In this document: piece after piece, positions 1 through 64,000 of the stretch
Layout of the letters: each line of letters begins with the position of its first letter
Position numbering within the stretch: the stretch's first letter is position 1
NCBI GenBank assembly: GCA_002419055.1
Contig: DIFI01000017.1
Coordinates: 41,160 to 105,159, forward strand
DNA: 64,000 nt
Source: Peptococcaceae bacterium UBA5752
GTDB taxonomy: Bacteria; Bacillota; Dehalobacteriia; UBA4068
Reading direction: 5' to 3'
Program-made: the position numbers and the translations under genes
The notes under the pieces: generated by a model
What the model was told of the DNA's origin: nothing
Seen by the model: the letters and a program-made list of their open reading frames with translations, nothing else
Database searches by the model: none

Positions 1-398
1 TTGCCGTTAGAATCGACAAGATTTCCGCTAGCATCAAAAGATAAGCTGCCAACCCTAGTGTAGTTTACATTTCCTCCCGCATCCTTTATAACCAGATACC
101 CCTCGCCGGAAATATAGAGGTCCATCGCTTTTTCTGTCTGGCTGTAACCGCCACGGATATTGCTCAAAGATATAGTGGCAACAGTAGTACCGCAGCCTAT
201 CTGCTTGGCATTGACGCCGCCGGTAGTCGTGGAAGGAGCCGTCGCCGCCGAAAGTGTCTGATAATAAACGTCAGTAAAAAGCACGCTGCTTGATTTAAAA
301 CCCGCCGTATTAACATTGGCGACATTATTAGCTATAACATCCAACATGGTTTGATGGCTACGTAGTCCTGTTACCCCGGAAAACATTGATTTTAACAT
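1..398 (-). CDS. flgE: flagellar hook protein FlgE, N-terminal part (gene continues beyond window start)
   Basis: Minus-strand translation from ATG at 396-398 gives MLKSMFSGVTGLRSHQTMLDVIANNVANVNTAGFK..., the conserved N-terminus of flagellar hook/rod family proteins; RBS AAGGAGG 9 nt upstream; lies downstream of flgD as in Firmicute fla operons. Confidence 0.85.
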   Translation of the reverse strand, partial: MLKSMFSGVTGLRSHQTMLDVIANNVANVNTAGFKSSSVLFTDVYYQTLSAATAPSTTTGGVNAKQIGCGTTVATISLSNIRGGYSQTEKAMDLYISGEGYLVIKDAGGNVNYTRVGSLSFDASGNLVDSNG

Positions 399-483
399 AA
401 TTTTTTGCCTCCTTTTTTTATTGCGCTGCTGTTTGTACTTTTCTAGTCGTTAAAAAGCACTAAGCTTCCTTAAGAAGGTCCAG

Positions 484-885
484 CTATATAATCACAGCGC
501 CGTCGATCTGGGTAAAAATATTCTCTTTCATATCATCACTGTTCATGGCAGTAATTACGGTATTGTTGCTAATATTGACTATAAACGCACCTTTGCCGGT
601 CAGAATCAGTGTATTATCAACGCCCTTTTGCTCTGCTTTTTTTATGGCGTCGCTCAGTTTTTCCAAATCATCCGTAGATAGCTCTATATCCCTTTGTTCC
701 AATCTCTGCACGGCATGTTTGGAAAAGTTAAGCTCACTTGTCTGTAACTTTTGCTGAAATATTTCGGCAAAGGACTGCTGCGGCTGCCTGATGCTCTCAT
801 TTACCGTTTCTTTTTGTTGCTGTTCCCCAACGGTTTTAGAGCTCAGTATAGATCCGTATTTCATTAAGGAATCTTCAATACGCAT
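484..885 (-). CDS. small flagellar operon protein (TIGR02530-like, typically between flgD and flgE)
   Basis: 133-aa ORF with AAGGAG RBS overlapping flgD stop; position between flgD and flgE matches the Firmicute 'flagellar operon protein' family; assignment by context. Confidence 0.5.
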   Translation of the reverse strand: MRIEDSLMKYGSILSSKTVGEQQQKETVNESIRQPQQSFAEIFQQKLQTSELNFSKHAVQRLEQRDIELSTDDLEKLSDAIKKAEQKGVDNTLILTGKGAFIVNISNNTVITAMNSDDMKENIFTQIDGAVII

Positions 886-895
886 GTCTTTCTCC

Positions 896-1309
896 TTAAA
901 CCTCCGGGTTTGTTACCAGCACAATATCACTGGCCGCATACATTGACCCGTCTATCTCTACATATGGAATATTGTCCTGCAGCCAAACATTGGCTACTGT
1001 ACCGGACGCGGTAGAAGTTATTCCGCTATCACTGATACTGTAAACCGTAACATTTTTTCCGAGCAGCGAGACTGCATAAGACAGCTGGCTGGTGCTGGCC
1101 ATCTCCTGCATCTGCGATAACGTACTGAACTGCGCCATCTGACTAATAAACTCGGTGTTATCTATAGGATCAAGCATATTTTGGTTTTGCAGCTGAGCTA
1201 CTAAAAGCTCAAAAAAGTCTGTCATGGACAAAGTGGAATTATCGCTTGATGTCGTTACGGTGCTTGATGATGAAGTTGTACTGTAAACGCTGTTTGTATC
1301 AATACTCAT
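896..1309 (-). CDS. flgD: flagellar hook capping/assembly protein FlgD
   Basis: 137 aa, Ser/Thr-rich N-terminus then FlgD-like core (DFFELLVAQLQNQNMLDPID...), AAGGGG RBS, position after fliK. Confidence 0.8.
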   Translation of the reverse strand: MSIDTNSVYSTTSSSSTVTTSSDNSTLSMTDFFELLVAQLQNQNMLDPIDNTEFISQMAQFSTLSQMQEMASTSQLSYAVSLLGKNVTVYSISDSGITSTASGTVANVWLQDNIPYVEIDGSMYAASDIVLVTNPEV

Positions 1310-1330
1310 ATAAACAACCCCTTAAAGTTT

Positions 1331-2838
1331 TTATGCCCAAATACTCAGTTGCCCGTTATAAATATACGCTACTTGGGTAGTATCTTGATCGTTAACGATG
1401 TCTTCATCGTAATAGCGGTAAGCCGCACGATCTTGACTTTGCCGGCTTTGCCCGTCATTTGCGTTCCTTTCGAAGAAGGCATAAGTATCGTTGGCATTTG
1501 CGCTGGTTTCTTCTTTGACGCTGATATTCAGTACCCGTACTTCGTAATTCTTTGTAACAAGGGCTGCTTTCAATTGCTCCGATTGGCTTTCCAGAAGCTT
1601 TTGAGTGAGCGGATTATCCGTTGTAATCACCAGTTTTATTTGAGAATCATGGCATTCCAGCGTAACTTGTACCTCGCCCAAGCCTTCCGGATAAAGACTG
1701 AGCTTAAAAGTTCCGGTACCGTCCTCTTTTAAATTCTCCGCTATTTTGTCCGTTATCTGCGCAAAAGCCGGAGCTGCATCGGTAACCGGCACAGAGGTAT
1801 CGGATACCTGTTCAACAGATGCATCTACTTTCATTAAATTAAAATCTGTTACTAGCTTTGTAAAGTCGACCTGTTTTTCGCCTGCATCGGTAGCCGTATC
1901 CTCATCGGCTGAATTTGTTGCTGTTACAGTAGCTTCTGGCTGCGAATCACCGCCTAATAAGCTGCTATTTGTATCAGTTTGGGCCCCTGTATGTTTTGTT
2001 ACTTCTGGTTGCTGTACCGATAGCATGGCTGCGGCGTCTGATAACGTATTAACGGTATTTTCCGAGGCAGCTGCCGTTTTTTGCTCTGCTCCAACGCTTA
2101 GATCGGATATAGCCGCTGATACTTCATAACCGGAATTAAGCTGTTTCAACTGGCAATAAACGATGTTTGCGTCAAAATCACTCGCCACTACCTTGACGCT
2201 TTCCCGCGACACATTCGATATTTCGGTCAAAAATTGATTGTTACTGGTTTTGGTTTTTTCTCCGGCATCTGCTAGCTGTATTTCTTGATTAGATACTTCC
2301 GCATCCAAAACCGTATATACTGACAGATCGGCAGCAGAAGATGACGGCAGTTGGTAAGTTAAATCAGTTTCGCTTACAGTATCCGAAACAGCTTGTCCCA
2401 GAACAACCGGCGTATGGGTTTCAACAATAGAAATTGTACCCTGGTCTAATGCTTCAATACAATCCGTACTGTTGCTAGCCCCTGTTGTGTCAGACATAAT
2501 TGCAGCCGCCGCTACAGTATTTAAAGACGCCGCCAATGCTTGGATGTTGGCATTGTTATACTGCGGCTGGGGATTTGCAGTCATTAGCGGTGATTGCACT
2601 ATATCGCTAATGGCGTTTTTCTTTTCTTCTTCCGTCTGCGCTCCCAACTCGGATTCAGTGGTATTAAGAAGCTCCGCTTGCGCTACCGTAAACTCAGCTG
2701 TACTCCCCGACTCATTTTGCTGTTCAGGACTAATTATGCTTTGCATCAAAGGCCAAAAACCATCACTATCTAATGCCGCAGCCGCCTGCATACCATCTGT
2801 TAGCGGTAAAAAATTGTTATTATTAATAGCCGTTATCA
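1331..2838 (-). CDS. fliK: flagellar hook-length control protein FliK
   Basis: ~500 aa, low-complexity Ala/Thr/Ser-rich protein with conserved C-terminal Flg_hook-like region (EGLGEVQVTLECHDSQIKLVITTDNPLTQKLLESQSEQLKAAL); start moved to internal ATG (MITAINN) preceded by AAAGGAGGTG. Confidence 0.75.
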
Positions 2839-2875
2839 TTTTTTCACCTCCTTTCAATATGCTATTTGATGATAA

Positions 2876-3325
2876 TTAACTGCTAAATTTTAAATGATTG
2901 GTGTTAGCAACAAAATCGTCAATAAACAGCTCTGTTTCTTTTCTTTGCTGTTCGCGGTAAGTAACTTGATATTTCTGCTTTAGCTTTTCCATGACGGTTT
3001 TGTCTTGGGAAATCTTGATTATCTTTATGATCTGATTATCGATCTGAAGTTCTGCTTTTTTAATTTTTTCTTGCTGCAGCTCCATACGGCCAATCAGGTC
3101 CGACAGATAGGATTTAAAGACCATCACTTCACAGACCGCGACCCCAATCTTAAACATTTGCTCGTTTTTTAACTGCAGTCTTTTATATTCGTTTTTCATA
3201 TCGATCATTTCCGAACAGAACCTATTGTAAAGGGAATGCATCTGCTCTAAAATGGCTTTTTCGTTTTCTTCCATATGCGATTTGTATTCAAGTATCTTCT
3301 GCATGGAAAATTTAAATTGTTTCAT
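2876..3325 (-). CDS. fliJ: flagellar export chaperone FliJ
   Basis: 149-aa coiled-coil-type protein (MKQFKFSMQKILEYKSHMEENE...) immediately downstream of fliI; GGAGG RBS. Confidence 0.6.
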   Translation of the reverse strand: MKQFKFSMQKILEYKSHMEENEKAILEQMHSLYNRFCSEMIDMKNEYKRLQLKNEQMFKIGVAVCEVMVFKSYLSDLIGRMELQQEKIKKAELQIDNQIIKIIKISQDKTVMEKLKQKYQVTYREQQRKETELFIDDFVANTNHLKFSS

Positions 3326-3336
3326 ATTTCCTCCGA

Positions 3337-4641
3337 TTAGCCGACGATACCGTGCAATAGTCCGATCGTTGCTTCATAGTCAAAACTCTGTTCAATACGC
3401 TGCTGCAAAAACTCATTGATATGATCGATAATACTGACCGCGTAATCCAGTTCCGGATTGGTTCCGGCTTTATAAGCACCGATGCTGATCAGATCGAAGC
3501 TCTCATAATACACGGAAAGTATCCTTCTCACTTTAGAGGCAATACTCATATGCTCAACGTCAACAATTTCATTCATCAGCCTGCTGATGCTGGCCAAAAT
3601 ATCGATGGCCGGATAATGGTTGCGCATTGCTATCTGCCGGGAAAGTACGATATGACCGTCTATTATGCCCCGTACGGTATCCGATATCGGTTCATCGGTA
3701 TCGTCTCCTTCCACCAGAACAGTGTAAATGCCGGTAATAGAACCTTCCGTAAAATTCCCCGACCGTTCCAAAAGCTTGGGGAGCATCGAATAAATTGAGG
3801 GGGTGTAACCCCTTGCGACTGGGGGCTCGCCGATTGCCAATCCTATTTCTCTTTGCGCCATAGCAAAACGGGTAAGTGAATCCATAATCAAAAACACATG
3901 CTTGCCCTGATTTTTGAAATACTCGGCGATAGTAGTGGCGGTAAATGCGCATTTCAAGCGCATCATCGCCGGCTGATCGGAGGTGGCGACAACAAGCACC
4001 GACCTTTTCATGCCTTCTTCGCCCAGATCTTTTTCTATAAAGTCCCTGACTTCTCTGCCACGTTCACCTACCAAAGCGATCACATTAACATCGGATTCGA
4101 TGTTTCTGGCGATCATGCCCATTAAAGTGCTTTTGCCTACGCCGCTGCCGGAGAAGATTCCCATCCTCTGTCCCCGACCACAGGTTAAAAGGCTATCGAT
4201 GGCCTTGACACCGAAATTTATCTTTGTATCTATACGGGGGCGGGAAAGAGGATTAGAGGGCGTATTGGAAACGCAATAGCTGGCCATACCGGTAAAATTG
4301 TCACCATCGTCAATCGGTAATCCAAAGCCGTCAAGAATTCTGCCGATAAGTCTATCGCCAACGGGGACCTTTAAAACATCCCCGGTCGATTCTACCATGC
4401 TGCCCGGACCGATGCCGCTGATGTCTTCAAACGGCATCAGCAGTACCTTGCTTCCCTTAAATCCGACTACTTCCGCCCGGATGATCTTGTTATCCTTGGT
4501 GGAATAAATATTGCATACGTCGCCGATATTGGAGACCGGACCGGAAGCTTCTATGACAAGACCGATAATCTGATCGACCTTGCCGTTATGTACAATGGTA
4601 TTGGCGTTACGTACTGCCTGTTGGTAAATTTTAAAATTCAA
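3337..4641 (-). CDS. fliI: flagellum-specific ATPase FliI
   Basis: 434 aa; Walker A GSGVGKSTL, Walker B region VFLIMDSLTRFAMAQREI; F1/T3SS ATPase family; TTG start with GGAG RBS. Confidence 0.95.
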   Translation of the reverse strand: MNFKIYQQAVRNANTIVHNGKVDQIIGLVIEASGPVSNIGDVCNIYSTKDNKIIRAEVVGFKGSKVLLMPFEDISGIGPGSMVESTGDVLKVPVGDRLIGRILDGFGLPIDDGDNFTGMASYCVSNTPSNPLSRPRIDTKINFGVKAIDSLLTCGRGQRMGIFSGSGVGKSTLMGMIARNIESDVNVIALVGERGREVRDFIEKDLGEEGMKRSVLVVATSDQPAMMRLKCAFTATTIAEYFKNQGKHVFLIMDSLTRFAMAQREIGLAIGEPPVARGYTPSIYSMLPKLLERSGNFTEGSITGIYTVLVEGDDTDEPISDTVRGIIDGHIVLSRQIAMRNHYPAIDILASISRLMNEIVDVEHMSIASKVRRILSVYYESFDLISIGAYKAGTNPELDYAVSIIDHINEFLQQRIEQSFDYEATIGLLHGIVG

Positions 4642-4710
4642 TTACTTATCTCCGATCTTCAATTTTTGCAAATCCAGAATACACTAAAAATAAGTATTGA
4701 ATTGTAAGCA

Positions 4711-5451
4711 TTAAGCTGTAATCTCTGCATTGATAAGAGTCTCTTTTAGTTTTTGCAGCTGCTTACGCACACTGACATCAATAATATTTTGCGGCGTCTC
4801 GACGATACAAGTGCCGCGTGGCGCGTCTTCAAGCACCGTGATACTAATATCCGTTGCTCCTTTGGCCAACTCCAAGAATGCATCTACATTTGTCATTGCT
4901 AATTCGGATTCATACTCCGAAACAGAGACTTTAACCCACTCCAGCTTTTTGTAATCCTTGACTGCACTTTTAAAGATATTCAAGAAGAGGCTATCATCCT
5001 TCTCGAGATTTTTATCAATCACTTTTTTGGCGATTACTAATATCAATTCTTTAAGCTCATCTTCGTAATCACAAAAAATTTCTTCTCTTTTTCCTTCGAT
5101 TGTATCTATCAGCTGCCTAAGCTCATTATAGCCCTTCTTGATACTTGCTTCGGCTTCCGCTTTGCCTTGACGCAGTCCGTCTTCATATCCTGTTTTTTTC
5201 GCCAGTTCAAATACTTCTCGAGCTTTTTTATTGCCGTCTATCAGTATGTCATTGGCACAAGCGACGGCATTTTGAATAAGCTGTTGAGCCTTGAGTTTTG
5301 CTTGATACAAGATATCTTCCTTTTTTCCCAACGCTTCGTCATATGGCATAGACTTGATATTTGAATAAGATTCTTCGTTCTTTTTGATGCAATCCAGAAT
5401 GAAGCAATAGTTTTCAACAATTATATCGTTGTCTTTAAATATATTAGACAA
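4711..5451 (-). CDS. fliH: flagellar assembly protein FliH
   Basis: 246-aa charged/coiled-coil protein between fliG and fliI; TTG start overlapping fliG stop (TTGTCTAA). Confidence 0.7.
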   Translation of the reverse strand: MSNIFKDNDIIVENYCFILDCIKKNEESYSNIKSMPYDEALGKKEDILYQAKLKAQQLIQNAVACANDILIDGNKKAREVFELAKKTGYEDGLRQGKAEAEASIKKGYNELRQLIDTIEGKREEIFCDYEDELKELILVIAKKVIDKNLEKDDSLFLNIFKSAVKDYKKLEWVKVSVSEYESELAMTNVDAFLELAKGATDISITVLEDAPRGTCIVETPQNIIDVSVRKQLQKLKETLINAEITA

Positions 5452-6442
5452 TTAGCTCATCCTTTCGGCCTCTGGATACATAGATCTGTCCGGAATCTTC
5501 CAGCTTTCTTACTATACCTACCAGCTTTTGCTGTGCTTCCTCTACCTCGCTCATTTTTACGCCCCGCATATACTGTGCTTCTTCTTGCATCATCTCCGCC
5601 ATGCGGGTTGACATGTTGGCAAAGAAAATATCGGATATATCCTTGCTTGCGCCCTTTAAGGCCACCAACAGATCCTTGGTATCTGCCTCCCGCAGAAAGG
5701 TTTGGATTGCAATATCGTCAAGAGTGACAATATCTTCGAAGATAAACATCCGCTTTCTGATTTCTTCGGCCAGGGATGGTTCTTTTTTGCTTAACTCTTC
5801 CATGATGAATTTTTCCGTCCCTCTGTCGACCTCGTTCAATATATTGGAGATATGTGATACCCCATCAATCTCAGCCATACCTATGGACATACTGGAAGAA
5901 AATTTCTTTTCCAGGGCTCTTTCCACTTCTTTTACAATCTCTGGTGATGTCCGGTCCATTGTCGCAATCCGCTCCACCACTTCCAGCTCAATATCCCCCG
6001 GCAGCTCGGCAATGATTGATGAAGCCTGATCCGGCCTTAAAAATGTGAGTATGAGGGCGATAGTCTGCGGATGCTCAGTTTGCAGGAATGAAAGCAATTG
6101 TTTGGGATCGGCTTTTTTGAGAAAATCGAAAGCCCTGGTCTTCATCGTTTTAGTTATTTTTTCTATTAGCGTACTGGCGTTTTGGATACCGAATGCTTTA
6201 TTTAATATCTCTTTGGCATAATCTATGCCGCCTTCGGTAAAGTACTTTTGAGCCAAACAGAGATTGTAAAACTCTTCCATGATGCCTTCCATAGATTCCG
6301 CACTTAATTCCTTGATCGTGGCAATCTCCATGGTAAGCTGCTCAACTTCCTCTTCGCGCAAAAATTTATAAATATTGGAGGCATGATCAGTACCCAGGGC
6401 AATGATCACAGCCGCTGCTTTTCTTTTAGTCGATAAACTCAT
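5444..6442 (-). CDS. fliG: flagellar motor switch protein FliG
   Basis: 332 aa; N-terminus LSTKRKAAAVIIALG and overall FliG architecture; overlaps fliF stop by 4 nt. Confidence 0.9.
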   Translation of the reverse strand: MSLSTKRKAAAVIIALGTDHASNIYKFLREEEVEQLTMEIATIKELSAESMEGIMEEFYNLCLAQKYFTEGGIDYAKEILNKAFGIQNASTLIEKITKTMKTRAFDFLKKADPKQLLSFLQTEHPQTIALILTFLRPDQASSIIAELPGDIELEVVERIATMDRTSPEIVKEVERALEKKFSSSMSIGMAEIDGVSHISNILNEVDRGTEKFIMEELSKKEPSLAEEIRKRMFIFEDIVTLDDIAIQTFLREADTKDLLVALKGASKDISDIFFANMSTRMAEMMQEEAQYMRGVKMSEVEEAQQKLVGIVRKLEDSGQIYVSRGRKDELIV

Positions 6443-8022
6443 TTTTCCTCATCCTCTTTTAACCAGGTTCTAATCAGTTGAGCAACTATATCGGGGCTGT
6501 TGGAGGAGAAATCTTTGATTTGTTTTTTCAAGTTCTGCTCTCTTGTTTCGTTCAAAACAATTTCTTGTGGCATGGGCAAAACATCCTGCTTCTCTGTTGT
6601 GACGGCTTCCGTCTTTTTGTTCCAAAATTCCCCCACGGCGGCTTTATCGTCTTTGGATTTCTTTTTAGATTTCTTTTTCAAGAACACAAATAAGCATAAA
6701 GCTATGACTATTAAGGCTACTGCTATGCCGATAATCATATATAAGTTGTCAATAATAAAGACATTAACACCTGTAGTTCTCTCCTGATTTGCGGATTGAG
6801 TATCCGTAATAAAATCAACATTGGTTATCGCCACCTTATCTATAGTAACGCCGGCGGCATTAGCTATCATTTGCTTATAATCATTAATCTCTGATGGTGT
6901 CAGGCTTTCGTCTCCGATCAATACTGATATTGTAGTATCCTTAATATCATATCCATCCCGCTGGGTCTGCTCAACAAGTTGGTTATTCAAATAATTGACA
7001 CTGCTGGATTCGCTGAAATTGCCGGTACTGTCTGTGCCGGTTACACTCGGGTAGGTAGTGACACCGGTATTTGAACTCGTCCCCGTAACTCCTCCGCTGC
7101 CGCCACCATTTGATGAACTGACACTTTCTTTAGACGAATCCTGAGTAACAACAAGACCACTATTATCTGTTACAGGTGAATAAGTCGTCGATTCACTTAC
7201 TTTTTTATTTATATCCACCATGGTATTAACTACTACACGCAACCGATCGGCTCCAAAAACCGGTTCAAGAAGCTTTGTGATATTGTTCTGGATAGTTGAG
7301 CTGATAGACTTTTCCAGCTCAAGCCGATTATATGCACTAACTTGGCTTTCATCATTATCGTTGAGCATTTCTCCTGTAGTGCTGACGATCGCGATATTTT
7401 CATCATCTAAACCGTTAACGCTTTTACAAACAAGCGCTTCAATACCATTGACCTGTTTTGCATCCAACTCTACAGATGAACCAATATCCAAAACAATCGC
7501 GGCTGTAGCGGCTTTTTTATCTTCCTCCAGCACAAACGAATCTTCTGCCGGCATGCTGATAGTAACAATGGCATCATCAATACCATTAATCGTTTTAATC
7601 GCTGCCTGCAGTCGATCTTGCAGCTGAAAGAGTAAGTATTGCTTTTTTTCGTAATCGGTCGTCATATAGCCGGAGTTGCTGCTGAAAATATCATAATTGA
7701 GCGTACTTTGCGGGTAGCCTTCCGAGGCAAGTGTCATTTGCAACTCCGCTTCCTGCTCTTGGGGTACCATAATAGTTCCGTTTTCCCCGGTTTTGAAATC
7801 GATGTTCATATCGCTGAGCACTGATGCTATCTTTCCAAGTTCTTCTGATGAAAGTCCGCTATATAAAGTCACATATCCGACACTATTTGCGACTAGTGTA
7901 AGTACTATAGCAATAGCAACCGCAGCAGCTACCGATACGATAATGATTTTCTTCTTTTTAGCGCTTTGTGCTTTCCAAAATTGCGTTATCTGCTGTACAA
8001 CTTGTTTGGTTGTCAATTTCAT
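6439..8022 (-). CDS. fliF: flagellar MS-ring protein FliF
   Basis: 527 aa; N-terminal TM (IIIVSVAAAVAIAIVLTL), large periplasmic region, C-terminal TM (IGIAVALIVIALCLFVFL) then charged tail; typical FliF. Confidence 0.9.
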   Translation of the reverse strand: MKLTTKQVVQQITQFWKAQSAKKKKIIIVSVAAAVAIAIVLTLVANSVGYVTLYSGLSSEELGKIASVLSDMNIDFKTGENGTIMVPQEQEAELQMTLASEGYPQSTLNYDIFSSNSGYMTTDYEKKQYLLFQLQDRLQAAIKTINGIDDAIVTISMPAEDSFVLEEDKKAATAAIVLDIGSSVELDAKQVNGIEALVCKSVNGLDDENIAIVSTTGEMLNDNDESQVSAYNRLELEKSISSTIQNNITKLLEPVFGADRLRVVVNTMVDINKKVSESTTYSPVTDNSGLVVTQDSSKESVSSSNGGGSGGVTGTSSNTGVTTYPSVTGTDSTGNFSESSSVNYLNNQLVEQTQRDGYDIKDTTISVLIGDESLTPSEINDYKQMIANAAGVTIDKVAITNVDFITDTQSANQERTTGVNVFIIDNLYMIIGIAVALIVIALCLFVFLKKKSKKKSKDDKAAVGEFWNKKTEAVTTEKQDVLPMPQEIVLNETREQNLKKQIKDFSSNSPDIVAQLIRTWLKEDEEK

Positions 8023-8054
8023 CTTATATACCCAATTTTTTTTATTTTCTAATT

Positions 8055-8354
8055 CTAGACAGGCATGTTCATGATATTGTTATATGCTTCCAACGCTTTA
8101 TTTCTGACCTGAACAAGCATAGATACGGCCAGCCCCGCTTTGACGCTATCGATCATTACCGTATGCAGGTCGTCGGTCTGTCCCGTGGCGACCAACATTT
8201 CGTCCTGCTTAACTGTTTCTTCGGCCTGTTTTACATTTTCTAAAGCGTTATTAAAAATATCGGTAAATGAAACCGTGGAATTTTCTGACTTGGTCACAGT
8301 AGGTTGAATCTGTTCTATTATCGATTGGATATTACTGATTGTGCTTATTGACAT
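8055..8354 (-). CDS. fliE: flagellar hook-basal body protein FliE
   Basis: 99 aa, position between flgC and fliF, AGGAG RBS. Confidence 0.75.
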   Translation of the reverse strand: MSISTISNIQSIIEQIQPTVTKSENSTVSFTDIFNNALENVKQAEETVKQDEMLVATGQTDDLHTVMIDSVKAGLAVSMLVQVRNKALEAYNNIMNMPV

Positions 8355-8364
8355 AACGCTGCTC

Positions 8365-8802
8365 CTATCTGCCTATTTCCAAGGCTTTGGTGGCCATCAG
8401 CTTTACGGCATTGAATACGGTAACATTTGCTTGGTATGACCTGGTTGCCGACATCATATCAACCATTTCGTCTACCGTATCGACATTTGGCATCATCACA
8501 TATCCGCTTTCATCTGCATCGGGATGATCGGGATCGTAAACCGGTTTTAAATCGCTTTGGTCTTCAACAATGGCTGTCACCTCTACGCCGCCCAAGTTTT
8601 CGGCTTGCGCAAGAGAATCCAAAACACCGGAAAAAGGACTATTTGTTGCCTCTGAGAATACTACCATTTTTCTTCTGTATGTATCACCATTTTCAGTCCT
8701 GGTCGTAGAAGCATTGGCGATATTGGAGGAAATCACATCCATGCGCAGCTTTTGCGCCGTCAGAGCTGAACCGCTGATATTAAGCGAATCTAAAAATGAC
8801 AT
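8365..8802 (-). CDS. flgC: flagellar basal-body rod protein FlgC
   Basis: 145 aa; MSFLDSLNISGSALTAQKLRMDVISSNIANASTTRT... and C-terminal ...TRSYQANVTVFNAVKLMATKALEIGR are rod-protein signatures. Confidence 0.9.
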   Translation of the reverse strand: MSFLDSLNISGSALTAQKLRMDVISSNIANASTTRTENGDTYRRKMVVFSEATNSPFSGVLDSLAQAENLGGVEVTAIVEDQSDLKPVYDPDHPDADESGYVMMPNVDTVDEMVDMMSATRSYQANVTVFNAVKLMATKALEIGR

Positions 8803-8804
8803 AA

Positions 8805-9188
8805 TTAAGCACCTCCCTTGATAGCATATGAAATTCTTGATAATTCATCGGATATTAGTCTGGACATACATTGGTATTGCAGCTGAACTCGCGTCAGCTC
8901 AATATTTTGTTCGTCAATATCAACATTATTGCCATCTTCCCGCATCTGACTGGAATTGTCGCAGGTTACTTTTGGTTCTATTTCCTCCAGCTGTTTTTGA
9001 AATTCGACATCGGAGTTTGCACCATTTAAAGCAGAATACAAAATGTCTTCAAACTCAACACTCTTGCATTTATACTCGGGTGTATCAACGTTAGCGATAT
9101 TGTTAGAGATTACTTGCTGCCTCAACCACAAAGCATCAAGACTCTTTTGGGCAATCTGCAGGCTATTGGAATTTATTAGATTTTGCAT
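8805..9188 (-). CDS. flgB: flagellar basal-body rod protein FlgB
   Basis: Start set to internal ATG (MQNLINSNSLQIAQKSLDALWLRQQVISNNIANVDTPEY) which has AAAGGAG RBS 8 nt upstream; longer ORF-track start lacks an RBS. Confidence 0.85.
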   Translation of the reverse strand: MQNLINSNSLQIAQKSLDALWLRQQVISNNIANVDTPEYKCKSVEFEDILYSALNGANSDVEFQKQLEEIEPKVTCDNSSQMREDGNNVDIDEQNIELTRVQLQYQCMSRLISDELSRISYAIKGGA

Positions 9189-9275
9189 CAAAAATGCTCC
9201 TTTCAAAAATCTTATAAAAAAAGAGTGTTGTACTGAATAAAGCAAACGCAAATCTAAAAGTTCACGTTGTTTGCA

Positions 9276-9445
9276 ATGCATTCAGCCCACACTCTACAAA
9301 ATATTAAATCATCAGAAAATCAATGAATGTAATTAGTTATTTTGGGAGCTGGCTGCCATTTCAGAGGCCCTGTAGCTTTGCGTCGCCATCTTTCGATGGG
9401 TTTGCTATTATCTATAACTTTATGACTTTTTCTGACACTTTATAA
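9276..9445. repeat. intergenic repeat family, copy 1 (~170 bp)
   Basis: gcattcagcccacactctac...aatcaatgaatgta...ttattttgggagctggctgccatttcagaggccctgtagctttgcgtcgccatctttcgatgggtttgctattatctataactt...tctgacactt; recurs at 9446-9577 and 9706-9890. Confidence 0.8.
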
Positions 9446-9577
9446 TGAATGTAACTATAATGTGTAGTTATTTAGGGAGCTGGCTGCCATTTCGTAGGCC
9501 CTGTAGCTTTGCGTCACCATCTTTCGATGGGTTTGCTATTATCTATAACTTTTTAACTTTTTCTGACACTTTAAACT
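9446..9577. repeat. intergenic repeat family, copy 2 (near-identical to core of copy 1)
   Basis: atgaatgtaa...ttatttagggagctggctgccatttcgtaggccctgtagctttgcgtcaccatctttcgatgggtttgctattatctataactt...tctgacactt; ~95% identical to copy 1 over ~100 bp. Confidence 0.8.
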
Positions 9578-9705
9578 GTTAATGTTTCTGCAATAATTTG
9601 TCTCCTTTTATATTTTAAATAGTTTAATAAATAAAAAAACAGAGTATTTCACTTAAATAATCATGCATAACACGTATATACATAGATATACAATGACCTG
9701 CTATG

Positions 9706-9890
9706 CATTCAGCTCAATACTCTACTTAAAATATTTGATGTCGTCTGAAAATCAATGAAATTACTATAATATCGAGTAGTTATTTAGAAAGCTGGATGCC
9801 ATTTTACCATTTTACCATTTTACAGACCCAGTGGCTTTGAGCCGCCATCTTTCGATGACCTTGCCTTATCTAAAACTTACTTTTGATTTT
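9706..9890. repeat. intergenic repeat family, copy 3 (diverged, full-length)
   Basis: atgcattcagctcaatactctac...gaaaatcaatgaa...tagttatttagaaagctggatgccatttt(accatttt x2)acagacccagtggctttgagccgccatctttcgatgaccttgcc; shares start, middle and CCATCTTTCGATG core with copies 1-2. Confidence 0.7.
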
Positions 9891-9993
9891 ATTCTTATGA
9901 TTCTTACTACGACGAATTTTTAGAATGTTTCTATATTTTGCATCAACTGTATAAATTTGTCAATACTATTTTTGTATTTTTTATCATTATTTA

Positions 9994-10020
9994 TAACTTT
10001 ATGTATAATTTTGTCGATAT
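9994..10020 (+). promoter_or_regulatory. putative sigma-28 (FliA/SigD)-type promoter, distal, upstream of fliD
   Basis: TAAC-N15-GTCGATAT versus consensus TAAA-N15-GCCGATAT; late flagellar gene context. Confidence 0.35.
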
Positions 10021-10110
10021 ATTTATTGAATATTACCATTTTTTATTCTTTAACCAATATTAATTATGATTATTAATTAATATTTGCCGTAATAAATAAT
10101 TGTTTTTAGC

Positions 10111-10138
10111 TAATTTTTTTATACATATTTGTCGATAT
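10111..10138 (+). promoter_or_regulatory. putative sigma-28-type promoter, proximal, upstream of fliD
   Basis: TAAT-N16-GTCGATAT, same -10 element as distal copy, ~40 nt upstream of fliD RBS (AAGGGGGG). Confidence 0.35.
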
Positions 10139-10178
10139 ATCTAAAGAGAATATTTTCGATAACAAGGGGGGATTTATA

Positions 10179-12107
10179 ATGTCGATCAGTACCATAACAA
10201 GCAGCAGTAACAGGATCAGCGGATTGGCATCAGGCCTGGATACTGATGAATTGGTAAAAAATCTCACCGAGGCAACGCGTTCTAAAGTCGAAAAAACGGA
10301 ACAGCAAAAGCAGATCCTTGAATGGAAGCAAGAAGATTACCGATCGCAACTTGAAGAATTAATTGAATTCAATAATACATATTTTGGCACATCTTCTTCC
10401 GGCATCACTTTAGGAAACACCTTGAATCGGATGACGGCAACAAGCTCCAATACCGCTTATGTGCAAGCAATAGCCGGAAACAATGCCACAGGAGGGTCGG
10501 TTTATATAAGCGATATCGTAAGCCTTGCAACCGCGGCTTCGGTCAAAAGCTCATCTCAGATAAGTCCGGATTTATCTTTTACGGTCAGCACCGATAACCT
10601 CAGTTCCCTTTCCGGTGCTGCAATGAATGTAACACTAGATGGTACGACAAAAACAATAACCTTCACCGAGGGTACCTACAGCACTGTAGACGATGTTGCG
10701 ACAGAATTGACGAATCTTTTGAATGATGCTTTTGGCGATGGCCGAATCACGGTAACTAATACCGATGGCGATCTTTCCCTCTTTGTCGAAAACAGTGTTC
10801 TCGGAATAGCCAATACTAATGAGGATGGCGCGGTACAAGCCCTTGATATAATGGGGTTTTCTGCAGAAACAGATGTTTCTTCCAACCGTTTAAATTTAAG
10901 CAATACCATTTCTGATTATGCTGCTGTTTTTGGCAGTGACGAAAGCTTCTCTTTTACCATAAATGATAAAGAATTTACTTTTACAAGCGGCACGACACTA
11001 AGCAAGGTTATTTCAACTATCAATGCCAGTAACGCCAATGTTAATATTTCCTATTCCAATATCAAAGATACTTTTACCATAAAATCAAAAGAAACCGGTA
11101 CAGGTTCAAGCGTAGAGTTGGCAGACACTTCCGGTTCCTTTTTGAGTTCCATATTGGGTGGTACCGGCTCTGCAACCGCCGGCAATAATGCAATTGTTAA
11201 GCTAAGTCTGGATGGAAGCACCGCTGCCGAAGACCAGATCACCATTACCAGAAACTCCAATACCTTTGCCATCAACGGTACTACCTATACCCTCAAGGGT
11301 ATCGCGGGCGGCACGGCGGAGGAAGGGATTACGGTAAACACAGACGTTGATACGGAAAATATTTATGATACTATCACCAAATTTGTCAGCGACTATAATA
11401 AATTACTTAGTTCGATAACCAATAAGCTGTATGAAGAGCGTGACAGCGATTTTCAACCGCTGACCGAAAGCGAAAAAGAAGACTTATCCGAAGATGAAAT
11501 TACAGACTGGACCGAACAAGCAAGGCAGGGCTGGTTAAGAAACGATACCTACCTGACCGAGATATATAATTCTCTTCGAAGTTCACTTTACACCCATGTT
11601 AAGAGCCTGGACGGTTCGGGAGATAATATCGGGCTGATTCTGGCCGATATCGGCATCACCACATCCGATTACACAGAAAACGGCAAGCTGACCATTGACG
11701 AGGATAAACTACGTTCGGCCTTAGCCGAAGACGCGGGAAGTGTGATAAACCTTCTGACGCAGAAATCTTCCGTAAACTATTCTTTGTACAACACAACCGA
11801 AAACAAGCAAACCCGCTATAACGAATCCGGCCTCTTATGGAGAATCAACGATATTGTAAAAAACAACATCAGTACCGTCGGTAAAAAAGGCTCTCTTGTT
11901 ACCCTTGTCGGCAATCCCAGCACCGGATATGTAGGCACTTCTACATACAGCGAGCGGATTAATGCTATGGAAGATAAGATCGACACACTGAAAGAAAAAC
12001 TTGCGGATCAAGAAGATTTTTACTATAAGAGGTTTACCGCAATGGAAACGGCTCTCAGCACATTAAACTCTCAAAGCAATTATCTAGCTTCACTATTGTC
12101 CAGCTAA
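10179..12107 (+). CDS. fliD: flagellar filament capping protein FliD
   Basis: 642 aa; N-terminal ISGLASGLDTDELVKNL motif and C-terminal coiled coil region typical of FliD; followed by fliS. Confidence 0.85.
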   Translation: MSISTITSSSNRISGLASGLDTDELVKNLTEATRSKVEKTEQQKQILEWKQEDYRSQLEELIEFNNTYFGTSSSGITLGNTLNRMTATSSNTAYVQAIAGNNATGGSVYISDIVSLATAASVKSSSQISPDLSFTVSTDNLSSLSGAAMNVTLDGTTKTITFTEGTYSTVDDVATELTNLLNDAFGDGRITVTNTDGDLSLFVENSVLGIANTNEDGAVQALDIMGFSAETDVSSNRLNLSNTISDYAAVFGSDESFSFTINDKEFTFTSGTTLSKVISTINASNANVNISYSNIKDTFTIKSKETGTGSSVELADTSGSFLSSILGGTGSATAGNNAIVKLSLDGSTAAEDQITITRNSNTFAINGTTYTLKGIAGGTAEEGITVNTDVDTENIYDTITKFVSDYNKLLSSITNKLYEERDSDFQPLTESEKEDLSEDEITDWTEQARQGWLRNDTYLTEIYNSLRSSLYTHVKSLDGSGDNIGLILADIGITTSDYTENGKLTIDEDKLRSALAEDAGSVINLLTQKSSVNYSLYNTTENKQTRYNESGLLWRINDIVKNNISTVGKKGSLVTLVGNPSTGYVGTSTYSERINAMEDKIDTLKEKLADQEDFYYKRFTAMETALSTLNSQSNYLASLLSS

Positions 12108-12126
12108 AAACAAGGGGGCGATTTAA

Positions 12127-12507
12127 ATAGAACCTAACAATCCTTATCAAAAATATAAGGAATTATCAATAAACACATTAACTCCTGAAGAATTGCTGAT
12201 CTTTACATATGATGAGCTATCTTTAAATATTAACAGGGCTATTTTAAGTATCCAAAAGAGAAAACCAGCAGATGCACATACCTATATCACCAAAGCGGAA
12301 AAAATCGTTATGTATCTTATCGATATACTTGATATCAAATACCCTATCTCAGATAAACTTTTACAAATCTACGAGTACATTTATCTTCAGTTGATTTATG
12401 CCAACACTTACAAAAACGAAAATACATTAACCAAAATATTGGAGATTGTCACGGAGATGAGAGCTACATGGCAGCAGGCGGAAAAGGAGATTCGCCAAAA
12501 ATTCTAA
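12127..12507 (+). CDS. fliS: flagellar export chaperone FliS (start codon uncertain)
   Basis: In-frame translation upstream of the track's TTG gives ...NPYQKYKELSINTLTPEELLIFTYDELSLNINRA..., the canonical FliS N-terminus; frame opens after TAA at 12124-12126 with GGGGG RBS at 12114-12118 but no canonical start (ATA at 12127). Confidence 0.75.
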   Translation: MEPNNPYQKYKELSINTLTPEELLIFTYDELSLNINRAILSIQKRKPADAHTYITKAEKIVMYLIDILDIKYPISDKLLQIYEYIYLQLIYANTYKNENTLTKILEIVTEMRATWQQAEKEIRQKF

Positions 12508-12525
12508 CTTAAAGAGAGTATACAT

Positions 12526-13038
12526 ATGAACAATCTTGATAGTCTTATAGCTAATAATCTTATCTCATTAATCGATAAAAAAATTGTACTGTTGCAGACT
12601 TATAAAACGAGTCTGCAATGGTTAGATGAAAACGCCGAAAATAGCAGCAATAGCGATCTATATTCAGAGCTTGATCTGCAAAATTCATATATCAAACAAT
12701 TAAAAGAGCTCAACTTGATGACTAAGGTAATAATGGATGATTACTCTATCAATAGCAGTTCCGTTCCCCTGTTATTGGCAACCAAAGCTGCAGAACAAAC
12801 CCTAATGCCGCAATGGAATCAAGCCCTTTACCTTAAATTAGCGGAATACAATGAGTTATTGTCTTCAATAAGTGAACTGAATAATAATGTGGTTAATAAG
12901 GTTCAATGCCTGTCCGATATATACAGGGACAAAATCAAGCACATCCGCGGACAGAAAAACATCATTTCCAACTATCAATTGTTCAATAAAAATGCAACCG
13001 GTATTTTTTTTGATTATAAAGAAGGTAACAAAAAATAG
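12526..13038 (+). CDS. hypothetical protein, possibly FliT/FlgN-like flagellar chaperone (by position after fliS)
   Basis: 170-aa helical-looking protein, RBS present, located fliD-fliS-X as fliT is in Bacillus; no recognisable motif. Confidence 0.3.
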   Translation: MNNLDSLIANNLISLIDKKIVLLQTYKTSLQWLDENAENSSNSDLYSELDLQNSYIKQLKELNLMTKVIMDDYSINSSSVPLLLATKAAEQTLMPQWNQALYLKLAEYNELLSSISELNNNVVNKVQCLSDIYRDKIKHIRGQKNIISNYQLFNKNATGIFFDYKEGNKK

Positions 13039-13089
13039 ATTTTTATATCGTTATCCTATGCAGTTGGATATTGCAAGGAGGATCACTTA

Positions 13090-13929
13090 ATGGATATTGC
13101 AAGTATAATTGGTATTACTTTAGGCTTTGGCTGTTTGCTGTTTGGCTATACAATGGATGGGGGCGGTCTAGGATCACTTGTTTTGCTCAGCGCTTTTATT
13201 ATAGTTATCGGCGGCTCACTAGGTTCAGCCGCCTTATCCTTTGGTATAGATGAATTAAAAAAAATACCGAAAATGATTATTTGCGCCTTCAAACCACCAA
13301 AATCAAATATTTCCGAAACTATAGATTATATCGTAAAACTATCCGAAATTGCCCGTAAGGATGGGCTTTTAAGTATTGAAAAATCTATTAATGAAAATAA
13401 CATGGGCGATAAAATGGATCCCCTTTTATATCAAGGAATGATGATGGTAATAGACGGGGTGGACTTAGAACAGATAAGAGATACCATGGAAACTGAGATA
13501 TACATTTATGAGGAAAAATCCAAAGGTGAAATAGCTATCTTTGATTCACTGGGAGGGTATGCTCCTACATACGGCATGATTGGCACGATCATGGGGCTTA
13601 TCAAGGTTCTTGCCAATATGGAATCGGCCGAGGAAATGACCAGCTCTATCGCAGTTGCTTTTACTGCAACCCTCTACGGCGTAGTAAGCGCTAATGTTAT
13701 ATATATTCCCATTGCCAGCAAATTGAAACTAAGACTTAAACAAAGCCTTCTGGAAAAAGAAATGATTGTAGAAGGGGTATGCAGCATCCGCAACGGCATG
13801 AATTCGAAGATGCTGCGCGATAAACTCACAATTTATATCCTTGAAGTAGCGAAAAGCAAAAAGAATTCCGGTGATGAAGCAAATCATAACCGGAAGAAGA
13901 AAGATAAGAGGAATGATAATGCGGCGTAA
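13090..13929 (+). CDS. motA: flagellar motor stator protein MotA
   Basis: 279 aa; N-terminal TM helices (IIGITLGFGCLLFGYTM..., LVLLSAFIIVIGGSLGSAAL) and conserved C-terminal region (GMIGTIMGLIKVL...AVAFTATLYGVVSANVIYIPIASKLK); AAGGAGG RBS. Confidence 0.9.
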   Translation: MDIASIIGITLGFGCLLFGYTMDGGGLGSLVLLSAFIIVIGGSLGSAALSFGIDELKKIPKMIICAFKPPKSNISETIDYIVKLSEIARKDGLLSIEKSINENNMGDKMDPLLYQGMMMVIDGVDLEQIRDTMETEIYIYEEKSKGEIAIFDSLGGYAPTYGMIGTIMGLIKVLANMESAEEMTSSIAVAFTATLYGVVSANVIYIPIASKLKLRLKQSLLEKEMIVEGVCSIRNGMNSKMLRDKLTIYILEVAKSKKNSGDEANHNRKKKDKRNDNAA

Positions 13930-14680
13930 AAAAGATGAGGAAGAAAATGATAAAAGTGAACGCTGGCTCCTGACATATTCCGATATGATGAATAACCTTC
14001 TCATCCTTTTCATGGTTTTATATGCAATGAGCATCATAGATTTGGCTAAATTTGAAGACATGGCCAACGGGTTTTCCAACGTTTTTGCTTCTGGTACTAC
14101 AACCGAAAGCCAAGGCAGCGATGGAGCCGGAGCTTCCGAATATACTGTCGAGGAACCGGGCGAAGGCACGGCTGGCGGCACAGATGTTGTAAGTGAAGAA
14201 TTCGATAAAGTATATAAAACCATACAAAAAGAACTGGCTGAAAACGGCTATGAAGATATGGTGATAATTGAACAAGGCGCTGATTATATAAAATTCAGCT
14301 TTGGAGAAAATGTATTATTTTATCCCGACAGTTCCACTATCAAGACTACAGATATGGGTGTGTTAAAATGCATCGGTGATGCATTGGTAACCATAGAACC
14401 GCTTATCCAATCAATAGATATCAGCGGCCATACTGCTACCACAGGCCAGCAAACAACCAGTGTCTTCTCGTGGGAGCTCTCTGCCGAAAGATCGATAGCT
14501 GTTCTAAAATATCTCGTACAAACATGCAATCTTCAAGAATCAAAGATGGCTATCTCCGGCTACTCGCGTTATCATCCCGTTGCCAGCAATGAGACCGAAG
14601 AAAGCAGACAATTGAATCGGCGGGTCGAGATCAAGATCACTCGCATAAAATCCGAAACCACTGACCAAACAGAACAATAA
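13913..14680 (+). CDS. motB: flagellar motor stator protein MotB (OmpA-like C-terminal domain)
   Basis: RWLLTYSDMMNNLLILFMVLYAMS plug/TM region, C-terminal OmpA-like motif (NRRVEIKI); start chosen at ATG 13913 (AGAGGA RBS), overlaps motA end. Confidence 0.85.
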   Translation: MIMRRKKDEEENDKSERWLLTYSDMMNNLLILFMVLYAMSIIDLAKFEDMANGFSNVFASGTTTESQGSDGAGASEYTVEEPGEGTAGGTDVVSEEFDKVYKTIQKELAENGYEDMVIIEQGADYIKFSFGENVLFYPDSSTIKTTDMGVLKCIGDALVTIEPLIQSIDISGHTATTGQQTTSVFSWELSAERSIAVLKYLVQTCNLQESKMAISGYSRYHPVASNETEESRQLNRRVEIKITRIKSETTDQTEQ

Positions 14681-14714
14681 TTTTAGTTGTCTTCTCATCC
14701 CCCTTTCCACATAA

Positions 14715-14757
14715 ACAAATAAGATCGTACATAATAGTACGATCTTATTTGTTTTAT
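14715..14757. terminator. bidirectional rho-independent terminator between motB and cheD
   Basis: 16-bp perfect stem acaaataagatcgtac/gtacgatcttatttgt with loop ataata, T-run follows. Confidence 0.75.
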
Positions 14758-14775
14758 TGTATACGGATATATATT

Positions 14776-15255
14776 TTAAAAAACCTTATTGCCCTTGCCT
14801 GCTGTTTTTACTATCATAGAACCATTTTGCGTATTAAATTCCACTGTCCGGCCGTAATTTAATCCGGTATCCTCGGCCATAAGCCTGATATTCAGTCTCT
14901 TTAGCTCATTTTTTACTACTTCAACATTTCTCTCGCCAATACTTTTTCCGGTAGTGATAAACATATTGGCACCACCGGCGATCTTTGCAATCATGTGCAG
15001 ACGAGCACAGCCTTGACGTTCCATAGATCTTACCAGCTCCTCAACAGCCGTATCGGCAAATTTGTAGACCTCATGTCTGTCGCTGCCGATAAAGGCCTGA
15101 GGGAGTAAGACATGCGCCAATCCGCTGATACGACGCATCGTGTCAAAAAGGCAAATGCCTACACAAGACCCCAGCGCATATGTAATAAGGCTGTCCGGTG
15201 GATATGCTACCTGTTGATCTGAAATACCAACAATCACTAAATTGCCCATCAACAA
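14776..15255 (-). CDS. cheD: chemoreceptor glutamine deamidase CheD
   Basis: 159 aa; ...LITYALGSCVGICLFD... CheD core; overlaps cheC stop. Confidence 0.85.
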   Translation of the reverse strand: MLMGNLVIVGISDQQVAYPPDSLITYALGSCVGICLFDTMRRISGLAHVLLPQAFIGSDRHEVYKFADTAVEELVRSMERQGCARLHMIAKIAGGANMFITTGKSIGERNVEVVKNELKRLNIRLMAEDTGLNYGRTVEFNTQNGSMIVKTAGKGNKVF

Positions 15256-15863
15256 ACTCCCAGACTTTCCATGATCAATTGCAGCGATTTTGGTTCCGGC
15301 ATGATCAATAGATGGCTTTTGATAGCGCTGTCTCCGCTTAAGAAATCCTCCTCGATAAAGAGAAGCTTGTCCCCCATGACGCCGAACTGTGCAGCCGGAT
15401 AGCTGAGGATGGCTCCGGCCATATCTAAAGCGATCTGGGGCGTGGTTAGCCCGATGTTCAAACCGGTCATTGTAGAAATAGCGCTTATATATGAGCCTGC
15501 CAATATATTGCCGATCTCCATGATCGCCGACATGCTCAGCTCCGAAATCTCTTCAAAGCTTTGTATTTGCTCATCCATAAGCACATTGACCAGCATATAG
15601 ATAAATTCCTGATCAAGTAAAAACAGCAACATCCCCTTCACGTCTTCCGTCATATTGACTAGAATGCCCGCAAGCTCATTTTCCGGACCGCCAAGGATTG
15701 TCGCCATACTGCTGACATCGATAATCTGCAACGCCGGAACGGACATCATGACCTTGTCGGCCAGTATATGAGCAAGGGAAGTAGCCGCATTACCGGCGCC
15801 AATGTTTCCTATCTCAGACAGTACGCTTATTTGAAGTTCGCTGAGGTTTTCGTAATTTTTCAA
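15249..15863 (-). CDS. cheC: CheY-P phosphatase CheC
   Basis: CheC/FliY family: LSELQISVLSEIGNIGAGNAATSLAHIL and second repeat ...ISAIMEIGNILAGSYISAIS; start set to TTG (MKNYENLSELQ) with AAGAGGTG RBS 7 nt upstream rather than the longer RBS-less ORF. Confidence 0.8.
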   Translation of the reverse strand: MKNYENLSELQISVLSEIGNIGAGNAATSLAHILADKVMMSVPALQIIDVSSMATILGGPENELAGILVNMTEDVKGMLLFLLDQEFIYMLVNVLMDEQIQSFEEISELSMSAIMEIGNILAGSYISAISTMTGLNIGLTTPQIALDMAGAILSYPAAQFGVMGDKLLFIEEDFLSGDSAIKSHLLIMPEPKSLQLIMESLGVC

Positions 15864-16091
15864 ATAACTACACCTCTTTAAATATATTAACTTTACCCAC
15901 TTACGTATATATCGACGAAATTCAGACAAAAAACATATTCTTACTTAAAATATTTGCTTTTTCTTAGATAGATTTTAATTTCATCTTATACATTGCATGC
16001 AAATATAAAAAGAAAAAAACAATTGGATAATATATTCAAAATATCTGCATAAGCTAGATCTGATAAATTATTAAGCTTAAAGAATGCATGC

Positions 16092-16120
16092 TTGCTGACA
16101 TATGAATACCGTGGTATAAT
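16092..16120 (+). promoter_or_regulatory. putative sigma-A promoter with extended -10 for the 1612-aa gene
   Basis: TTGCTG-N17-tgGTATAAT (perfect -10, TG at -15/-14); ~85-nt leader before RBS AAGGGGG. Confidence 0.4.
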
Positions 16121-16210
16121 TATGCCATCAAGCTGCAAATAAAAGAGACCATAACTGATCGCAAATTAACCGGTGTCCATGGATAGAATTTAGAATGAAG
16201 GGGGTTCCCT

Positions 16211-19200
16211 ATGCAAATTGCATCAGAAAAAAAGATGCTGGCCCTTTTGGTACAGCGTCTAAATGATTCGACGAATCCCTATGTTTATTCATTGAAAAGA
16301 AAAGAAGTTAATGCTTTTTTGGAACAGCATGGCTGGGCAAAAAAGATTAATGATTTGCTACGCATGCCTACTTCTGTTACCTGGAAGCGGGTTTTAGAAT
16401 TAAGCCGGGATACGCTGGATTATCTGTGTGAAATGCCGGATGAAGGCTGGTTAAATTTTACCTTGCATTTTGCCATTGATCTGATGTTCCCCAAAGAAGA
16501 GTTTGCTTTACGCCGCAGTAAATTCAGCGACGGAGCAGTTTTTCTGCTTACTTTGATGCAGCTTGTTTATGACGAAGAAAAGAAAGCCGGATTGATACCT
16601 AAATCGGTTGAGTTTTCTTTACTAAATAAATCTGAAGTAGAGGGCGAGTCAACCGCTGTTGAATACAACCGTTTGCTTAAAGCACTTAGACAGGAATATG
16701 TATACGAAATGATGCGGCTGTCTCAGGAACTGTCGCCCTACCGTTCTTTAGAACATATCGCCAATGTTCATCGGATGGCTCTTTATATGGCGCGGCAATT
16801 GAAGCGCTCCGGCGTACCTGTGGACTTATGCCTTATTTCCGGTGCTGCCCTGACTCATGATATAGGTAAATTTGGCTGCCAGAAAGGTGAACGCGTACCT
16901 TATCTGCATTATTTTTATACTGACAGATGGTGCCGGCAGCAAAATATACCCACAATCGGTCATATCGCGGCCAACCATTCTGTTTGGGATCTGGAGCTAG
17001 AAAATTTGTCGGCGGAATCACTGCTGCTCATTTACGCTGATTTTCGTATTAAACAAGTGACAGATAACGGCGTGGAAAATACCCGCGTATTCACACTCAA
17101 GGAAAGCTTCCAAGTCATACTAGAAAAACTTGATAACGTGGATTCCTCCAAGCGGGACCGTTATCTGAAAGTTTATGATAAGCTCAGCGATTTCGAGGAT
17201 TATCTGCGCTTTTTAGGCGTAGATACAAACATGGATGGCAAAGAATTGCATCCTTGCTGCCGCGAAGCCTCTCTGATGACCGGCGAAGAAGCGGTGGCTT
17301 CTTTGAAACTGCTGGGCGTTGAGCATAATATTGCTCTGATGCACCACTTCGGCAACGAACGATTGTTCGGTAACATCCTGGAAGCTGCCCGAACCGAGAA
17401 AAACTGGAAAAATATCCGCGCCTATCTAGGTGTTTTCGATGAATATTTCACTTATCTGAGCATCAGCCAAAAGGTGCAGACGCTGGCTTTTCTTTACGAG
17501 CTGTTGATGAACCGCGAAGGCGATATACGCCGTCAGGCCGCATCGCTACTGGGCAATATCATTGCGCGCTTCGATATCAGCTATAAAAAAGAACTGCCCG
17601 CCGGTGTGGCGGAGGATGATGATATAACCTCGCTGCAAATGTGGGAAAAATATCTTGAGATGATTATTCATCCGAGTTATAAGCTTACCTTCCAACACAA
17701 AAGCTGGATTGGCTTTACATTAAAGATAGTTATCTCATCATTTTTCGAAAACTGTGACGAGGCTGACCGCCGTCCTTTTATGGAGCGGCTAACCAAGTGG
17801 TTTAGCAGCCCGGATAAGGAAGAGTTGGTCAACTTCTATTTACTTGATGCAATCAATTATCTGCCTCTGAAATTTTGCACGGACAAGGAAAGGTCGCGTC
17901 TACTGACATTTGCCATGGATGCAGCCGAAGGCTCCATATCACTGTTGCGCGCCTCTGCTTTGCGTACTTTGAGCTATATCGTTGCCATCGGCTACCCCTT
18001 AGAACAAGATGAGGTTCGTCGTCTGTCCGCGCTTTGCGTACCCTGCAACGATCAAGAAGAAAATACTACGCTGCGAATGTTAAAAACGCAAATTCGCAGT
18101 TGTTTATCGGAAAGTGACGAAACTGAATTGACTGCCGTCAGCAGTGATACAATCTCCGATATCTTTCTTGATAATCTGAAGATGGCCACCTCGTGGGTGA
18201 TCAAAACCCTTAACGTGGATCTTTTGCTCAGCGTAGCCGAGCAAGACCCGCACAGTCCTTATCTGCTGCATATCGCCGCTCATTTTGCTAATCTGCTCAA
18301 AGTCAGTGAGCGGGTAGTGGTGCGGCACAAAGCCGGCGCCGCGCTGTTGCACATCGCGCCTCTACTTTCCTATGACCAGCGCAATGAGATAGCAGTGGAG
18401 CTGCTACAGGGACTGGAAGTCGGAGAATATGAATTTTCTAAATATATACCCGAATATTTGGGACAGTTTGCTCTCTGGCTAAGTACCGAAGAACTGGAAG
18501 AATTGATTCTCCAACTCAATGATCTGGTTTACAGTCCTAATACAAATGTGGTAGCCGTCGCCATAGCAACAATTGGCGTTCTGATGGAATGCCTCAATAA
18601 TCGCCGTGACAACTTTGGTGAGACTCACCAAATGCAGGAACGCCGCAGAGAATATTTACTTGGTATACTGCTTAAAGGTTTGGTAGGACGTGACGCTGCA
18701 AGACAGGAGTCGATGCTGATCATCGGACAGCACTTCTTTGCCTCTCGCAAACTGGCCGATGACGATAAACGTCAGCTATTCGGCAAATGCTGTAAAAAGC
18801 TGCTCAGCTTAATTAGCGAATATCGGGAAGGCAAACTGGAATTTTTCTACCGTGCCGCTGTTTTAAACAATATTTACCGCTTCATCAGCGATTCCCAGCT
18901 TAATCATGGGGAATTTGTCATTGAACAATTTGATAAAGTTGCGTTTTTCCCCGGCACCTTCGATCCTTTCTCCAATTCTCACAAAGGTATCGTGGAGGAG
19001 ATGCTTCAGCAGGGCTTCGAAGTAATGCTGGCTATCGATGAATATTCCTGGTCCAAAAAAACGCAGCCGCATTTTATCCGGCATCAATTAGCCAATATGA
19101 CTTTGGCCGATAAATTTCATGTCTATGTTTATCCCGGATCTATGCCGGTTAATATTGCAAATCCGCAGGATCTGGCTATGCTGCGACATTCTCTGCCGGA

Positions 19201-21049
19201 GCGTCATATCTATATAGTAGCCGGCAGCGACGTAGTAGCTAATGCTACCGCCTATAAAGAGCCGCCACAACCCGATTCTATCCACAGCTTCGACCATATC
19301 ATATTTCCGCGTACGGAGGGCGAAGATATTGCGGCAGTGATTGACATGGCCGCACTATCCCGCATCAAAGGCGAAGTGATAAGCCTATCACTGCCGGTAT
19401 ACTTGGAAAATGTCAGTTCTACCAACATCCGTGAGGATATTGACAATAACAGAGATATTTCCAATCTGGTTGACCCCATGGTACAGGAGTTCATCTACAA
19501 CAACAATCTCTATCTGCGTGAGCCTCAATACAAACAGTTACCGAACGTCCGGCAAGCCGAAGTGGAACGCTGGACTTCGGCAAATCCCGCCGATGTACAA
19601 CGTCTGTTAAATAAACTGTTGCCGGAGCGGGGTGAGGCAAATCGTGCGACAGCCGTTGCTTTAAGTAAAAGAGGAAGCGAATTTTTTCTGCTCAAAGATG
19701 ACAGCCAAGAGGCTAGTCCGGTAGGAATGATATCGCTGCACGAAGTGCAGATTTCGGAATTGATGCCTTTGTTGGGCAATACCCATTTGGCGGATAAAGT
19801 CCGCCAACGACAGGCCGGACGAGTATTGTTGATCACCGGCATATATATGAGCAAAGACAGTTGGGACAACTCTCAGCTTCTCTGCACCGAAGTATTTGGA
19901 TCAGCGCTGCGTAACGGCTGTACCCATGCTATGTTCTATCCAATCGACACCGCAGGAAACTGCAATTATGTCTTAGAGTTGCTGAAACGCCAAGGTTTTG
20001 TGGTTTTAGAGGACAATGACCCGCGGCAGCCGTTATATATTACCGATTTGCGTGCGCCTTTGGTGTTGCTCCGCAATATCGAGACATCTATGAAGGCGCC
20101 TTTTGCCAATTTACCGTCTGTATTGAAGGCGGCACAAGGGGCTCACTGGCGGTTGCAGACTGCCATGGCAGGACTCAAGCCGGGTCATCTGGTATTATCC
20201 GTAGATTCCAATATCATGCAGGAAAAGCTGATCCGCCGCATTACAGAACTTAACGGCGTACCGGCAAAACCCGTAGAGCCTCCGCAGTTTGGCCCCTTGA
20301 TGTGCGTTCCTTTCAGCAAGTTACTGCGGCGCAGTATAGTGCCGAATACAGTGACCAAGACAGTGCATACAGACAAAGTGTTTGAGCCAGATATCAGCAA
20401 ATTTTCTATTGAAGCATATCCCAATTATTTGCCGCTGGAATACCAAATTCGCACTATCAAATCATTTATGCGCCCGGTGATTATGGTGACTGATATGCTG
20501 CAAAGCGGCCACAGGTTAAGAACATTATCTCCGATTTTTAATCAACAGGGTATTGAGATCCACGCCGTATTAGCGGGAATATTATCCGGACGGGGCCGTG
20601 ATGTTGTCTCCACGCAAGGTTATCGTGTCGAATGCATCTATTTTGTTCCCAACCTTCATGGCTGGTGCATCGAGTCCACTCTCTATCCTTTCATCGGCGG
20701 AGATACGGTGCGCAGAAATGAAAGTCCTAAGGCCAATCTGCTACCCGCGGTCAACCTGATACTGCCCTATGCTTCTATTCGCATTTTCAACCAATTTCCG
20801 AGAAAAGCGGTATACGATTATTCGCTTGCATGTATGGAAAATGCCCGCGATATCATGCAGGTGTTGGAACAGGAATACGCCGCCCGCTTCGGACGCAATC
20901 TGACATTGAACCGCCTCTCTGAAGTTATCCACCTGCCGTTGCTGCCTGATAAGGGTAAATATATGCAATATGATTACAATCTTACGGCATCTGTTTATAT
21001 AAAAAATGATATCGAGCTGCTGTTGCGGCTGAGTAATCAGTTTCGATGA
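16211..21049 (+). CDS. giant multidomain protein: HD phosphohydrolase motif + long helical (HEAT/ARM-like) region + HxGH/ISSTxIR nucleotidyltransferase domain (NMN/NaMN adenylyltransferase-like) + type-I phosphoribosyltransferase-like domain
   Basis: HD motif ...NVHRMALYMARQL...ALTHDIGKFG...HIAANH...LIYADFR (nt ~16750-17080); NTase FFPGTFDPFSNSHKGIV ... ENVSSTNIRE (nt ~18940-19440); PRTase-like VIMVTDMLQSGHRLRTL (nt ~20477-20527); strong RBS; single uninterrupted ORF. Confidence 0.85.
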   Translation: MQIASEKKMLALLVQRLNDSTNPYVYSLKRKEVNAFLEQHGWAKKINDLLRMPTSVTWKRVLELSRDTLDYLCEMPDEGWLNFTLHFAIDLMFPKEEFALRRSKFSDGAVFLLTLMQLVYDEEKKAGLIPKSVEFSLLNKSEVEGESTAVEYNRLLKALRQEYVYEMMRLSQELSPYRSLEHIANVHRMALYMARQLKRSGVPVDLCLISGAALTHDIGKFGCQKGERVPYLHYFYTDRWCRQQNIPTIGHIAANHSVWDLELENLSAESLLLIYADFRIKQVTDNGVENTRVFTLKESFQVILEKLDNVDSSKRDRYLKVYDKLSDFEDYLRFLGVDTNMDGKELHPCCREASLMTGEEAVASLKLLGVEHNIALMHHFGNERLFGNILEAARTEKNWKNIRAYLGVFDEYFTYLSISQKVQTLAFLYELLMNREGDIRRQAASLLGNIIARFDISYKKELPAGVAEDDDITSLQMWEKYLEMIIHPSYKLTFQHKSWIGFTLKIVISSFFENCDEADRRPFMERLTKWFSSPDKEELVNFYLLDAINYLPLKFCTDKERSRLLTFAMDAAEGSISLLRASALRTLSYIVAIGYPLEQDEVRRLSALCVPCNDQEENTTLRMLKTQIRSCLSESDETELTAVSSDTISDIFLDNLKMATSWVIKTLNVDLLLSVAEQDPHSPYLLHIAAHFANLLKVSERVVVRHKAGAALLHIAPLLSYDQRNEIAVELLQGLEVGEYEFSKYIPEYLGQFALWLSTEELEELILQLNDLVYSPNTNVVAVAIATIGVLMECLNNRRDNFGETHQMQERRREYLLGILLKGLVGRDAARQESMLIIGQHFFASRKLADDDKRQLFGKCCKKLLSLISEYREGKLEFFYRAAVLNNIYRFISDSQLNHGEFVIEQFDKVAFFPGTFDPFSNSHKGIVEEMLQQGFEVMLAIDEYSWSKKTQPHFIRHQLANMTLADKFHVYVYPGSMPVNIANPQDLAMLRHSLPERHIYIVAGSDVVANATAYKEPPQPDSIHSFDHIIFPRTEGEDIAAVIDMAALSRIKGEVISLSLPVYLENVSSTNIREDIDNNRDISNLVDPMVQEFIYNNNLYLREPQYKQLPNVRQAEVERWTSANPADVQRLLNKLLPERGEANRATAVALSKRGSEFFLLKDDSQEASPVGMISLHEVQISELMPLLGNTHLADKVRQRQAGRVLLITGIYMSKDSWDNSQLLCTEVFGSALRNGCTHAMFYPIDTAGNCNYVLELLKRQGFVVLEDNDPRQPLYITDLRAPLVLLRNIETSMKAPFANLPSVLKAAQGAHWRLQTAMAGLKPGHLVLSVDSNIMQEKLIRRITELNGVPAKPVEPPQFGPLMCVPFSKLLRRSIVPNTVTKTVHTDKVFEPDISKFSIEAYPNYLPLEYQIRTIKSFMRPVIMVTDMLQSGHRLRTLSPIFNQQGIEIHAVLAGILSGRGRDVVSTQGYRVECIYFVPNLHGWCIESTLYPFIGGDTVRRNESPKANLLPAVNLILPYASIRIFNQFPRKAVYDYSLACMENARDIMQVLEQEYAARFGRNLTLNRLSEVIHLPLLPDKGKYMQYDYNLTASVYIKNDIELLLRLSNQFR

Positions 21050-21066
21050 GATTTTAGGAGTTTAAT

Positions 21067-22320
21067 ATGTACTATGCCAAATTAGATGAAAACTATATAT
21101 GTTCTTTAAAAGGCGATTTACCGGGGCAGAAAGTGCATCAATTGCCATCGGATGTATCTCGGACGGTTTTTTTGTTTGAGCGCGATCCGTTAACTTGCCG
21201 TGATGCTTTCGCCGTTACCCACCCTTGCCAATTGTCCGCGCAAACAGAGGATGTGACTTGGCTGGCATCTGAGAGTTTACCGTCGGCGGAAAAACTGCCG
21301 CTACAAGTGACAGAGCTAATCCGTAATGACCAACTGCGTGCAGTCAACAAATCGCATCCCCGCTGGAGAGAATTGCTAAATTGTACTGCTGCGGAGGGGA
21401 AAAAACGGGTCAATATTATCGCAGTAGGCGATGTCGGCGGTACTGTGCTTATTGGTCTGCGTCTATTGGGTGGCGATATACTTTCTTCTATCGGCATCTA
21501 TGACCTGTCGCCCACGACTTTAGACCGCTGGGAATTCGAAGTGGGACAAGTTTACTCTCCCTGGACCGAATATCAGCCTCCGCATGTAGCCATAATAGAT
21601 GAGGAAAACATCTTCGATTGCGATATGCTGGTCTTTTGCGCCACCGGCGGCGTGCCTCCGCTTGCGGAAAAAGGCGATGTACGTTTAGCACAGCTTGCCG
21701 TCAACAGCCGTTTAGTATCACATTATGCCAAACTGGCACGCCAGCGAAGTTTTGGCGGCATCTTTGCGGTTGTCAGCGATCCGGTTGATCTGCTTTGCCG
21801 CATAGCATGGTTGGAAAGTAACCGTAATCATGACGGCCGCTGGGACGGCAAGGGTTTATTCACGGCACAGGTGGAGGGCTACGGTTTAGGAGTTATGTAT
21901 GCGCGGGCAGCTTATTATGCCCGCCGCGACAGCCGCTTTGCTGCTTTTTTGAACGATGGCGCAGCTTATGGGCCTCACGGCTCCGAACTGGTTATTGCCA
22001 ATTCCCTGTCTGATTATGACGATGACCTATCAAGGGAATTGACGCGCCTGGCTGCCGAGGCTAATCTGGAAGCCAGGTCACGGGATTTCAAGCCCTTCAT
22101 TGCGCCTGCTCTTTCCTCCGCTGCTTATCAGATACTCGACACTTTGCGGGGACGCCCTCATCTCGGCGCAACTATGCTGGGTGATATCTTTTTCGGCGCT
22201 GTCAACCGGCGAGGGCCCTCCGGCATAGAGGTTTTTTCTCATCCCCTACCGCAAGAGCTGCTATCCCGTATCCAATATTCTGCTGCTGTTTTGCAAAATT
22301 TGGGAGAACACTATGAATAA
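21067..22320 (+). CDS. lactate/malate dehydrogenase-family (Ldh_1-like) NAD(P)-binding protein with ~100-aa N-terminal extension
   Basis: KRVNIIAVGDVGGTVLIGL (Rossmann GxGxxG), DMLVFCATG, SDPVDLL (cf. LDH TNPVDIL), GYGLGVMYARAAYYAR, GPHGSELV (cf. GEHGDS with catalytic His); TAGGAG RBS, 18-nt gap after upstream gene. Confidence 0.7.
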   Translation: MYYAKLDENYICSLKGDLPGQKVHQLPSDVSRTVFLFERDPLTCRDAFAVTHPCQLSAQTEDVTWLASESLPSAEKLPLQVTELIRNDQLRAVNKSHPRWRELLNCTAAEGKKRVNIIAVGDVGGTVLIGLRLLGGDILSSIGIYDLSPTTLDRWEFEVGQVYSPWTEYQPPHVAIIDEENIFDCDMLVFCATGGVPPLAEKGDVRLAQLAVNSRLVSHYAKLARQRSFGGIFAVVSDPVDLLCRIAWLESNRNHDGRWDGKGLFTAQVEGYGLGVMYARAAYYARRDSRFAAFLNDGAAYGPHGSELVIANSLSDYDDDLSRELTRLAAEANLEARSRDFKPFIAPALSSAAYQILDTLRGRPHLGATMLGDIFFGAVNRRGPSGIEVFSHPLPQELLSRIQYSAAVLQNLGEHYE

Positions 22321-23359
22321 AGATTTAGTTCTTGTGATGCCTCATTGCGGTGAAAAAGAAAAAACACTGCGTATGCGCAGCGTACTCAAATATGCCCTTG
22401 AAGGCCAAAAAATCAGCCGCCGTATTGAGACAGTCAAAGAGCTAGAGGATCTTCAAGGTTGCCGTATTCTGTTTGCGGTCAATCTGGGGGCATCGGGAAT
22501 CAACCTCAGTTTTTATGCGATGCTGAAAAAAATACGCCTGCACAGTCACATGTTCGAAGGTTGTGTCGGTGGAGTGATAGTGGACGGACAAAGTGTGCTT
22601 TATACAAAAGCTGTGGCCCGCGACCTAGTCTTTGCTGCAAATACGGCAGGCTGCGCCTTTATTGGCCGGCCGTTGGTGGAAGGACCGGCATCACTGGCCA
22701 ATTTTCATATTTTGGCGCAAATAAATGATACCGATGAATGGTCGGCTTATCACCGTGAGGCGCGTAGTATGGTCGAACGCATCTGTTCAACCAAGCCGCC
22801 ACGACCGGGACGCGGTGAGGTGCTGGTGCTTCATGCTTCTTCACGCAGTACATCCAACACTTTGATGCTGTGGGAGATGATCCGCTCTCATCTCGGCGAG
22901 CGTCCAATAACCGAAATATGTCTGCGTAACGGCACTGTCAAAGACTGTGTCGGCTGCCCTTATAAAACCTGCCTCCATTTTGGTGAGCAGAACAGTTGTT
23001 TTTACGGCGGAGTTTTAACCGAAAGCGTTTATCCGGCCATTCAGCGTTGTGACAGCCTAGTGATGCTCTGCCCCAATTATAACGACTCGGTATCCGCCAA
23101 TATTTCCGCCGGTATCAACCGGCTGACCGCTTTATTCCGCAATGTCCGTTTTTATGATAAAAAAACCCATGCTGTGATTGTCTCAGGTTATTCCGGCAGC
23201 GATATTGTGGCCGGACAGTTGATCGCGGCGCTTAATATGAATAAAAGTTTCTATCTGCCGCCGCGCTTTTGCATCTGCGAAACCGCCAATAACGTGGGTA
23301 GTATCCTCAAAGTCGAAGGTATAAGTGAGCGCGCCGCGGCGTTTGCTAAAACGATATAA
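22313..23359 (+). CDS. NADPH-dependent FMN reductase/flavodoxin-like fold protein with ~150-aa N-terminal extension
   Basis: C-terminal half VLVLHASSRSTSNTLMLWEMI...CDSLVMLCPNYNDSVSANISAGINRL resembles FMN_red/iron-sulfur flavoprotein family; start overlaps upstream stop by 8 nt. Confidence 0.55.
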   Translation: MNKDLVLVMPHCGEKEKTLRMRSVLKYALEGQKISRRIETVKELEDLQGCRILFAVNLGASGINLSFYAMLKKIRLHSHMFEGCVGGVIVDGQSVLYTKAVARDLVFAANTAGCAFIGRPLVEGPASLANFHILAQINDTDEWSAYHREARSMVERICSTKPPRPGRGEVLVLHASSRSTSNTLMLWEMIRSHLGERPITEICLRNGTVKDCVGCPYKTCLHFGEQNSCFYGGVLTESVYPAIQRCDSLVMLCPNYNDSVSANISAGINRLTALFRNVRFYDKKTHAVIVSGYSGSDIVAGQLIAALNMNKSFYLPPRFCICETANNVGSILKVEGISERAAAFAKTI

Positions 23360-23370
23360 GTATTTATCAA

Positions 23371-23420
23371 AACAAATACGTCGGTTTTGTGATAAGAAAC
23401 CGGCGTATTTGTTATTTTTA
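23371..23420 (+). terminator. rho-independent terminator ending the three-gene operon
   Basis: 17-bp stem aacaaatacgtcggttt/aaaccggcgtatttgtt (one G-U), loop tgtgataag, then ATTTTT. Confidence 0.8.
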
Positions 23421-23518
23421 GAGACATTTACATATATATATTATTCACAAATAATATATATTGTGATATATTTATACATGTTATCACTATAATCATATAA
23501 TTATAGTGGAGGATCTAA

Positions 23519-24310
23519 ATGAGTAAGTCCAATGTTTTTATGATAATGCCTTTCGAAGATGCATTTTTTGAAGCATATGAAATGCTTAAAGAAAGATTTG
23601 CTGATAATTTTGAGTTTTGTCATGCAGGGGACGATGTAAATACACAACAAAACGTTCTTAAGGACATTGTACAAATGATTTGTAATGCAGATGTCATCAT
23701 CGCAGATTTAACAAACCTAAACTCAAATGTCTTTTATGAATTAGGGGGTTGCTCACACTCTTAAAAAAAAAATGTTATTATCATCACACAGAATATAAGT
23801 GAACTACCGTTTGATATTGAATCTTACAGAGCAATAGAATATTCTGTGCATTTTAAGAGATTTGATAATCTAATCAAAGAACTTGAGAGATACTTGAAAG
23901 GTGCAATAGACGGAACGGTAACTTTTGGAAATCCGGTGACAGATTTCTTATCTACTGTTAGCTCCACAATACAAAAAACTTATAAAACAGAAAGCTCTTT
24001 GGACGAGACAATTGGTGAGAAAGTATTCATTGATTTTTTGGTAGATATTGAAGAAAAAACATTATTATTTACAGATACCATTGTTGAAATGACGGCCGAT
24101 CTTAATAATATGACGGATGATATAACTAAAGAAACAGCAGAAATTAATCGTGTCAAACAAAACGGGGGCTCTGGTACCGCATTATTTATGCGTAAAACAG
24201 CAAAAATAGTTGCAGAAAGCATAAGTTTTTTTGCTAAGAAAGTAATAATCATAACTCTAGCTACTTATATTTATGACCGGAAATTGAGAAGAATTGTATT
24301 GGCCTTCTAG
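23519..24310 (+). pseudogene. nucleoside 2-deoxyribosyltransferase/Rcl-like (SLOG-like) domain protein interrupted by one in-frame TAA at 23762-23764
   Basis: ORFs 23519-23764 and 23846-24310 are in the same frame with no other stop between; joined reading gives ...ADVIIADLTNLNSNVFYELGGCSHS*LKKNVIIITQNISELPFDIESYRAIEY..., i.e. the NDT/Rcl motif (FE[IL]G with catalytic Glu, then hydrophobic K-P-V-I strand); stop sits at start of an A10 run. Confidence 0.5.
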
Positions 24311-24592
24311 AGAATAAGTATATCAATGAACCAGAAATAAAACTGAAATAATAACATTTCTTAAATCATTATTCCAAATGAAGCAGACAATAATTACTAC
24401 TTCCGAACAAACAAAAGATATGATAGATAGTTTTTCAGCCTTAAAACGATACAAAGTTATTTAGAGATTGACCTCAATAAGTTTTTACAATTTTCAGCAC
24501 AGATGGTAGCCTCTATTGATAGGATTTTGGATAAGAGTAAATTTGTGGTAGGACAAATAGACTTTTCCGAATAAATAAATATTCTTTGATTA

Positions 24593-24630
24593 AAAAGCCT
24601 TGATATAAATAAAATATCAAGGCTTTTTAT
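24593..24630. terminator. bidirectional rho-independent terminator
   Basis: stem aaagccttgata / tatcaaggcttt with loop, flanked by A-run and T-run; between convergent genes. Confidence 0.7.
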
Positions 24631-24632
24631 AT

Positions 24633-24911
24633 TTAACCTCCCGCAACGACCGGGAATATGGCAACTAAATCATTTGCGGCAAGTTTGGTATGGATTCCGT
24701 TAAGATGTTGGACATGCCGTCCGTTGACAAGGATGATGATTTCGGAGTTCAAATCCGTTTGCTCTTCGTCAAACACCGCATCCCTAAATTTATTACCGTA
24801 CTTTTTGGACAGTTGCCGTAACAAATCGGCGAGATCATCAACCGATTCATTCCAGCTTGTCCGTTTTTCGCCGGTATAATCGCGGATATAAGCAAAATAT
24901 TTGATCTCCAT
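24633..24911 (-). CDS. MoaD/ThiS-family sulfur-carrier (ubiquitin-like) protein
   Basis: 92 aa ending in ...FPVVAGG (C-terminal Gly-Gly), AAGGGGTG RBS; last gene of the AOR operon. Confidence 0.7.
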   Translation of the reverse strand: MEIKYFAYIRDYTGEKRTSWNESVDDLADLLRQLSKKYGNKFRDAVFDEEQTDLNSEIIILVNGRHVQHLNGIHTKLAANDLVAIFPVVAGG

Positions 24912-24950
24912 ACTCTCACCCCTTAAAGTAATATCTTAACACATCATACC

Positions 24951-25730
24951 TTATTTATCAGAATCAAGATACTCATCCAAATGCAAGCCGTCTTTGAGCC
25001 TTGTCGCTGCCCGCTTGGTCTTACAATAATTACAAAGCTGTAACTCCTCGATATTACCTACCGTTTCGCCCAATTTTTTGCGAACATGCTCCAACGACTC
25101 CGGCGTTGTGAAATACTCACCGCAATCCCGGCAGCGCAATAACTCAAACGTCTTTTCCCAAATGGTGCGGTTTCCTTCTGCTTCGGTCATCTCGATTGCC
25201 TGCGTAGGACATATAATGGCGCACGAGCCGCAGCCAATGCAATCCGCCGCCGGTTCGTTAAAGGCCGTACCGATCTTCTTTTTTGTCCCCCGGTTGAGCG
25301 TAGAAATCGCATTAGTGCCTAATTCCTCGCAAGCTTTGACGCACAAACCGCAAAGGATGCATTTACTGTCCGGATCGGCTTCTAAACGGTCGAACGGTTC
25401 GACATGATAGCGTGCAAGCAACCCTTTGATTCTCGCACTGTCCGGCGCAATTAAATTATACAATGCCAGCAATATCTTGCGTCTGGCCGCAATCATTTCA
25501 CTGTTAGTGAATACTTCCATGCCGTCGGCTACAGGATAAGTGCAGGAGGCCACATATTGAGTTCTCCCGTTTTCATGTACTTCGACCATACATAAACGGC
25601 ATGATGCCAAACCAGGCAGCGCCTCTGAATGGCATAAAGTAGGTATCTCAATGCCGTTGCGCCGTGCCACATCCAGGATTTTTTCGCCGGGATTGGCCGC
25701 ATACGTTTTCCCATTTATGATTATTTGCAT
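24951..25730 (-). CDS. 2Fe-2S ferredoxin-type + 4Fe-4S cluster protein (NuoG/HydC N-terminal-like electron-transfer subunit)
   Basis: Start at internal ATG (MQIIINGKTY...) with AAAGGAGG RBS; CHSEALPGLASCRLCMVEV (2Fe-2S), CILCGLCVKAC and CIGCGSCAIICP (4Fe-4S). Confidence 0.7.
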   Translation of the reverse strand: MQIIINGKTYAANPGEKILDVARRNGIEIPTLCHSEALPGLASCRLCMVEVHENGRTQYVASCTYPVADGMEVFTNSEMIAARRKILLALYNLIAPDSARIKGLLARYHVEPFDRLEADPDSKCILCGLCVKACEELGTNAISTLNRGTKKKIGTAFNEPAADCIGCGSCAIICPTQAIEMTEAEGNRTIWEKTFELLRCRDCGEYFTTPESLEHVRKKLGETVGNIEELQLCNYCKTKRAATRLKDGLHLDEYLDSDK

Positions 25731-25746
25731 CTTATCTCGCCTCCTT

Positions 25747-27543
25747 TTAATGCACTCGGATTGCATCCACCGCACAGCGTTCACGGCAACTGTTGCAATT
25801 GATACATTTTGCTTCATCCAAAACATGAGGCTGCTTTTTCTCGCCGCTAATGGCCGCCGTCGGACATGATTTTGCACACAAGCCGCAGCCGATACAAGCT
25901 TCTTGATCAATGTAAAGCTTTGTCAAGTTCTTACAAACTCCGGCCGGACAACGTTTATCTTTGATGTGAGCTTCAAATTCATCGCGGAAATTTTTAATAT
26001 TAGAAAGTACAGGATTTGGCGCTGTTTTTCCAAGGCCGCACAACGAATTAGCCTTGACCATTGACCCGATTTCTTCCAATAATTCGATATCCCCTTCTTG
26101 CCCCTTTCCTTCGCAAATATCGTTGAGGATCTTCAGCATACTTTTGATACCTTCACGGCAAGGCACGCATTTTCCGCATGATTCTTCGGACAAAAATTTC
26201 AGGTAATAGCGGGCAAATTCTACCATACAGGTGCGGTCGTCAATGACGATCATGCCGCCGGAACCCATCATTGATCCTTCCGCGATCAGCGAATCATAGT
26301 CGATTGGCAAATCAAGTTTGCTTTCCGGAATACAGCCTCCGGAAGGACCGCCCGTTTGTACCGCTTTAAACTTACGTTTTTTCTCGATGCCGCCGCCGAT
26401 GTCAAATATGATCTCCCGCAATTTGATACCCATCGGTACTTCCACCAAGCCGGTATTATTGATTTTGCCGACCAAAGCGAAAACTTTGGTTCCTTTACTC
26501 TTTTCACTGCCGATTGAGGCAAACCAATCAGCGCCTTTACTGATGATCACCGGCACATTCGCCCAGGTTTCCACATTATTGATGATTGTCGGCTTGCCCC
26601 ATAAGCCTTGGTTTGCCGGAAACGGCGGTTTGGACGTCGGTTCACCGGTTGAGCCTTCGATTGAATGAATTAAGGATGTTTCCTCGCCGCAGACAAATGC
26701 GCCGCCACCGCGTACCACTTCAGCGTCAAACGCAAACCCGCTGCCAAAAATATTTTGACCCATAACTCCTCTTGCATGTGCATCGGCAATCGCCTTTTTC
26801 ATGTTTTCCACGGCCAGGCCATATTCATCACGGATATACAGGAATGCACGATTAGCGCCGATTGCATAACCGCATATAGCCATACCTTCCAATACAGTAT
26901 GCGGGTCTCCTTCCATTATCGAACGGTCCATAAATGCACCCGGGTCGCCTTCGTCGCCGTTGCAGATAACATATTTGATGTCTCCTTGAGCTTTGGCAGC
27001 AAACGACCATTTTAAACCGGTCAGAAAACCGCCGCCGCCTCTACCGCGCAAGCTGGATTTTCTTATTTCATCTATTACCTCTTGCGGAGTCATCGTCTTT
27101 AACACTTTTTCCAGTGCTTGATAACCGCCTTTGGCAATGTAATCATCAATGCTGTCATTTGCTATACATCCACAATGACGCAAAGCAATCCTAAATTGTT
27201 TCTTTTCGAACGACCAATCATTCTTGGATTGGATCTTTGCATTTTGTTGTTTATCAAAATACAGCAGTCTGTCGATTACTTCGTCTTTAATAATGCTTCG
27301 TTCAATGATCTCCTGAACATCTGTGGTTTTAACATGAATATATGTAATTTCTTGCGGCGTAATATGAACCAACGGGCCTTTTTGGCAAAGGCCATGGCAA
27401 CCTGTTTTTTTGATATCGGCAACAACTTCAACATCCAAATCCAGTTTAGATATTATTTTTTGCATAGTTTGGTATATTTTCATACTGCCACTTGCCTGGC
27501 ATCCGGTGCCGCAGCAAACAAATATCGTTTTTTTATTTTGCAT
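25747..27543 (-). CDS. NuoF/HydB-like NAD(H)-binding FMN + Fe-S subunit (51-kDa family) with N-terminal thioredoxin-like and C-terminal 2x[4Fe-4S] domains
   Basis: GGGGFLTGLKWSF, ICNGDEGDPGAFMDRSIMEGDPH (FMN/NADH site), ESCGKCVPCREG (N3 cluster), C-terminal CIGCGLCAKSCP...CINCNSCRERC. Confidence 0.9.
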   Translation of the reverse strand: MQNKKTIFVCCGTGCQASGSMKIYQTMQKIISKLDLDVEVVADIKKTGCHGLCQKGPLVHITPQEITYIHVKTTDVQEIIERSIIKDEVIDRLLYFDKQQNAKIQSKNDWSFEKKQFRIALRHCGCIANDSIDDYIAKGGYQALEKVLKTMTPQEVIDEIRKSSLRGRGGGGFLTGLKWSFAAKAQGDIKYVICNGDEGDPGAFMDRSIMEGDPHTVLEGMAICGYAIGANRAFLYIRDEYGLAVENMKKAIADAHARGVMGQNIFGSGFAFDAEVVRGGGAFVCGEETSLIHSIEGSTGEPTSKPPFPANQGLWGKPTIINNVETWANVPVIISKGADWFASIGSEKSKGTKVFALVGKINNTGLVEVPMGIKLREIIFDIGGGIEKKRKFKAVQTGGPSGGCIPESKLDLPIDYDSLIAEGSMMGSGGMIVIDDRTCMVEFARYYLKFLSEESCGKCVPCREGIKSMLKILNDICEGKGQEGDIELLEEIGSMVKANSLCGLGKTAPNPVLSNIKNFRDEFEAHIKDKRCPAGVCKNLTKLYIDQEACIGCGLCAKSCPTAAISGEKKQPHVLDEAKCINCNSCRERCAVDAIRVH

Positions 27544-28021
27544 CTTCGATCCCTCCTTGATATTGTTGGAGTATTTGTCTCAAGGAAGCAGGTGTCAAAT
27601 TGCCATGATATTCATCATTGATTACCGCAACAGGTGCTAGTCCGCAAGCGCCTATACAGGCAACCGTTTCCAATGAAAACAATCCGTCGGCGGTAGTTTC
27701 CCCGGGTTCGATACCGAGAATCGTTTCTATTTCCGAAAGCAGGTTTAAAGAGCCTTTAATATGACAGGCAGTTCCATCACACACCTTTATAATATACTTA
27801 CCCTTGGGGGTAAGGCTGAATGCTTTATAAAATGTAGCCATTCCACAAACCTTGACTAATGGAACATTAAGGTATTGAGCAACGGTCTTCATTGCTTCCG
27901 CAGGCAAATAATTATAATGTCTTTGTATATCTTGCAAGATTGCCAGCAAAAATCGGCGTTCCGGCAGATATTTTTGGGCAATCTTTAAAGTCTCCGATTT
28001 TATTTGCGATATTTCACTCAT
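27533..28021 (-). CDS. NuoE/HydA-gamma-like [2Fe-2S] thioredoxin-like subunit
   Basis: CDGTACHIKG...CIGACGLAPV motif; start set to ATG (MSEISQIK) with GGGGGG RBS. Confidence 0.85.
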   Translation of the reverse strand: MSEISQIKSETLKIAQKYLPERRFLLAILQDIQRHYNYLPAEAMKTVAQYLNVPLVKVCGMATFYKAFSLTPKGKYIIKVCDGTACHIKGSLNLLSEIETILGIEPGETTADGLFSLETVACIGACGLAPVAVINDEYHGNLTPASLRQILQQYQGGIEDAK

Positions 28022-28094
28022 AATTATCCCCCCAGCCATTGAGAAAGAGAGGGAAAGAAGACCAATACTCCTTTCCCCATTCTTTCATTTTTTT

Positions 28095-29909
28095 TTAAAG
28101 CTGTTTCAAATTCAAATCTTGCATTTTCTCTGCAGTCGGTACACCGGATGGGTTCCAACCGCGCAATTGATAATATTCGGGCAGCATTTCATGTAAACGG
28201 TTGACGCTTCCCTTATATGCGCCATTCTTTTGTGGCTCATTCAAGATTCTCGGCGGCAGCGTATCGTCTGCGCCTGTAAAACCACAGGCGTTATTAAAGA
28301 CACGCTCCAGGTTCCAGATCCGTTCGCCGCATTTCATTAATTCTTCCCCGGTATACTCAAACCCGGTTCCGGCTGATAATACTTTGGCAATGATATCAGC
28401 GTCAAGCGCAAATGTTGTAAATAGACAGAAGCCGGCAGCATCAACTGCGGAAGTCAAATCCTGGAATATCTTGCAAACTGCAGCTTTACCTTCGGTAACA
28501 GCCGGGTCCAGCTTCATCGGAATGCCGAGGATTTCCGGCGAAGTCATATATCCACGAACATGGCAGCCGCCACGATTGGATGTTGCATATTCAAGTCCGA
28601 TACCTTGTAATGTACGTGGCTCGTAGGCAGGCATTTCCTGCTTTTTAACGCTCATTGACAATTCGGCATGGCCGTAATGTTCGGCCAAACGATACGAACC
28701 TTCGGCCAATAAGTTACCGATACCCTCACGGTAAGCGGTTTTTTCGACCAGCTCTTTTAATATTGCTGCATTACCAAATGACAGATCACAACCGGCATCT
28801 TCTTTGGGCATATAACCGCTTTCATAAAGCTCCATCGCGCAAGCAATCGTAGTCGGCATGGAAATTGCATCAATACCCAATTCATTACAGCGGAAGTTTG
28901 CTTGACAGATGGCGTCAATATCGCTGATACCACAGTCGGCGCCAAAGCCCCAGCCTGCTTCATACTCTGGGCCTTCGCCAAATCCCGCATATGGCTTGAA
29001 TGTGCGTGTGACCCTGCCACAACCTATAACACAAGAAAAACATCCTTTATTACGAACAAGATTCTTGTGCTCAATCATATACTCACCGCTCGTCTTGTCC
29101 GCCCATTCAATAGTGCCCGAATCCCTGAAGTTACGAACCGGCAAACCATTGGATTGGTCAAGAATATTGATAAGTATCTGCGTACCGTAGGCCTTTAATC
29201 CGGCGCCGGTGACAGGATTATCTTTTAATGCTTTTGTTGCCTCAGTAATAGCTGTTGCAAATCTATCCCTATTTGCTACATAAACCGGTTTATTGCCTTT
29301 AACTGCAATGGCCTTTAAATTTTTAGAACCCATGACGGCACCGACACCGCTTCGTCCGGCGGCTCTGTTCATTTCGTTCAAAATACAAGCAAATTTGCAT
29401 AGGTTTTCACCGGCAGGCCCGATACAGGAAATTTTTGCTCTTTCGCTGGTTTCGGTACGCAACAGATCAGTTGTGTCGGGCACTTCTTTGCCCCAAATAT
29501 GAGAGGCATCTTTAATTTCAACTTTATCGTTATCGATCCACAGATAAACCGGTTTTTCGGATTTGCCTTCGATAACAAAGCCATCATACCCCGCAAACTT
29601 CATTTCGGCGCCAAATTCGCCGCCTGAGTTTGAACTGGCAATCGTATTAGTTAACGGACCGCGTGTTATTACCATGAAACGGCCGGATGACGGAGATCCG
29701 GTGCCAGTCAAAGGCCCTGTCAAATAATACATATTATTTGCCGGATCCAACGGAGCTACATTAGGACCGACTTCCTCACAATACATTTTTGTCCCCAGCC
29801 CACGCCCGCCAATATATTCACGTGCATATTCCTGGTTTAAGGACTCGGTCGAAATTGTACCGTTTGTTAAATTGACTCTTAATAACTTACCTTGATAACA
29901 ACTGGACAT
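28095..29909 (-). CDS. tungsten-type aldehyde:ferredoxin oxidoreductase (AOR family)
   Basis: 604 aa; N-terminus MSSCYQGKLLRVNLTNGTISTESLNQEYAREYIGGRGLGTKM and full-length AFOR N/C domain pattern; GAGGAGGTG RBS. Confidence 0.9.
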   Translation of the reverse strand: MSSCYQGKLLRVNLTNGTISTESLNQEYAREYIGGRGLGTKMYCEEVGPNVAPLDPANNMYYLTGPLTGTGSPSSGRFMVITRGPLTNTIASSNSGGEFGAEMKFAGYDGFVIEGKSEKPVYLWIDNDKVEIKDASHIWGKEVPDTTDLLRTETSERAKISCIGPAGENLCKFACILNEMNRAAGRSGVGAVMGSKNLKAIAVKGNKPVYVANRDRFATAITEATKALKDNPVTGAGLKAYGTQILINILDQSNGLPVRNFRDSGTIEWADKTSGEYMIEHKNLVRNKGCFSCVIGCGRVTRTFKPYAGFGEGPEYEAGWGFGADCGISDIDAICQANFRCNELGIDAISMPTTIACAMELYESGYMPKEDAGCDLSFGNAAILKELVEKTAYREGIGNLLAEGSYRLAEHYGHAELSMSVKKQEMPAYEPRTLQGIGLEYATSNRGGCHVRGYMTSPEILGIPMKLDPAVTEGKAAVCKIFQDLTSAVDAAGFCLFTTFALDADIIAKVLSAGTGFEYTGEELMKCGERIWNLERVFNNACGFTGADDTLPPRILNEPQKNGAYKGSVNRLHEMLPEYYQLRGWNPSGVPTAEKMQDLNLKQL

Positions 29910-29912
29910 AAC

Positions 29913-30392
29913 TTATGACACCTCCTCAAACACTTTTTTGAACTTCTCGGCATAAAGTGCTTTTTTGGCCATGACGACTTCACTGGCTTCTTTGTATTCA
30001 ATCGCGCCATTGGGACAAGCTTTTGCGCATGCCGGTTCACCTTTACATAAATCACATTTAAGTACGCGTTTTGTTTCAACATCATACGAAATATTACCGA
30101 AAGGACAAGCGCTGACACACAGCTTACAACCAATACATTTTTGCTTTTCCCATACCACTCCGTTTGTTGCGGTATCTCTGCCAAGCGCTCCGGTAGTGCA
30201 AACATTCATACACGGTGCATCTTCGCAATGCATACACATCAAAGGTACTCCTAAGCCTATCCGTTCCCAAATAAGAGTATGTACTCTTGACTTTGCCGGG
30301 TTAAAAGCATCTTCTTTGGCAAATGAACATGCTAATTCGCAGTTCCGGCAGCTGGCACATTTTTCCGGAGAAATAATCAATATCTTTTGCAT
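29913..30392 (-). CDS. polyferredoxin-like 4x[4Fe-4S] protein (AorA-like electron-transfer subunit)
   Basis: 159 aa with four CxxCxxCxxxCP-type motifs (CASCRNCELAC, CMHCEDAPCMNVC, CIGCKLCVSACP, CDLCKGEPACAKACP); weak RBS. Confidence 0.8.
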   Translation of the reverse strand: MQKILIISPEKCASCRNCELACSFAKEDAFNPAKSRVHTLIWERIGLGVPLMCMHCEDAPCMNVCTTGALGRDTATNGVVWEKQKCIGCKLCVSACPFGNISYDVETKRVLKCDLCKGEPACAKACPNGAIEYKEASEVVMAKKALYAEKFKKVFEEVS

Positions 30393-30574
30393 TTTCCGGC
30401 TGCAACCGTTATTTACGGTGCAGACTTCACCCCCCTTTTAATAATTTGTAACCTTACTTTATCTCGTGTAACATTTTTGATATTATCAAACACTATTTCC
30501 TTTTATCATTTTACAATTTGATTATATCATATTATCTTGATTTATCAACTATTTTTTACTTAATAATTCATAAA

Positions 30575-30610
30575 ACAAAAAAGAGGCACAAATTTGCCTC
30601 TTTTTTGTTT
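30575..30610. terminator. bidirectional terminator between IclR gene and AOR operon
   Basis: aagaggca-caaatt-tgcctctt hairpin flanked by A-run and T-run. Confidence 0.65.
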
Positions 30611-30659
30611 TATGCTATCTATAGCAGCTATTTCTTATTAAAGTAAACAAATTATTTTA

Positions 30660-31442
30660 CTAATATAAAACAACATTATCAACTATTTCCGATAATTGTT
30701 TACCGTACCTGAGAAGTAAATGTATTATTCTCTTCATCTGCATATCAGTTATTTGTGATGGTTCACCGGAAACCGAAACTGCCCCGACAATTTTATCACC
30801 AAAACCAAAAACAGGGACAGCCAGGGAAATTGTTTCATCATATTCGAGATCATTGACTGCATAACCGCGCAAGCGTATTTCAATCAATTCCTTATTTAAT
30901 ATTTCCGGATCCGTAATTGTTTTTTTCGTATAAGCGGTTAAACCGGTTTTTTTGAGTATCCTTTCCCGTTCATATTCAGGCAAATAAGCAAGAAAAACCT
31001 TTCCTGCCGCACTTGCATGCATCGGCACAGAAGCCCCGATCAGATTATGTCCATATATCAAGTGTGTTTTTTCACGCACCAGAACGCTGGTTGCTTTTTC
31101 TCCGCTGCGGATACAAAAATAAATTCGGATACCTATCTCATCATAAAACTCCGTAAGCAATGCGCCAATTTCCTGATAAGGAAGATCTTTACGCAAATAA
31201 CTCTCGCCGACACGAAAAGCCTCAGGACCAATGCGATATTTTTTATTTTCCGGATTCTGCAAAACATACTTTTCGCGCACAAGAGTAGCCATATAATGAT
31301 GTATTGTGCTTTTATTTATGTCTAACGATTCCGATAGGTCGTTAATCGAAAGTTCTTCATTTACAGTTGCCATATAACTTAAGATCTGGAGGCATTTTTG
31401 TGCCGAAGTAATTATTCTTGCCTCTTTTTCTTTGGTTGCCAT
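30660..31442 (-). CDS. IclR-family transcriptional regulator
   Basis: N-terminal wHTH (LQILSYMATVNEELSINDLSESLDINKSTIHHYMATL) plus C-terminal IclR effector domain, 260 aa. Confidence 0.85.
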   Translation of the reverse strand: MATKEKEARIITSAQKCLQILSYMATVNEELSINDLSESLDINKSTIHHYMATLVREKYVLQNPENKKYRIGPEAFRVGESYLRKDLPYQEIGALLTEFYDEIGIRIYFCIRSGEKATSVLVREKTHLIYGHNLIGASVPMHASAAGKVFLAYLPEYERERILKKTGLTAYTKKTITDPEILNKELIEIRLRGYAVNDLEYDETISLAVPVFGFGDKIVGAVSVSGEPSQITDMQMKRIIHLLLRYGKQLSEIVDNVVLY

Positions 31443-31486
31443 AAATTATCACATCCTTAGATATGCAGCTTCAATAGTATCTTTAA

Positions 31487-32680
31487 TTAGTTGCTGCCAA
31501 AAACAATTAGTGTCATTGTTTGGTTGATATGCATACCGTTATACTGTTCACCGTAAGTGTTAAATCCAAGCAGTGGAGCAATACTTATATCATCTATAAG
31601 CTCCTCAAGATTACCCTCACGCTCCGATTCACGATAGCGCAAAATACAATTAAATGCGATAATGGCGCTGATATCCTGCATTTCATGCTGTATTTTTTTG
31701 ATTACATCCTGCGTTTCCTGGAGTATTTGGCCGGGACGCATAATCGTCACACTTGTCCCCTCGGTTATGCGGCTGAAAAACATCAATGCTCTTTCTTCAT
31801 TTATAACTTTAAAGATGCTGCGCATATAATATTCGTCTTCAAAGGAAAGAGCTAATGGATGCTTCATAAACACATCCTCATTTAACGCATCTACCTCAAT
31901 GCCCAGAGCACGAGCATATTCATCGGCAGCGGGGTGTCCGTTGAATTCGTAAACAATCCGATTTTCCAAATCAGCTTTGGTAATTTTTAACCTTTTAGTA
32001 GTCGGCAAATAACTGTTGGTTTGCACGATCCGCATCGGTACATCAGTTTTAAAGATCAGCAGTACCATTGCATTTTCATATGTTTTGCCCAATGCATGAA
32101 TAATCGTTTTTTTAAAGTTAGAATCATCACCGGCAGAACCGCCGGCAACCCGTAGAGTACGGGCAATTTTGCTTAATCCAAGCATAATATATTCTTCAAC
32201 CGATTGCAAGCCATCGATCAATACCAGTCCGGTGTAAATGGAACTGTCAAGTTCATCAACAGAAATTCCTAATTGTGAACAAGCCTTTTCCACCGCCTTT
32301 TTGGGCGCGCCGATAGGGTTATCGCTGATTCGTTTACCAACGCCAATCCCTATCGCCAGCTCGTGCGAGGAAAAACTCATTGCTGAAAAGCTTTTACTCA
32401 TAAACCCATGCTGAGTAAATTCACCGGCCGAGGTGCATCCGACAAACTCTACATCGCGATAAAAATCATCCTGTGCTGCATAGCTATTGATAGCCTCAGA
32501 AATCTTCAGCTGATCGTAATGACTGGAAACAAAAAACAGCACGCATTTCAGGTCATCCTGCTTAATTTCTTGCAGCACTTCACCAACTGCCAAATTCTCA
32601 TTTGCGTTAGTGCTATAGCCTGTCTTTACGCTGATACCGCCCAATGAACTCCCCCCTAACATGGATTTTCTTACTAACAT
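31487..32680 (-). CDS. FIST-domain-like sensory protein (tentative)
   Basis: 397 aa; pattern ...VLFFVSSHYD...GCTSAGEF...VAGGSAGDDSN... reminiscent of FIST N/C domains; assignment by motif memory only. Confidence 0.4.
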   Translation of the reverse strand: MLVRKSMLGGSSLGGISVKTGYSTNANENLAVGEVLQEIKQDDLKCVLFFVSSHYDQLKISEAINSYAAQDDFYRDVEFVGCTSAGEFTQHGFMSKSFSAMSFSSHELAIGIGVGKRISDNPIGAPKKAVEKACSQLGISVDELDSSIYTGLVLIDGLQSVEEYIMLGLSKIARTLRVAGGSAGDDSNFKKTIIHALGKTYENAMVLLIFKTDVPMRIVQTNSYLPTTKRLKITKADLENRIVYEFNGHPAADEYARALGIEVDALNEDVFMKHPLALSFEDEYYMRSIFKVINEERALMFFSRITEGTSVTIMRPGQILQETQDVIKKIQHEMQDISAIIAFNCILRYRESEREGNLEELIDDISIAPLLGFNTYGEQYNGMHINQTMTLIVFGSN

Positions 32681-32747
32681 TATCTATTATTTTCTTTATA
32701 TGTTTAATTTATTATATCACATTAATATAAAAATCAATACTTATAAG

Positions 32748-32795
32748 GGTGTATCTTATAAAATCGCTTAAGACACACCCTTTTTCTTTATTTAT
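32748..32795. terminator. hairpin downstream of EFR1-like gene (possible terminator)
   Basis: aagggtgtatctta...taagacacaccctt stem (1 mismatch) followed by TTTTTC on + strand; weaker T-run on - strand. Confidence 0.35.
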
Positions 32796-32810
32796 AGTGG
32801 AGCTAACCCC

Positions 32811-33683
32811 TTAGTCGTTCAAGTATTTTCTGATACCTTTGAATAGATAGCCTTTGGCGACTTGTTCAACAGGCGGTAACTCGATCATATACTGCGTACG
32901 CTCCTGCAACGCCTGTAAATCAAAACCGTTTTTCAATATCAGTTTTTCAGCAAATCCAGATACTGAAATTGCCTTATGTGGACAGCCGTAAATACAGCGG
33001 AAGCAATTTACACAATCGCCTCCCCAAACAGGTTTGCCGTCTATTATAGTTATGTTATTTCTCGGACAGTTGTTTTTACACCAGGAGCATCCTGTACAAC
33101 CATCAGTAACTTTGAGATTTTTGGCAAATGATCCGCCTGATCTTTTTTCTAATGCTCCAAGTTTGGCAAATATCCGATCCAAGAAAAACGGCTTTGCCCG
33201 CATCCTTTTTGCGGAAAGCATATCGGATACGGCTTTTTCTGTTTTGCTAGGTAAGATTCTTAATATCATAGCGGCAAGATCATCTTTTAGAGAAACAAAT
33301 ACATTGGCAGGCATGATAAACATGCTTTCGTAATATACATCATAACCCTTATGCTCTAACTTTTTAATAACTGCAATGCGGCTGGCAGTATTGGGTGGTA
33401 TTTCACCACCGCCGGAGACCGATATTACAGCCGCCGGTAGGTCATCTACTGCTGCCGAACAGTCAATCCACTCGTCAACCGGTTTAGGGCTGGTCATAAT
33501 ATACACAGGATAAAGCATAATCAGCAAATCCGCAGCTATATCTTTATGATCCGCTGTGTTCAATTCGGTTTTAGACACTTCAATGCCCCGCTTTGCCAAA
33601 GCATTTACTATGCTTTCGGCAATAAGCGCTGTACCGCCGGTACCACTAAAATAGACTAGATGAACCGATTCAATATCTTTCAT
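32811..33683 (-). CDS. EFR1-family ferredoxin (flavodoxin-like domain + 2x[4Fe-4S])
   Basis: VHLVYFSGTGGTALIAE flavodoxin-like start; CTGCSWCKNNCP and CVNCFRCIYGCP clusters. Confidence 0.6.
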   Translation of the reverse strand: MKDIESVHLVYFSGTGGTALIAESIVNALAKRGIEVSKTELNTADHKDIAADLLIMLYPVYIMTSPKPVDEWIDCSAAVDDLPAAVISVSGGGEIPPNTASRIAVIKKLEHKGYDVYYESMFIMPANVFVSLKDDLAAMILRILPSKTEKAVSDMLSAKRMRAKPFFLDRIFAKLGALEKRSGGSFAKNLKVTDGCTGCSWCKNNCPRNNITIIDGKPVWGGDCVNCFRCIYGCPHKAISVSGFAEKLILKNGFDLQALQERTQYMIELPPVEQVAKGYLFKGIRKYLND

Positions 33684-33816
33684 AATATAGTCACCTAAAT
33701 ATAGTTCATATCCAGAGCCTAATCTGCCATTTAAAATTTTCTATAAAATCCGTTAATTCACTTGTCCGGCAGTTTTATTCACCCAATAGATAAGATCAAT
33801 TTATATTATAACTTTA

Positions 33817-34053
33817 TCACACAGACGGACCGATTACCATATCATGATCATTCAGAACGTCAAAAGCAGCAGCAAAATCACTCGCTGCCATCTGCGGACA
33901 ATCAGTGCCCACAATTACGGCTTTTACCGATTTTTTCAGTGCTTCAATACTGGCATTGTGCATCCGCTCTCCAAGGTCATTTTCTACCTGAGGATAGGAA
34001 CTTGCTACGGCAAAGAAAATGTCGATGCGCAAAGAGGACAAGGTACGTTTCAT
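33817..34053 (-). pseudogene. fragment of DUF2064/TIGR04282-type (arsenosugar-cluster) glycosyltransferase-like gene
   Basis: 78-aa internal fragment ...AVIVGTDCPQMAASDFAAAFDVLNDHDMVIGPSV (cf. ...VIGPAEDGGYYL... family motif), truncated at both ends. Confidence 0.4.
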
Positions 34054-34055
34054 AA

Positions 34056-34275
34056 ATCAATATTGTCATTGAAAAAATTAAATTCGCTTGGCTACGGAAT
34101 AGATTCCGCACTGCAATTAGATCTTATCTATAATTCTAACGGTGCTTTTTTGCCGGACCCCCAGGCTTCCTTGGAATCAACTTATAAAAGAGAACTCTAT
34201 AAAGATTGGCAGATAAGGTTCAACCGTTTGTATACCATAACCAACGTTCCCATCGGCCGTTATGTGGAATACTAA
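34056..34275 (+). pseudogene. C-terminal fragment of ArsS-like radical SAM/Cys-rich protein
   Basis: ...LKKLNSLGYGIDSALQLDLIYNSNGAFLPDPQASLESTYKRELYKDWQIRFNRLYTITNVPIGRYVEY matches the characteristic C-terminal tail of arsenosugar radical-SAM (TIGR04167-type) proteins; no N-terminal radical-SAM part present. Confidence 0.35.
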
Positions 34276-34617
34276 AAAAATGCGGTATAATGAAATATAT
34301 AATAAACTTCTGGAGGATTCCTTTAACGTCACAACAATTGACAATCTTTATCTATTTTCTTTTAAGATCAAATATTATTATACTTTAAATATATAGTTAA
34401 TAGTTATAACATCTTTTTATCGATGTATTAATGTATATCACAATAATTTATCCAAACCGTAAAACAAGAAACCCTGTCCTTAAATTGGACAGGGTTTTAA
34501 TTTGCCGGCTTGGCAGAGTATATCTCTACAAAACTGAAAAAGCAGCTTTTTGTGCTCGGGACATAAGCCGCCTCTATCATTAATATATTGATACAAAAAA
34601 AGGAGATTTCAGCGGCA

Positions 34618-35613
34618 ATGAACCAAAACAATTCAAACTATCTGGAAAATCTACGGATCCGACAAGGTGCGGATAGTCTAAGACGTAAGTTTATTGATTT
34701 GGCAGCGCGTCACCGGCAAAAAGCTATCAGATATTTAAATCATGATAAACTGCGGTTTCCCACATTATATTTACTGATGCCTGATATCCAAACTTTCAAT
34801 CTCTATGATGAGCTGATCCCACGCAACAATACAGCCATCCAAATCTGGGCCAAAAAATCCCGCGATTTTGCTCTTGCCTTTCGTCTGGAACGGCTACTGC
34901 CACAAGACAACGAAACTAACCGCGCGGCTTTAAAATGGATGTTCGATACCGGTTTATATTGGGATGGACCTTCAAACTTTAGTGAAAACTTTAATGCCGC
35001 TATAGACACCGCCGCGGCGATGCTGATCGCTACCCATAAAGATATGACCGTATTGCCCGCAGTTTGCGAGTTGATATTCTGGCGACACCGTCAGGGACTT
35101 TTGATCCATGATCTTGTCTGGGGCTTTTTCCAGTCATATGAACCGGATTCAATGATGATGATTGCCAAATATCTCAACACCGGTGATGCCAAAGATGTCG
35201 AACTTGCCTGCAGACTTCTGCACATAGACATTCCGGACAGCGTTGACGCCTTCACTGCCCACAATCACAAAAATCTTTTTGAGCAATATAAGTCCTGGTT
35301 CTACGAAAATAATCCCTATCTACGTTTTACGGGAGAGCATTTTCTGCAAACTTCCGAACCCAATCCTCTTTATCTGGATAATGAGGCTAAGTATCTGGGA
35401 AAACGCATATCTCCCAAAGACGGGCTACCCTTAGAAAACGTAACCCCTGATGAAACTGCCTGCCTGATCCAATTTCGCAAAGCCTCAGAAAATGATCAGG
35501 AGATCCTCTCATCTTATTCAGCCAGATTGCATAACCGCGATTTCCGCTTATGGAAGGAATGGATCATGAGCAATATATCCGAACAAGTCAGCACTGCTAT
35601 AGCGGAATTGTAG
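34618..35613 (+). CDS. hypothetical protein (332 aa), translationally coupled to tgl
   Basis: ATG with AAGGAG RBS; no recognisable motifs; 3' end overlaps tgl start region. Confidence 0.5.
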   Translation: MNQNNSNYLENLRIRQGADSLRRKFIDLAARHRQKAIRYLNHDKLRFPTLYLLMPDIQTFNLYDELIPRNNTAIQIWAKKSRDFALAFRLERLLPQDNETNRAALKWMFDTGLYWDGPSNFSENFNAAIDTAAAMLIATHKDMTVLPAVCELIFWRHRQGLLIHDLVWGFFQSYEPDSMMMIAKYLNTGDAKDVELACRLLHIDIPDSVDAFTAHNHKNLFEQYKSWFYENNPYLRFTGEHFLQTSEPNPLYLDNEAKYLGKRISPKDGLPLENVTPDETACLIQFRKASENDQEILSSYSARLHNRDFRLWKEWIMSNISEQVSTAIAEL

Positions 35614-35620
35614 GTGATAT

Positions 35621-36407
35621 AATGATTACGATCGGTAATAAACCGGCAGATACTGCCGCCATTTCCAGCGAATACCCCGCAAACAGTCTAGAAAGAGTTA
35701 TCATTAATACTCTTGCTGCCAGCAGCAAAACGTACAACTATGCAACAAAAGAGCGGCTGCAATTCGAGCTTAAGCTGCGTCGGGAAATCGTCAACGCCGC
35801 CGAAGAACTCTATAGAAGCCATCTGAAGTTTAGGACCTTCTACAACTCAATCCGCAATGAGGATTATTGGATCAGAAAACCTGATGGTGGATTTGCCCTG
35901 CGGCCGGACGTAAAGCCGTCCGATGCTATCAGGGATATCTATAGCAACAGTCATAAATACGGAACCGAGTGCGCCACCGCCATGCTAATGGTTTATTACA
36001 AAGCTCTATTGGAGGTCTTTCCAGAAGAGGCTTTTAATAAAATATTCCGGGATATCTATCTGATGAACTGGCACCGTATTGAACCTGAGCTGCGGGAAGT
36101 AAGTTTGATGCAGAGTACATATGATCACCTGCCCGGGGACCGCCGCTATTTTAGAAATCCCGACGTCAATCCTGAAACACCCGAATGGCAGGGAGAAAAC
36201 GTGATTGATCTTGGTGGCGGCTTCTATTACGGCCATGGTATCGGCAGATACATGGCTCCCATGTTCATTGATTCCCTCAACCAAAACCGCATTGCCTATG
36301 CGGATGAATCCGCTTATCTGCTCGACAGCGTGGGCAGGCCGAATTTCGACCGCTTATTTTCCCTTTATCAAAAATATTCAGCCACAGCTTCATCCGTTTC
36401 AGCGTAA
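35621..36407 (+). CDS. tgl: protein-glutamine gamma-glutamyltransferase (spore coat transglutaminase Tgl)
   Basis: ECATAMLMVYYKALLEV (cf. B. subtilis Tgl ECATAIVIIYYLALIDT, catalytic Cys), WQGENVIDLGGGFYYGHGIG (cf. WRGENVILLGEDKYFAHGLG), FELKLRREIVNAA; start at ATG 35621 with AGGTGA RBS. Confidence 0.85.
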
Positions 36408-36435
36408 CAATTTATATGAATAACCTAAAAGTTTA

Positions 36436-36870
36436 CTATCTTCTTGGCTTTACTCTTATGGACATTAAAGTCTTTATGTCATTAGCCACTGACTTGTCTT
36501 TCACTTCTATCATTAACCAACGTCCACCGGCAGAAAAAGACGTTTTTCGGTATAGCGCCTGAACGTATGGTGATAATGTCTCCAAACCCATTTCAACATC
36601 TTCTTGCTCTTTTACTCCTATAACAACTAAAGCGATAAAAAAGCCTTGCATGGGATACAGGGTGCAGAGTGACTTGCCGCTCTTTTTATACTTGACATTC
36701 CAGCCCGGCTGAGCAGAACATTTACTGTATGCCATTTGAGGTTGTACCCGATATGCCTCTTCAATATAGTCAATCAGTTCTTCCCAAATTGGTTCTGCTT
36801 CTTCAATATATTGCTTTATTTCCTCATTAGACGGAATTTGATTGATGCTAAATAGCTGATCCCATTTCAT
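36436..36870 (-). CDS. hypothetical protein (DUF3788-like, tentative)
   Basis: 144-aa ORF; no catalytic motifs recognised. Confidence 0.35.
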   Translation of the reverse strand: MKWDQLFSINQIPSNEEIKQYIEEAEPIWEELIDYIEEAYRVQPQMAYSKCSAQPGWNVKYKKSGKSLCTLYPMQGFFIALVVIGVKEQEDVEMGLETLSPYVQALYRKTSFSAGGRWLMIEVKDKSVANDIKTLMSIRVKPRR

Positions 36871-36916
36871 AAGCAGTCTCCTTATGTTCTTTTAGAATCC
36901 ACCCTATCAGGCATAT

Positions 36917-37747
36917 CTATTTCTCTAAATTATTTAAAATTTCAAGATATCTTTCTGTCGCTGCATCGGACGGTTCACCCTTGCTGCAAATCTGTAGATT
37001 TTCTAATTTGCGATTTGGTCTTTCAACAATTAATCTTTTCCGATCATCAAGTTTCTCGCTCAATGAAGCGACGGCTTCTATGAATCGCTTGTCCTTCCTC
37101 GCCTTTGAGTAGAACGACAAAACATATGTATAATAGAATAGGTTATATCGCAGAAACGGGTATTCAACTTGCATAAACAATGTTCCCATTCCAAAGTGAC
37201 AAGGTCCGGTTGGCACTCGGATAGTCCAGTGATCAAGTAGTGTCTCAACCGCCCGGTCAAGTTCCTGAGTCCCTTCATGCCTTCCAGCGCATCTAAATGC
37301 ATCCAGGGCAATAAGTGTAACTCCCGGATTTGAGAAGTTGGTTTCCGGGCCTCGTCCAAATAAGAATTTGTTGCATCGCCAGCCACCATCTTCGAACCTG
37401 CTTGAAAGTAGATGCTCCAGTACCGCCTGGACGCGTTGGTCGCCGGAATATCCGTTTCTGCAAAGCGCTGCAGCCGCAATAGCCATATGACAAGGAAAAA
37501 TCGAACCCTTGGGAGCAATACGTACTCGTCCGTCATCTCTTATAACACTAAGGACGAGTTCACAAGACCCTTGGAGTGCTTCATGAGACTTTGGCACTTT
37601 CAAGTCGCTCATGATGAGCAGAGCAGTCAAGGTGCTGATTGGACGTTCTATGCCAATTCGCCCATCTGGTGTTGCCCAAAAATCGGCGCCATTGTCATGA
37701 CGAGTGGCGAGAATCTTATCCAGATCTGCCTTATACAACTCACTCAT
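36917..37747 (-). CDS. hypothetical protein (276 aa)
   Basis: Clean ORF, helical-repeat appearance, no motif recognised. Confidence 0.4.
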   Translation of the reverse strand: MSELYKADLDKILATRHDNGADFWATPDGRIGIERPISTLTALLIMSDLKVPKSHEALQGSCELVLSVIRDDGRVRIAPKGSIFPCHMAIAAAALCRNGYSGDQRVQAVLEHLLSSRFEDGGWRCNKFLFGRGPETNFSNPGVTLIALDAFRCAGRHEGTQELDRAVETLLDHWTIRVPTGPCHFGMGTLFMQVEYPFLRYNLFYYTYVLSFYSKARKDKRFIEAVASLSEKLDDRKRLIVERPNRKLENLQICSKGEPSDAATERYLEILNNLEK

Positions 37748-37764
37748 CTAATTTTCTCCTCTCC

Positions 37765-37842
37765 CTAGCGATTCTGTTTATTCTGGCACAGCGTATCAAG
37801 ATCGCAATTCATCCCACAGGGAGCAATAAGCTGTTCTTCCAT
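37765..37842 (-). pseudogene. internally deleted duplicate of the DUF3795 gene (25-aa Cys-containing mini-ORF)
   Basis: MEEQLIAPCGMNCDLDTLCQNKQNR* = first 13 aa of the 39459-39902 protein (MEERLIAPCGMNC) fused in frame to its C-terminal segment (CDIDTLRKNKKYR); ~85% nt identity to both gene ends; own AGGAGAG RBS. Confidence 0.3.
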
Positions 37843-37857
37843 ATCCGGTCATCTCTC

Positions 37858-38202
37858 CTAGGAAAAGATAATGGCCAACATCACAGCTTGTTTTTCTGAC
37901 TGGTTTGCTAGGCCATGCGAATCACCATTTGCGGTAAATACGGCATCTCCCTCGTGCAAAATATAATCTTCACCATTTTGACTAACTATCAATTCACCTT
38001 CCAGTAAATAATAAATTGCTGCATCATCTGTATGGGCATGCAAACCAATTGAGCAAGCGGGAGAAATAAAGAACTTGGAAAAAAGGTTGCTTTTACCGAG
38101 CATTTCCTCGGGTTCAAAAATATTCAAGTCTTTGATAGTGCCAGTGCCGCCGCTAATATTATTTCTAACACGAAGCCGCATTGCTTCCTTTCTCTTTATC
38201 AT
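37858..38202 (-). CDS. cupin-domain protein
   Basis: 114 aa; cupin motifs G(x)5HxH...(LHAHTDDAAIYYLLEGE) and ...GDAVFTANGDSHG. Confidence 0.7.
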   Translation of the reverse strand: MIKRKEAMRLRVRNNISGGTGTIKDLNIFEPEEMLGKSNLFSKFFISPACSIGLHAHTDDAAIYYLLEGELIVSQNGEDYILHEGDAVFTANGDSHGLANQSEKQAVMLAIIFS

Positions 38203-38344
38203 CTTTATCCTCCTTTTTTAATTGTTTTTTGCATAGGAACATTCGTTGACTTCAAATAATTTGCCAGCATAATATTTTACAAAGTATCTCTTACCCTTTT
38301 GAATTACGGTTCGACATTCCGTTTCAAGCTGGAATCAGTACTGT

Positions 38345-39196
38345 TTATTTAATAATACGATAGGCGAGTCCAACAAGCCCCGGGCCGGTATGCACACCTA
38401 ACGCCGGACTGATCTGGCACAAATAGAGATTGCGCAGACCCTTGAGGTTCTTTAAATTAGCATGTACTATCTTTGCCTTCTCTGCTGCGTTTCCATACAA
38501 AACAGCAATATCAATCCTTTTATCTGCTGCGATTTTTCTGATGCTTTCCTCTATCTTTTTGATTGCGCAAGAATAATTGCGGCATTTTGCGTAAGTGAAA
38601 TAACGCCCGTCCTGATTTATCGAAATAACAGGCACAATACCCAATATGGTTCCTAGAGTTCCCGTAACCAGTCCGATTCTTCCACCTTTGATTAGATAAT
38701 GAAGGGTCGGTATGCAGAAATAGCCGTTGGTATTTGCCCAGCTGTCTTCTAACGCGGCCAAAATTTCAGCGGATGAAGATCCCGCTTCGTTCATATCCAC
38801 TGCCTGTATAACAAGAAGCCCTAGCGCCATGGAAAGCCTGCGGCTATCAAACATGTGGATGTGAAGGTCATATTCCTCTTTGGCGCACATGCCAAACACG
38901 TTAAAAGTTCCACTTAGTCCAGAGGAAATACAAACAGCAATTGCTTCCTGATAACCTTCACGCTTGAGCTGTTCAAATAGTTCTTTAATATCTCCCGGCG
39001 ATGGCTGTGATGTGGATGGCACTACCTCGGGCATGCGAGAATACACCTCCTGAGGACTAATGTTAACCCCGTCGAGATAGTCTCCTTCCGGCATGCTGAC
39101 ATGAAGAGGCAAAATAAAGACCTGATGCTTTTCCAGATATTCCTTTGGTATGTCACAACTGCTGTCTGTGATGATAGCAATTTTACTGTTGTTCAT
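38345..39196 (-). CDS. DegV-family fatty-acid-binding protein
   Basis: IAIITDSSCDIP N-terminal signature, 283 aa. Confidence 0.85.
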   Translation of the reverse strand: MNNSKIAIITDSSCDIPKEYLEKHQVFILPLHVSMPEGDYLDGVNISPQEVYSRMPEVVPSTSQPSPGDIKELFEQLKREGYQEAIAVCISSGLSGTFNVFGMCAKEEYDLHIHMFDSRRLSMALGLLVIQAVDMNEAGSSSAEILAALEDSWANTNGYFCIPTLHYLIKGGRIGLVTGTLGTILGIVPVISINQDGRYFTYAKCRNYSCAIKKIEESIRKIAADKRIDIAVLYGNAAEKAKIVHANLKNLKGLRNLYLCQISPALGVHTGPGLVGLAYRIIK

Positions 39197-39458
39197 TTAA
39201 TCCCTCCTAAAAATAAAATTGTCCAAAATTCAAGAAATCATGAGCAAGACATCTCAAAGTTTTCATATCCGGACATTTCTCTATTCTCATTATGGCATAA
39301 TTTTACTCAGAAGTCTTTATAAAGATAATTTATATTTTGGCCATAAATTTTGCGGTTCTGCTTGGTCATATATAAAAGGCGGCTAAGATATTATATCTTA
39401 ACCGCTTTTTCATTTGTTGTATTATGCTAAACTGCTACAGCAAAGTCTATATAATTTA

Positions 39459-39902
39459 CTACTCACCCCAGCGGTACTTCTTATTTTTGCGCAGCGTATC
39501 AATATCGCAATTCAAGCAAAGTCCGTTATGACAGCATATCTGCTCACCGCATTCGGGGCAGCGCCACTTTGCCTCTTCCTTTTCCAGAAACTCCTTGATG
39601 CCATGCTCTTTGATGAATTCGAGATTTTCTAACATGCTCATATGGTATTTGGTACGGTAGCGCTTATCGAGATTTTTCAGCCGACTACAAGGAAAATCCC
39701 CGCACTCAAAACAAAACCGCACAAGTCCATTGCCCAAAAGATCGCACTTATTTTTCATAAAAACGCAGTTCTTGCCGCGTGGCAGGCAGCCTGCACAATA
39801 TGTTTTTCTAAATCCCTGCTTATTTAAATCGTTTTTCATTGCCAGATGATTGACGCATAATCCACAATTCATCCCACAGGGTGCAATTAGTCGTTCTTCC
39901 AT
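39459..39902 (-). CDS. Cys-rich DUF3795-like protein
   Basis: 147 aa with multiple CxxC pairs (CGMNCGLC, CAGCLPRGKNC, CFECGDFPC, CPECGEQICC, CLNC). Confidence 0.5.
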   Translation of the reverse strand: MEERLIAPCGMNCGLCVNHLAMKNDLNKQGFRKTYCAGCLPRGKNCVFMKNKCDLLGNGLVRFCFECGDFPCSRLKNLDKRYRTKYHMSMLENLEFIKEHGIKEFLEKEEAKWRCPECGEQICCHNGLCLNCDIDTLRKNKKYRWGE

Positions 39903-40206
39903 CTCAAATCACCAACTTTTTCAAATCTTCGTTACATGATATTTTAACATTTATAATTCAAAATATCACTTCTTTTTTTTAACCACACCGTTGGCACACT
40001 ATCATTTAAATCTCCTTTTTACCTTGTTTATTATATTAAAAAGACATTTTTACCTAATTATATTTTAATATTAATAATTAATCTATATCAAAAAATAAGG
40101 CAGTACAAATTGATAAAAAACATGAAATTCTATATACTTTGCAAGATCTTTTATATAATTTTCTAATTATAAGTAAAGAATTCTATTAAATTTAAAATTA
40201 GGTTCT

Positions 40207-40265
40207 ATAAACAAATTCCTGATAAATTCCTGATATCTGTAAAGATATTAGGAATTTGTTTTTTT
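40207..40265. promoter_or_regulatory. long near-perfect palindrome upstream of the polysaccharide deacetylase gene
   Basis: aaacaaattcctgat...attaggaatttgttt followed by T5; no upstream + strand gene, so operator or orphan terminator. Confidence 0.3.
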
Positions 40266-40373
40266 GATAAAACGATTAAACCCGAATACGAATGTCGTTT
40301 ATAACATACCAATTAGTACCTCGCATTATAATAGCAAATCGGAAAAAAATAGTTATCATGGGGGGTAATCAAT

Positions 40374-41225
40374 TTGAAAACAAAAAAAATAATTATTTTT
40401 TTCTTGCTCTTAATACCATTAATAGTAATGGCAATTTATGCGAATATGCCAGTAAAACAACCGGAGATGGAATTAGTATCGAAAGATATAAATCCAGACT
40501 CGATTGATATAACAAATCCAGCCTATGAGACATCGAATAGTATGGATACAACAAATCTGTTCCCGTTTCCTACTGAAGGCATTCCGGTTTTGATGTATCA
40601 TTCTATAAGCACGGCTCCCGGTAATACGTTATGCGTTTCCGAAACACAATTTCAAGAAGAAATGGCATGGCTTGAAAATAACAATTACCATACTTTGAAT
40701 ATGGATCAACTATATGATGCTTTGGTTAACGGCGCATCGGTCCCGGAAAATCCTATTGTTATAACATTTGATGATGGATACGCGGACAATTATCAAGTTG
40801 CTTGGCCAATTCTAAAGCAATATGGTTTTACGGCAACATTTTTTGTCATAACTAATTATGTAGGCACTGATACAATTGATTGGAATCAGCTTAAAGAACT
40901 GATCAGTCAGGGAAATTCCATAGGCAGCCATTCAGTCCATCATCTTGATATGATAACTCTCTCTAACGCGCAACAGGAAAGCGAGCTTAGTCAGTCAAAA
41001 CAAATACTCGAAGCTAGTCTCGGCACAAGTATTATAGCATTTTGCTTTCCGTCCGGACAGTATTATGACACCACATTAAAAATATTGTCCGATACTGGTT
41101 ATAAGTTAAGTTTTACTACCAGGCCGGGCAAAGTTTATCTTGGAAATAATCAATTTAAGCTTCATCGCGTGCGTATTGACGGAGGAATGTCACTTTCCGG
41201 TTTTATAAGTCAAGTATCATATTAA
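40374..41225 (+). CDS. polysaccharide deacetylase (NodB-homology domain) with N-terminal membrane anchor
   Basis: VLMYHSIS...ITFDDGYADNYQVAWPILKQYGFTATFFV NodB motifs; TTG start with GGGGGG RBS. Confidence 0.8.
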   Translation: MKTKKIIIFFLLLIPLIVMAIYANMPVKQPEMELVSKDINPDSIDITNPAYETSNSMDTTNLFPFPTEGIPVLMYHSISTAPGNTLCVSETQFQEEMAWLENNNYHTLNMDQLYDALVNGASVPENPIVITFDDGYADNYQVAWPILKQYGFTATFFVITNYVGTDTIDWNQLKELISQGNSIGSHSVHHLDMITLSNAQQESELSQSKQILEASLGTSIIAFCFPSGQYYDTTLKILSDTGYKLSFTTRPGKVYLGNNQFKLHRVRIDGGMSLSGFISQVSY

Positions 41226-41344
41226 CTGTAGTAATTTCTATGATCGTAGTGATATTTCGTCCGTGATTAATTCTTTTATTCAAAAAGAATATAATCATAA
41301 GAAGTAAACTGCTATAAACTGGATTATTGTGGAGGAGAAATATA

Positions 41345-41704
41345 ATGAAAGTAGCTAATCTAACCATAATGGTTAACAACTTGGAAGAATCGATTGAGTT
41401 TTATAAAACTATTACTGAATTGACTATTTCTCGCCGCTTTAAAGCAGGCCCGGGAGAAATTGCATTTATGAAAAACGCTGATGGTGAAACCGAAATTGAG
41501 CTGGTCTCAATGCCTCAGGGACAAAAGTTTGAAGGCAAAGGTTTTTTTGTTTGTTTTGAAACAGAAAATTTGGACACAGTACAGGAGCTTGCAAAAGCAA
41601 AAGGGCTGAATCCTTCCGATATCCGGAATCCTGACGCTAAAAATAGATATTTCTATGTGTATGACCCTAATGGAGTATCTGTAGAAATTAAACAAAAAGT
41701 TTAA
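41345..41704 (+). CDS. VOC-family (glyoxalase/bleomycin-resistance fold) protein
   Basis: 119 aa, paired beta-alpha-beta-beta-beta modules (MKVANLTIMVNNLEESIEFY...); GGAGG RBS. Confidence 0.7.
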   Translation: MKVANLTIMVNNLEESIEFYKTITELTISRRFKAGPGEIAFMKNADGETEIELVSMPQGQKFEGKGFFVCFETENLDTVQELAKAKGLNPSDIRNPDAKNRYFYVYDPNGVSVEIKQKV

Positions 41705-41734
41705 TGCTGTATGTAGACAAGCGTCATGTTAATA

Positions 41735-41770
41735 AAAAGACCCGCCTCTTAAAATGAGGCGGGTTTTTTG
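41735..41770. terminator. bidirectional rho-independent terminator
   Basis: cccgcctc-ttaaaatga-gaggcggg then TTTTTT; A-run on other side. Confidence 0.85.
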
Positions 41771-41780
41771 TGTCAACCGT

Positions 41781-42644
41781 TTATTCTTCCGTATCGTATA
41801 AAATCAAACCTTTGCCATCGAAATAAACCAGGTCGCCGTCTTTATATTCCCAAATGGCCTTAAACTCGGTCGGCGTTTTGATACCGTCTTTTTCTTGATA
41901 ATCACTGCTCACCGTTGACCAAGTAACCTTATCGGTCGTACCATCGGTTGCAGTAAACACTCTGTCGTTGGTAGTAAAGGTAACCGATTCATTTTTTTCG
42001 TCAAATGTGAAAATCCCGCTGGCAGTTTCGCCGTAATAGGAGATAGTAGCTTTAGCGTTTACATCATCGATTTCTTCCCAAATTATATAATTCTGCAAAG
42101 CTACACTTGGAATAAGCAGACACTCCGATAAAAAAGTGACCAAGCTTGCTTTATCCATAATATCTCCGGTTTGATTAAATAAAGTATGAATTTTTGCAAT
42201 TACGCCTTTCATCGAGCCCTTGCCGTGAACATATGCATCCAGACCTTCAAAGGTAATGCCATATATGGCGCTGTTGATGTAGGCAATTCGCATCGGAACA
42301 CTCGCGAAATTGTACTGTATATAATCAATCTTCATTGTGGGTTTATCTTTGCCGAATAGAAAATCGACGTCATGATATACCACTTTCATAAATGCCATTT
42401 TGTGAATGCCGATAAAACCGCAAAACTTAAAATAATTCTGTACAGGCGTCGGCAAATCAGCAATATCGTTTTCGGTAATTATACCGGTCCCTTTGTCCGT
42501 TTCGATTATAATACTGCCTGTGAGGTGGTTAAATTCCGTCCTGGTCTTTGAATACGGAATATTAAAAAACACCAAGGCGATTCCTACAACACTGAGTAAA
42601 ACTCCGATAATTACGAACATTTTCATTTTACCCCTCTTTTTCAT
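41781..42644 (-). CDS. membrane-anchored hypothetical protein (287 aa)
   Basis: N-terminal TM (FVIIGVLLSVVGIALVFF) followed by a soluble domain; no motif recognised. Confidence 0.5.
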   Translation of the reverse strand: MKKRGKMKMFVIIGVLLSVVGIALVFFNIPYSKTRTEFNHLTGSIIIETDKGTGIITENDIADLPTPVQNYFKFCGFIGIHKMAFMKVVYHDVDFLFGKDKPTMKIDYIQYNFASVPMRIAYINSAIYGITFEGLDAYVHGKGSMKGVIAKIHTLFNQTGDIMDKASLVTFLSECLLIPSVALQNYIIWEEIDDVNAKATISYYGETASGIFTFDEKNESVTFTTNDRVFTATDGTTDKVTWSTVSSDYQEKDGIKTPTEFKAIWEYKDGDLVYFDGKGLILYDTEE

Positions 42645-43036
42645 TTTGATTCTCCTTTACATTGCTCATATCTGGATTGCGAATCATGCAATATTGCTTA
42701 AAATCTATATTGTCGGCAGCGAATTCTTGACAAATCCCGAAACCGAAATGTTGATATATTCCTAAGATTGATTGATTATGTGTTTCGAGTATAATAGGGA
42801 TTCCTTTGGCGTCCGATTGTTGCAAAAAAGGAGTAATCAACTCACGAAAAGCGCCAGTACCGCGGAATCGTTTATCTATTGCAACAACCAGCAGATGGTA
42901 ATATTCCTCTCGAAATTCATTAAACCACAAAGGATTATCAACCTCCCCTAACCTTTGGCTATTTTCTATAATCGTCTGTAGCTTCCGCAAGCAATTCGCT
43001 TAATTCTTCTATATCTTCACTTCTGACAGGCCGCAT
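42628..43036 (-). pseudogene. GNAT-family N-acetyltransferase disrupted by a frameshift near 42975-42990
   Basis: ATG at 43034-43036 with AAAGAGGG RBS encodes MRPVRSEDIEELSELLAEATDDYRK* (GNAT-type N-terminus); the -1/+1 frame continues ...YYHLLVVAIDKRFRGTGAFREL... (motif A). The two parts are in different frames. Confidence 0.5.
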
Positions 43037-43056
43037 ATTATATCCCTCTTTTATAT

Positions 43057-43518
43057 TTATAACTCATCGGCAACTTTGTTTTCTTTCTCCATCATTTCAA
43101 TGTTTTCTGCAAGCTTTGATATGCCTTGGTAAAACCCATCTGTTACTTCGCTATTAAATCCGGTAAAAATTTTATCCAGGAATGCTAATTCTTTATCGCT
43201 TCGCCCGGCAAAATATTCTTTGCATTTTTGAGTTAGGGTGATTCGCAGAGCCCGCGCATCGTTTTGATCTTTTGTGATCGTCACATAGCCCTGTTCTGCC
43301 AACGCGGCCGCCAAGCGTTTGGCGTTTTGCCTAGAGTAGCCAACAAAGTTTGCCACCTCGCTTAATGTCGGCGGTAAGCTGAATTTTGAAACGCATACGA
43401 TAAACAGCCATTGTTTTGTGGTAATGTTTTTATCAAACGCGTCACCAAGCACCTGTAATCGGTTTGACACAGCAAATATCGATGCAAAGATGTATGCTTT
43501 CTTTTCCAATTCATTCAT
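43057..43518 (-). CDS. MarR-family transcriptional regulator
   Basis: wHTH region LSEVANFVGYSRQNAKRLAAALAEQGYVTITKDQNDARALRITLT; start at second ATG (MNELEKK) with GGAGGG RBS. Confidence 0.8.
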   Translation of the reverse strand: MNELEKKAYIFASIFAVSNRLQVLGDAFDKNITTKQWLFIVCVSKFSLPPTLSEVANFVGYSRQNAKRLAAALAEQGYVTITKDQNDARALRITLTQKCKEYFAGRSDKELAFLDKIFTGFNSEVTDGFYQGISKLAENIEMMEKENKVADEL

Positions 43519-43710
43519 CGTAACGCCCTCCAATATTATAGGTAACATGTTACTCTTATTATATGTAATATGTTACCTTTTGTCAATAGCTTTAGATTAA
43601 TTATTTCATATAAATAACATAAGAAATTCAAACAGAATTCATATTTGTGTTTTAGGATACTTATATTCCAATGTTTTCCAGAACTCCAATTTGGTGTATG
43701 CAATTAAAAT

Positions 43711-44403
43711 ATGAAAGGAACAAAGACTATGAAAAAAATCATCATTCTTGCTTTGTGTTTGTCGGTTCTCGCATTTTGCCTTGTGGGCTGTAGTGATAAT
43801 ACCCAAACCAATACCGATTCCGGTACTGATTTAAGCAACACTACAATTGCAGGGCAGGTCACCGCTATTGATGGTACTTCTGTTACCCTACAACTCGGTG
43901 ACCTTACTGGAAACAATAAGAGCGCCGCTCCCGCGGATGATGCTACCAAAGATGAGGCTACATCAAGTGATACTACCGGCTCAGCTTCTACGGACACAGC
44001 CACAAGCGGCACAGCTCCTTCAGGGGAAGCTCCCGGCGGCGCAGTTCCCTCAGGGGAAGCTCCCAGCGGCGGTGGTCCAAGGTCAACCTTTACTGCCGGA
44101 AGTGAAAACATCGCGATTACCATCGGCGATGATGCAACAATTACTATTGAGGGCATGGGTGAGAACACTACCGGCACCATAGACGATATCAAGGTAGGTG
44201 ATATACTGGAAGTAACTTTTGGTGATAACAACACTGTCACCGCCGTAATAGTGAAGAATGTCATGGTTAATGTTGACAATACAAATGGTACCGACCAAAC
44301 CACGAACAATAACTCCACCACTAGCACCGATGATACGTCTGATTCCACCGACGATAATGCTGTCGATACCATCGACAAGAATGCGGCTGATTCTACCGAT
44401 TAG
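43711..44403 (+). CDS. Thr/Ser/Gly-rich lipoprotein
   Basis: Signal peptide + lipobox LVGC; low-complexity region with tandem GEAPxG repeats (nt ~44000-44080). Confidence 0.6.
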   Translation: MKGTKTMKKIIILALCLSVLAFCLVGCSDNTQTNTDSGTDLSNTTIAGQVTAIDGTSVTLQLGDLTGNNKSAAPADDATKDEATSSDTTGSASTDTATSGTAPSGEAPGGAVPSGEAPSGGGPRSTFTAGSENIAITIGDDATITIEGMGENTTGTIDDIKVGDILEVTFGDNNTVTAVIVKNVMVNVDNTNGTDQTTNNNSTTSTDDTSDSTDDNAVDTIDKNAADSTD

Positions 44404-44556
44404 CCGGATATTAACAACAGCCGAATAAATAGTAACAAACAATAAAGATGGCAGGAGCAAAAAATACTCCTGCCATCTTAAACACTTCCTAATACATCTT
44501 AGTTTCTGCATTTTCATATAATAAAACATTAAGCGTGTTAATTAAAGGGGGAGCTT

Positions 44557-45117
44557 ATGTTCAATTTAGCCACCAGCGATTCGTCTTTCGACTGCAAACA
44601 TATGACTAAAAGTGTTAGTATCCCCGTCGAACTGTATGAATCAATGCAGGGAAAATACTTTATCGGTTATGCCGATAACTTAAGTTTTGGCAAAGGAGCC
44701 AGCGCCTGGGCAAGACTATATAACCCCACAAATTCAGGCGTAAATTTGTTTGTTAATGTTTGGACTGTTACAGATATATCAGCAGCGCCCTTTCGCGCAC
44801 AATTCTGGTTCAACGCAAATCCTCAGGGCACACCTGCGGAGTCGCCTCTCGTAACCCCTGCCAATACGGCAATACAGCCTCTTCCCAAACCTAGAATAAA
44901 GCTGCAATTAGCGTCCAATGTTAGCGGAGAGCCAACCGGAGGAGTTAAAGCATTTGTACGCCGGGGCGAAACGGAAACGACACTGGTCGAAACGGAAAAC
45001 GGTAAACTGATCTTCCCTCCCGGCGGTTCGTTTTTGGTCTTTTTATCTCTATCTGAAAACCCTAATATCTCAGCTTCAGGCCGCATCGCCTTTGGCTGGT
45101 GGGAAGAAAAAATTTGA
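44557..45117 (+). CDS. hypothetical protein (186 aa)
   Basis: Strong RBS AAAGGGGGAG; beta-rich composition; no motif recognised. Confidence 0.45.
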   Translation: MFNLATSDSSFDCKHMTKSVSIPVELYESMQGKYFIGYADNLSFGKGASAWARLYNPTNSGVNLFVNVWTVTDISAAPFRAQFWFNANPQGTPAESPLVTPANTAIQPLPKPRIKLQLASNVSGEPTGGVKAFVRRGETETTLVETENGKLIFPPGGSFLVFLSLSENPNISASGRIAFGWWEEKI

Positions 45118-45282
45118 TTAACAATATATTTACAAAGGTAGTCATGTAAAAGTTGAAATCTTTACATGGCTTTTTTGTTGTGCCTTTTGCTCATTCTGAT
45201 GCAACCCACATACTCAAAGTATACAAGGATTCAATTTTCGAGAATATTGTTGTTATGCGCTTATACAGGCCTTTATGTACGA

Positions 45283-45777
45283 ATGATGAATGATGTTATC
45301 GATCAGATAGAGGAAAATATTTCGCAACAAATAACGCTGCAAAGCTTGTCTGAAAGATTCTATATGTCTGAGGGTACATTGGTATTAAAGGAAACCTATA
45401 TTTACCTTGATACATTTTATTTATCTGGAATATACTTTGACGTCAACGAAAATGATGCTGACTTCGAAGATACCTTGAAAACTGCCGGCGAGACCTTTGC
45501 CTCCGCAGCCCCAAAACCAAATTTCCCGAAGCAGGAGCAATTTTATACTGTTGTAAATTGTCACGGGGACGAGAGCGGAAAGTATATTGTTTTTTTTGGG
45601 GAAGGACCCTTTGAGAAGAAAAACGAAAATGATCCGGGTATTCGCAAGATTTCCTCCGGATGGTATGCCCGGTTCTCTTATCACGGTGATATGCTGGATA
45701 TGCGAAGTACTTTGTCCATAGGTTTCCTTTCAACCCAATGTTTAGGACGCGAAGGTGATAACGGCAACCTGGTGTAA
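45283..45777 (+). pseudogene. remnant of AraC-family regulator with GyrI-like effector domain (internal deletion)
   Basis: MMNDVIDQIEENISQQITLQSLSERFYMSEGTL is the first helix of an AraC HTH, but the rest of the HTH is missing and sequence runs into a GyrI-like C-terminal part (...YIVFFGEGPFEKK...GWYARFSYHGDM). Confidence 0.35.
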
Positions 45778-45882
45778 GAATCCTTTGACAACATTGATCT
45801 GAGCTTGGGTTAGATAGATACTTATTAACTTAATCCACAAAATTGTTGTCGACATTCAACCATCAAAATATACTATTCTATA

Positions 45883-46227
45883 TTATTTGATTTTCTTATC
45901 TCTTCCATATTTTATAACATTAACGTCAGTCACTATTACTAATCCTTCGTTTATCATTTGATCAATAACCGGTATTGCTTTTTCTATCTGTTCTTTGGTA
46001 TCAATTGCTTCAATAATTACCGGCAAGCTTGAGCTTAAATCAAGTATCCGCGTTGTGCGTATGGTTTTACCTTCTCCATATCCCTCGATTCCCCGCATTA
46101 CGGTCACCCCGGCTATGCCCAGCTCTTTTAGTTTGAAAACCACTGCATTATATAAGTTGTGGCCCATATATTTTGAATCCTCACTCACATATATTTTGAG
46201 TATTTGACATTTATCTCCTGCTTTCAT
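45883..46227 (-). CDS. DUF190 (PII-like) protein commonly linked to fluoride exporters
   Basis: 114 aa; co-operonic downstream of two crcB genes. Confidence 0.65.
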   Translation of the reverse strand: MKAGDKCQILKIYVSEDSKYMGHNLYNAVVFKLKELGIAGVTVMRGIEGYGEGKTIRTTRILDLSSSLPVIIEAIDTKEQIEKAIPVIDQMINEGLVIVTDVNVIKYGRDKKIK

Positions 46228-46244
46228 ATTTGCAAAACCTCATT

Positions 46245-46610
46245 TCATATTATTATAAATAAACCTCCGATATAGAAACCTGCCATAAACCCGATGATTC
46301 CAAAAATAAGAGAACTCGAAATATATATAAATGCATTTAACTTTTCTTTTCCTTGAAAGAGATTAAAACCTTCATACATAAATGTTGAAAAAGTGGTATA
46401 TGCGCCTAAAAAACCGTCACCCAACAGCAGATATATGTTATTGCCTGCATTAACACTAGTTATAATACCCAAAAGTAACGCTCCGGTAATATTGATAGTA
46501 AAGGTACCAATCGGAAATGCAGTGTTTTGTCTTTGAGAAATTATCTTTCCGAATTGAAACCTGCATACAGCACCAAAAGCTCCACCTAGGCCAACCAAGA
46601 CAATATCCAT
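46245..46610 (-). CDS. crcB: fluoride-specific ion channel subunit FluC/CrcB (second copy)
   Basis: 121 aa, 4 TM, GGAFGAVCRF and GAYTTFSTF motifs. Confidence 0.85.
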   Translation of the reverse strand: MDIVLVGLGGAFGAVCRFQFGKIISQRQNTAFPIGTFTINITGALLLGIITSVNAGNNIYLLLGDGFLGAYTTFSTFMYEGFNLFQGKEKLNAFIYISSSLIFGIIGFMAGFYIGGLFIII

Positions 46611-47038
46611 TATTCCACTTCGCTTTCAATTTCAATTTTTTCTTTTCTCCTAAAAAGTCTTAAACCTGCCGAACGCGCAAGTATGGTTCCCAAATATGCT
46701 ACTCCAAGTCCCAGCATGATTGAAATTGTTATATATGAAATAGCAGAAAAATAATCTCCGATTCGCATAAGCTCGAAAGTTTCCTTGCACAATGTGGCAA
46801 ATGTTGTAAAAGCTCCCAAAAAACCAATTGTTACGCCATGTCGAATATCCGGGTTAACTTCTCTGAACTCAAATGCCAATGTAATAAAAAATGCCATAAT
46901 AAAACACCCTGCTATATTAATAATCAATGTATTTAAGGGAAAAAGCTCATGATATCCCAGTATTTGAATTAATTCAAACAAATAACGTGCAATTGCACCT
47001 ATAAATCCGCCAATGCTTATAAAAATGTATTTTTTCAT
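46610..47038 (-). CDS. crcB: fluoride-specific ion channel subunit FluC/CrcB (first copy)
   Basis: GGFIGAIARY and GAFTTFATL motifs; 1-nt overlap with the next crcB suggests a heterodimeric Fluc pair. Confidence 0.85.
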   Translation of the reverse strand: MKKYIFISIGGFIGAIARYLFELIQILGYHELFPLNTLIINIAGCFIMAFFITLAFEFREVNPDIRHGVTIGFLGAFTTFATLCKETFELMRIGDYFSAISYITISIMLGLGVAYLGTILARSAGLRLFRRKEKIEIESEVE

Positions 47039-47080
47039 ATGTTCTCGACCAAGCTTTCTTTATTAAACTTATGTTTATAC

Positions 47081-47160
47081 AAAAAACTCCTACAGATAAC
47101 TTAAGTAAGTTATTTGTAGGAGTCATTAGCTTTTCAGCATTTAAGGTGAACTCCATCACC
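47081..47160 (-). ncRNA. fluoride riboswitch (crcB RNA motif) with intrinsic terminator
   Basis: Minus-strand RNA GGUGAUGGAGUUCACC...AAAUGCUGAAAAGCUAAUGACUCCUAC matches the crcB-motif consensus (GGCGAUGGnGUUCGCC...CUAAUGACUCCUAC); followed by expression-platform hairpin cuccuacaaauaacuu/aaguuaucuguaggag + U-run. Confidence 0.85.
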
Positions 47161-47234
47161 AATTATAATTTATATCACATTATATAGTATATTACAACGT
47201 TTTTTTATTGGTTTTAGGGATTATGTGGAATGCC

Positions 47235-48215
47235 TTATTTTAACAGATCAAGCAAATACCCATAACCTTCTTCTTTCATCTTATCCTTAGGTATAAATTT
47301 GAGCGATGCACTGTTGATGCAGTATCTTAAACCGCCTGTTTTTCTTGGTCCATCATTAAAAACATGTCCAAGATGCGCGTCTCCTCTCTTGCTACGCACT
47401 TCTACTCTCGTCATCCCATGGCTGTTATCTGTCAACTCACAGATTGCACCGGAATTTATCGGCTGGGAAAAACTTGGCCATCCACAACCCGATTCAAATT
47501 TATCACTTGAGGCAAAAAGCGGTTCTCCTGTAGTAATATCGACATAAATGCCTTCTTTAAAATTATTAAAGTGCTCATTTTTGAAAGGCGGTTCAGTGGC
47601 GTTGTTGCGTGTCACATTATACTGCATTTCGGAAAGGGTGGCTTTCAAAGCTTCCTGCGATTTTGGTCGATATCTCAATTGATTATCTTGCGCTTGCCTT
47701 GCTTTCTTAAACTCTTCCCTGCCAATATGGCAATATCCGTTGGGGTTTTTATCCAAATATTTCTGATGGTATTCTTCAGCCGGATAGTAGTTTTGCAATT
47801 GATTTACCTCAACCGCAATCAGCTTGTCATATTTACTCTGAAGTTCTTGCAAAGAATTAAGAATTATATCTTGGTCCCGGTAATCAATATAATAAATTCC
47901 CGTGCGATACTGTTTACCGATGTCATTCCCTTGACGGTTTTTAGTCAGAGGATTAATTATATCGTAATAGAGCTTTAATATGAATTCCAAGCTTATTTCA
48001 TTAGCGTCATACAAAACCTTAACTGTTTCTGCATGGCCGGTTCCTTTGTTACATACATCTTCGTAACTGGGATTTTGGGTATTACCGTTTGCATATCCCA
48101 CTTGGGTCGCCACAATTCCTTTAACAAGAGATAAATATTTTTCTGTTCCCCAAAAGCATCCACCTGCCAGATAGATTTCTTTTAAGGTCTCTACTGTGCT
48201 TTTTTCATTTTCCAT
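47235..48215 (-). CDS. msrAB: bifunctional peptide methionine sulfoxide reductase MsrA/MsrB
   Basis: N-terminal MsrA ([10 protein letters not shown] active site) and C-terminal MsrB (CGWPSF ... [11 protein letters not shown]). Confidence 0.9.
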
Positions 48216-48274
48216 AAATGCCTTAACTCCTTACTTGTAAAAAGTCTTCATATCGGTTGAATTATCTTCGTATA

Positions 48275-48309
48275 TTTATTCTTCCTAAAATATCGATAAC
48301 AATTCTTCT
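48275..48309 (-). promoter_or_regulatory. 35-bp conserved upstream motif (copy 1, upstream of msrAB)
   Basis: tttattcttcctaaaatatcgataacaattcttct; near-identical copy at 55774-55808 upstream of an unrelated gene. Confidence 0.4.
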
Positions 48310-48470
48310 AAATTTCATTACAAAATTTGAGATATATGCCACGGTAATTACTCTGCTGATAGGAATTCCATATTTTTTCGATATTGCTGATTGACAGATA
48401 TGATTGATTAATGTATAATTACTGTTGTCTATACAACTGTTGTATGTACAACATGGGGAGGTGATAAAAA

Positions 48471-48884
48471 ATGCTGATGAGTGATTTATCTATCATCGTC
48501 AGAGGAAGTCAGATCTATTCTACACGCAAGCTGGCGGAGTTTGATATCAATGCTGCCGAAGAATTTATACTAATGTATATATTGGGGCATCCGGAATCAA
48601 ATCAGGATTCCATCGCCAAATATTTTATGCTGGATAAAGGAACGGTCGCCAAGAGCTTGGCAAAACTGGAAAGCAAGGGCTTCATTGTGCGAAAGATCAA
48701 TAATGAAAACCAGCGTGAAAAGGTCATCACAATGACCCCAAAAGCGCAGAACATCAAAAATGTTCTGGTGGGTTTGCTGGCGGAGTGGACCAAAACCATG
48801 TACGACGGTCTAACCGATGACGAAATCCGTACCTTTGAAAACACTGTGGAAAAAATAGCCGAAAATATCACGAAGCAAATTTAA
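48471..48884 (+). CDS. MarR-family transcriptional regulator
   Basis: 137 aa, wHTH (DSIAKYFMLDKGTVAKSLAKLESKGFIVRK); precedes MFS transporter. Confidence 0.8.
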   Translation: MLMSDLSIIVRGSQIYSTRKLAEFDINAAEEFILMYILGHPESNQDSIAKYFMLDKGTVAKSLAKLESKGFIVRKINNENQREKVITMTPKAQNIKNVLVGLLAEWTKTMYDGLTDDEIRTFENTVEKIAENITKQI

Positions 48885-48897
48885 GGGAGATTCAAAA

Positions 48898-51288
48898 GTG
48901 AAAAACAGTTCAGCTAAAAAGACCGGACTGGCATTAATTGCGATTATTTATTTAGCAGGGATATTCATGGGAGCTATTGACACCGGAATAGTAACCCCCG
49001 CTAGAACCATCATTCAGAACAACCTTATGGTAGGTGACAAATCGGGCATCTGGATTATAACAATTTACACCTTGGCGTATGCGGCTAGTATACCCGTGAT
49101 GGGAAAACTTGCCGATAGATACGGCAGGAAGATTATTTATATTACGAGCATATTCCTATTCGGTTTTGGTTCTTTATTATGCGGTTTGTCTCATTATGCT
49201 GGTAGCTTTGAACTGCTGATCGCCGCGCGAGCTATTCAGGCAGTTGGCGGCGGCGGCATCATGCCCGTAGCTACCGCCGAATTTGGAACCTCCTTCCCGC
49301 CGGAAAAGCGCGGCATGGCTCTGGGACTTGTGGGTGGCGTATACGGAATCGCAAATATATTAGGCTCACTTGCAGGCAGCGCCATTTTGGATATATTTGG
49401 AACCCAGAACTGGCAATATATATTCTTTGTCAACATACCGATTACGATCTTTATCATTCTGGCCGGTTTGTATGCATTACCCAATCATAAAGAAAAAGCA
49501 GTAAAAAGAATCGACAGCCTCGGAACCCTTGTTATTGTGGCTATGGTGCTTTCCCTACTCTACGGGCTGAAGCAGATTGATTTCTTTGACTTTATAAATA
49601 CGGTTACAAGCACGGATGTTTTTCCCTTCCTGATTGCCTTTGTTGTACTGATCCCCATCTTTATATTAATTGAAAAGAAGGCCGAAGATCCGATCATAAA
49701 TCTTTCGTACTTCAAGAACGTCAGTATTCTCACAACGCTTGCCGTAGCCTTTATATCTGGTTTTGTGTTGATGGGCATCGTATTCATACCGCAGTTCTGT
49801 GAAAATTCACTGAAGGTCGCACCTGGGAACGGGGGCTACTTTACCGTGATACTTGGCCTTCTTTCCGGTGTATCGGCCATGTTATCCGGCAGGCTGATCG
49901 ATAAGATCGGAGCAAAACTTGTGCTTATGCTGGGCTTCACAATCTCCATTATCGGAGCTATGTTCCTGATACTGGTTGCTGCGGTGAATCCAAATATTGT
50001 GTCGGTAGTGACCAGTCTAATGCTTCTGGGCCTTGGCCTGGGCTTTACCATCGGCGCACCGGTAAACTACATGATGCTGGAAAATATTAAAGACAGCGAA
50101 GCAAGCTCCGGCCTCGCCACCCTTTCTCTGATCCGCTCCATCGGAACTTCTATCGCACCCGCCATTATGGTAGGCTTCATTGCCCACGCCGGTTTATCTG
50201 TCCAGACTGACTTAATGGCAGTAATGCCCGATCAGATCAACATGCCTTCCCTTCCTTATGTACAGCAAATCACTGAAAAGGTGAATGAGCTTAAGGAAGA
50301 TCCGAACATGTCGGATAGGCTAGGCGAAATGGAAATGCCCGATCTTGCCTCCATGCAAACCATTAAGCTGGATTTTGGCGACAGCGAAGATTATCAAATG
50401 CCGGCAGGTATGCTGGAAAAGCTGCAAAGCTCCGATGTTACAACCATTGTGGAAATTACCAAGGATATGGCGGCAAGCATGTTTGACCAAATGTCTCCCC
50501 CCATCATAGCAAACATTCAGAACGGACTGAATTCCGGTATTGCCGGTATAAATGCGGGAATAGGCGAAATGGATGCGGGCATTTCTCAACTGCAGCAGGC
50601 ATACAATGGCATCGGTCAAGGCATTGCCGGAATGGAAAAAGCAGTGGCTTCGCAGGAGGCAGCACTGGCACAGCTTCAAAGCCTCAAAGTGTCCATAACC
50701 CAAATGATGGGGAGTAGCGCTTATACAGGCTCCGGCATGAATTCTACGGACATGTCCATGTCGATGGGAGGCGAAGCTTCGGCCGGCTCCGGCGCGAGTC
50801 TTTTGGATATGATACCCGCTTCGGTGAAAAGCAGTATGTCCGAAAGCGTTTTGAGCCAACTGGCAGAAATCAAAACTATGGATGATCTTGATGCGAAGAT
50901 CAGTGACCTGCAAAGCGCGATCGCTGCCTTGAACAGCAAAATAGAGCAAAACACCAAAACCCGGGCGGAGATGAAATCAGCTATCGACCAGATGACCGCA
51001 TCCAAAGCGGAAATGGCAACCCTGGCAGCAGATATGGAAACTCTGAACGAAGCGATCCCCGAAGCCTTTGAAACAGCAAAGACAGATTATCTCGCCGAGC
51101 TGGACGCCCGGTCAGATAAACTGGAAAGCGTTTATCAAAGAACATTGAACGAAGGCTATCAATCAATCTATCTTACAGTTATCGTATCGGCGGCTATAGC
51201 ATTGTTCCTTCTGGTCTTTTACAAAAAGGAAACTACTTTTTCCGACGAGCTAACGGAACCTGCTAATCAAAGCGAGGACGATCAATAA
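48898..51288 (+). CDS. MFS (DHA2-like) transporter with ~270-aa coiled-coil insertion before the last TM helix
   Basis: N-terminal MFS signature GKLADRYGRKIIYI; ~13 TM helices, then a long soluble Ala/Gln/Gly-rich repeat region (GIAGINAGIGEMDAGISQLQQAYNGIGQGIAGMEKAV...) and a final TM (IYLTVIVSAAIALFLLVF). Confidence 0.8.
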   Translation: MKNSSAKKTGLALIAIIYLAGIFMGAIDTGIVTPARTIIQNNLMVGDKSGIWIITIYTLAYAASIPVMGKLADRYGRKIIYITSIFLFGFGSLLCGLSHYAGSFELLIAARAIQAVGGGGIMPVATAEFGTSFPPEKRGMALGLVGGVYGIANILGSLAGSAILDIFGTQNWQYIFFVNIPITIFIILAGLYALPNHKEKAVKRIDSLGTLVIVAMVLSLLYGLKQIDFFDFINTVTSTDVFPFLIAFVVLIPIFILIEKKAEDPIINLSYFKNVSILTTLAVAFISGFVLMGIVFIPQFCENSLKVAPGNGGYFTVILGLLSGVSAMLSGRLIDKIGAKLVLMLGFTISIIGAMFLILVAAVNPNIVSVVTSLMLLGLGLGFTIGAPVNYMMLENIKDSEASSGLATLSLIRSIGTSIAPAIMVGFIAHAGLSVQTDLMAVMPDQINMPSLPYVQQITEKVNELKEDPNMSDRLGEMEMPDLASMQTIKLDFGDSEDYQMPAGMLEKLQSSDVTTIVEITKDMAASMFDQMSPPIIANIQNGLNSGIAGINAGIGEMDAGISQLQQAYNGIGQGIAGMEKAVASQEAALAQLQSLKVSITQMMGSSAYTGSGMNSTDMSMSMGGEASAGSGASLLDMIPASVKSSMSESVLSQLAEIKTMDDLDAKISDLQSAIAALNSKIEQNTKTRAEMKSAIDQMTASKAEMATLAADMETLNEAIPEAFETAKTDYLAELDARSDKLESVYQRTLNEGYQSIYLTVIVSAAIALFLLVFYKKETTFSDELTEPANQSEDDQ

Positions 51289-51381
51289 CTGACTCTGCAA
51301 ACTAAATAAAACAGAGCCTCCTATCGTAGTTCTATTCTACGGCATGAGGCTTTGTCATATCATGAAAATTTATTATTTGTA

Positions 51382-52176
51382 TTATTTGTATGTAACTACT
51401 AAACGCTTTGAGATGTTTTTACCGATCCAGTAAAAGAAATTACCATATAACATCTTGTGAATCGGCAACGGTACATTAGGCGAATATGCTTTGCTTACCA
51501 ATCCCGTTTCATCCCAGTAGGTACCGTCATATGTTGCATATTGATATCCCAGAGTGTAATGGCGGCTTATTCCCCGAAATAAATTATATGTCATTACTGC
51601 CGAGAACGAAGGCGAATGCAATTTTTCGCTATTAAGAGCATTGTAAAACTTAGCTGCAACATCAGTACATTTTCGCATGTGCTTTTGAGTAGGCCGGTAA
51701 TCATTGTAACTTATGGCACTGATCGGCAGTTGGAAGCATCTGTTGAATCCCAATCCTATAAACGTTCCGCACATATACTTGGTTGAGTCTTTGGCGCCAA
51801 CCGCACCGGTAGTTGATATGATCAATGCTTTTTTATCAAAATACCGGGGACGGTGCAGCATAAAGCTTAAATGATCAACCAGATTTTTGGCCACCGCGGG
51901 TATCTGCATATTATAAGTTGGGGCTGAAAAAATAATCCCGTCGCATTCATCTATTTTGTCAATAATACCTTGCACGACGTTGTGATGCGGACAATGGATG
52001 TGCCCCTGCCTGAAACACAAGCTGCAGCCAAGACAATAAGGCAAGTCAATATCCATCAAATGTATTTCTTCAAATTCCATAGTGCAATCCATTGCCTGAA
52101 GATTTTCTTTGACAAGTTCTGTTAAGATCCAAGTGTTTCCCTTATGAGAACTGCCGTTAATAATTAAACATCTCAT
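51382..52176 (-). CDS. flavodoxin-like fold NAD(P)H-dependent oxidoreductase family protein
   Basis: MRCLIINGSSHKGNTW... N-terminus typical of FMN-reductase/iron-sulfur flavoprotein family. Confidence 0.5.
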   Translation of the reverse strand: MRCLIINGSSHKGNTWILTELVKENLQAMDCTMEFEEIHLMDIDLPYCLGCSLCFRQGHIHCPHHNVVQGIIDKIDECDGIIFSAPTYNMQIPAVAKNLVDHLSFMLHRPRYFDKKALIISTTGAVGAKDSTKYMCGTFIGLGFNRCFQLPISAISYNDYRPTQKHMRKCTDVAAKFYNALNSEKLHSPSFSAVMTYNLFRGISRHYTLGYQYATYDGTYWDETGLVSKAYSPNVPLPIHKMLYGNFFYWIGKNISKRLVVTYK

Positions 52177-52178
52177 TT

Positions 52179-52754
52179 TTATCGCTCCTTAAATATACTG
52201 TCCGCTATAATATCAATTAGCTTATCTCTTTCTTCTTTGATGTAAAAATCAAAGCCAAATAGCTGCTTACTTAAGTCTTTTCTTAAAAATGCCGCTTGCA
52301 ATATTGATACAAATCCAAATACCTGAATTTTTTTGACATCGGCTGTTGTTTCAAGTTCTTTTAAGCTATAAGAAAAACCATGCACTGTTTTCATTGTATT
52401 ATCAATAAGCTGCGGTTTGTTATAGTCGCCTAGTATAGATATCCGAGACACAGCCGGATTATTGATTAAAAAATCCATAACAGATTTTGCGGCTGCCTTA
52501 ATTTTTTCTAAATAACTCGCATTTGCATCTACATTTGGTTTGAATTTTGATATTACTTCTTCTATCATTTTTTGGATGCATATTTCTATCAAGTTTTCCT
52601 TTGTTTGAAAATGATAATTAATTAAACCTACTCCAACCTCTGCTTTTTCAGAGATTTGCCTTATTGTAATCGCATCTATATTACCTTCGCTTTTCTCAAT
52701 GAGTTCCGTTGTTACCCGTATAATTTTTTCTTTTATATCGCTTGTCTTATTCAT
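52179..52754 (-). CDS. TetR/AcrR-family transcriptional regulator
   Basis: N-terminal HTH IRQISEKAEVGVGLINYHFQTKENL. Confidence 0.8.
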   Translation of the reverse strand: MNKTSDIKEKIIRVTTELIEKSEGNIDAITIRQISEKAEVGVGLINYHFQTKENLIEICIQKMIEEVISKFKPNVDANASYLEKIKAAAKSVMDFLINNPAVSRISILGDYNKPQLIDNTMKTVHGFSYSLKELETTADVKKIQVFGFVSILQAAFLRKDLSKQLFGFDFYIKEERDKLIDIIADSIFKER

Positions 52755-52839
52755 TTCACCCTCCCGCTGAACATTGTTCTGAACACTGTTCAGTTATATT
52801 GTAATATAATTAACGAGCGTTGTCAATAAATAAAGCAAA

Positions 52840-52885
52840 ATGATGCCCGTCGAGATAATTCGACGGGCATCTATATATTTTTGGT
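52840..52885. terminator. rho-independent terminator after the cwlJ-gerQ-like operon
   Basis: gatgcccgtcgag-ataat-tcgacgggcatc hairpin with flanking T/A runs. Confidence 0.6.
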
Positions 52886-52928
52886 AAAGGACTTACCTCA
52901 TATACGAACGTGTATGTTTTAGCAGAGG

Positions 52929-53558
52929 TTAAGGCTGCAATATAGTAACAAATTTGACAGAATACAGGTCACACATGATATGAGTGCGGGAATTTACATC
53001 TAAAAGTACAAAATAGTTTATACCTACCTCTATAAGTATACCCGTTTTATCGGCATATTGATTGCTACCGATTATGAATTCCGCCCGCACACTTTTTCCG
53101 ATATTACTAGCAAGATAATAGGGTATGTAACCTCTTTCGGTAGAGGGGGGAGGACCCTGCTGGGTAATAATGCTGCCTGGTGGCGCTGGAACCGGTGGCG
53201 AAACAGGTGGTGGATCCGACGGCATGGCAGAGCCGCCTTCCTGCATCATATTCGACATGTTATCTTTCTGCATCATATTCGACGGCATAGCCATGTTGCC
53301 TTGCTGCATCATATTCGACGGCATAGCCATGTTGCCTTGCTGCATTGGCATAGCAGAGTTGTCTTTCTGCATAGGCATAGCAGAGTTGCCTTGTTGATTT
53401 GAACTCAACGGCATAGCAGAGTTGCCTTGCTGCATCTGATTCGACGGCATAACACAGTTATCTTGCTGATTCGATGCCGTAGCAGGTTGGGATGACTGAC
53501 GACGGGATGCGCTTGAATCAAACACTTTATTTCCCATCCAATTTATATTGCTGCTCAT
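52929..53558 (-). CDS. gerQ: GerQ-like spore coat protein with Gln/Met/Pro-rich tandem-repeat N-terminus
   Basis: C-terminal domain ...KSVRAEFIIGSNQYADKTGILIEVGINYFVLLDVNSRTHIMCDLYSVKFVTIL resembles B. subtilis GerQ/YwdL core; Q-rich N-terminus; positioned immediately downstream of a cwlJ-like gene as in B. subtilis. Confidence 0.55.
   Translation of the reverse strand: MSSNINWMGNKVFDSSASRRQSSQPATASNQQDNCVMPSNQMQQGNSAMPLSSNQQGNSAMPMQKDNSAMPMQQGNMAMPSNMMQQGNMAMPSNMMQKDNMSNMMQEGGSAMPSDPPPVSPPVPAPPGSIITQQGPPPSTERGYIPYYLASNIGKSVRAEFIIGSNQYADKTGILIEVGINYFVLLDVNSRTHIMCDLYSVKFVTILQP
53196..53470. repeat. coding tandem repeats (~36-nt units) within gerQ-like gene
   Basis: Repeated catcatattcgacggcatagccatgttgccttgctg / cataggcatagcagagttgccttg units encoding QQGN(S/M)AMP... 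peptide repeats. Confidence 0.8.
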
Positions 53559-53581
53559 AAAATAAAAACACCTCCGATATT

Positions 53582-54031
53582 TTAAGTTTGCGCATAGGAT
53601 TCCGTAGGATTATAAAAGCAATGTTGATTTATTCTTGTAAACCAATATCCGGTACCATTATAGGGGAAAAGGTTGGGACATTGAGGTATATATGGATTCA
53701 TGTACCATAAAGTGTTAGAGCTCGCACCGGTATGTATGCCCCCGTTGATGGCCCAATCGGCAACTTGATAATGTTTGTCTTCGGGCGTTGCAGTCCATAC
53801 ATTCTGAGTGTTTTGAACTCCACCTATTATAGTTTTATAACATGAAAACTGGCACATTTGGATAATAACCTTTCGCAAATCGCCCTGGCACTCTCTTTGA
53901 TATTCTCCGTTCGGCACCCTCACTCGATTCATAACTACAGTAGCGACAGCTCTCATTCCGTCAAGACCTTCGCCGCCTGCCTCACATTTTATGAGTCTTG
54001 CAAATAGTTCCCTAGTATCCACCTTTTTCAC
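53582..54031 (-). CDS. cwlJ: spore cortex-lytic cell wall hydrolase CwlJ/SleB-C-terminal family (Hydrolase_2)
   Basis: LIKCEAGGEGLDGMRAVATVVMNRV... matches the Hydrolase_2 (SleB/CwlJ) catalytic domain start. Confidence 0.7.
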   Translation of the reverse strand: MKKVDTRELFARLIKCEAGGEGLDGMRAVATVVMNRVRVPNGEYQRECQGDLRKVIIQMCQFSCYKTIIGGVQNTQNVWTATPEDKHYQVADWAINGGIHTGASSNTLWYMNPYIPQCPNLFPYNGTGYWFTRINQHCFYNPTESYAQT

Positions 54032-54288
54032 CTCAGTTTCATATTACTCATTTTGCGGAATTTTGTTACAAGAATAACCAACAAAATTGCAATCCATAAT
54101 TATATATAAAGGAAACAGGAAGAAAGCGGTTGGGGTAATTTGTCAATGTCTTAATAGTTGTCATGATTCATGACAAGTGCTCTTCCGTTATTAAATTTCA
54201 TACTCGCCTCAAACACGCATTATAAAGTCAAATACACAAAGAAGCTACTGATTAATCAGTAGCTTCTCGCAACAGGTTGAACACGCTG

Positions 54289-55716
54289 TCACTTAATATT
54301 CGTCTGATGCTTATCATCTTGATGCAAATTGGTCAATTCATCAGAAGGTTCCATTTGCATCCTTGCATCATCGTGGTGAACAGTTATATTTTTACGCTTA
54401 TAAAACCGTATCGCTAAATAACTTAATGCATAAATAGCGACTATGATGCCACCGGCAACTAACCCGGAGGTCTGTCCCTCAATAAACGGCATGCTAAAAA
54501 TGGAAGCAATCAGAAAGAACAGAACAAAGTAAGAGGTGTACGGAAAGCCCCACATCTGACACTTTCCATCCGGAGGGCAGCCGTATTTTCTACGAAAGCG
54601 TATATGTGTGGCCATGATGACGACATAGGAAAACAGCAGTGCGAAGCCTCCGGAACTGATCAAAAACAGATAGACGCTTGGAAACAAAAGACCGAGTCCC
54701 AGTGCTAAAAGCATGGCAAATCCTGAAGACAGGATTGCGCGGTAAGGGACATCTTTTCTATCTATTAACCAAGCGGGAGCCAGCCCTTCGTCAACAAGCG
54801 AACGCATCATCCTTCCCAACCCGAACATCGCAGCAAGCATGGTGGTAAGAATGGCAAATATCAAAACCACGTTAATGGCCGTACCTGCCCATCCGATGCC
54901 GCGATTGTTCAGAGCCGCCACAATAGGGCTTGTGTTCTGGCTTATTTGTGATGTCGGAATCAGCGGCAGCAACATTGCTGTGGAAATAATATAAAGCCCT
55001 ACGAGTATTATCACCGTATTGCGGATTGCTTTGGGTATTGTTTTTTTTGGACGATCCGCTTCAGACGCAGCTAATCCTATGATTTCAAAGCCAGCATAGG
55101 CAAACAGCACGATCAACATACTTCCGGCAATACCCGAAATTCCGCCCGGCATCAGTGACTCGCCGGCTAATTCTCCGACGCCGATTGCCGCGCTGTCCGG
55201 AAACAATCCGATCACTAATAAGACCGCGATTACGATAAATGAAACGAGTGCAAATAGCTTGACAGCCGCCAGACCGCTTTCAATCGTGCTAAATTTAACA
55301 GCTCCAAGGAGATTTATAAGTGTAACGCCGATGATAATTGCACTGCCCAACATCGCGATTGATACATCAGGAATCCAGTTGCGTACCAATATGGATATGG
55401 CAGTTGCCTCACTGGACATGGCAAAAACCATTCCTGTCCAGTATACCCAGCCGACGACGAATCCGGTTCCCTGACCGAACATCTGCGACGCAAAGGTGCG
55501 GAAGGAGCCTAAAACAGGATTTGCCACAGTCATTTCAGACAGAGCGAAAAGGATAAAATAAACCAATACTCCACCCAATATAAACGATATCAAAATGGAT
55601 GGACCTGCGGCATGAATCGCAACAGAGGATCCAAGAAAAAAGGATGCTCCTATTACGGTTCCCAATGCCAAAAAGGTCAATTGCCAGGCTCCAAGCCCTT
55701 TCTCCTGCTTTTTCAT
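54289..55716 (-). CDS. amino acid permease (APC superfamily)
   Basis: 475 aa, 12 predicted TM, N-terminal AWQLTFLALGTVIGASFFLGSS motif. Confidence 0.85.
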   Translation of the reverse strand: MKKQEKGLGAWQLTFLALGTVIGASFFLGSSVAIHAAGPSILISFILGGVLVYFILFALSEMTVANPVLGSFRTFASQMFGQGTGFVVGWVYWTGMVFAMSSEATAISILVRNWIPDVSIAMLGSAIIIGVTLINLLGAVKFSTIESGLAAVKLFALVSFIVIAVLLVIGLFPDSAAIGVGELAGESLMPGGISGIAGSMLIVLFAYAGFEIIGLAASEADRPKKTIPKAIRNTVIILVGLYIISTAMLLPLIPTSQISQNTSPIVAALNNRGIGWAGTAINVVLIFAILTTMLAAMFGLGRMMRSLVDEGLAPAWLIDRKDVPYRAILSSGFAMLLALGLGLLFPSVYLFLISSGGFALLFSYVVIMATHIRFRRKYGCPPDGKCQMWGFPYTSYFVLFFLIASIFSMPFIEGQTSGLVAGGIIVAIYALSYLAIRFYKRKNITVHHDDARMQMEPSDELTNLHQDDKHQTNIK

Positions 55717-55773
55717 AACGAAACCCCATACATTAATTTTAGGATAAATTATCGATTTAATTAATTTTCTTTG

Positions 55774-55808
55774 TTTATTCTTCCTAAAATATCAATAACA
55801 ATCCTTCT
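55774..55808 (-). promoter_or_regulatory. 35-bp conserved upstream motif (copy 2, upstream of amino acid permease)
   Basis: tttattcttcctaaaatatcaataacaatccttct; 32/35 identical to 48275-48309. Confidence 0.4.
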
Positions 55809-55894
55809 TTGAGATGTAAGCGACAAGATTATTATGCTTTTGTATAATAAAATTTAAATTACAGACAATATTAAAAACAAAAGGAGGTGATTTT

Positions 55895-56125
55895 ATGAAA
55901 CCAAATCCTGATGACAGAAGTGATAATGTAGAAAAAATCCAGGAACACATCGACGAGACCATACGTAATATGGAAGCAGCCGAAGATATGATTGACAGGA
56001 CCGATAATCGCAAAACAAAAGAAGATCTTATTGCTAAAAACGAGAGGCGTGAAGAGGCATTAAAAGGCTTTCGTAAAGAAATAAAGGAAGAAGCCGATGC
56101 CAGAGAAAATAATTATCAAGATTAA
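55895..56125 (+). CDS. tlp: small acid-soluble spore protein, thioredoxin-like Tlp
   Basis: MKPNPDDRSDNVEKIQEHIDETIRNMEAAEDMIDRTDN... matches the Tlp family N-terminus; GGAGG RBS; own terminator. Confidence 0.7.
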   Translation: MKPNPDDRSDNVEKIQEHIDETIRNMEAAEDMIDRTDNRKTKEDLIAKNERREEALKGFRKEIKEEADARENNYQD

Positions 56126-56145
56126 AAAGTATATATTTTATAACG

Positions 56146-56178
56146 TAAATAGCCATCCGGAAGGACGGCTATTTTGAT
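56146..56178 (+). terminator. rho-independent terminator after tlp
   Basis: atagccatcc-ggaa-ggacggctat + TTTTGA. Confidence 0.7.
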
Positions 56179-56238
56179 CTGTGTGTATATTAAATTATAA
56201 AATGCAGACAATAATACAAAACAATAGGAGGTGGTTTT

Positions 56239-56481
56239 GTGAAAACAAATCGTGATAATCATAATGATAGAATGCAGGAAAATAATGTTATGACCGAGTT
56301 AGCCAATGATATGAAGGATAAGAATTCAAAAACAAAAGAAGTGCTTCATGGTAATAACGAGAGGCATGAAAAGGCCCCAGGATACACGAGTAAAAAGGAT
56401 GAATCCGGCACTAAAGTGTTTTTCGCCTCATCTAATCCGGTTACGCTTTTTCAATCAAGCTCTTCAATACCTTTGAAATAA
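56239..56481 (+). CDS. divergent Tlp-like paralogue (GTG start)
   Basis: MKTNRDNHNDRMQENN... parallels KPNPDDRSDNVEKIQE; same upstream architecture (cagacaata...AGGAGGTG-N7-start) and terminator as tlp. Confidence 0.45.
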   Translation: MKTNRDNHNDRMQENNVMTELANDMKDKNSKTKEVLHGNNERHEKAPGYTSKKDESGTKVFFASSNPVTLFQSSSSIPLK

Positions 56482-56516
56482 TAAAGACGAAAAAAGTTTA
56501 TATTCTATACCGCAGG

Positions 56517-56543
56517 GAGCTGTCCAGAAGGACAGCTCTTTTG
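56517..56543 (+). terminator. rho-independent terminator after second tlp-like gene
   Basis: gagctgtcc-agaa-ggacagctc + TTTT. Confidence 0.75.
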
Positions 56544-56784
56544 ACAAGTCCGATAATCTATTATGATGTAATTGATTTATGTTTTGGTTACATTTATTAA
56601 TGAAGTAAATGATATTCGTTCGCCATTATATTAATAGATGCGGCTGTTTTATACATAATTGTTATTTTTAACCTAAATTTGCCGGTATGCACATAAGTAA
56701 TAACCCTTTTTCATATGGTTGAATATATGCGGGATTTTTTACACAGTAATGTTAACGTTAAGAGAGTATTAATGAGGTATGATA

Positions 56785-57624
56785 ATGGAGACTAAATATT
56801 TTTTTGGGCATAGGGGTTATAGCACATTATATCCCGAAAACACAATGCTTGCATTTAAGAAGGCGGTAGAAACCGGAGCATGCGGATTCGAATTAGACGT
56901 TGTAAAATCATCCGACGGAGTATTGTTTATAATGCATGATGATACCGTGGATAGAACGACAAACGGTACCGGCAAATGCTCTAAACTAACTTGGGAGTAT
57001 ATCCAAACTTTAGATGCCGGATCATATAAAGATGCAGCGTTTGCAGGGGAAGGAGTTCCATCTTTTGAGCAAGTTTTGGATTTTTTCAATAGAATAAATT
57101 GCTGGATACTTATAGAGATAAAAGATGGATATACTGATATAGCATCTGATGTAGCTAAAATGATCACCGATAAAGGAATGGAAAATCAGGTCAAGATACA
57201 GAGCTTTAATTGGGATTACATGGATACCGTTAAATCCGTAAATCCTTATATATGTACCGGATTGTTAGGTTATATTATATTCACTGCCCAGGTGAAGGCT
57301 TTGGTTAGCGGGCATGATTTTTTATCTCTCAATTCCTATACACAGGCAACTATAAATCACGCTCATACAAATGGCCTCGAAACATTTGTCTGGACAGAAA
57401 ATACCGCTAATGATATCCAAAATTATGTTGATATTAATGTGGATGGGATTATCGGTAATGATGTATTATTATTTATGGATTCAGCTTTTGCCAACAATAT
57501 TATTCAATGCTATCCTATTACTCAAACAGTAGCACCGGTGGCTTATAGACAAAGAAAAGAAACCAAACGGATCACCGTTAAATTAAGTAAAACTGCAGAC
57601 AAAGAATGGGCACGGTCAATATAG
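56785..57624 (+). CDS. glycerophosphodiester phosphodiesterase (GDPD/UgpQ family)
   Basis: FGHRGYSTLYPENTMLAFKKAVETGACGFELDVVKSSDGVLFIMHDDTVDRTTNGTG catalytic motifs. Confidence 0.85.
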   Translation: METKYFFGHRGYSTLYPENTMLAFKKAVETGACGFELDVVKSSDGVLFIMHDDTVDRTTNGTGKCSKLTWEYIQTLDAGSYKDAAFAGEGVPSFEQVLDFFNRINCWILIEIKDGYTDIASDVAKMITDKGMENQVKIQSFNWDYMDTVKSVNPYICTGLLGYIIFTAQVKALVSGHDFLSLNSYTQATINHAHTNGLETFVWTENTANDIQNYVDINVDGIIGNDVLLFMDSAFANNIIQCYPITQTVAPVAYRQRKETKRITVKLSKTADKEWARSI

Positions 57625-57663
57625 TAATTAGAAAGTAAATCATATTGCGGTCATAGATACAAC

Positions 57664-57694
57664 AAAACCCGCCTCTATTGAAGCGGGTTTTATC
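57664..57694. terminator. bidirectional rho-independent terminator between GDPD and GGDEF genes
   Basis: cccgc-ctctattgaa-gcggg with A/T flanks. Confidence 0.7.
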
Positions 57695-57702
57695 ATATGC
57701 TT

Positions 57703-59040
57703 TTATTTAGGAACGGAAACAGACTCTTCAACAACATCTTCACTAATAGTTCTTATACAGTTCCGTCCGCTGCTTTTTGCCAAATACAGTGCCCGGTCAG
57801 CAAGACTGATTGCCTTGGTGATATCTTTCTTTTCGCTTATCGGAATTGTACAAGTACCCAAACTGACGGTAACATAAGAATCAGTTGAGGAATCATCATG
57901 TATGATTTTTAAATCGCATACTTTAGCACTGATCGTATTCGCTGTTTGGGCAATTACTTCCCTGCTCCTGTTAAACGCCGCATAAATGAATTCCTCTCCG
58001 CCCCAACGAACGACAAACTCACTGGAATCTTCAACGATAGAGTTGATTTGATTTGCCACTGCAATTAATATTTTGTCACCTTCTTCGTGGCCGAAACAAT
58101 CATTAAACTGCTTAAAGAAATCAATATCAATCATGATGACTGATATTGTCGAGCCCTCGCAGACATTACAGTCGAATTCTCTGTCAATAAATTCCCGAAA
58201 GCTTCTGCGATTTGGAATACCTGTTAACTCATCCAGCAAGGCGAACTCTTTTAGCTGATGGTTAGCAAGTGCCAGTTTTATATTAATTTTTCTGTTTTCT
58301 TCAATCTTTTTTTCAAGTAATATATTTGATTTATTTAAAAGTATCTTGCTAAGGTAATTTTCGCAATAATTATGATAAATAATTCTGGATATTAACCACG
58401 ATATTACGATAAAAACAAATAAATTCACATAGTGACCAATCAGGATATCTCTTGAACCTTGAAAAAACGGCAGTCCGATTGCGATAATGAGAACTGATAT
58501 AAAATATGGGGCCAAAATCTTTTTGTTATCCAATAAATAAATGGCCGAACAAACGATCATATTTACCATAAAAACTATAAGCTGACCATATAGTCTTTGA
58601 TCCATCAGAGATATTACGCTTCCCCACGACAACATAAATGTTATATACGCAACAAGCGCTATATCTAAATGTTTTCTATGATTTTTCAGGAATTCCCTAT
58701 TACCACAAGATCTGTTGATGATCATCAGATATGTAACGTTGATTATTATCATAATTAAATACATTGCCAGATAGGAGTTGAAAGCAAATCTGCTGTCAAC
58801 TTTTAATATCGCGCTTATGATATCAATTATTAAATATATAGCCTCAATCACAATGACAATAACTGCCATTATTTTTCCCCTGTGGATATTATCAACGATG
58901 CGGTCTATTTCAAAGTGTTCTTTTTCGCATTCATCGATATCATTATTTAAAAAATTCAGTACTATCATTCTTACCTCGATTGCAAATTTCCTTAAAAAAG
59001 TCAAATAACGATATTTTGTTATGTTATAATAATATTTCAT
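57703..59040 (-). CDS. membrane-bound diguanylate cyclase (multi-TM N-terminal domain + GGDEF)
   Basis: C-terminal ...LDELTGIPNRRSF...IMIDIDFFKQFNDCFGHEEGDKIL...RWGGEEFIYAAF (GGEEF active site); ~6 TM helices N-terminally; start uncertain (no RBS at 59040; alternative internal ATG with GAGGT). Confidence 0.85.
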   Translation of the reverse strand: MKYYYNITKYRYLTFLRKFAIEVRMIVLNFLNNDIDECEKEHFEIDRIVDNIHRGKIMAVIVIVIEAIYLIIDIISAILKVDSRFAFNSYLAMYLIMIIINVTYLMIINRSCGNREFLKNHRKHLDIALVAYITFMLSWGSVISLMDQRLYGQLIVFMVNMIVCSAIYLLDNKKILAPYFISVLIIAIGLPFFQGSRDILIGHYVNLFVFIVISWLISRIIYHNYCENYLSKILLNKSNILLEKKIEENRKINIKLALANHQLKEFALLDELTGIPNRRSFREFIDREFDCNVCEGSTISVIMIDIDFFKQFNDCFGHEEGDKILIAVANQINSIVEDSSEFVVRWGGEEFIYAAFNRSREVIAQTANTISAKVCDLKIIHDDSSTDSYVTVSLGTCTIPISEKKDITKAISLADRALYLAKSSGRNCIRTISEDVVEESVSVPK

Positions 59041-59438
59041 ATTTCATATATATGCAACAACAAATTTGTAATTTTGTTCTATATCTTATCATTAGAAAAT
59101 GCAATTTAACGTTTTCAATTAACAGAATACCCCCACATATTGCTTCGAACAACATGCGGTGAATCATGTTATATGAGAGTCTATTAGACGTAAAAACTTA
59201 CGCAATTTATATGTAATTTCAGACATAAAAAAACAAACTCTCTGAAATTAAAAATAGGGTTTCGTTTGGCGGAGCTACTTAATCCAAATACTAACGTTAA
59301 ATTTTTAGATGGATTTGCCGTTACGAAAATCTTAACAACCTGTTTTTTTATGTTTAATTTATGATATATATACAGTTAAGTTGCATTTATGTTTACTGTA
59401 ATATATAATATATTTTATTTATTGTGAAGGGGTGTAAT

Positions 59439-60062
59439 ATGTTTAGAACAACTCCAAAAGAGGAAATCTTTTTTGATATGTTCGTTGATACTGCAAAAAA
59501 ATCCTGCGAAGCCGCAATATTACTGGATGATTTGGTAAACAATTACGTTTCAATTAATGAAAAGATTAACGCCATTGAGACGATCGAACATGAATGCGAC
59601 CAATGCGTCCATGACATTATCAAGCAGCTCAACAAATCGTTTATCACTCCAATTGACCGCGAGGACATAAACGAAATAGTCAAGGTGCTGGATAATATTA
59701 CGGATGCTATCGAGTCCACAGCGCACAGATTTAAAATGCTTAACGTAAAGACTATAACCGATGAGGCGAAGGTAATGTCAAAACTTATCGTAGCCTGTAC
59801 AACCGAGCTTTTAGGCGTAATGACCGAGCTCAAACATATGAAGACCAGTAAAACGTTGTATACAAAAATCATTGAAGTGAATCGTATCGAAGATAAAGGT
59901 GATGATGTTTTTAGGGGTGCCATAACCTCTATGTTTATAAACGACTCAAATCCAATCGATGTAATAAAATGGAAAGAAATCTACGAATTCCTTGAAAACT
60001 CCCTCGATGCATGTGAGGACGTGGCAAACATCGTTGAAGGGATAGTAATGAAACATGTCTAG
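59439..60062 (+). CDS. DUF47-family (PhoU-like) protein associated with Pit phosphate transporter
   Basis: Helical 207-aa protein immediately upstream of and overlapping pitA, as in Firmicute pit operons. Confidence 0.7.
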   Translation: MFRTTPKEEIFFDMFVDTAKKSCEAAILLDDLVNNYVSINEKINAIETIEHECDQCVHDIIKQLNKSFITPIDREDINEIVKVLDNITDAIESTAHRFKMLNVKTITDEAKVMSKLIVACTTELLGVMTELKHMKTSKTLYTKIIEVNRIEDKGDDVFRGAITSMFINDSNPIDVIKWKEIYEFLENSLDACEDVANIVEGIVMKHV

Positions 60063-61053
60063 TTCAATAATGCTGATAGCCGTTATTGCCATCGCTTTGA
60101 CCTTCGATTTCATCAACGGGTTTCACGACACCGCAAACGCGATAGCTACCTCCGTTTCCACAAGGGTACTTTCGCCAAGGCAAGCAATTATCATGGCCGC
60201 TGTCTTGAATTTTGCCGGAGCTCTCATCAGCGAGAGCGTGGCAAAAACCATTTCATCCGGTCTTGTAAACGGGAGTCTGGAGCAATATGTAATCGTAGCC
60301 GCCTTGCTTGCCGCAGTAATATGGGATCTTATTACATGGTATATAGGAATACCGAGCAGTTCCTCTCACGCTTTGATAGGCGGCCTTGTAGGCGCATCAT
60401 TAGTTTATGCTTGGAGCGTTGACAAAATAATATGGACAGGCGTTCTGGAAAAGGTCGTTATCCCGCTGGTCTCATCCCCGTTAATCGGTTTTGTATTCGG
60501 CTATCTGATAATGAGCAGCCTGTTTGAACTACTTAGGCCTTTCTCTCAGAAAATGGTAAACAAGTGGTTCTCAAAGCTGCAGATAGTTTCGGCAGCTTTA
60601 ATGGCATTTTCACACGGGTGCAACGACGCGCAGAAATCTATGGGCATTATCACACTTGCACTTGTCAGTGCGGGTACAATCAGTAGTAATGCCGGGATAC
60701 CGCTATTAGTTAAGCTTGCCTGCGCAGTCGCCATGGCGCTGGGTACATCGATTGGCGGATGGAAGATAATCAAAACCATCGGCGTCAACATGATAAAGCT
60801 TCAGCCTATAGGAGGATTTGCAGCAGAAACAAGCGCCGCAGTTGTCATACATGCGATGACAGCCTTTGGAGCCCCGGTGAGCACAACGCATGTGATTACC
60901 GCCTCTATTATGGGCGTTGGTGCTTCAAAAAGGTTTTCCGCCGTGCGGTGGGCGCTGGCAAAGAGTATTGTTAAGGCCTGGGTACTGACAATACCGGTAA
61001 CCATGCTGCTGGGGGCGCTGATAACTCTTCTGTTCAAATTATCAATCGGATAA
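60055..61053 (+). CDS. pitA: inorganic phosphate transporter PitA (PHO4 family)
   Basis: TFDFINGFHDTANAIATSV and later GCNDAQKSMGII repeat signatures. Confidence 0.9.
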   Translation: MSSSIMLIAVIAIALTFDFINGFHDTANAIATSVSTRVLSPRQAIIMAAVLNFAGALISESVAKTISSGLVNGSLEQYVIVAALLAAVIWDLITWYIGIPSSSSHALIGGLVGASLVYAWSVDKIIWTGVLEKVVIPLVSSPLIGFVFGYLIMSSLFELLRPFSQKMVNKWFSKLQIVSAALMAFSHGCNDAQKSMGIITLALVSAGTISSNAGIPLLVKLACAVAMALGTSIGGWKIIKTIGVNMIKLQPIGGFAAETSAAVVIHAMTAFGAPVSTTHVITASIMGVGASKRFSAVRWALAKSIVKAWVLTIPVTMLLGALITLLFKLSIG

Positions 61054-61083
61054 GCCAAATAAAAAAGTTTGTTGATTAATAAA

Positions 61084-61118
61084 AACCCTATGTTCATTAA
61101 GAACACAGGGCTTTTTTG
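61084..61118. terminator. bidirectional rho-independent terminator
   Basis: ccctatgttc-attaa-gaacacaggg + CTTTTTT. Confidence 0.7.
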
Positions 61119-61161
61119 GTTAAGGGACTTTACATATACGAAGATACAAGCCGCAACGTTA

Positions 61162-62088
61162 TTACTCGCCTTTGACGCTCCTGCAAGAGATTAGCCAAGG
61201 AGCCGGAAATGGCTCCGTCAAGTTTTTGCTATTGACTCGCGATACTTCTATATGTATTGCTTCAGTGCGCTCCAAGCCGTTTTCTCTAAACAATGCAGGA
61301 AGCAATGTCAGAATTTCGAAATCCAGAGTGTAGATCACAAAATCTATGTCAGGGTTGATTGCCAGCAGGCTCTTTATTTCACTGCCAATCCTCTGAGAAG
61401 CAACGATAAATGCTATGTCCGGTACCGGCAGCTTATCCGGAATACTATCTTGCAGAGATTCAACAGACTCGATGATTGTTACGTTATTGAGGCCGAATTT
61501 CTCAATATTCTCTTTCATGGTATTGCGGTCTTTTGTGTCATATTCCACAGCAAAGACTCTGCCCTCAGCAGCAATCATGGCGGACTCAACCGCGATGCTC
61601 TCACCCGAGATTATACATATATTATCCCGGTACCCCAGATTAAGCTTATTCATTATAATCGCCCGAACTTCCCGGCAACAATATCGAACAGAGCCGCTGG
61701 AAAAACGGTTATTTTCCATTCCTATATGATAATTTGTGACAGCGTTGGGATTGAGAATCAACATAGCTGCAGAGGCGTTGATCCCGCGGTCGATCATGCA
61801 TGATAGCTTGTCGTGCTTGATCTCGCCGGATGGATCTGAGCCCTCATTGTACCAGATGTCACAGTCCCCTAGTTCCGAATTCCACATCTCGTAGAAAATA
61901 TCCGGATGTCCGGCATCTGTAAAGACCAGTACTGCCCGGTTGCTCATAATAGCCGGAATTAGGTTCTTATTCTTACCTGTAATGTCAAGTATCTTAAGTT
62001 TTGCCAGGTTGATCTCAACGTTGCTTGAAAAATACTGAAGCCAAGATAAAATGGCCTCATTGGTAAACATTGACTGTTCCATAGACAA
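61162..62088 (-). CDS. precorrin-6Y C5,15-methyltransferase-like protein (CbiE/CbiT, CobL-type; tentative)
   Basis: C-terminal half ...RVFAVEYDTKDRNTMKENIEKFGLNNVTIIE resembles CbiT class-I SAM methyltransferase; N-terminal half tetrapyrrole-methylase-like; by motif memory only. Confidence 0.4.
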   Translation of the reverse strand: MSMEQSMFTNEAILSWLQYFSSNVEINLAKLKILDITGKNKNLIPAIMSNRAVLVFTDAGHPDIFYEMWNSELGDCDIWYNEGSDPSGEIKHDKLSCMIDRGINASAAMLILNPNAVTNYHIGMENNRFSSGSVRYCCREVRAIIMNKLNLGYRDNICIISGESIAVESAMIAAEGRVFAVEYDTKDRNTMKENIEKFGLNNVTIIESVESLQDSIPDKLPVPDIAFIVASQRIGSEIKSLLAINPDIDFVIYTLDFEILTLLPALFRENGLERTEAIHIEVSRVNSKNLTEPFPAPWLISCRSVKGE

Positions 62089-62149
62089 AACCTCCTTATT
62101 AAAGTATCATACCATATTTTAGTATTCGTGCACAGTCTGGAACAAAATT

Positions 62150-63088
62150 TTAAGCGTCGGTGCGTTCCAGCAAGCGTTCCCATTTTTGATCCACATATTG
62201 CTGCGCTTCTTCAATCATCCACTCATTGCCTTTGAGGAACATATGTTTGAATCTGCCCTGAGATCGGAAAAATTCCTCCACGGGCAGCTTTTTCTTCGGC
62301 ATATAGCTTAAACGCCATACTCCCTCCTCTACTTCGTAAAGAGGCCAGACGCAGGTATCGACCGCCAGCTTAATGATCTCCGGAAGCTTAGCCATCGGGT
62401 AATCCCAACCGCGGGGGCATGGGGACAATACGTTCAAAAAGCAAGGTCCCTCCGTATAAATGGCTTTATAAGACTTGGTGTGCAGATCCCTGAAATTGCC
62501 TATGGGGGCAGTCTGGGCTGCATAAGGGATATTATGAGCAACCAAGATCTCAGTCAAATCTTTTTTATTCTGTTTTTTACCCTTCCCGACAGGACCTACA
62601 GCCGAGGTAGTCGTACGGGCAAAACGAGGCGTTGAAGATGAACGCTGAATACCGGTATTCATGTAAGCTTCGTTATCATAGCAGACGTAGACCATATCAT
62701 GACCGCGTTCCATGGCGCCTGAAAGTGATTGCAGCCCGATATCATAAGTACCTCCGTCACCTGAAAAGGTGATAAACTTAACGGTACCTTCCACCTTGCC
62801 GCGGCGTTTCAAAGCGTTATATGCCGCTTCCGCTCCGGAACAGGTAGCTGCGGAGTTTTCAAAAGCGGAATGAATAAAACTGTCCGTATAGGCAGTGTAA
62901 GGATACATAAAGGTAGAGACCTCCAGACAGCTGGTAGCATTGACAATAACTGCTCTGTCCTCTTTTTCTAAGGCACGCAGAACACCTGATACAATGATCC
63001 CGGCGCCACAGCCGGCGCAGAGCCGATGTCCACCGGTGAGACGTTCCGGCTTTTCTACTTCCCGTTTCAGGTCATATACTGCACTCAT
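62150..63088 (-). CDS. porB: 2-oxoacid:ferredoxin oxidoreductase beta subunit (TPP-binding; PorB/VorB-type)
   Basis: CAGCGAGIIV...GDGGTYDIGLQSLSGAMERGHDMVYVCYDNEAYMNTGIQRS (TPP-binding GDG...N motif). Confidence 0.85.
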   Translation of the reverse strand: MSAVYDLKREVEKPERLTGGHRLCAGCGAGIIVSGVLRALEKEDRAVIVNATSCLEVSTFMYPYTAYTDSFIHSAFENSAATCSGAEAAYNALKRRGKVEGTVKFITFSGDGGTYDIGLQSLSGAMERGHDMVYVCYDNEAYMNTGIQRSSSTPRFARTTTSAVGPVGKGKKQNKKDLTEILVAHNIPYAAQTAPIGNFRDLHTKSYKAIYTEGPCFLNVLSPCPRGWDYPMAKLPEIIKLAVDTCVWPLYEVEEGVWRLSYMPKKKLPVEEFFRSQGRFKHMFLKGNEWMIEEAQQYVDQKWERLLERTDA

Positions 63089-63089
63089 G

Positions 63090-64000
63090 TTATCTCCTCC
63101 TCTGTCTCTGTCCCAGATGGGTATATACAGGTCCGGTCTCGCCGGTCACAGTAATATACGCCAGCCGACCGAACACTTCTTCAACATCTTCTGTCTTTAA
63201 GTCACGACCGCCCAAACCGTAAACGATATCGATCAGATACGGACGATCCTTGAGATCATACAAAGCGCTGCGAGTCTCGGCAAATAACGGGCCGCCGTTT
63301 GCCGAAAAGCCTTCGGACTTATCCATGACAGCCACGGCCTTGGTATTAGCCAAAGCCCGCGCCAGTTCCTCGCCCGGGAATGGACGAAAGACTCTGACTT
63401 TTATAAGCCCTGCCTTTACTCCATTCTCCCGCAGCTTATCGACAGCCGCTTTGGCAGTTCCGGCACTTGATCCGATCAAAACCAACGCAAGCTGGGCATC
63501 CTCCATACGATATTCTTCGAAAAGGCCATAGTGCCTGCCGGAAATCTTGGCAAATTCCGCGGCAACCTCCAGTATGCGGGCCTTGGCGGCCTTCATTGCC
63601 TCCGCCTCCATAACCTTGTGTTCCATGTAATATGGACTGATATCGTATGGTCCTACCGCCAGCGGATTTTCTTTTTTCAACAGATAATTTTCGGGGTTAT
63701 ATTCCCCGACAAACTTGCGCACGGCATCCGTCTCCAAAAGCTCTATATTTTCTACGGCATGACTGGTAATGAAGCCATCCATACAGGTCATCACCGGTAA
63801 GCGTACGCTTGGCGTCTCGCCGACAGGCACGGCCATGATAAAATTATCGTAGGCCTCCTGATTATTTTCGGCATAGATTTGAATCCAGCCGCTATCACGG
63901 GCTCCCATAGAGTCGGAGTGGTCGTTGTTGATGTTAATAGGCCCCGAAAGAGCGCGGTTGACGCAGGCCAGTGTAATAGGCAGCCGGCATGAAGCCGCGA
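63090..64000 (-). CDS. porA: 2-oxoacid:ferredoxin oxidoreductase alpha subunit (PorA/VorA-type), C-terminal part; 5' end beyond window
   Basis: Reading frame stays open to the window edge (...PITLACVNRALSGPININNDHSDSMGARDSGWIQIYAENNQE...), typical PorA core; ends 1 nt before porB. Confidence 0.8.
   Translation of the reverse strand, partial: AASCRLPITLACVNRALSGPININNDHSDSMGARDSGWIQIYAENNQEAYDNFIMAVPVGETPSVRLPVMTCMDGFITSHAVENIELLETDAVRKFVGEYNPENYLLKKENPLAVGPYDISPYYMEHKVMEAEAMKAAKARILEVAAEFAKISGRHYGLFEEYRMEDAQLALVLIGSSAGTAKAAVDKLRENGVKAGLIKVRVFRPFPGEELARALANTKAVAVMDKSEGFSANGGPLFAETRSALYDLKDRPYLIDIVYGLGGRDLKTEDVEEVFGRLAYITVTGETGPVYTHLGQRQRRR

Follow-up and report, generated by a model that had tools for sequence, protein, structure and literature searches.

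The genes flgB and fliD are divergently arranged in the window, by which we mean the whole 64-kb stretch of DNA that was analysed. The gap of 990 bp between them, given in a preliminary description of this region, was confirmed, with the start codon of flgB at 9188 on the minus strand and that of fliD at 10179 on the plus strand. The minus-strand operon runs flgB, flgC, fliE, fliF, fliG, fliH, fliI and on to fliK, and the plus-strand neighbours are fliD, fliS, motA, and motB. Aligned from the ATG at 9188, FlgB showed 78–83% identity to its closest relatives. A consensus scan placed a sigma-A-type promoter upstream of flgB (Table 1), and the block TTGACA-N15-TGCAAAAT occupied the same relative position in the related loci L001, L008, L010, and L012. 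Transcription is predicted to start near 9928, and flgB would accordingly have a leader about 740 nt long. The sequence of the window is identical to that of contig Draft_10010298 of JGI metagenome 3300000568.

The gap contains three copies of a repeat. Tandem Repeats Finder reported a tandem pair at 9334–9573 (period 131, 1.8 copies, 94% matches), which a repeat search returned as 114 nt at 93%, and the true units (Table 1) were distinguished by indels of 9 nt and 4 nt. The two tandem copies had been described as about 95% identical, and this was borne out over their aptamer spans (94.7%), but the left edge of the first copy had been drawn too far to the left. The segment 9276–9321 lies outside the tandem pair and is part of an expression platform shared with the flank of the third copy (9272–9289 vs. 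9699–9716, 89%; 9295–9327 vs. 9727–9759, 76%, in the repeat search). The third copy was real, with a 50-nt core at 9815–9864 of 80% identity; an insertion lowers the identity to 64.5% when the aptamer is compared in full. The micro-duplication reported in this copy was also found, and Tandem Repeats Finder resolved it as 3.1 copies of CCATTTTA at 9799–9823 (100%). A 31-nt core occurred twice in the window at no more than three mismatches and in none of 100 shuffles, which is far beyond chance. The search for other copies that had been suggested revealed none elsewhere in the 64-kb window, and we agree that the repeats are not CRISPR-like.

The minus strand of the repeats encodes three cis-acting riboswitch aptamers of the c-di-GMP-I class (GEMM-I, RF01051), named A (distal, diverged), B (middle), and C (proximal). 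All three reached the Rfam gathering score of 35 bits, A just over it (Table 1). With a clade-specific covariance model (R1), from whose training set A was absent, A scored 48.7 bits (E 1e-12). Each copy forms a three-helix junction with P2 and P3 hairpins, and a GAAA (GNRA) tetraloop caps P2 in all three. In an alignment of 14 flgB-leader aptamers from 11 loci, 95.8% of the cells were paired, compared with at most 45% in slid controls, and six pairs had changed on both sides (2/500 shuffles). The folding and covariance check proposed in the preliminary description thus identified the core as a riboswitch aptamer fold with covariation. We take the aptamers to be putative sensors of c-di-GMP.

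Copies B and C differed at 4 of 76 aptamer positions, none of which was a consensus-critical site. In A, the first pair of P2 is replaced by a C-U mismatch, which breaks a conserved pair, and the predicted fold holds a competing GGCU/AGCC hairpin. In A, the micro-duplication occupies the apex of the P3 hairpin, a variable position in the GEMM-I family. Two plus-strand ORFs, 9323–9445 and 9445–9582 (40 and 45 aa), are the antisense of two aptamers and were rejected as genes; they are repeated only because the aptamers are repeated.

TABLE 1. Features of the flgB leader, listed in the direction of flgB transcription.
Feature	Position	Strand	Details
flgB promoter, sigma-A type (predicted)	9963–9935	minus	consensus scan; -35 TTGACA at 9963–9958
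flgB promoter, -10 (predicted)	9940–9935	minus	CAAAAT, with TG just before it
Aptamer A (distal, diverged)	9875–9784	minus	RF01051, 35.2 bits
Aptamer A pocket	9865, 9838, 9788	minus	G20 equivalent G9865; A47 equivalent A9838; C92 equivalent U9788
Micro-duplication, 8 nt	9798–9823	minus	AAAAUGGU x3 on the RNA strand; tip of aptamer A P3 hairpin
Candidate antiterminator A	9795–9713	minus	aptamer A 3' strands + CUCGAUAUU (9776–9768)
Terminator A	hairpin 9724–9640, U7 9639–9633	minus	base UAGAGUAUU / AAUACUCUG; -29.2 kcal/mol
Tandem unit with aptamer B	9444–9578		135 nt
Aptamer B (middle)	9547–9472	minus	RF01051, 61.8 bits
Aptamer B pocket	9537, 9510, 9476	minus	G20 equivalent A9537; A47 equivalent A9510; C92 equivalent C9476
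Tandem unit with aptamer C	9322–9443		122 nt
Aptamer C (proximal)	9416–9341	minus	RF01051, 60.8 bits
Aptamer C pocket	9406, 9379, 9345	minus	G20 equivalent A9406; A47 equivalent A9379; C92 equivalent C9345
Candidate antiterminator C	9354–9338 with 9303–9284	minus	AGCC/GCUC/CAAAAUA with UAUUUUG/GAGU/GGCU
Terminator C	hairpin 9295–9222, U-tract 9221–9216	minus	base AGAGUGU / ACACUCU; -25.3 kcal/mol
flgB ribosome-binding site	9203–9197	minus	AAAGGAG
flgB start codon	9188–9186	minus	ATG

The order of elements in the leader is promoter, aptamer A with terminator A, aptamers B and C with terminator C, ribosome-binding site, and flgB. All three aptamers sit between the conserved promoter and flgB, and A and C are each accompanied by a terminator and a candidate antiterminator. 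Units A and C are homologous across both aptamer and platform, and unit B repeats only the aptamer and the sequence directly flanking it. Between B and C lie 55 nt, in which the only structure is a 36-nt linker hairpin (9467–9432) without a U-tract, and B therefore lacks a dedicated expression platform. At 74–85 nt, both terminator hairpins are unusually long. The fold of terminator C had a z of -2.88, with 0 of 200 shuffles equally stable, and the stem base and U-tract of terminator A were conserved in L001, L008, and L010. A simple terminator scan of the minus strand found none, and the loops and stems of both terminators exceed its limits. The three plus-strand matches of the same scan were the P2 tetraloop hairpin on the wrong strand and were discarded.

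Both terminators are self-contained, with no aptamer nucleotides inside. In full-length minimum-free-energy (MFE) folds they formed with or without the aptamer constraint, and any switching must therefore be kinetic; folds of the whole leader or of whole units are blind to the switch state, and the informative transcripts are those truncated before the terminator 3' arm. In co-transcriptional fold snapshots, the candidate antiterminator strand of A paired with 9721–9713 and the adjoining 5' arm of terminator A (GAGCUGAAUGCA), and this duplex reached -19.6 kcal/mol (z -3.2; 4/500 shuffles as good). The corresponding strand of C comprises the 3' sides of P3 and P1 together with the C92 junction, and its partner overlaps terminator C at the foot of the 5' arm. 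Antiterminator C was the MFE structure of the transcripts ending at 9285 and 9270, and its duplex was modest compared with shuffles (-17.1 kcal/mol, z -1.9; 23/500 as good). The homologous proximal duplexes of L010, L001, and L008 reached -19.8 kcal/mol (z -3.2), -22.4 kcal/mol (z -4.4), and -22.7 kcal/mol (z -5.2), respectively, each against 500 shuffles. The letters of the partners vary by species, for example CAAAAUA:UAUUUUG in the window vs. CCCUAA:UUAGGG in L010, which indicates that the pairing has been kept through sequence change.

Most of the comparative loci were drawn from FlgB homologues and their contigs, and scans of genome and metagenome contigs gave few close relatives. Among named genomes, that of Peptococcaceae bacterium UBA4068 (L001) is the nearest, with a FlgB 78% identical. 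In 11 of 11 related loci (FlgB 56–83% identical), fliD and flgB were divergent and the flgB leader held at least one aptamer of the GEMM-I clan. L010 (FlgB 83%), L001, and L008 (both 78%) carried a degenerate distal unit with a terminator, followed by one proximal aptamer and its terminator. The loci more distant than these three had a single aptamer, apart from L012 (FlgB 64%), in which a pair of neighbouring aptamers (88% identity, 33-nt spacing) precedes one terminator and a faint remnant of a third aptamer lies upstream. With the clade-specific model the working aptamers scored 87–115 bits, but these were the training set. Among the distal units, A of the window was the best preserved, with L010 and L001 reaching 30.3 and 22.9 bits; that of L008 was undetectable because its P2 hairpin is deleted.

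Imperfect versions of the micro-duplication were present in the distal units of L001 and L010, and it is therefore older than the split of these lineages. The distal unit that carries it is old as well, antedating these splits. The 5' flanks of B and C were identical at 17 of 17 positions, and this flank is absent from L010. The B/C duplication therefore postdates the split from L010 and is specific to this lineage. These results indicated that aptamer duplication and decay recur in this leader.

Ligand-contact positions were mapped after Gs1761 (J1/2 A9–A14, P2 C15–G40, J2/3 A41, P3 A42–U73, J1/3 G74–C75; PMC6274999), A14 of which is equivalent to G20 of Vc2 (PMC6140456). As shown in Table 1, B and C carry A at position 20, and A carries U at position 92, a call that hinges on how Rfam aligns this degenerate copy. 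U92 recurs in the sole aptamer of L014. The 14 orthologous aptamers were evenly divided at position 20, with A in 7 and G in 7. Several relatives scored best on c-di-GMP-I-GGC (RF03167; 51–66 bits), yet they carry A at the defining position. This class was rejected, as it is defined by a G at J2/3 (A47; consensus GACGCGA), where the window and its relatives have A within GACGCAAA or a close variant.

The consequences of changes at position 20 differ between aptamers that have been characterised. Vc2 G20A is bispecific, accepting both c-di-GMP (53 nM) and cGAMP (120 nM), Cbe 1-2, a clostridial aptamer with A20, favours c-di-GMP (30 nM vs. 463 nM for cGAMP), and natural A20 aptamers of Geobacter are cGAMP-selective (PMC6140456). 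A20 in B and C and U92 in A may thus alter affinity or specificity (c-di-GMP or 3',3'-cGAMP). The 7:7 ratio of G and A among orthologues of the same operon argues against a dedicated change of ligand, and we read the variation at position 20 as probable tuning of the affinity for c-di-GMP, with a role of cGAMP being possible.

Taken together, we propose, with a probability of about 0.8, that the leader carries three GEMM-I aptamers arranged as two serial termination checkpoints, at which the ligand shuts flgB off. Of this reading, the analysis shows what class the elements belong to, on which strand and where they lie, that hairpins with U-tracts are present, which strands are complementary, and that the elements are conserved in relatives. 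RNA polymerase would start at the sigma-A-type promoter (9963–9935) and transcribe leftward through the flgB 5' leader, which makes up most of the 990 bp. The first checkpoint would be the older, diverged unit of aptamer A with its own terminator, and the second would be the newer unit, in which the near-identical B and C precede one terminator. At low levels of the cyclic dinucleotide, the 5' arm of the terminator downstream would be taken up by the 3' strands of C (and of A) in an antiterminator, and the polymerase would continue into flgB. When the ligand is bound, the 3' strands would be held in the aptamer, the terminator would fold, and transcription would stop at about 9633 or 9216. We infer the OFF direction from this design, since the 3' strands of the aptamers are complementary to the 5' arm, which ligand locking would free to fold as terminator. 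Because the ligand-bound aptamers would end transcription, a high level of the second messenger would shut off the flagellar basal-body genes. In general, c-di-GMP represses motility. If A and B contribute, two serial checkpoints should tighten the repression and steepen the dose-response.

Other explanations of the repeats and of their direction were weighed against this reading. The preliminary description had pointed to repeated regulatory modules tied to the flgB operon, which holds, but the identities that it offered (duplicated promoter or operator DNA, a family of small RNAs acting independently, or remnants of a miniature mobile element) are wrong as far as the evidence goes, and we regard them as extremely unlikely. 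The B/C junction does create a plus-strand sigma-70-like CTGACA-18-TATAAT (9432–9461), and prematurely terminated leaders would be short RNAs, as seen for the riboswitches of C. difficile (PMC6200980). However, promoter-like matches numbered 6 compared with 8.1 ± 2.9 in shuffles, the plus-strand sites inside the repeats were dropped as no commoner than in shuffles, and the conserved promoter lies upstream of the repeats on the minus strand. Moreover, the core is a cis-acting Rfam riboswitch with covariation found at the same site in the 11 related loci, and a mobile element is contradicted by the lack of terminal inverted repeats and of other copies in the 64-kb window. Aptamers acting as ON switches, in which the ligand prevents termination as in Bc3-5 of B. 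thuringiensis, are also very unlikely here. Both directions occur in this class (PMC6200980; PMC4759541), and the terminator that is always seen in thermodynamic folds is what a ligand-free ON switch would show. Yet terminators and aptamers have no nucleotides in common, and the terminator 5' arm is instead matched by complementary 3' strands of the aptamers; the general effect of c-di-GMP on motility is repression, and the orthologous flgB riboswitch of C. difficile is an OFF switch (PMC6200980).

The strongest competitor concerns how many of the aptamers have an output. Only C may work, B being a neutral duplicate without output and A a decaying pseudo-aptamer with a bypassed or leaky terminator, so that the leader would be a single c-di-GMP OFF switch as in the relatives; we consider this less likely than not. 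In line with it, B has no terminator and MFE folds show no coupling of B to terminator C, and L010, L001, and L008 manage with one proximal aptamer. One of the B/C differences, a derived U to A in C, perfects the CAAAAUA:UAUUUUG antiterminator, and B keeps the ancestral U of L010 and L001. The distal units decay across the relatives, and A itself has U92 and a broken pair. On the other hand, B has retained every consensus feature despite about 5% divergence and two indels, and L012 independently keeps two adjacent aptamers before one terminator, which suggests that selection can maintain the arrangement. A is the best preserved of the distal copies, its antiterminator complementarity is significant, and the base and U-tract of the distal terminator are conserved in three relatives. 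In duplex energy, the 3' strands of B equalled those of C as potential partners of the terminator C 5' arm (-17.5 against -17.1 kcal/mol), but with C constrained as bound the MFE folds paired the arm with the AU-rich linker, and B as a second antiterminator donor was set aside and kept as a hypothesis. Owing to the near-identity of these two aptamers, the P1 5' strand of C also finds a complement in the P1 3' strand of B, and swapped P1 pairing between the two aptamers appeared in the predicted folds of L012, where coupling to the terminator was strong for the proximal aptamer (z -3.5) and weak for the upstream one (z -1.6). B may thus be a neutral recent duplicate, or a sharpener of the response that would require both aptamers to be liganded before termination. 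A further alternative, which we consider improbable, is that the aptamers sense 3',3'-cGAMP, or cGAMP together with c-di-GMP, rather than c-di-GMP alone. The A20/C92 pocket of B and C is of the GEMM-Ib type, the G20/U92 pocket of A could also pair with one G and one A, and the Vc2 G20A and Geobacter A20 aptamers cited above bind cGAMP. Against this, the even toggling of position 20 under the same operon better fits affinity tuning for one ligand, the clostridial Cbe 1-2 favours c-di-GMP, and the distal unit of L001 retains C92, with the U92 call of A resting on the alignment mentioned above. Less probable again is a composite sensor, in which B and C form a two-aptamer unit that terminates only when both aptamers are liganded, all three pockets accept one G and one A, and control is by cGAMP or jointly by c-di-GMP and cGAMP; both aptamers would have to be occupied because the free P1 3' strand of an unliganded B could invade C or the platform. 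It would place flagellar synthesis in an uncultivated lineage of Clostridia under cGAMP or under c-di-GMP plus cGAMP, and the duplication and decay seen in L012, L010, L001, and L008 would then be an ongoing retuning of sensitivity and specificity.

Under the preferred reading of two OFF checkpoints, a conspicuous repeat is explained as ordinary biology, namely regulation of the main flagellar operon by a c-di-GMP riboswitch, here in an uncultivated bacterium related to UBA4068. A triple-aptamer flgB leader does not overturn the current understanding. Together with its relatives it provides a natural series that runs from a lone aptamer, through an aptamer accompanied by a decaying unit and a pair of adjacent aptamers with one terminator, to three aptamers with two terminators, and in which the ligand-specificity positions vary naturally (G/A at 20, C/U at 92). 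This series could be used to study the origin of tandem riboswitches by duplication, the relation of copy number to dose-response, and the contribution of aptamers that have no platform.

Glycine-type dual-aptamer riboswitches resemble the B/C unit in having adjacent homologous sensors before one platform, a layout that L012 shows independently. The aptamers of glycine riboswitches have evolved tertiary contacts between their two domains. The present pair differs in class, and B and C arose by a recent duplication and are spaced by 55 nt. A survey of tandem riboswitches placed c-di-GMP-I only among the multiple-platform arrangements (PMC9481103), and contiguous aptamers without an intervening terminator are common in surveys (PMC12452182). 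[quoted passage not shown]

The closest known counterpart is Cdi-1-3 (Cd1) of Clostridioides difficile, a c-di-GMP-I riboswitch in the flgB 5' UTR at which c-di-GMP binding terminates transcription (PMC6200980). The two share the riboswitch class, the flgB or early flagellar operon, a long leader, and, for the window by inference, OFF termination. Cdi-1-3 is a single aptamer with an invertible flagellar switch downstream, whereas the window has three aptamers, two terminators, and no convincing inverted repeats. A switch of the C. difficile type was looked for and rejected, because only AT-rich inverted repeats of 70–81% complementarity were present, none of them conserved in L010, L001, or L012.

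Tandem c-di-GMP-I riboswitches outnumber all other tandem classes (347 doublets and 12 triplets; PMC9481103) and give more digital responses (PMC9481103; PMC4759541). One of these triplets, Bc3-5 of B. thuringiensis, was characterised experimentally (PMC4759541; PMC9481103). Like Bc3-5, the window has three GEMM-I aptamers in one leader, and tighter, more digital control would be expected (PMC4759541). Bc3, Bc4, and Bc5 are ON switches of surface-protein genes, each complete with its own terminator. In the window, by contrast, A and C have their own platforms and B has none, so that terminators serve two of the three aptamers; the direction is probably OFF, motility is the function controlled, and one of the copies has diverged strongly. 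In the ON design of Bc4 (PMC4759541), nucleotides of the binding site, P1, and P3 lie within the terminator, and the terminators of the window, without aptamer nucleotides, are the opposite of it. Both c-di-GMP-I riboswitches in flgB leaders and tandem or triple c-di-GMP-I arrangements are documented. What is particular to this leader is the combination of one diverged complete unit with a unit of two aptamers and one terminator, probably acting as an OFF switch on the flagellar operon, with specificity positions that vary.

The fliD side of the intergenic region contains two GTCGATAT boxes, both oriented toward fliD and located inside a direct repeat (9998-10025 / 10116-10143 of the window). 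At the corresponding positions, the related locus L001 from Peptococcaceae bacterium UBA4068 carries GCCGATAT and GTCGATAT. Judged from these sigma-D-like boxes and their counterparts in L001, fliD probably has two late-flagellar promoters, which share the intergenic region with the flgB leader.

Coordinates of the features (window positions unless L012, a related fliD/flgB locus, is named)
Feature	Positions	Strand	Remark
Sigma-D-like box 1, GTCGATAT	10013-10020	+	resembles sigma-D (sigma-28) -10 consensus GCCGATAT
Sigma-D-like box 2, GTCGATAT	10131-10138	+	as box 1
RBS-like AAAAGGAGA, then UUGCAGAAACAUUAA	9579-9609	-	immediately 3' of terminator A
L012 aptamer 1	1663-1738		spacing 33 nt, identity 88% (pair)
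L012 aptamer 2	1772-1847		
1612-aa ORF	16211-21049	+	
417-aa ORF	21067-22320	+	next after 1612-aa ORF
Fluoride riboswitch	47110-47169	-	RF01734, 58.3 bits
Small membrane-protein ORF 1	46610-47038	-	pair resembles crcB pair
Small membrane-protein ORF 2	46245-46610	-	

Within the flgB leader, the RBS-like element is similar to the RBS and initial codons of flgB (AAAGGAGC...AUGCAAAAUCUAAUA). Possibly the element is a remnant of the flgB start, which would indicate that the old duplication that gave rise to unit A (aptamer A and its terminator) took in this start; the element is not present in L001 and L010. The -10 region of the leader promoter (9932-9946, TTGATGCAAAATATA) was also identical to the flgB start (9177-9191, TTGATGCAAAATCTA) at 14 of 15 nt. 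This near-identity was not found in the relatives and is probably due to chance. On the plus strand, the junction of the B/C duplication creates a strong sigma-70-like match (9432-9461, CTGACA-18-TATAAT, 11/12), which is antisense to aptamer B. Across the region as a whole, promoter-like matches were no more numerous than in its shuffles.

L012 (1525-1975) provides an independent instance of two neighbouring GEMM-I aptamers ahead of a single terminator, together with a faint remnant of a third aptamer (1525-1607, 19.3 bits). The first L012 aptamer has AUUUUUAU directly after the P1 3' strand, and the predicted folds exchange P1 strands between the two aptamers. In L008, the distal pseudo-aptamer (2040-2110) has lost the entire P2 tetraloop hairpin through a deletion, and the downstream terminator-like hairpin and U-tract are still intact despite this loss.

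The sole aptamer of the L014 flgB leader (1540-1615), otherwise high-scoring, carries U at the C92-equivalent position (J1/3 = AU) and G at position 20, which by its sequence makes it a natural specificity-site variant. Furthermore, the flgB-leader aptamers of L011, L012, L014, and L016 exceeded the RF03167 (c-di-GMP-I-GGC) gathering threshold, even though the J2/3 position that distinguishes this model is A in them, not G. Clan competition would assign these aptamers the wrong label.

Elsewhere in the window, the 1612-aa and 417-aa ORFs adjoin the cheC/cheD and motA/motB genes and had no Pfam match at E <= 1e-5. The RF01734 match lies immediately upstream of the crcB-like ORF pair, which is the ordinary arrangement of a fluoride riboswitch with such a pair.

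Follow-up and report, generated by a model that had tools for sequence, protein, structure and literature searches.

The gene at positions 16,211–21,049 (+ strand) of the 64,000-nucleotide stretch of Peptococcaceae bacterium UBA5752 DNA analysed here (the window) encodes a 1612-residue protein, here called BIG, in which five modules are joined in one chain: an HD domain, a HEAT scaffold, a NadD/NMNAT-like nucleotidyltransferase (NTase), a GNAT fold and a type I PRTase-like domain. Judging from the sequence, BIG is predicted to lead an operon of three genes and to be co-transcribed with those for an LDH/MDH-like dehydrogenase and an FMN_red-type flavoprotein. As a tentative reading, BIG may use PRPP to form a ribotide and turn it into an adenine dinucleotide, with an HD phosphodiesterase included in the same chain; such a synthase would be linked to the two redox proteins and possibly to oxidative stress.

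According to the open reading frame list and its translation, the frame runs from an ATG start as a single polypeptide, and its full-length homologues (1600–1625 aa) align with it over its entire length at 44–61% identity. The long frame is therefore a real gene, as the first-pass annotation had taken it to be, and not a chance one. A Shine-Dalgarno-like AAGGGGG (16,198–16,204, + strand) is located 6 nt 5' of the ATG. A promoter-like site at 16,092–16,120 (+ strand) consists of TTGCTG (16,092–16,097), a 17-nt spacer and an extended -10 element, TGgTATAAT, and a promoter scan gave an overlapping 9/12 match at 16,095–16,123. The strong sigma-A-like promoter claimed earlier for this place is thus visible as a promoter-like site, although it was read from the sequence as a consensus match only. 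A PerR-box-like sequence in the promoter was considered and rejected, since inspection by eye gave one half-site match only. An Rfam scan judged by E-value found no credible riboswitch or RNA leader between 14.5 and 25 kb. The GC content of the operon (0.475) is the maximum of the window, in which 5-kb windows average 0.415 with a standard deviation (sd) of 0.027. It had been described as clearly above that of the flanking flagellar genes, but the excess is only about 2 sd and so gives no clear island signal. A horizontal-transfer islet was rejected on this ground, and also because genes of ordinary flagellar and redox type lie on either side.

Domain architecture of BIG

A fusion of HD domain, helical spacer, NTase and PRTase had been proposed from the sequence. 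Domain HMM scans and per-domain structure prediction upheld all four assignments and added the GNAT fold, a fifth module that had been missed. The N-terminal region (aa 1–148; 16,211–16,654, + strand) is all-helical in the AF2 model (pLDDT about 76–95); it matches no Pfam or NCBIfam family, and was detected together with the HD domain in 62 of 150 family representatives. It is followed by an HDIG-type HD phosphohydrolase domain (aa ~150–340; 16,658–17,230, + strand), which scores 19.3 bits (E 1.5e-3) against Pfam HD (PF01966), under the gathering cut-off of 22. In NCBIfam the best match is the HD part of DVU_1551 (E 8e-7), with HDIG at E 0.011, and the YqeK family was not reported for this domain. 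Among 46 homologues the ligands H187, H216, D217, H256 and D277 are invariant and H251 is kept in 45, so that the HD motifs noticed at first have proved to form a full metal-ligand set. H..HD..H..H..D is the typical pattern of dinuclear phosphodiesterases, for example the NadD-associated Ap4A hydrolase YqeK, and BIG is predicted from these residues to have phosphohydrolase-type HD activity.

The next ~540 residues, described earlier as a helical repeat-like spacer of about 600 aa, turned out to be a HEAT/ARM-type alpha-solenoid (aa ~358–900; 17,282–18,910, + strand). The AF2 model is confident (pLDDT 86.8, pTM 0.83) and stacks about 25 helices as hairpins. Foldseek against the PDB gave the karyopherin Kap121p (E 1e-6), the PP2A A subunit, SF3B1 and importins, and its top 50 matches for aa 358–900 are all HEAT/ARM proteins; the match to Pfam HEAT reaches only E 0.17.

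The NTase domain (aa ~905–1105; 18,923–19,525, + strand) scores 22.8 bits against Pfam CTP_transf_like, above the gathering cut-off of 21, and its motifs FFPGTFDPF(S/T)xSH and (I/V)SS(T/S)xIR are invariant among homologues. Of the HxGH and ISSTxIR motifs assigned at first, the latter is kept in an NTase that is indeed NadD/NMNAT-like, whereas the former is a PPAT-like (T/S)xxH. Among nucleotidyltransferase families in NCBIfam, NadD is the best match and PPAT and archaeal NMNAT are weaker; the RibF, TagD and CitC models gave no match in this search. The NadD model TIGR00482 is matched over positions 2–194 of 194 (E 1.8e-9), with 37.9 bits against an equivalog cut-off of 112.45, and NF000840 with 37.2 bits against 150, i.e. 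the scores are 3–8 times under the equivalog cut-offs. The PRK07152 model (NadD plus HD) matches the NTase part (E 9e-9), and the family profile finds NaMN adenylyltransferase 5llt in the PDB (E 5e-4). On the acceptor side, an invariant DEFSWSKKxQP motif is, by eye, family-specific and not NadD-like.

Between the NTase and the PRTase, a GNAT-fold domain (aa ~1112–1292; 19,544–20,086, + strand) is probably not a canonical acetyl-CoA transferase. The acetyl-CoA motif Q/RxxGxG/A of the beta4–alpha3 loop is absent, by eye, from 14 aligned members, in which this loop varies in length and sequence, and Pfam Acetyltransf_1 matches weakly in two of the 14 and not in the BIG of this window. At least one module of BIG is therefore probably non-catalytic.

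The C-terminal part (aa ~1320–1612; 20,168–21,046, + strand) is a type I PRTase-like domain with an additional helical C-terminal subdomain of ~100 aa. Foldseek aligned it over 172 columns with the xanthine PRTase Xpt of B. subtilis (1y0b, also 6w1i; E 2.7e-4, probability 1.0), with which it shares only about 17% identity. Pfam Pribosyltran does not match the BIG of this window and matches 7 of 14 homologues weakly (best E 0.037), and APRT models match the family weakly (best 4e-4); the domain is thus closest to purine PRTases, by fold to Xpt and by sequence to APRT models. The PRPP loop reads VIMVTDMLQSGHR here, in which the first acid is replaced by Thr and the conserved His by Gln. The consensus in homologues is VILVDDLLH(K/S)G(Y/D)R, which agrees with the PRPP-loop scheme of four hydrophobic residues, an acidic pair and a phosphate-binding turn. 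The acidic pair is D-D in 43 of 46 as against T-D here, and it reads D-T or H-D in some few relatives. A purely catalytic PRTase is usually intolerant of such changes. The loop motif and YPFIGGD are near-universal across the family, and YPFIGGD and PNTVTKTxHTDK are family-specific invariant motifs. The PRPP-binding signature recognised earlier corresponds to a putative PRPP loop on a type I fold, near-universal in the family, with a Thr for the first acid in this protein and no Pfam match. A conservation check that had been advised for the catalytic residues found the HD ligands and the NTase motifs kept, but not the PRTase acidic pair of the present protein.

Operon, partner genes and family distribution

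The second gene of the predicted operon begins 18 nt after BIG and overlaps the third by 8 nt (junction of -8 nt); the unit is bounded by the promoter-like site and a strong terminator. The second gene (21,067–22,320, + strand) encodes an LDH/MDH-like NAD-binding dehydrogenase of 417 aa with an N-terminal extension of ~110 aa. It scores 25.3 bits (E 1.7e-5) against Pfam Ldh_1_N, whose cut-off is 27, and matches the L-LDH 1ldn in the PDB (E 1.1e-5). By eye, a GxGxxG-type loop and the beta2 Asp are retained, and two Arg and a His are spaced as R109, R171 and H195 are in LDH. GDVRL, Arg 280 and the His 304 of GPHG are conserved with the 24-residue spacing of LDH, and the equivalent of Asp168 is Met. 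The third gene (22,313–23,359, + strand) encodes a two-domain FMN_red-type flavoprotein of 348 aa, which scores 49.8 bits (E 3.6e-13) against Pfam FMN_red (cut-off 24). Its CxxCx4Cx8C motif (C212, C215, C220 and C229) and FMN loop are conserved in 52 sequences, and the four-Cys cluster is a candidate Fe-S site. The operon is closed by an intrinsic-terminator-like hairpin with an 18-bp stem and a T-run (23,371–23,423, + strand). BIG had been placed between che genes and an AT-rich islet; two genes of the same predicted transcript precede the islet, and neither the che genes nor the islet are conserved neighbours.

A search for orthologues and their neighbourhoods, as had been recommended, uncovered a large family of more than 7,000 clusters at 90% identity and 567 at 50%, from at least 580 species, nearly all of them Clostridia and concentrated in Oscillospiraceae and Lachnospiraceae. 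Among 65 species-level loci with enough flanking sequence, the LDH-like gene is directly 3' of BIG in 58 and the flavoprotein gene is present in 57. Other neighbours are not conserved, and the flanking genes are housekeeping genes that differ by lineage. The three-gene set is found again in distant lineages, there with HD-less relatives, and also with a divergent member of 1714 aa.

HEAT and PRTase are universal in the family, while about 20 of 150 representatives lack HD. Whole sub-clades have a degenerate NTase motif, with the His changed to Gln or Asp or with ISSTxIR lost, and keep the fold, the HEAT solenoid and the PRTase, so that the family as a whole does not have adenylylation as its core. 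Members directly followed by the LDH-like gene are those with an intact NTase motif, and all six NTase-degenerate members examined adjoin a kinase gene, which is PPDK_N dikinase-like in four (P0213, P0217, P0222 and P0253) and APH-like in two (P0203 and P0229). This swap of partners with the state of the NTase would be expected if the NTase step were a real, replaceable activation chemistry. A strict rule that an intact NTase goes with an adjacent LDH-like gene was rejected, as seven Oscillibacter/Dysosmobacter loci have an intact NTase and no partners nearby. A further exception is one NTase-degenerate, PPDK_N-linked member, in which the LDH-like and flavoprotein pair is found 2–5 kb upstream. 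The idea that in HD-less variants the PPDK_N partner carries the detached N-terminal/HD region as its own N-terminus of ~320 aa was discarded, as domain HMMs gave no match there.

In about 16 loci, genes for FUR (PerR-like) and rubrerythrin are located divergently upstream of BIG, and rubredoxin, HSP20, ClpB, nitroreductase, a flavin reductase–rubredoxin fusion, YaaD and GCS2 are found near other BIG genes. These recurrent stress-gene neighbours suggest a role of BIG in redox or oxidative-stress physiology, although the observations are anecdotal and there is some phylogenetic redundancy among them.

Comparison with known systems

It had been remarked that no characterised enzyme has this architecture, and the searches agree: a single-sequence and a family-profile search of the PDB found no characterised orthologue, only a weak match to the NTase part; neither NCBIfam nor Pfam has a family-specific model; and a literature search gave no match on the family. 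Database names are generic ('cytidyltransferase-related', 'nicotinate-nicotinamide nucleotide adenylyltransferase', 'nicotinic acid mononucleotide adenylyltransferase'), and the NadD naming of the family is probably a systematic mis-annotation.

The NadD-YqeK fusions (PRK07152-type) and the nadD-yqeK pair of Firmicutes likewise combine a NadD-type NTase, with (H/T)xGH and ISSTxIR motifs, and an HD hydrolase in one polypeptide or operon. In BIG, however, the order is reversed, with the HD domain first and ~540 aa of HEAT solenoid in between; GNAT-fold and PRTase domains are added, the partner genes are different, the scores are far under the cut-off and the HD domain is of DVU_1551/HDIG type. 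NAD salvage, too, links successive steps of (di)nucleotide assembly to an NMNAT-fold NTase, by fusion or by clustering: NadR combines NMNAT with ribosylnicotinamide kinase, and NadM-Nudix and the NadV plus NadM pathway are further examples. Adenylylation of a PRTase product is the logic of NAD salvage. The known PRTases of NAD metabolism, PncB, NadC and NadV, are of type II, whereas that of BIG is of type I and purine-PRTase-like, and BIG has no HTH, kinase or Nudix domain. To our knowledge, NadR, NadM and NadV systems offer no precedent for the HEAT, GNAT and HD modules or for the LDH-like and flavoprotein partners.

The uridylyltransferase/UR enzyme GlnD and SpoT/Rel resemble BIG in carrying a transferase and an HD hydrolase, possibly a make/break pair, in one chain with sensory or scaffold domains. 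Their transferases are of pol-beta or RelA-SpoT type and act on proteins or (p)ppGpp, whereas the NTase of BIG has a HIGH-motif Rossmann-like fold and ACT and TGS domains are lacking. With Xpt and the APRT family, BIG has its type I PRTase fold in common, and the consensus loop of its homologues (hydrophobic x4, D-D, xx, H-x-G-x-R) resembles a PRPP loop; BIG itself differs in its loop (T-D...Q-S-G-H-R), helical C-terminal subdomain and family motifs, and in being embedded in 1612 aa. Citrate lyase ligase (CitC) consists of a GNAT-like domain and a cytidylyltransferase-fold adenylate-forming domain, so that a GNAT-type fold adjoins a HIGH-motif NTase fold as in BIG. The order is opposite in BIG, the Pfam Citrate_ly_lig model does not match, and the NTase is NadD-like and not CitC-like.

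Candidate functions

In the synthase reading given at the outset, the PRTase domain would convert PRPP and a base or other nucleophile into a ribose-5'-phosphate conjugate, i.e. a mononucleotide, and the NadD-like domain would use ATP to adenylylate its 5'-phosphate to an adenine dinucleotide. NadD itself adenylylates nicotinate ribotide, a PRTase product. The HD domain might act on the pyrophosphate-linked product, by hydrolysis or trimming, or else on a competing nucleotide. Scaffolding or ligand binding would be left to the HEAT solenoid and the GNAT-like fold, and the dehydrogenase and the flavoprotein may carry out a redox change of the base or ribotide, or use the dinucleotide. An NAD salvage megasynthase, one of the roles first proposed, or an enzyme for a novel dinucleotide would likewise be compatible with what was found.

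The absence of the acetyl-CoA signature from the GNAT fold, the retention of the fold in NTase-degenerate sub-clades and the varying PRPP-loop acidic pair (T-D here) are also consistent with a ligand-sensing regulatory scaffold. The PRTase-like, GNAT-like and, in some clades, NTase-like modules would then be pseudo-enzymes with a sensory role, responding to PRPP, nucleotides or ligands of acyl-CoA type in the way that the PRTase-like domains of PurR and PyrR do. The HEAT solenoid, a type of repeat that typically forms protein–protein scaffolds, would hold the LDH-like protein and the flavoprotein, or a dikinase, in keeping with the different partners of the variants. HD would be the only catalytic output, and redox metabolism would be tuned to nucleotide status. 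In the dominant clade, however, to which the present BIG belongs, the NTase and HD motifs are all invariant and the PRPP loop and YPFIGGD near-universal, and such conservation is more typical of active sites; Pfam and NCBIfam also show no DNA-binding or signalling output domain. A regulatory scaffold is somewhat unlikely. The pairing of an NTase with an HD domain that has all its ligands would also suit a dedicated enzyme for Ap4A-type dinucleoside polyphosphates or a similar alarmone, by analogy with RelA/SpoT and GlnD. The NadD-like domain would make the product by adenylylating a nucleotide, the HD domain would degrade it and the APRT-like domain would supply or sense AMP or PRPP, with a link to oxidative or heat stress. 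The HD-domain protein YqeK is the Ap4A hydrolase of Gram-positive bacteria, genetically linked or fused to NadD, and the PRK07152 match, the recurrent stress-related neighbours and the APRT/XPRT-like character of the PRTase would all fit. Such an alarmone enzyme is nevertheless improbable, as the HD domain finds DVU_1551 and not YqeK in NCBIfam and is missing from some representatives, and the LDH-like and flavoprotein partners would have no clear role.

It is very improbable that BIG is simply the housekeeping NaMN/NMN adenylyltransferase, i.e. the NadD of NAD biosynthesis with accessory domains. Some database records carry that name and NadD models are the best NTase matches, yet the scores fall far short of the equivalog cut-offs, the acceptor-side motif is family-specific, clades with a degenerate NTase exist, and ~1400 further conserved residues and dedicated partner genes would be left unexplained. 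Giant nucleotide-centred multidomain proteins are common in defence systems, and the first-pass annotation had listed an NAD-linked conflict/defence protein among the possible roles. A system of this kind, linked to NAD or nucleotides, directed against phages or serving another conflict and carried on a mobile islet, could be related to the slightly raised GC and the adjacent AT-rich stretch, but is barely credible. PADLOC-DB 2.0 gave no significant match, only a weak partial one of BIG to PDC-S19 (14.7 bits, E 0.0033) and none for the two partners; no PHROG family includes BIG, and a scan of 2.9 million viral contigs found no relatives; neither an integrase nor repeats were noted. The family is chromosomal, of near-constant length and accompanied by conserved metabolic partners across its many species, among housekeeping flanks that change with the lineage.

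A bolder form of the synthase reading, which is rather unlikely, is a new pathway in which the type I PRTase and the NadD-like NTase would build, on the HEAT scaffold, a non-canonical adenine dinucleotide, which would be either a redox cofactor of a new kind or a stress alarmone resembling Ap4A, supplied with an HD hydrolase of its own. Its synthesis or use would involve the LDH-like protein and the putative Fe-S flavoprotein, and sister clades would have swapped adenylylation for phosphorylation of PPDK_N or APH type. The variants, namely HD-less members, NTase-degenerate members with a dikinase or APH-type kinase, and the universal core of HEAT and PRTase, provide testable handles on the chemistry. 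Oscillospiraceae and Lachnospiraceae are dominant, health-relevant gut anaerobes, and a conserved enzyme of 1600 residues and five modules with two dedicated redox partners points to unrecognised nucleotide, cofactor or stress metabolism. If the new-pathway reading were true, a core, unnamed metabolite of gut Clostridia would await discovery.

A three-gene cassette and its setting in the window

The ORF at 16211-21049 (plus strand) starts with ATG, runs uninterrupted for 1612 codons and, as read from the sequence, is preceded by a putative ribosome-binding site, AAGGGGG, 6 nt upstream. At 16092-16120 on the same strand, where the first-pass annotation proposed a promoter, there is a promoter-like TTGCTG, a 17-nt spacer and TGgTATAAT, and a promoter scan gives an overlapping site. 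Homologues of the encoded protein make up more than 7,000 database clusters, which align with it end to end at lengths of 1600-1625 aa and 44-61% identity. Because the frame is intact in the window and these clusters align over their full length, the ORF can be taken from sequence comparison as a real gene under selection. The window DNA is also found, with 99.96% identity and seven indels, on a 242-kb JGI metagenome contig (L001; JGI 3300000568, Draft_10010298, matched against window positions 6715-31000). The indels on this contig break the 1612-aa gene into calls of 156 aa and 1446 aa and shorten that of the flavoprotein encoded downstream to 246 aa; fliD is also apparently split (121 aa versus 642 aa). 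Such broken calls urge caution about architectures taken from databases.

An LDH/MDH-like NAD-binding dehydrogenase with an N-terminal extension of ~110 aa is encoded on the plus strand at 21067-22320, starting 18 nt after the big gene, and its gene overlaps by 8 nt that of a two-domain FMN_red-type flavoprotein (22313-23359, plus strand) with a conserved CxxCx4Cx8C motif. A terminator with an 18-bp stem (23371-23413, plus strand) lies 3' of the flavoprotein gene. When one genome per species was scanned, at least 580 species proved to encode the family, nearly all of them Oscillospiraceae, Lachnospiraceae or other Clostridia. Among the 65 loci with enough downstream sequence, the LDH-like gene directly follows the big gene in 58 and the flavoprotein gene is present in 57. 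Neighbours other than these partners vary by lineage, and therefore the che and flagellar genes and the AT-rich islet, which had been offered as context, are outside the system. The GC content of the operon (0.475) is indeed the highest in the window, but exceeds the mean by only about 2 sd, less than had been implied. A riboswitch search found none at this operon. Of the 80 best genome loci, one alone has a title from outside the Clostridia, Prevotella sp. CAG:279 (L046); since its cassette is typical of Lachnospiraceae, mis-binning of this contig is the probable explanation, rather than presence of the family in Bacteroidota.

Right after the operon terminator, the stretch 23360-24630 has a GC content of 0.297, versus a window mean of 0.415. 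It contains several promoter-like sites and two small ORFs, of 81 aa (23519-23764) and 154 aa (23846-24310), both of which are also called on the JGI contig; neither has a Pfam match, nor a tblastn match in 80 related genome loci (L002-L081). The minus-strand redox operon at 24633-30205 encodes a ThiS/MoaD-like small protein, a 2Fe-2S/4Fe-4S ferredoxin-domain protein, a NuoF-like flavoprotein (Complex1_51K and NADH_4Fe-4S), a NuoE-like 2Fe-2S protein, an aldehyde:ferredoxin oxidoreductase (AFOR_N/AFOR_C) and a small 4Fe-4S protein, and from its gene content looks like an NADH-linked tungsten/molybdenum AOR module.

Domains of the 1612-residue protein

The HD domain, HEAT spacer, nucleotidyltransferase (NTase) and phosphoribosyltransferase (PRTase) of the first-pass annotation are all recovered, while a GNAT fold and the two partner genes had been overlooked. 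In the HD domain (aa ~150-340), the Pfam HD score is slightly below cut-off, and in NCBIfam the HDIG model and the HD portion of the DVU_1551 family model are matched. Across 46 homologues, H187, H216-D217, H256 and D277 never vary and H251 is kept in 45, so that the metal ligands are retained; this six-ligand pattern is that of dinuclear phosphodiesterase-type HD enzymes and would predict a di-iron or di-manganese centre. An AlphaFold2 model of aa 1-910 (46-sequence alignment; pLDDT 86.8, pTM 0.83) is entirely helical over aa 1-148 and aa ~358-900, and the PDB matches obtained by Foldseek are exclusively HEAT/ARM proteins (Kap121p, PP2A A subunit, SF3B1 and importins). The HEAT-type solenoid predicted at aa ~358-900 is thus confirmed at the level of the model, and the N-terminal 148 residues match no known family or structure.

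The NTase (aa ~905-1105) passes the Pfam threshold of CTP_transf_like and matches the NCBIfam NadD models across their full length with E about 2e-9, yet stays far under their curated cut-offs; a family profile gives weak matches in the PDB to NaMN and NMN adenylyltransferases and PPAT. The motifs FFPGTFDPF(S/T)xSH and (I/V)SS(T/S)xIR are invariant in the homologue alignment, as is the family-specific DEFSWSKKxQP. The second of these bears out the ISSTxIR-type motif noticed earlier, but the first is a PPAT-like T/SxxH variant and not the HxGH that had been reported. A model of the C-terminal 508 residues (aa 1105-1612; pLDDT 78, pTM 0.83) contains two folds. The second has the type I PRTase architecture, for which Foldseek gives B. 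subtilis xanthine PRTase (E 2.7e-4, probability 1.0), and a helical extension comes after it. At the sequence level, the PRTase has weak but consistent support: Pribosyltran is matched in 7 of 14 homologues, and APRT-type NCBIfam models reach a best E of 4e-4. The acidic pair is present in the family PRPP loop, VILVDDLLHxGxR, from which that of the window protein, VIMVTDMLQSGHR, departs. By eye, the alignment of the GNAT fold has neither the Q/RxxGxG/A acetyl-CoA loop nor the usual Tyr, which makes it improbable that this domain is a canonical acetyltransferase. Judged by folds and motifs, the protein belongs to the HD, HIGH-motif nucleotidyltransferase, GNAT-fold, type I PRTase-fold and HEAT superfamilies; it falls below the curated threshold of each specific family against which it was scored (NadD equivalogs, Pfam HD, Pribosyltran and Acetyltransf_1).

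Variants of the family and their neighbours

An exhaustive HMMER search, for which a GNAT+PRTase profile was the query, gave 567 clusters at 50% identity; 230 of these have E<=1e-30. When domain HMMs were mapped on the best 150 of the 567, about 77 had the full architecture, about 20 had an HD-less form, HEAT-NTase-(GNAT)-PRTase, of 1050-1310 aa with its own Met start, and the remainder were fragments. The PRPP loop and YPF(I/L/V)GGD are near-universal, and two sub-clades carry a degenerate NTase motif, with H->Q in some full-length members and H->D together with loss of ISSTxIR in some HD-less ones. As judged from these sequences, the invariant core of the family is HEAT plus PRTase.

An Ldh_1_N gene lies 3' of the HD-less, NTase-intact members P0205, P0238 and P0218 and of the divergent 1714-aa P0267, and in the first three an FMN_red-like gene, recognized by Pfam or by similarity to the window flavoprotein, is also 3'. 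Directly before the HD-less P0213, P0217, P0253 and P0222 there is instead a gene for a protein of 850-874 aa of the PPDK_N type (ATP-grasp dikinase-like), 54-61% identical between loci, with an unassigned ~300-aa N-terminal region ahead of the ATP-grasp domain at aa ~320-680; the two genes adjoin or overlap in most loci. HD-less paralogues (HEAT-NTase*-GNAT-PRTase, 1065-1286 aa) with a PPDK_N gene immediately before them occur in L084-L087, L092-L093, L097-L099 and L117, whereas more distant PPDK_N homologues (~50% identity) have no HD-less family gene beside them. Both NTase H->Q members examined are convergently flanked by homologous APH-type kinases, 36% identical to each other (minus strand; L094 12847-13776 and L095 5647-6600). 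On one contig, the LDH-like and flavoprotein pair is located 2-5 kb upstream of a PPDK_N and HD-less pair, and no further member of the family is close by. Neighbouring genes thus track the NTase/HD state of the member in about a dozen loci, although the rule is not strict. In this small sample, the NTase step appears to be replaceable by a kinase, and the redox pair is part of the same functional neighbourhood as the family.

A FUR-family (PerR-like) regulator and rubrerythrin are encoded divergently upstream in about 16 loci. In Lachnospiraceae-type loci, the FUR-family gene (minus strand; e.g., L038 4070-4471 and L048 3443-3985) is on the strand opposite to the big gene, ~200 bp upstream of it, and is followed by rubrerythrin; the shared intergenic region could contain a peroxide-responsive operator. 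Near other cassettes are found rubredoxin, HSP20 and ClpB (L092), HSP20 (L090), rubredoxin, GCS2 and YaaD (L094), a nitroreductase (L084) and a flavin reductase-rubredoxin fusion (L082). This recurrence of stress-type genes in unrelated lineages is suggestive, not statistical. A nucleoside-salvage context of the HD-less cassette has been seen once, in L088 (GCA_002754915.1), where the cassette (2135-7522) is directly downstream, on the same strand, of genes for thymidine kinase, phosphoglucose isomerase, a bona fide HGPRTase and deoxyribose-phosphate aldolase.

Possible functions

The nearest known things are NadD-YqeK fusions, the multifunctional NAD salvage enzymes NadR and NadM-Nudix, the bifunctional NTase and HD enzymes GlnD and SpoT, purine PRTases and, for its pairing of GNAT and NTase, CitC. 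A type I PRTase would use PRPP to form a ribose-5'-phosphate conjugate; since this type of product is what NadD-like enzymes adenylylate, the fusion suggests a line from base to mononucleotide to adenine dinucleotide. The HD domain would hydrolyze the pyrophosphate-linked product, after the 'make and break' logic of NadD-YqeK and SpoT/GlnD, HEAT and GNAT would serve as scaffold or bind ligands, and the NAD-type dehydrogenase and the Fe-S flavoprotein might modify the base or use the product. A base-to-adenine-dinucleotide enzyme with its own HD hydrolase is the most economical reading, and we infer it tentatively.

A rival reading is a scaffold that senses ligands, with several of its modules being pseudo-enzymes; the degeneracy of GNAT and of the NTase in some clades and the relaxed acids of the PRPP loop support it, but we consider it unlikely. 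A dedicated synthetase/hydrolase of an Ap4A-type alarmone is quite improbable. Some database records name the protein plain NadD, which is very doubtful given its scores under the equivalog thresholds, and it should not carry that name. The defence role entertained earlier is the faintest of prospects: PADLOC gives a weak partial match for the big protein alone (14.7 bits, E 0.0033), PHROGs has no family for it or its LDH-like partner, and no viral relatives were found. The protein is no singular oddity of one genome but represents a large conserved uncharacterised family of gut Clostridia, and there is a modest chance that this family hides a new dinucleotide cofactor or alarmone pathway.

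Follow-up and report, generated by a model that had tools for sequence, protein, structure and literature searches.

A three-gene operon conserved in anaerobes joins a divergent LDH-fold protein and a two-domain FMN_red flavoprotein to a giant HD/NadD-like protein

Introduction

Residues Arg109, Asp168, Arg171 and His195 of lactate dehydrogenase (LDH; LDH numbering) are well established. The iron-sulfur flavoprotein Isf, the prototype of which is from Methanosarcina thermophila, is a single-domain protein of about 190 residues, and YqeK-type HD proteins are Ap4A hydrolases. In one NadD-YqeK fusion that has been characterised, incorrect dinucleotides made by NadD are removed through hydrolysis by the HD domain (PMC9426524). 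The Isf cysteine motif is CX2CX2CX5-7C, and in Entamoeba the Isf family is induced by oxidative, nitrosative and cysteine stress (PMC3164229).

Here we describe a three-gene operon that encodes relatives of these proteins. A literature search found no paper on the operon, and the combination has no assigned function in the curated libraries searched or in the searchable literature.

Results

The operon lies on the + strand of the window (the whole stretch of 64,000 nucleotides analysed). Its genes and signals are as follows.

16095–16121, + strand: candidate sigma-70 promoter of the operon (−35-like CTGACA and extended −10; consensus match only)
16211–21049, + strand: giant gene, operon gene 1, 1612 aa (ORF list, full-length homologues, adjacency)
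21056–21060, + strand: AGGAG ribosome-binding site of the Ldh-like gene, read in the sequence, 6 nt before the ATG
21067–22320, + strand: Ldh-like gene, operon gene 2, 417 aa (ORF list, AlphaFold2 model, Foldseek)
22313–23359, + strand: FMN_red-like gene, operon gene 3, 348 aa (ORF list, AlphaFold2 model)
23371–23423, + strand: intrinsic terminator common to the operon (strong hairpin at 23371–23413 with an 18-bp stem and a 7-nt loop, then a T run)

The three genes are tightly packed. The giant gene is followed, after a 17-nt spacer that holds the ribosome-binding site, by the Ldh-like gene, which shares an 8-nt overlap (ATGAATAA) with the FMN_red-like gene. An earlier note on this DNA had given 18 nt for the spacer; its overlap and its single common terminator agree with our reading. 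The extended −10 of the candidate promoter, TGGTATAAT, is at 16113–16121, about 90 nt before the ATG of the giant gene, and a promoter scan also picked the −35 hexamer CTGACA. A search for a riboswitch or shared regulatory motif pointing to a metabolite found none. The tight coupling suggests that the three proteins would be co-expressed stoichiometrically and may form a complex.

The Ldh-like protein is encoded in at least 575 species-level genomes. The carriers, anaerobic gut and sediment bacteria, include Oscillibacter, Dysosmobacter, Fournierella, Lachnospiraceae- and Clostridium-labelled genomes, and Anaerovoracaceae. Synteny was compared in 80 loci fetched from a genome scan, together with five homologue loci from other look-ups. 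The giant gene adjoins the Ldh-like gene on its upstream side in 58 of 63 loci, and the flavoprotein gene adjoins it in 68 of 76. The order giant, Ldh-like, FMN-like, with all genes adjacent, is found in 48 of the 59 loci with room on both sides, with gaps mostly below 50 nt. The earlier note had proposed that the three genes form one unit and had named co-conservation with the giant gene across genomes as the check, and these counts bear it out. Trio loci span Oscillospiraceae, Lachnospiraceae, Anaerovoracaceae, Peptococcaceae, Peptostreptococcales and Atribacterota; the trio is retained down to 34% identity and is also present in Acetoanaerobium. Among the loci compared, no conserved fourth gene family stands beside the trio. 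In one lineage, a Fur/PerR-like gene (14 loci) and a rubrerythrin gene (12 loci) lie divergently upstream of the operon. About 10% of the loci lack one partner beside the Ldh-like gene. Some lineages have only the Ldh-like and flavoprotein genes and others only the giant and Ldh-like genes; the Ldh-like gene is therefore the common partner. The two small genes are cistrons 2 and 3 of a three-gene operon conserved in anaerobes.

The giant protein has full-length homologues of about 1610 aa at 46–61% identity. Four regions can be distinguished.

16748–17041, + strand: HD phosphohydrolase domain, aa 180–277 (Pfam HD, E 1.2e-4 on the isolated segment)
17246–18925, + strand: region of about 560 residues between the HD and nucleotidyltransferase domains (sub-threshold Arm, E 0.16, and HEAT, E 0.9)
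18929–19540, + strand: NadD/PPAT-like nucleotidyltransferase domain, aa 907–1110 (Pfam CTP_transf_like, E 2.8e-6)
20078–21046, + strand: tentative C-terminal PRPP-loop region, aa 1290–1612 (alignment A3, weak Pribosyltran matches)

Among 23 giant-protein sequences, H216 and D217 of the HD region do not vary; the region also matches NCBIfam HDIG and the HD portion of the DVU_1551 family. The middle region is possibly a helical repeat, as judged from its profile matches. NCBIfam NadD models align to the nucleotidyltransferase domain over their full length with E about 2e-9, but at 35–38 bits against cut-offs of 112–315, and the top matches of a PDB sequence search with the giant protein are PPAT chains. 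Where NadD has the signatures (H/T)xGH and ISSTxxR, the domain reads PGTFDPFSNSH and VSSTNIR; the last His is invariant, while the position of the first His of HxGH is variable. At the C-terminus, the family consensus RPVILVDDLLHxGxR resembles a PRPP loop, which consists of four hydrophobic and two acidic residues followed by a turn with Gly. The window's protein reads VIMVTDML, with Thr for the first Asp of the loop (VTD versus VDD). Pfam Pribosyltran matches below threshold in 8 of the 23 family members (best E 0.0041) but not in the window's own protein, and an HPRT match (E 0.93) falls on the same loop. These matches tentatively point to a type-I phosphoribosyltransferase-like domain.

The Ldh-like protein has three domains.

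21067–21396, + strand: N-terminal domain, aa 1–110 (DSSP, pLDDT 88–98, alignment A1)
21397–21831, + strand: NAD-binding Rossmann domain, aa 111–255 (HMMER and hhalign alignments to LDH and MDH)
21832–22317, + strand: catalytic domain, aa 256–417 (invariant columns and secondary-structure register of the model; the HMMER alignment is unreliable in this half)

The AlphaFold2 model (pLDDT 93.4, pTM 0.93) is predicted to fold as a complete two-domain L-LDH, with a Rossmann domain and an alpha/beta catalytic domain. The best 50 Foldseek matches of the model in the PDB are L-LDH structures throughout, with TM 0.69–0.80 over the target length, E about 1e-17 to 1e-16 and 329–358 aligned columns; the top matches have TM 0.72–0.80 and 17–21% identity. 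At the curated Pfam and NCBIfam cut-offs, the sequence falls outside the LDH/MDH families: Pfam Ldh_1_N matches residues 114–254 with E 1.7e-5 and 25.3 bits against a cut-off of 27, Pfam Ldh_1_C gives no match, and the NCBIfam L-LDH models score far under their cut-offs (TIGR01771, 27.6 versus 303.6; PRK00066, 25.7 versus 339).

The LDH/MDH hallmarks pointed out earlier are indeed present, namely AVGDVGG (residues 119–125), SDPVDLL (237–243) and GPHG (302–305). In alignment A1, which contains 36 Ldh-like sequences, G121, G124 and D146 are invariant and align to the NAD loop of LDH/MDH and to the acidic residue at the end of beta-2. D122, R206 and D238 (in SDPVD) are the other Rossmann-domain invariants. 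HMMER and hhalign place R206 at the Arg of LDH GETRL and of MDH GMDRS, the equivalent of Arg109, and D238 aligns to LDH Asn140. The conserved features of the catalytic domain are a family-specific loop (252–268), G271xG273LGVM277xAR280 and GPH304G; R280 and H304 are invariant. Motifs and the strand/helix register of the model tentatively equate H304 with His195, R280 with Arg171 and M277 with Asp168. The low-confidence HMMER alignment differs, placing F265 and Q268 at LDH positions 168 and 171. Under either alignment (Met277 or Phe265) Asp168 is not kept, so the Ldh-like protein may be a weak dehydrogenase or may serve as a binding module.

The model has its lowest confidence in loop 191–210, which fits a mobile loop at the active site. 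Eight invariant Arg/Lys residues (R45, R154, R206, R225, R280, R337, K342 and R401) hint at an anionic ligand. The conserved N-terminal domain of about 110 residues, which the earlier note had seen as an extension of about 100 residues, is beta-rich, with five short strands, short helices and the invariant R45. Within the LDH/MDH superfamily, the Ldh-like protein forms a divergent branch that has an N-terminal domain specific to its own family.

The flavoprotein, members of whose family have 344–412 aa, is predicted to contain two flavodoxin-like alpha/beta domains (AlphaFold2 pLDDT 83.7, pTM 0.86).

22313–22801, + strand: N-terminal alpha/beta domain, aa 1–163 (alternating strands and helices, pLDDT 83–96, conservation)
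22808–23356, + strand: C-terminal flavodoxin-like FMN_red domain, aa 166–348 (Pfam, Foldseek, invariant columns)
22946–22999, + strand: four-Cys loop C212-x2-C215-x4-C220-x8-C229, candidate Fe-S site (all four Cys invariant, alignment A2)

Pfam FMN_red (PF03358) matches residues 170–318 with E 3.6e-13 and 49.8 bits against a cut-off of 24, in agreement with the C-terminal assignment made earlier. Foldseek matches of this domain are YwqN, WrbA, AzoR and flavodoxins (probability 1.0), and its loops LHASxxxTSNT, CPNYND and SGYSGSD carry invariant FMN-loop motifs. The four-Cys loop is effectively unmodelled (pLDDT <50 for residues 207–232), as would be expected for a metal-dependent loop modelled without its ligand. 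The C-terminal domain is a member of the FMN_red family that carries an invariant four-Cys loop.

Invariant residues of the flavoprotein N-terminal domain include D91, G92, T98, K99, N110, G113, C114 and E123. Compared by hhalign, this domain and the C-terminal one show no resemblance (probability 1.9%). Pfam, at E up to 10, matches nothing on the first ~110 residues of the Ldh-like protein or the first ~165 of the flavoprotein, and both N-terminal domains are unnamed in Pfam, NCBIfam and PDB sequence searches. In the homologues, conservation of both regions begins at the first Met, so neither is a start-codon artefact. The earlier note had called both extensions novel, which stands insofar as they are unnamed; they are, however, family-wide domains and not peculiar to this locus. 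Its description of the first ~150 residues of the flavoprotein as unrecognisable likewise fits the Pfam result but not the predicted structure, which gives a second flavodoxin-like domain. The combination of NAD-Rossmann, FMN and nucleotidyl-transfer chemistry that it had noticed holds at the level of domains.

Pfam and NCBIfam detect no DNA-binding or output domain in the three proteins. PADLOC defence models do not match the two small proteins, and match the giant protein in a single stretch (14.7 bits, E 0.0033).

The GC content of the Ldh-like gene is 0.512 and that of the FMN_red-like gene 0.490, against a window gene mean of 0.426 (sd 0.048). These values are above those of the flanking flagellar/chemotaxis genes (0.39–0.45), as the earlier note had said, though below its estimate of about 55%; four other genes of the window reach 0.48–0.51. 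GC3 (0.49–0.50) is inside +1 sd of the window's genes, and the three genes rank 12th, 30th and 43rd among 45 genes in codon-usage distance. The GC excess is confined to codon positions 1 and 2 and therefore reflects amino-acid composition. Because codon usage is ordinary, composition gives no support to the horizontal acquisition proposed earlier. On a metagenome contig matching the window, the 10 kb to each side of the Ldh-like gene contain no called mobility gene.

Discussion

Our best guess, which we put a little below an even chance and which is drawn by analogy, is that the two small proteins act together as a redox module for a nucleotide synthesis/hydrolysis enzyme, the giant protein. 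The Ldh-like enzyme of this redox pair would bind NAD(H) and oxidise or reduce a 2-hydroxy/2-oxo-acid-type, probably polyanionic, substrate through its retained equivalents of Arg109, Arg171 and His195; because Asp168 is replaced, its chemistry would be tuned differently from that of LDH. The flavoprotein would bind FMN and probably a [4Fe-4S] cluster. With NAD(P)H or a low-potential carrier on one side and the substrate or cofactor pool of the Ldh-like enzyme on the other, it would pass electrons between the two. The giant protein would combine HD phosphohydrolase, NadD/PPAT-like adenylyltransferase and PRPP-loop domains in one chain and make, edit or hydrolyse a nucleotide-linked compound, by analogy with NadD-YqeK fusions, where joining HD to NadD is a precedent for the proofreading of dinucleotide synthesis (PMC9426524). 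Each of these steps from fold to function is an analogy.

A more novel proposal, which we regard as improbable, is that strict anaerobes rely on the operon to make, edit and use a non-canonical dinucleotide, which would be a cofactor or a signal. An unusual mononucleotide would come from the PRPP-loop domain and be adenylylated by the NadD/PPAT-like domain, and the HD domain would hydrolyse or proofread the product. The Ldh-like enzyme would be a dedicated oxidoreductase that uses or modifies the dinucleotide, a role that its altered nucleotide pocket (invariant Asp122), missing Asp168 and extra N-terminal domain would suit, and the FMN/Fe-S flavoprotein would recycle it.

The operon could instead encode a signalling or regulatory machine, with the giant protein as a paired synthetase and hydrolase that handles a dinucleotide signal or controls the NAD pool; we consider this unlikely. 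The nucleotidyltransferase would make a compound that the HD domain destroys, by RelA/SpoT-type logic or as Ap4A turnover, which would accord with the activity of YqeK-type proteins; the PRPP-loop domain and the long middle region would be sensor and scaffold, and the two small proteins would report the NADH/NAD+ ratio or redox state. Such a machine would fit the presence of both domains in one chain, about 560 residues apart with weak Arm/HEAT matches between them, and an operon without a transporter or further pathway enzymes. The partly degenerate PRPP loop fits a sensor, and the loss of Asp168 and the Fur/PerR-like and rubrerythrin genes upstream in one lineage can be read in the same way. 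However, the Arg and His residues through which the Ldh-like protein would contact its substrate do not vary, which argues for catalysis and against nucleotide sensing alone; no output or DNA-binding domain is detected by Pfam or NCBIfam; and the HD domain does not match YqeK at equivalog level.

Quite unlikely, too, is an oxidative-stress or detoxification module of strict anaerobes, in which the Isf-like flavoprotein would reduce O2, H2O2 or another oxidant with NADH from the Ldh-like dehydrogenase, while the giant protein would repair or replace damaged pyridine nucleotides. Isf proteins are redox proteins of anaerobes and respond to stress in Entamoeba (PMC3164229), NadD-YqeK is a precedent for metabolite damage control (PMC9426524), and the carriers are strict anaerobes throughout. 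The PerR-like and rubrerythrin genes beside 12–14 loci would fit as well, but they occur only in one related Lachnospiraceae/Clostridium group, where they may be plain synteny, and are missing from the window and most other loci; moreover, the Cys motif of the flavoprotein differs from that of Isf.

Database names of the homologues, 'lactate dehydrogenase' and 'flavodoxin family protein / NAD(P)H-dependent oxidoreductase', together with the L-LDH fold, would make the Ldh-like protein a normal fermentative L-lactate dehydrogenase and the flavoprotein an unspecialised NAD(P)H-dependent FMN reductase, with genes that simply adjoin a large NadD-related gene. This is very unlikely given the 25–28 bits against cut-offs of 27 (Pfam Ldh_1_N) and 303–339 (NCBIfam L-LDH), the missing Ldh_1_C match, the identity of about 19% to solved LDHs, the loss of Asp168, the change of Asn140 to Asp, the conserved extra 110-residue domain, and the synteny with both partner genes fixed across distant lineages including Atribacterota.

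Finally, a recently acquired genomic island, possibly a defence or accessory cassette, is most improbable: the raised GC of the two genes, a genomic context that is different in each of the lineages compared, the closest relative (59% identity) included, and a low-GC, apparently decayed gene just 3' of the operon would fit it, but GC3 and codon usage are typical of the window, the genes called in the 10-kb flanks of the Ldh-like gene include no integrase, transposase or tRNA, PADLOC gives no meaningful match, the single matching 'plasmid' record is a 2.6-Mb replicon, and the best matches of all three proteins lie on one foreign contig at 59–61% identity, which fits joint vertical descent.

The 'lactate dehydrogenase' label on the middle gene is probably incorrect and could lead metabolic models astray on lactate turnover in gut communities. 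Compact, self-contained and conserved, the operon lends itself to the discovery of new nucleotide-linked redox chemistry in anaerobes.

Each of the three proteins belongs to a well-known superfamily; the operon combines a 1,600-residue HD/NadD-like/PRPP-loop protein, an LDH-fold protein with an extra domain and without Asp168, and a two-domain FMN protein with four invariant Cys. Residues 154–277 of the giant protein align to positions 194–308 of the DVU_1551 family NTP transferase model (NF045665) with E 8e-7, but the score is 28 bits where the cut-off is 315; the DVU_1551 family, 359 residues long, is itself uncharacterised, and a literature search found no paper that mentions it.

Like the NadD-YqeK fusions (JCVISYN3A_0380; PRK07152) and the nadD-yqeK pairs of Firmicutes, the giant protein combines a NadD-like with an HD domain, as in the fusions within one polypeptide. 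Unlike them, it has the HD domain first, keeps the two domains about 630 residues apart, and continues for about 500 residues after the nucleotidyltransferase, including the PRPP-loop domain. Its scores against the NadD equivalog (35–38 bits versus 112–315) are low and no YqeK model matches. The first His of HxGH is not conserved, and the motif reads closer to the TNGH of PPAT.

The flavoprotein shares the FMN_red domain of Isf and of the NADPH-dependent FMN reductases (PF03358; YwqN 1RLI, WrbA, AzoR), with conserved phosphate-loop, PxYN and GG-loop motifs. As in Isf, a four-Cys cluster lies about 45–60 residues into the domain, at the position of the Isf [4Fe-4S] motif, and the protein is found in anaerobes only. 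The spacing of the four Cys, CX2CX4CX8C, departs from the compact CX2CX2CX5-7C of Isf and marks a predicted cluster site only. The protein is also twice as long (348 residues), with an extra N-terminal alpha/beta domain that has no detectable sequence relative.

The Ldh-like protein has the same complete fold as members of the LDH/MDH superfamily (e.g. 3PQD of Bacillus subtilis and 1LDN of Geobacillus stearothermophilus; TM 0.77–0.80). It shares with them the Gly-rich NAD loop, the acidic residue after beta-2, the loop Arg (R206), the 'xDPVD' strand and, by motif and structural register, GxG with a helix bearing Arg (R280) and GxHG with His (H304). It differs in having about 19% identity, Met277 for Asp168 (by structural register) and Asp238 for Asn140, an invariant Asp122 inside the Gly-rich loop, a conserved insertion of about 15 residues (252–268) and the conserved beta-rich N-terminal domain of about 110 residues, and in that its gene, in the loci compared, is always beside the giant gene, the flavoprotein gene or both.

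Organization of the operon

The giant gene, the Ldh-like gene and the flavoprotein gene (together, the trio) are arranged head to tail on the + strand, between a candidate promoter and a terminator.

About 90 nt 5' of the giant gene ATG, + strand: candidate extended -10 promoter, read from the sequence (TGGTATAAT)
16211-21049, + strand: giant gene, ORF of 1612 aa
21067-22320, + strand: Ldh-like gene, ORF of 417 aa
22313-23359, + strand: flavoprotein gene, ORF of 348 aa
23371-23413, + strand: terminator, 18-bp hairpin followed by a T run

The giant and Ldh-like genes are separated by 17 nt, which contain an AGGAG ribosome-binding site, and the Ldh-like and flavoprotein genes overlap by 8 nt (ATGAATAA). 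The hairpin is the sole strong terminator-like site on the + strand. JGI and Logan metagenome contigs match the window. Neither the window nor any of seven homologous loci has an Rfam match to a riboswitch or leader RNA close to the 5' end of the operon, and the upstream DNA of 54 loci shares just A-rich words and lineage-specific 10-mers; no ligand is suggested by either. A defence system was considered and dropped, as the PADLOC models gave no signal.

To the left of the operon lie genes for flagella and chemotaxis (FliD, FliS, MotA, MotB, CheD, CheC). To its right, a low-GC, apparently decayed gene is followed by aldehyde:ferredoxin oxidoreductase and NuoEF-like genes clustered on the - strand. 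The low-GC stretch (23519-24570, + strand, GC 0.33-0.36) lies directly 3' of the operon terminator and has no significant Pfam match. An 81-aa ORF in it stops just 5' of an A10 run (23765-23774), after which the reading frame reopens in a different frame (23846-24310, + strand). The gene looks frameshifted or decaying, and is possibly phase-variable at the A10 homopolymer. For the - strand cluster (24633-32680), Pfam on the identical contig indicates a ThiS/MoaD-like protein, ferredoxins, proteins like NuoF and NuoE, and an aldehyde:ferredoxin oxidoreductase; IclR and FIST genes follow further out. The cluster is reminiscent of tungsten oxidoreductase/bifurcating modules, and other genomes show no linkage between it and the operon. 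Elsewhere in the window, a - strand ORF (8805-9281) matching Flg_bb_rod (flagellar basal-body rod) is preceded by three c-di-GMP-I riboswitch aptamers in tandem, and there is one fluoride riboswitch.

9341-9416, - strand: c-di-GMP-I aptamer, 60.8 bits
9472-9547, - strand: c-di-GMP-I aptamer, 61.8 bits
9784-9875, - strand: c-di-GMP-I aptamer, 35.2 bits
47110-47169, - strand: fluoride riboswitch (crcB motif), 58.3 bits

Conservation of the trio

Full-length homologues of the Ldh-like protein (~410 residues), the flavoprotein (~353 residues) and the giant protein (~1615 residues) are numerous, with 46-63% identity, and those with an organism name are mostly from Clostridia. At 50% identity, the Ldh-like family falls into 171 clusters (E <= 1e-30), and screening one genome per species revealed a relative in at least 575 genomes. 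Linkage was analysed in 85 loci, 80 fetched from the species scan and five others (L001, the window's own contig; L004, L086, L088 and L089). The giant gene is immediately 5' of the Ldh-like gene in 58 of the 63 loci with enough room, and the flavoprotein gene is immediately 3' of it in 68/76. All three genes occur together in 48/59 loci, consistent with the proposal of the earlier note that they form one functional unit. Intergenic gaps are mostly below 50 nt, often overlaps.

The trio is kept down to 34% identity; it is also present in Atribacterota and Peptococcaceae and appears to persist in Acetoanaerobium. Some Oscillibacter and Dysosmobacter genomes have only the Ldh-like and flavoprotein genes, and other genomes, including the closest relative of the window's genes, have only the giant and Ldh-like genes. 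When all flanking ORFs were clustered, no fourth conserved gene family emerged. The genes around the operon are different in every lineage, indicating that the link to flagellar genes in the window is incidental. A few family members are assigned to Bacteroidota or Lentisphaeria MAGs, e.g., L008 (Bacteroidaceae) and P0364 (Bacteroidales); in sequence they are typical Clostridia-group members, and these attributions probably reflect binning contamination rather than true occurrence. Plasmid carriage was rejected, its one match being a 2.6-Mb replicon labelled plasmid with three ORFs in trio order and sizes. This replicon (locus L088; NZ_CP154629.1, Acetoanaerobium noterae) is a 2.63-Mb circle, 'plasmid' in PLSDB, with 4 annotated features; its ORFs are 1594, 421 and 348 aa, and the sequence match (40.6% identity) concerns the middle ORF only.

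The alternative that the operon is an acquired genomic island goes back to an apparent GC content of ~55% in the last two genes. The measured values are lower, 0.512 for the Ldh-like gene and 0.490 for the flavoprotein gene, with 0.463 for the giant gene and a mean of 0.426 (sd 0.048) over 45 long window ORFs. GC3 of the operon genes is 0.49-0.50 versus a mean of 0.426 (sd 0.068), four other genes being higher, and the three genes rank 43rd, 30th and 12th of 45 in Karlin-type codon-usage distance. Specifically, GC at codon positions 1 and 2 of the Ldh-like gene is 0.61 and 0.44, versus 0.48 and 0.38 elsewhere. Because the GC excess lies at these positions, it reflects amino-acid content; composition provides no real evidence of horizontal acquisition and does not support an island.

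The Ldh-like protein has a predicted LDH fold and an additional N-terminal domain

The database label of the middle gene is 'lactate dehydrogenase', which is probably a mis-annotation. Pfam Ldh_1_N scores 25.3 bits (cut-off 27), Ldh_1_C has no match, and the NCBIfam L-LDH models score 26-28 bits against cut-offs above 300. LDH sequences in the PDB match with E ~1e-5. All these matches are weak and restricted to the NAD-binding half. The AlphaFold2 model, computed with 36 homologues as input, has pLDDT of 93.4 and pTM of 0.93. Because the 50 best Foldseek matches in the PDB are all L-LDHs (329-358 aligned columns, TM 0.69-0.80 over target length, 16-21% identity), the protein is predicted to contain a complete LDH fold.

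The N-terminal extension noticed earlier is borne out: ~110 residues, modelled as short strands and helices with pLDDT of 88-98, precede the LDH fold. Conservation starts at the initial Met (consensus MYYY..., invariant R45, RAVNxxHPRW), and even at E <= 10 these residues have no Pfam match. The one candidate checked for lacking this domain comes from a 1.3-kb contig, where truncation probably explains the apparent gene start.

In the established residue numbering of the LDH family, four sets of invariant residues correspond as follows.

G121 and G124: Gly-rich NAD loop
D146: acidic residue after beta-2
R206: Arg109
D238 in SDPVD: Asn140

In the catalytic half, residue-level alignment to LDH/MDH by HMMER or hhalign is unreliable or truncated, and the fetched loci contain no canonical LDH/MDH gene for a better profile. 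The model has a strand (269-271), G271-x-G273 and a helix (274-287), corresponding to the strand, GSG and helix (LD168xAR171) of LDH. In this register, M277 would occupy the Asp168 position and R280 would correspond to Arg171. Similarly, strand 299-302 is followed by GPH304G, the counterpart of GEH195G, and H304 would correspond to His195. The low-confidence HMMER alignment instead places F265 at position 168 and Q268 at 171, which is why we treat the Arg171 and His195 equivalences as inferred. In either alignment, catalytic Asp168 is not retained. The family also has an invariant Asp122 within the Gly-rich loop, a conserved insertion at 252-268 and eight invariant Arg/Lys residues.

The flavoprotein has two domains and a four-Cys loop

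The model of the flavoprotein (pLDDT 83.7) contains two alpha/beta domains, 1-160 and 168-348. The FMN_red assignment of the C-terminal half holds, with Pfam FMN_red matching residues 170-318 at 49.8 bits (cut-off 24); the N-terminus, earlier called unrecognisable, indeed has no Pfam match and is modelled as a domain of its own. It is strongly conserved (D91, G92, T98, K99, N110, G113, C114, E123). An origin by internal duplication was rejected, as no similarity to the C-terminal domain is detectable (hhalign probability 1.9%). Foldseek matches of the C-terminal half are YwqN, WrbA, AzoR and flavodoxins; two-domain SIS proteins matched the whole chain with rmsd of ~20 Å and have little meaning.

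The C-terminal domain has conserved FMN-binding loops (LHASxxxTSNT, CPNYND, SGYSGSD) and four invariant Cys (C212-x2-C215-x4-C220-x8-C229), in the sole region with pLDDT below 50. We take this loop to occupy the position at which the same fold carries the Cys motif of iron-sulfur flavoprotein (Isf). The resemblance is close, although the spacing is not equal: in Isf, the [4Fe-4S] cluster motif reads CX2CX2CX5-7C (PMC3164229).

The giant protein combines predicted nucleotide-handling domains

Two domains of the giant protein were located.

aa 180-277, + strand: HD domain, H216 and D217 invariant
aa 907-1110, + strand: NadD-like nucleotidyltransferase (NCBIfam NadD models), motifs PGTFDPFSNSH and VSSTNIR

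The NadD models align end to end (E ~2e-9, far under cut-off). The 560-residue stretch between the domains has just faint Arm/HEAT matches. The C-terminal family consensus RPVILVDDLLHxGxR resembles a type-I PRPP loop, with Pribosyltran matches, all sub-threshold, in 8 of 23 family members. No PDB sequence with E <0.09 was retrieved by profiles of the N-terminal, middle (aa 1105-1295) or C-terminal segment, and a GNAT identity for the middle segment was dropped (one sub-threshold match in 23 members).

Proposed function of the trio

The trio is built from known superfamilies and is widespread in anaerobes. Curated families name none of its proteins below superfamily level, and nothing on it emerged from literature searches for the protein names, DVU_1551 or the domain combination. 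It is a real, conserved and experimentally tractable system: its operon structure, folds and co-conservation are established, and its function is proposed. Most likely, the Ldh-like protein and the flavoprotein would be redox partners of a nucleotide-handling enzyme. Specifically, the Ldh-like protein would be an NAD(H)-dependent oxidoreductase for a 2-hydroxy/2-oxo-acid-type, probably anionic, substrate, the flavoprotein would carry electrons by means of FMN and probably an Fe-S centre, and the giant protein would adenylylate and hydrolyse a nucleotide-linked compound.

An oxidative-stress module is suggested by what is known of Isf (PMC3164229) and by neighbours in one lineage. A Fur/PerR-like regulator (14 loci) and rubrerythrin (12 loci) lie divergently just 5' of the giant gene, ~5.5-7.5 kb 5' of the Ldh-like gene (L011, L019, L022-L028, L034, L037, L053, L058, L059). 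They recur in one Lachnospiraceae/Clostridium group only, and may be a redox-stress hint or plain synteny. Another reading considered was a machine for signalling or NAD homeostasis that includes subunits for redox sensing. An ordinary LDH with an FMN reductase is contradicted by the family membership tests.

The nearest precedent for the logic of the giant protein is the NadD-YqeK fusion of adenylyltransferase and HD phosphohydrolase, whose HD domain disposes of erroneous dinucleotides synthesized by NadD (PMC9426524).
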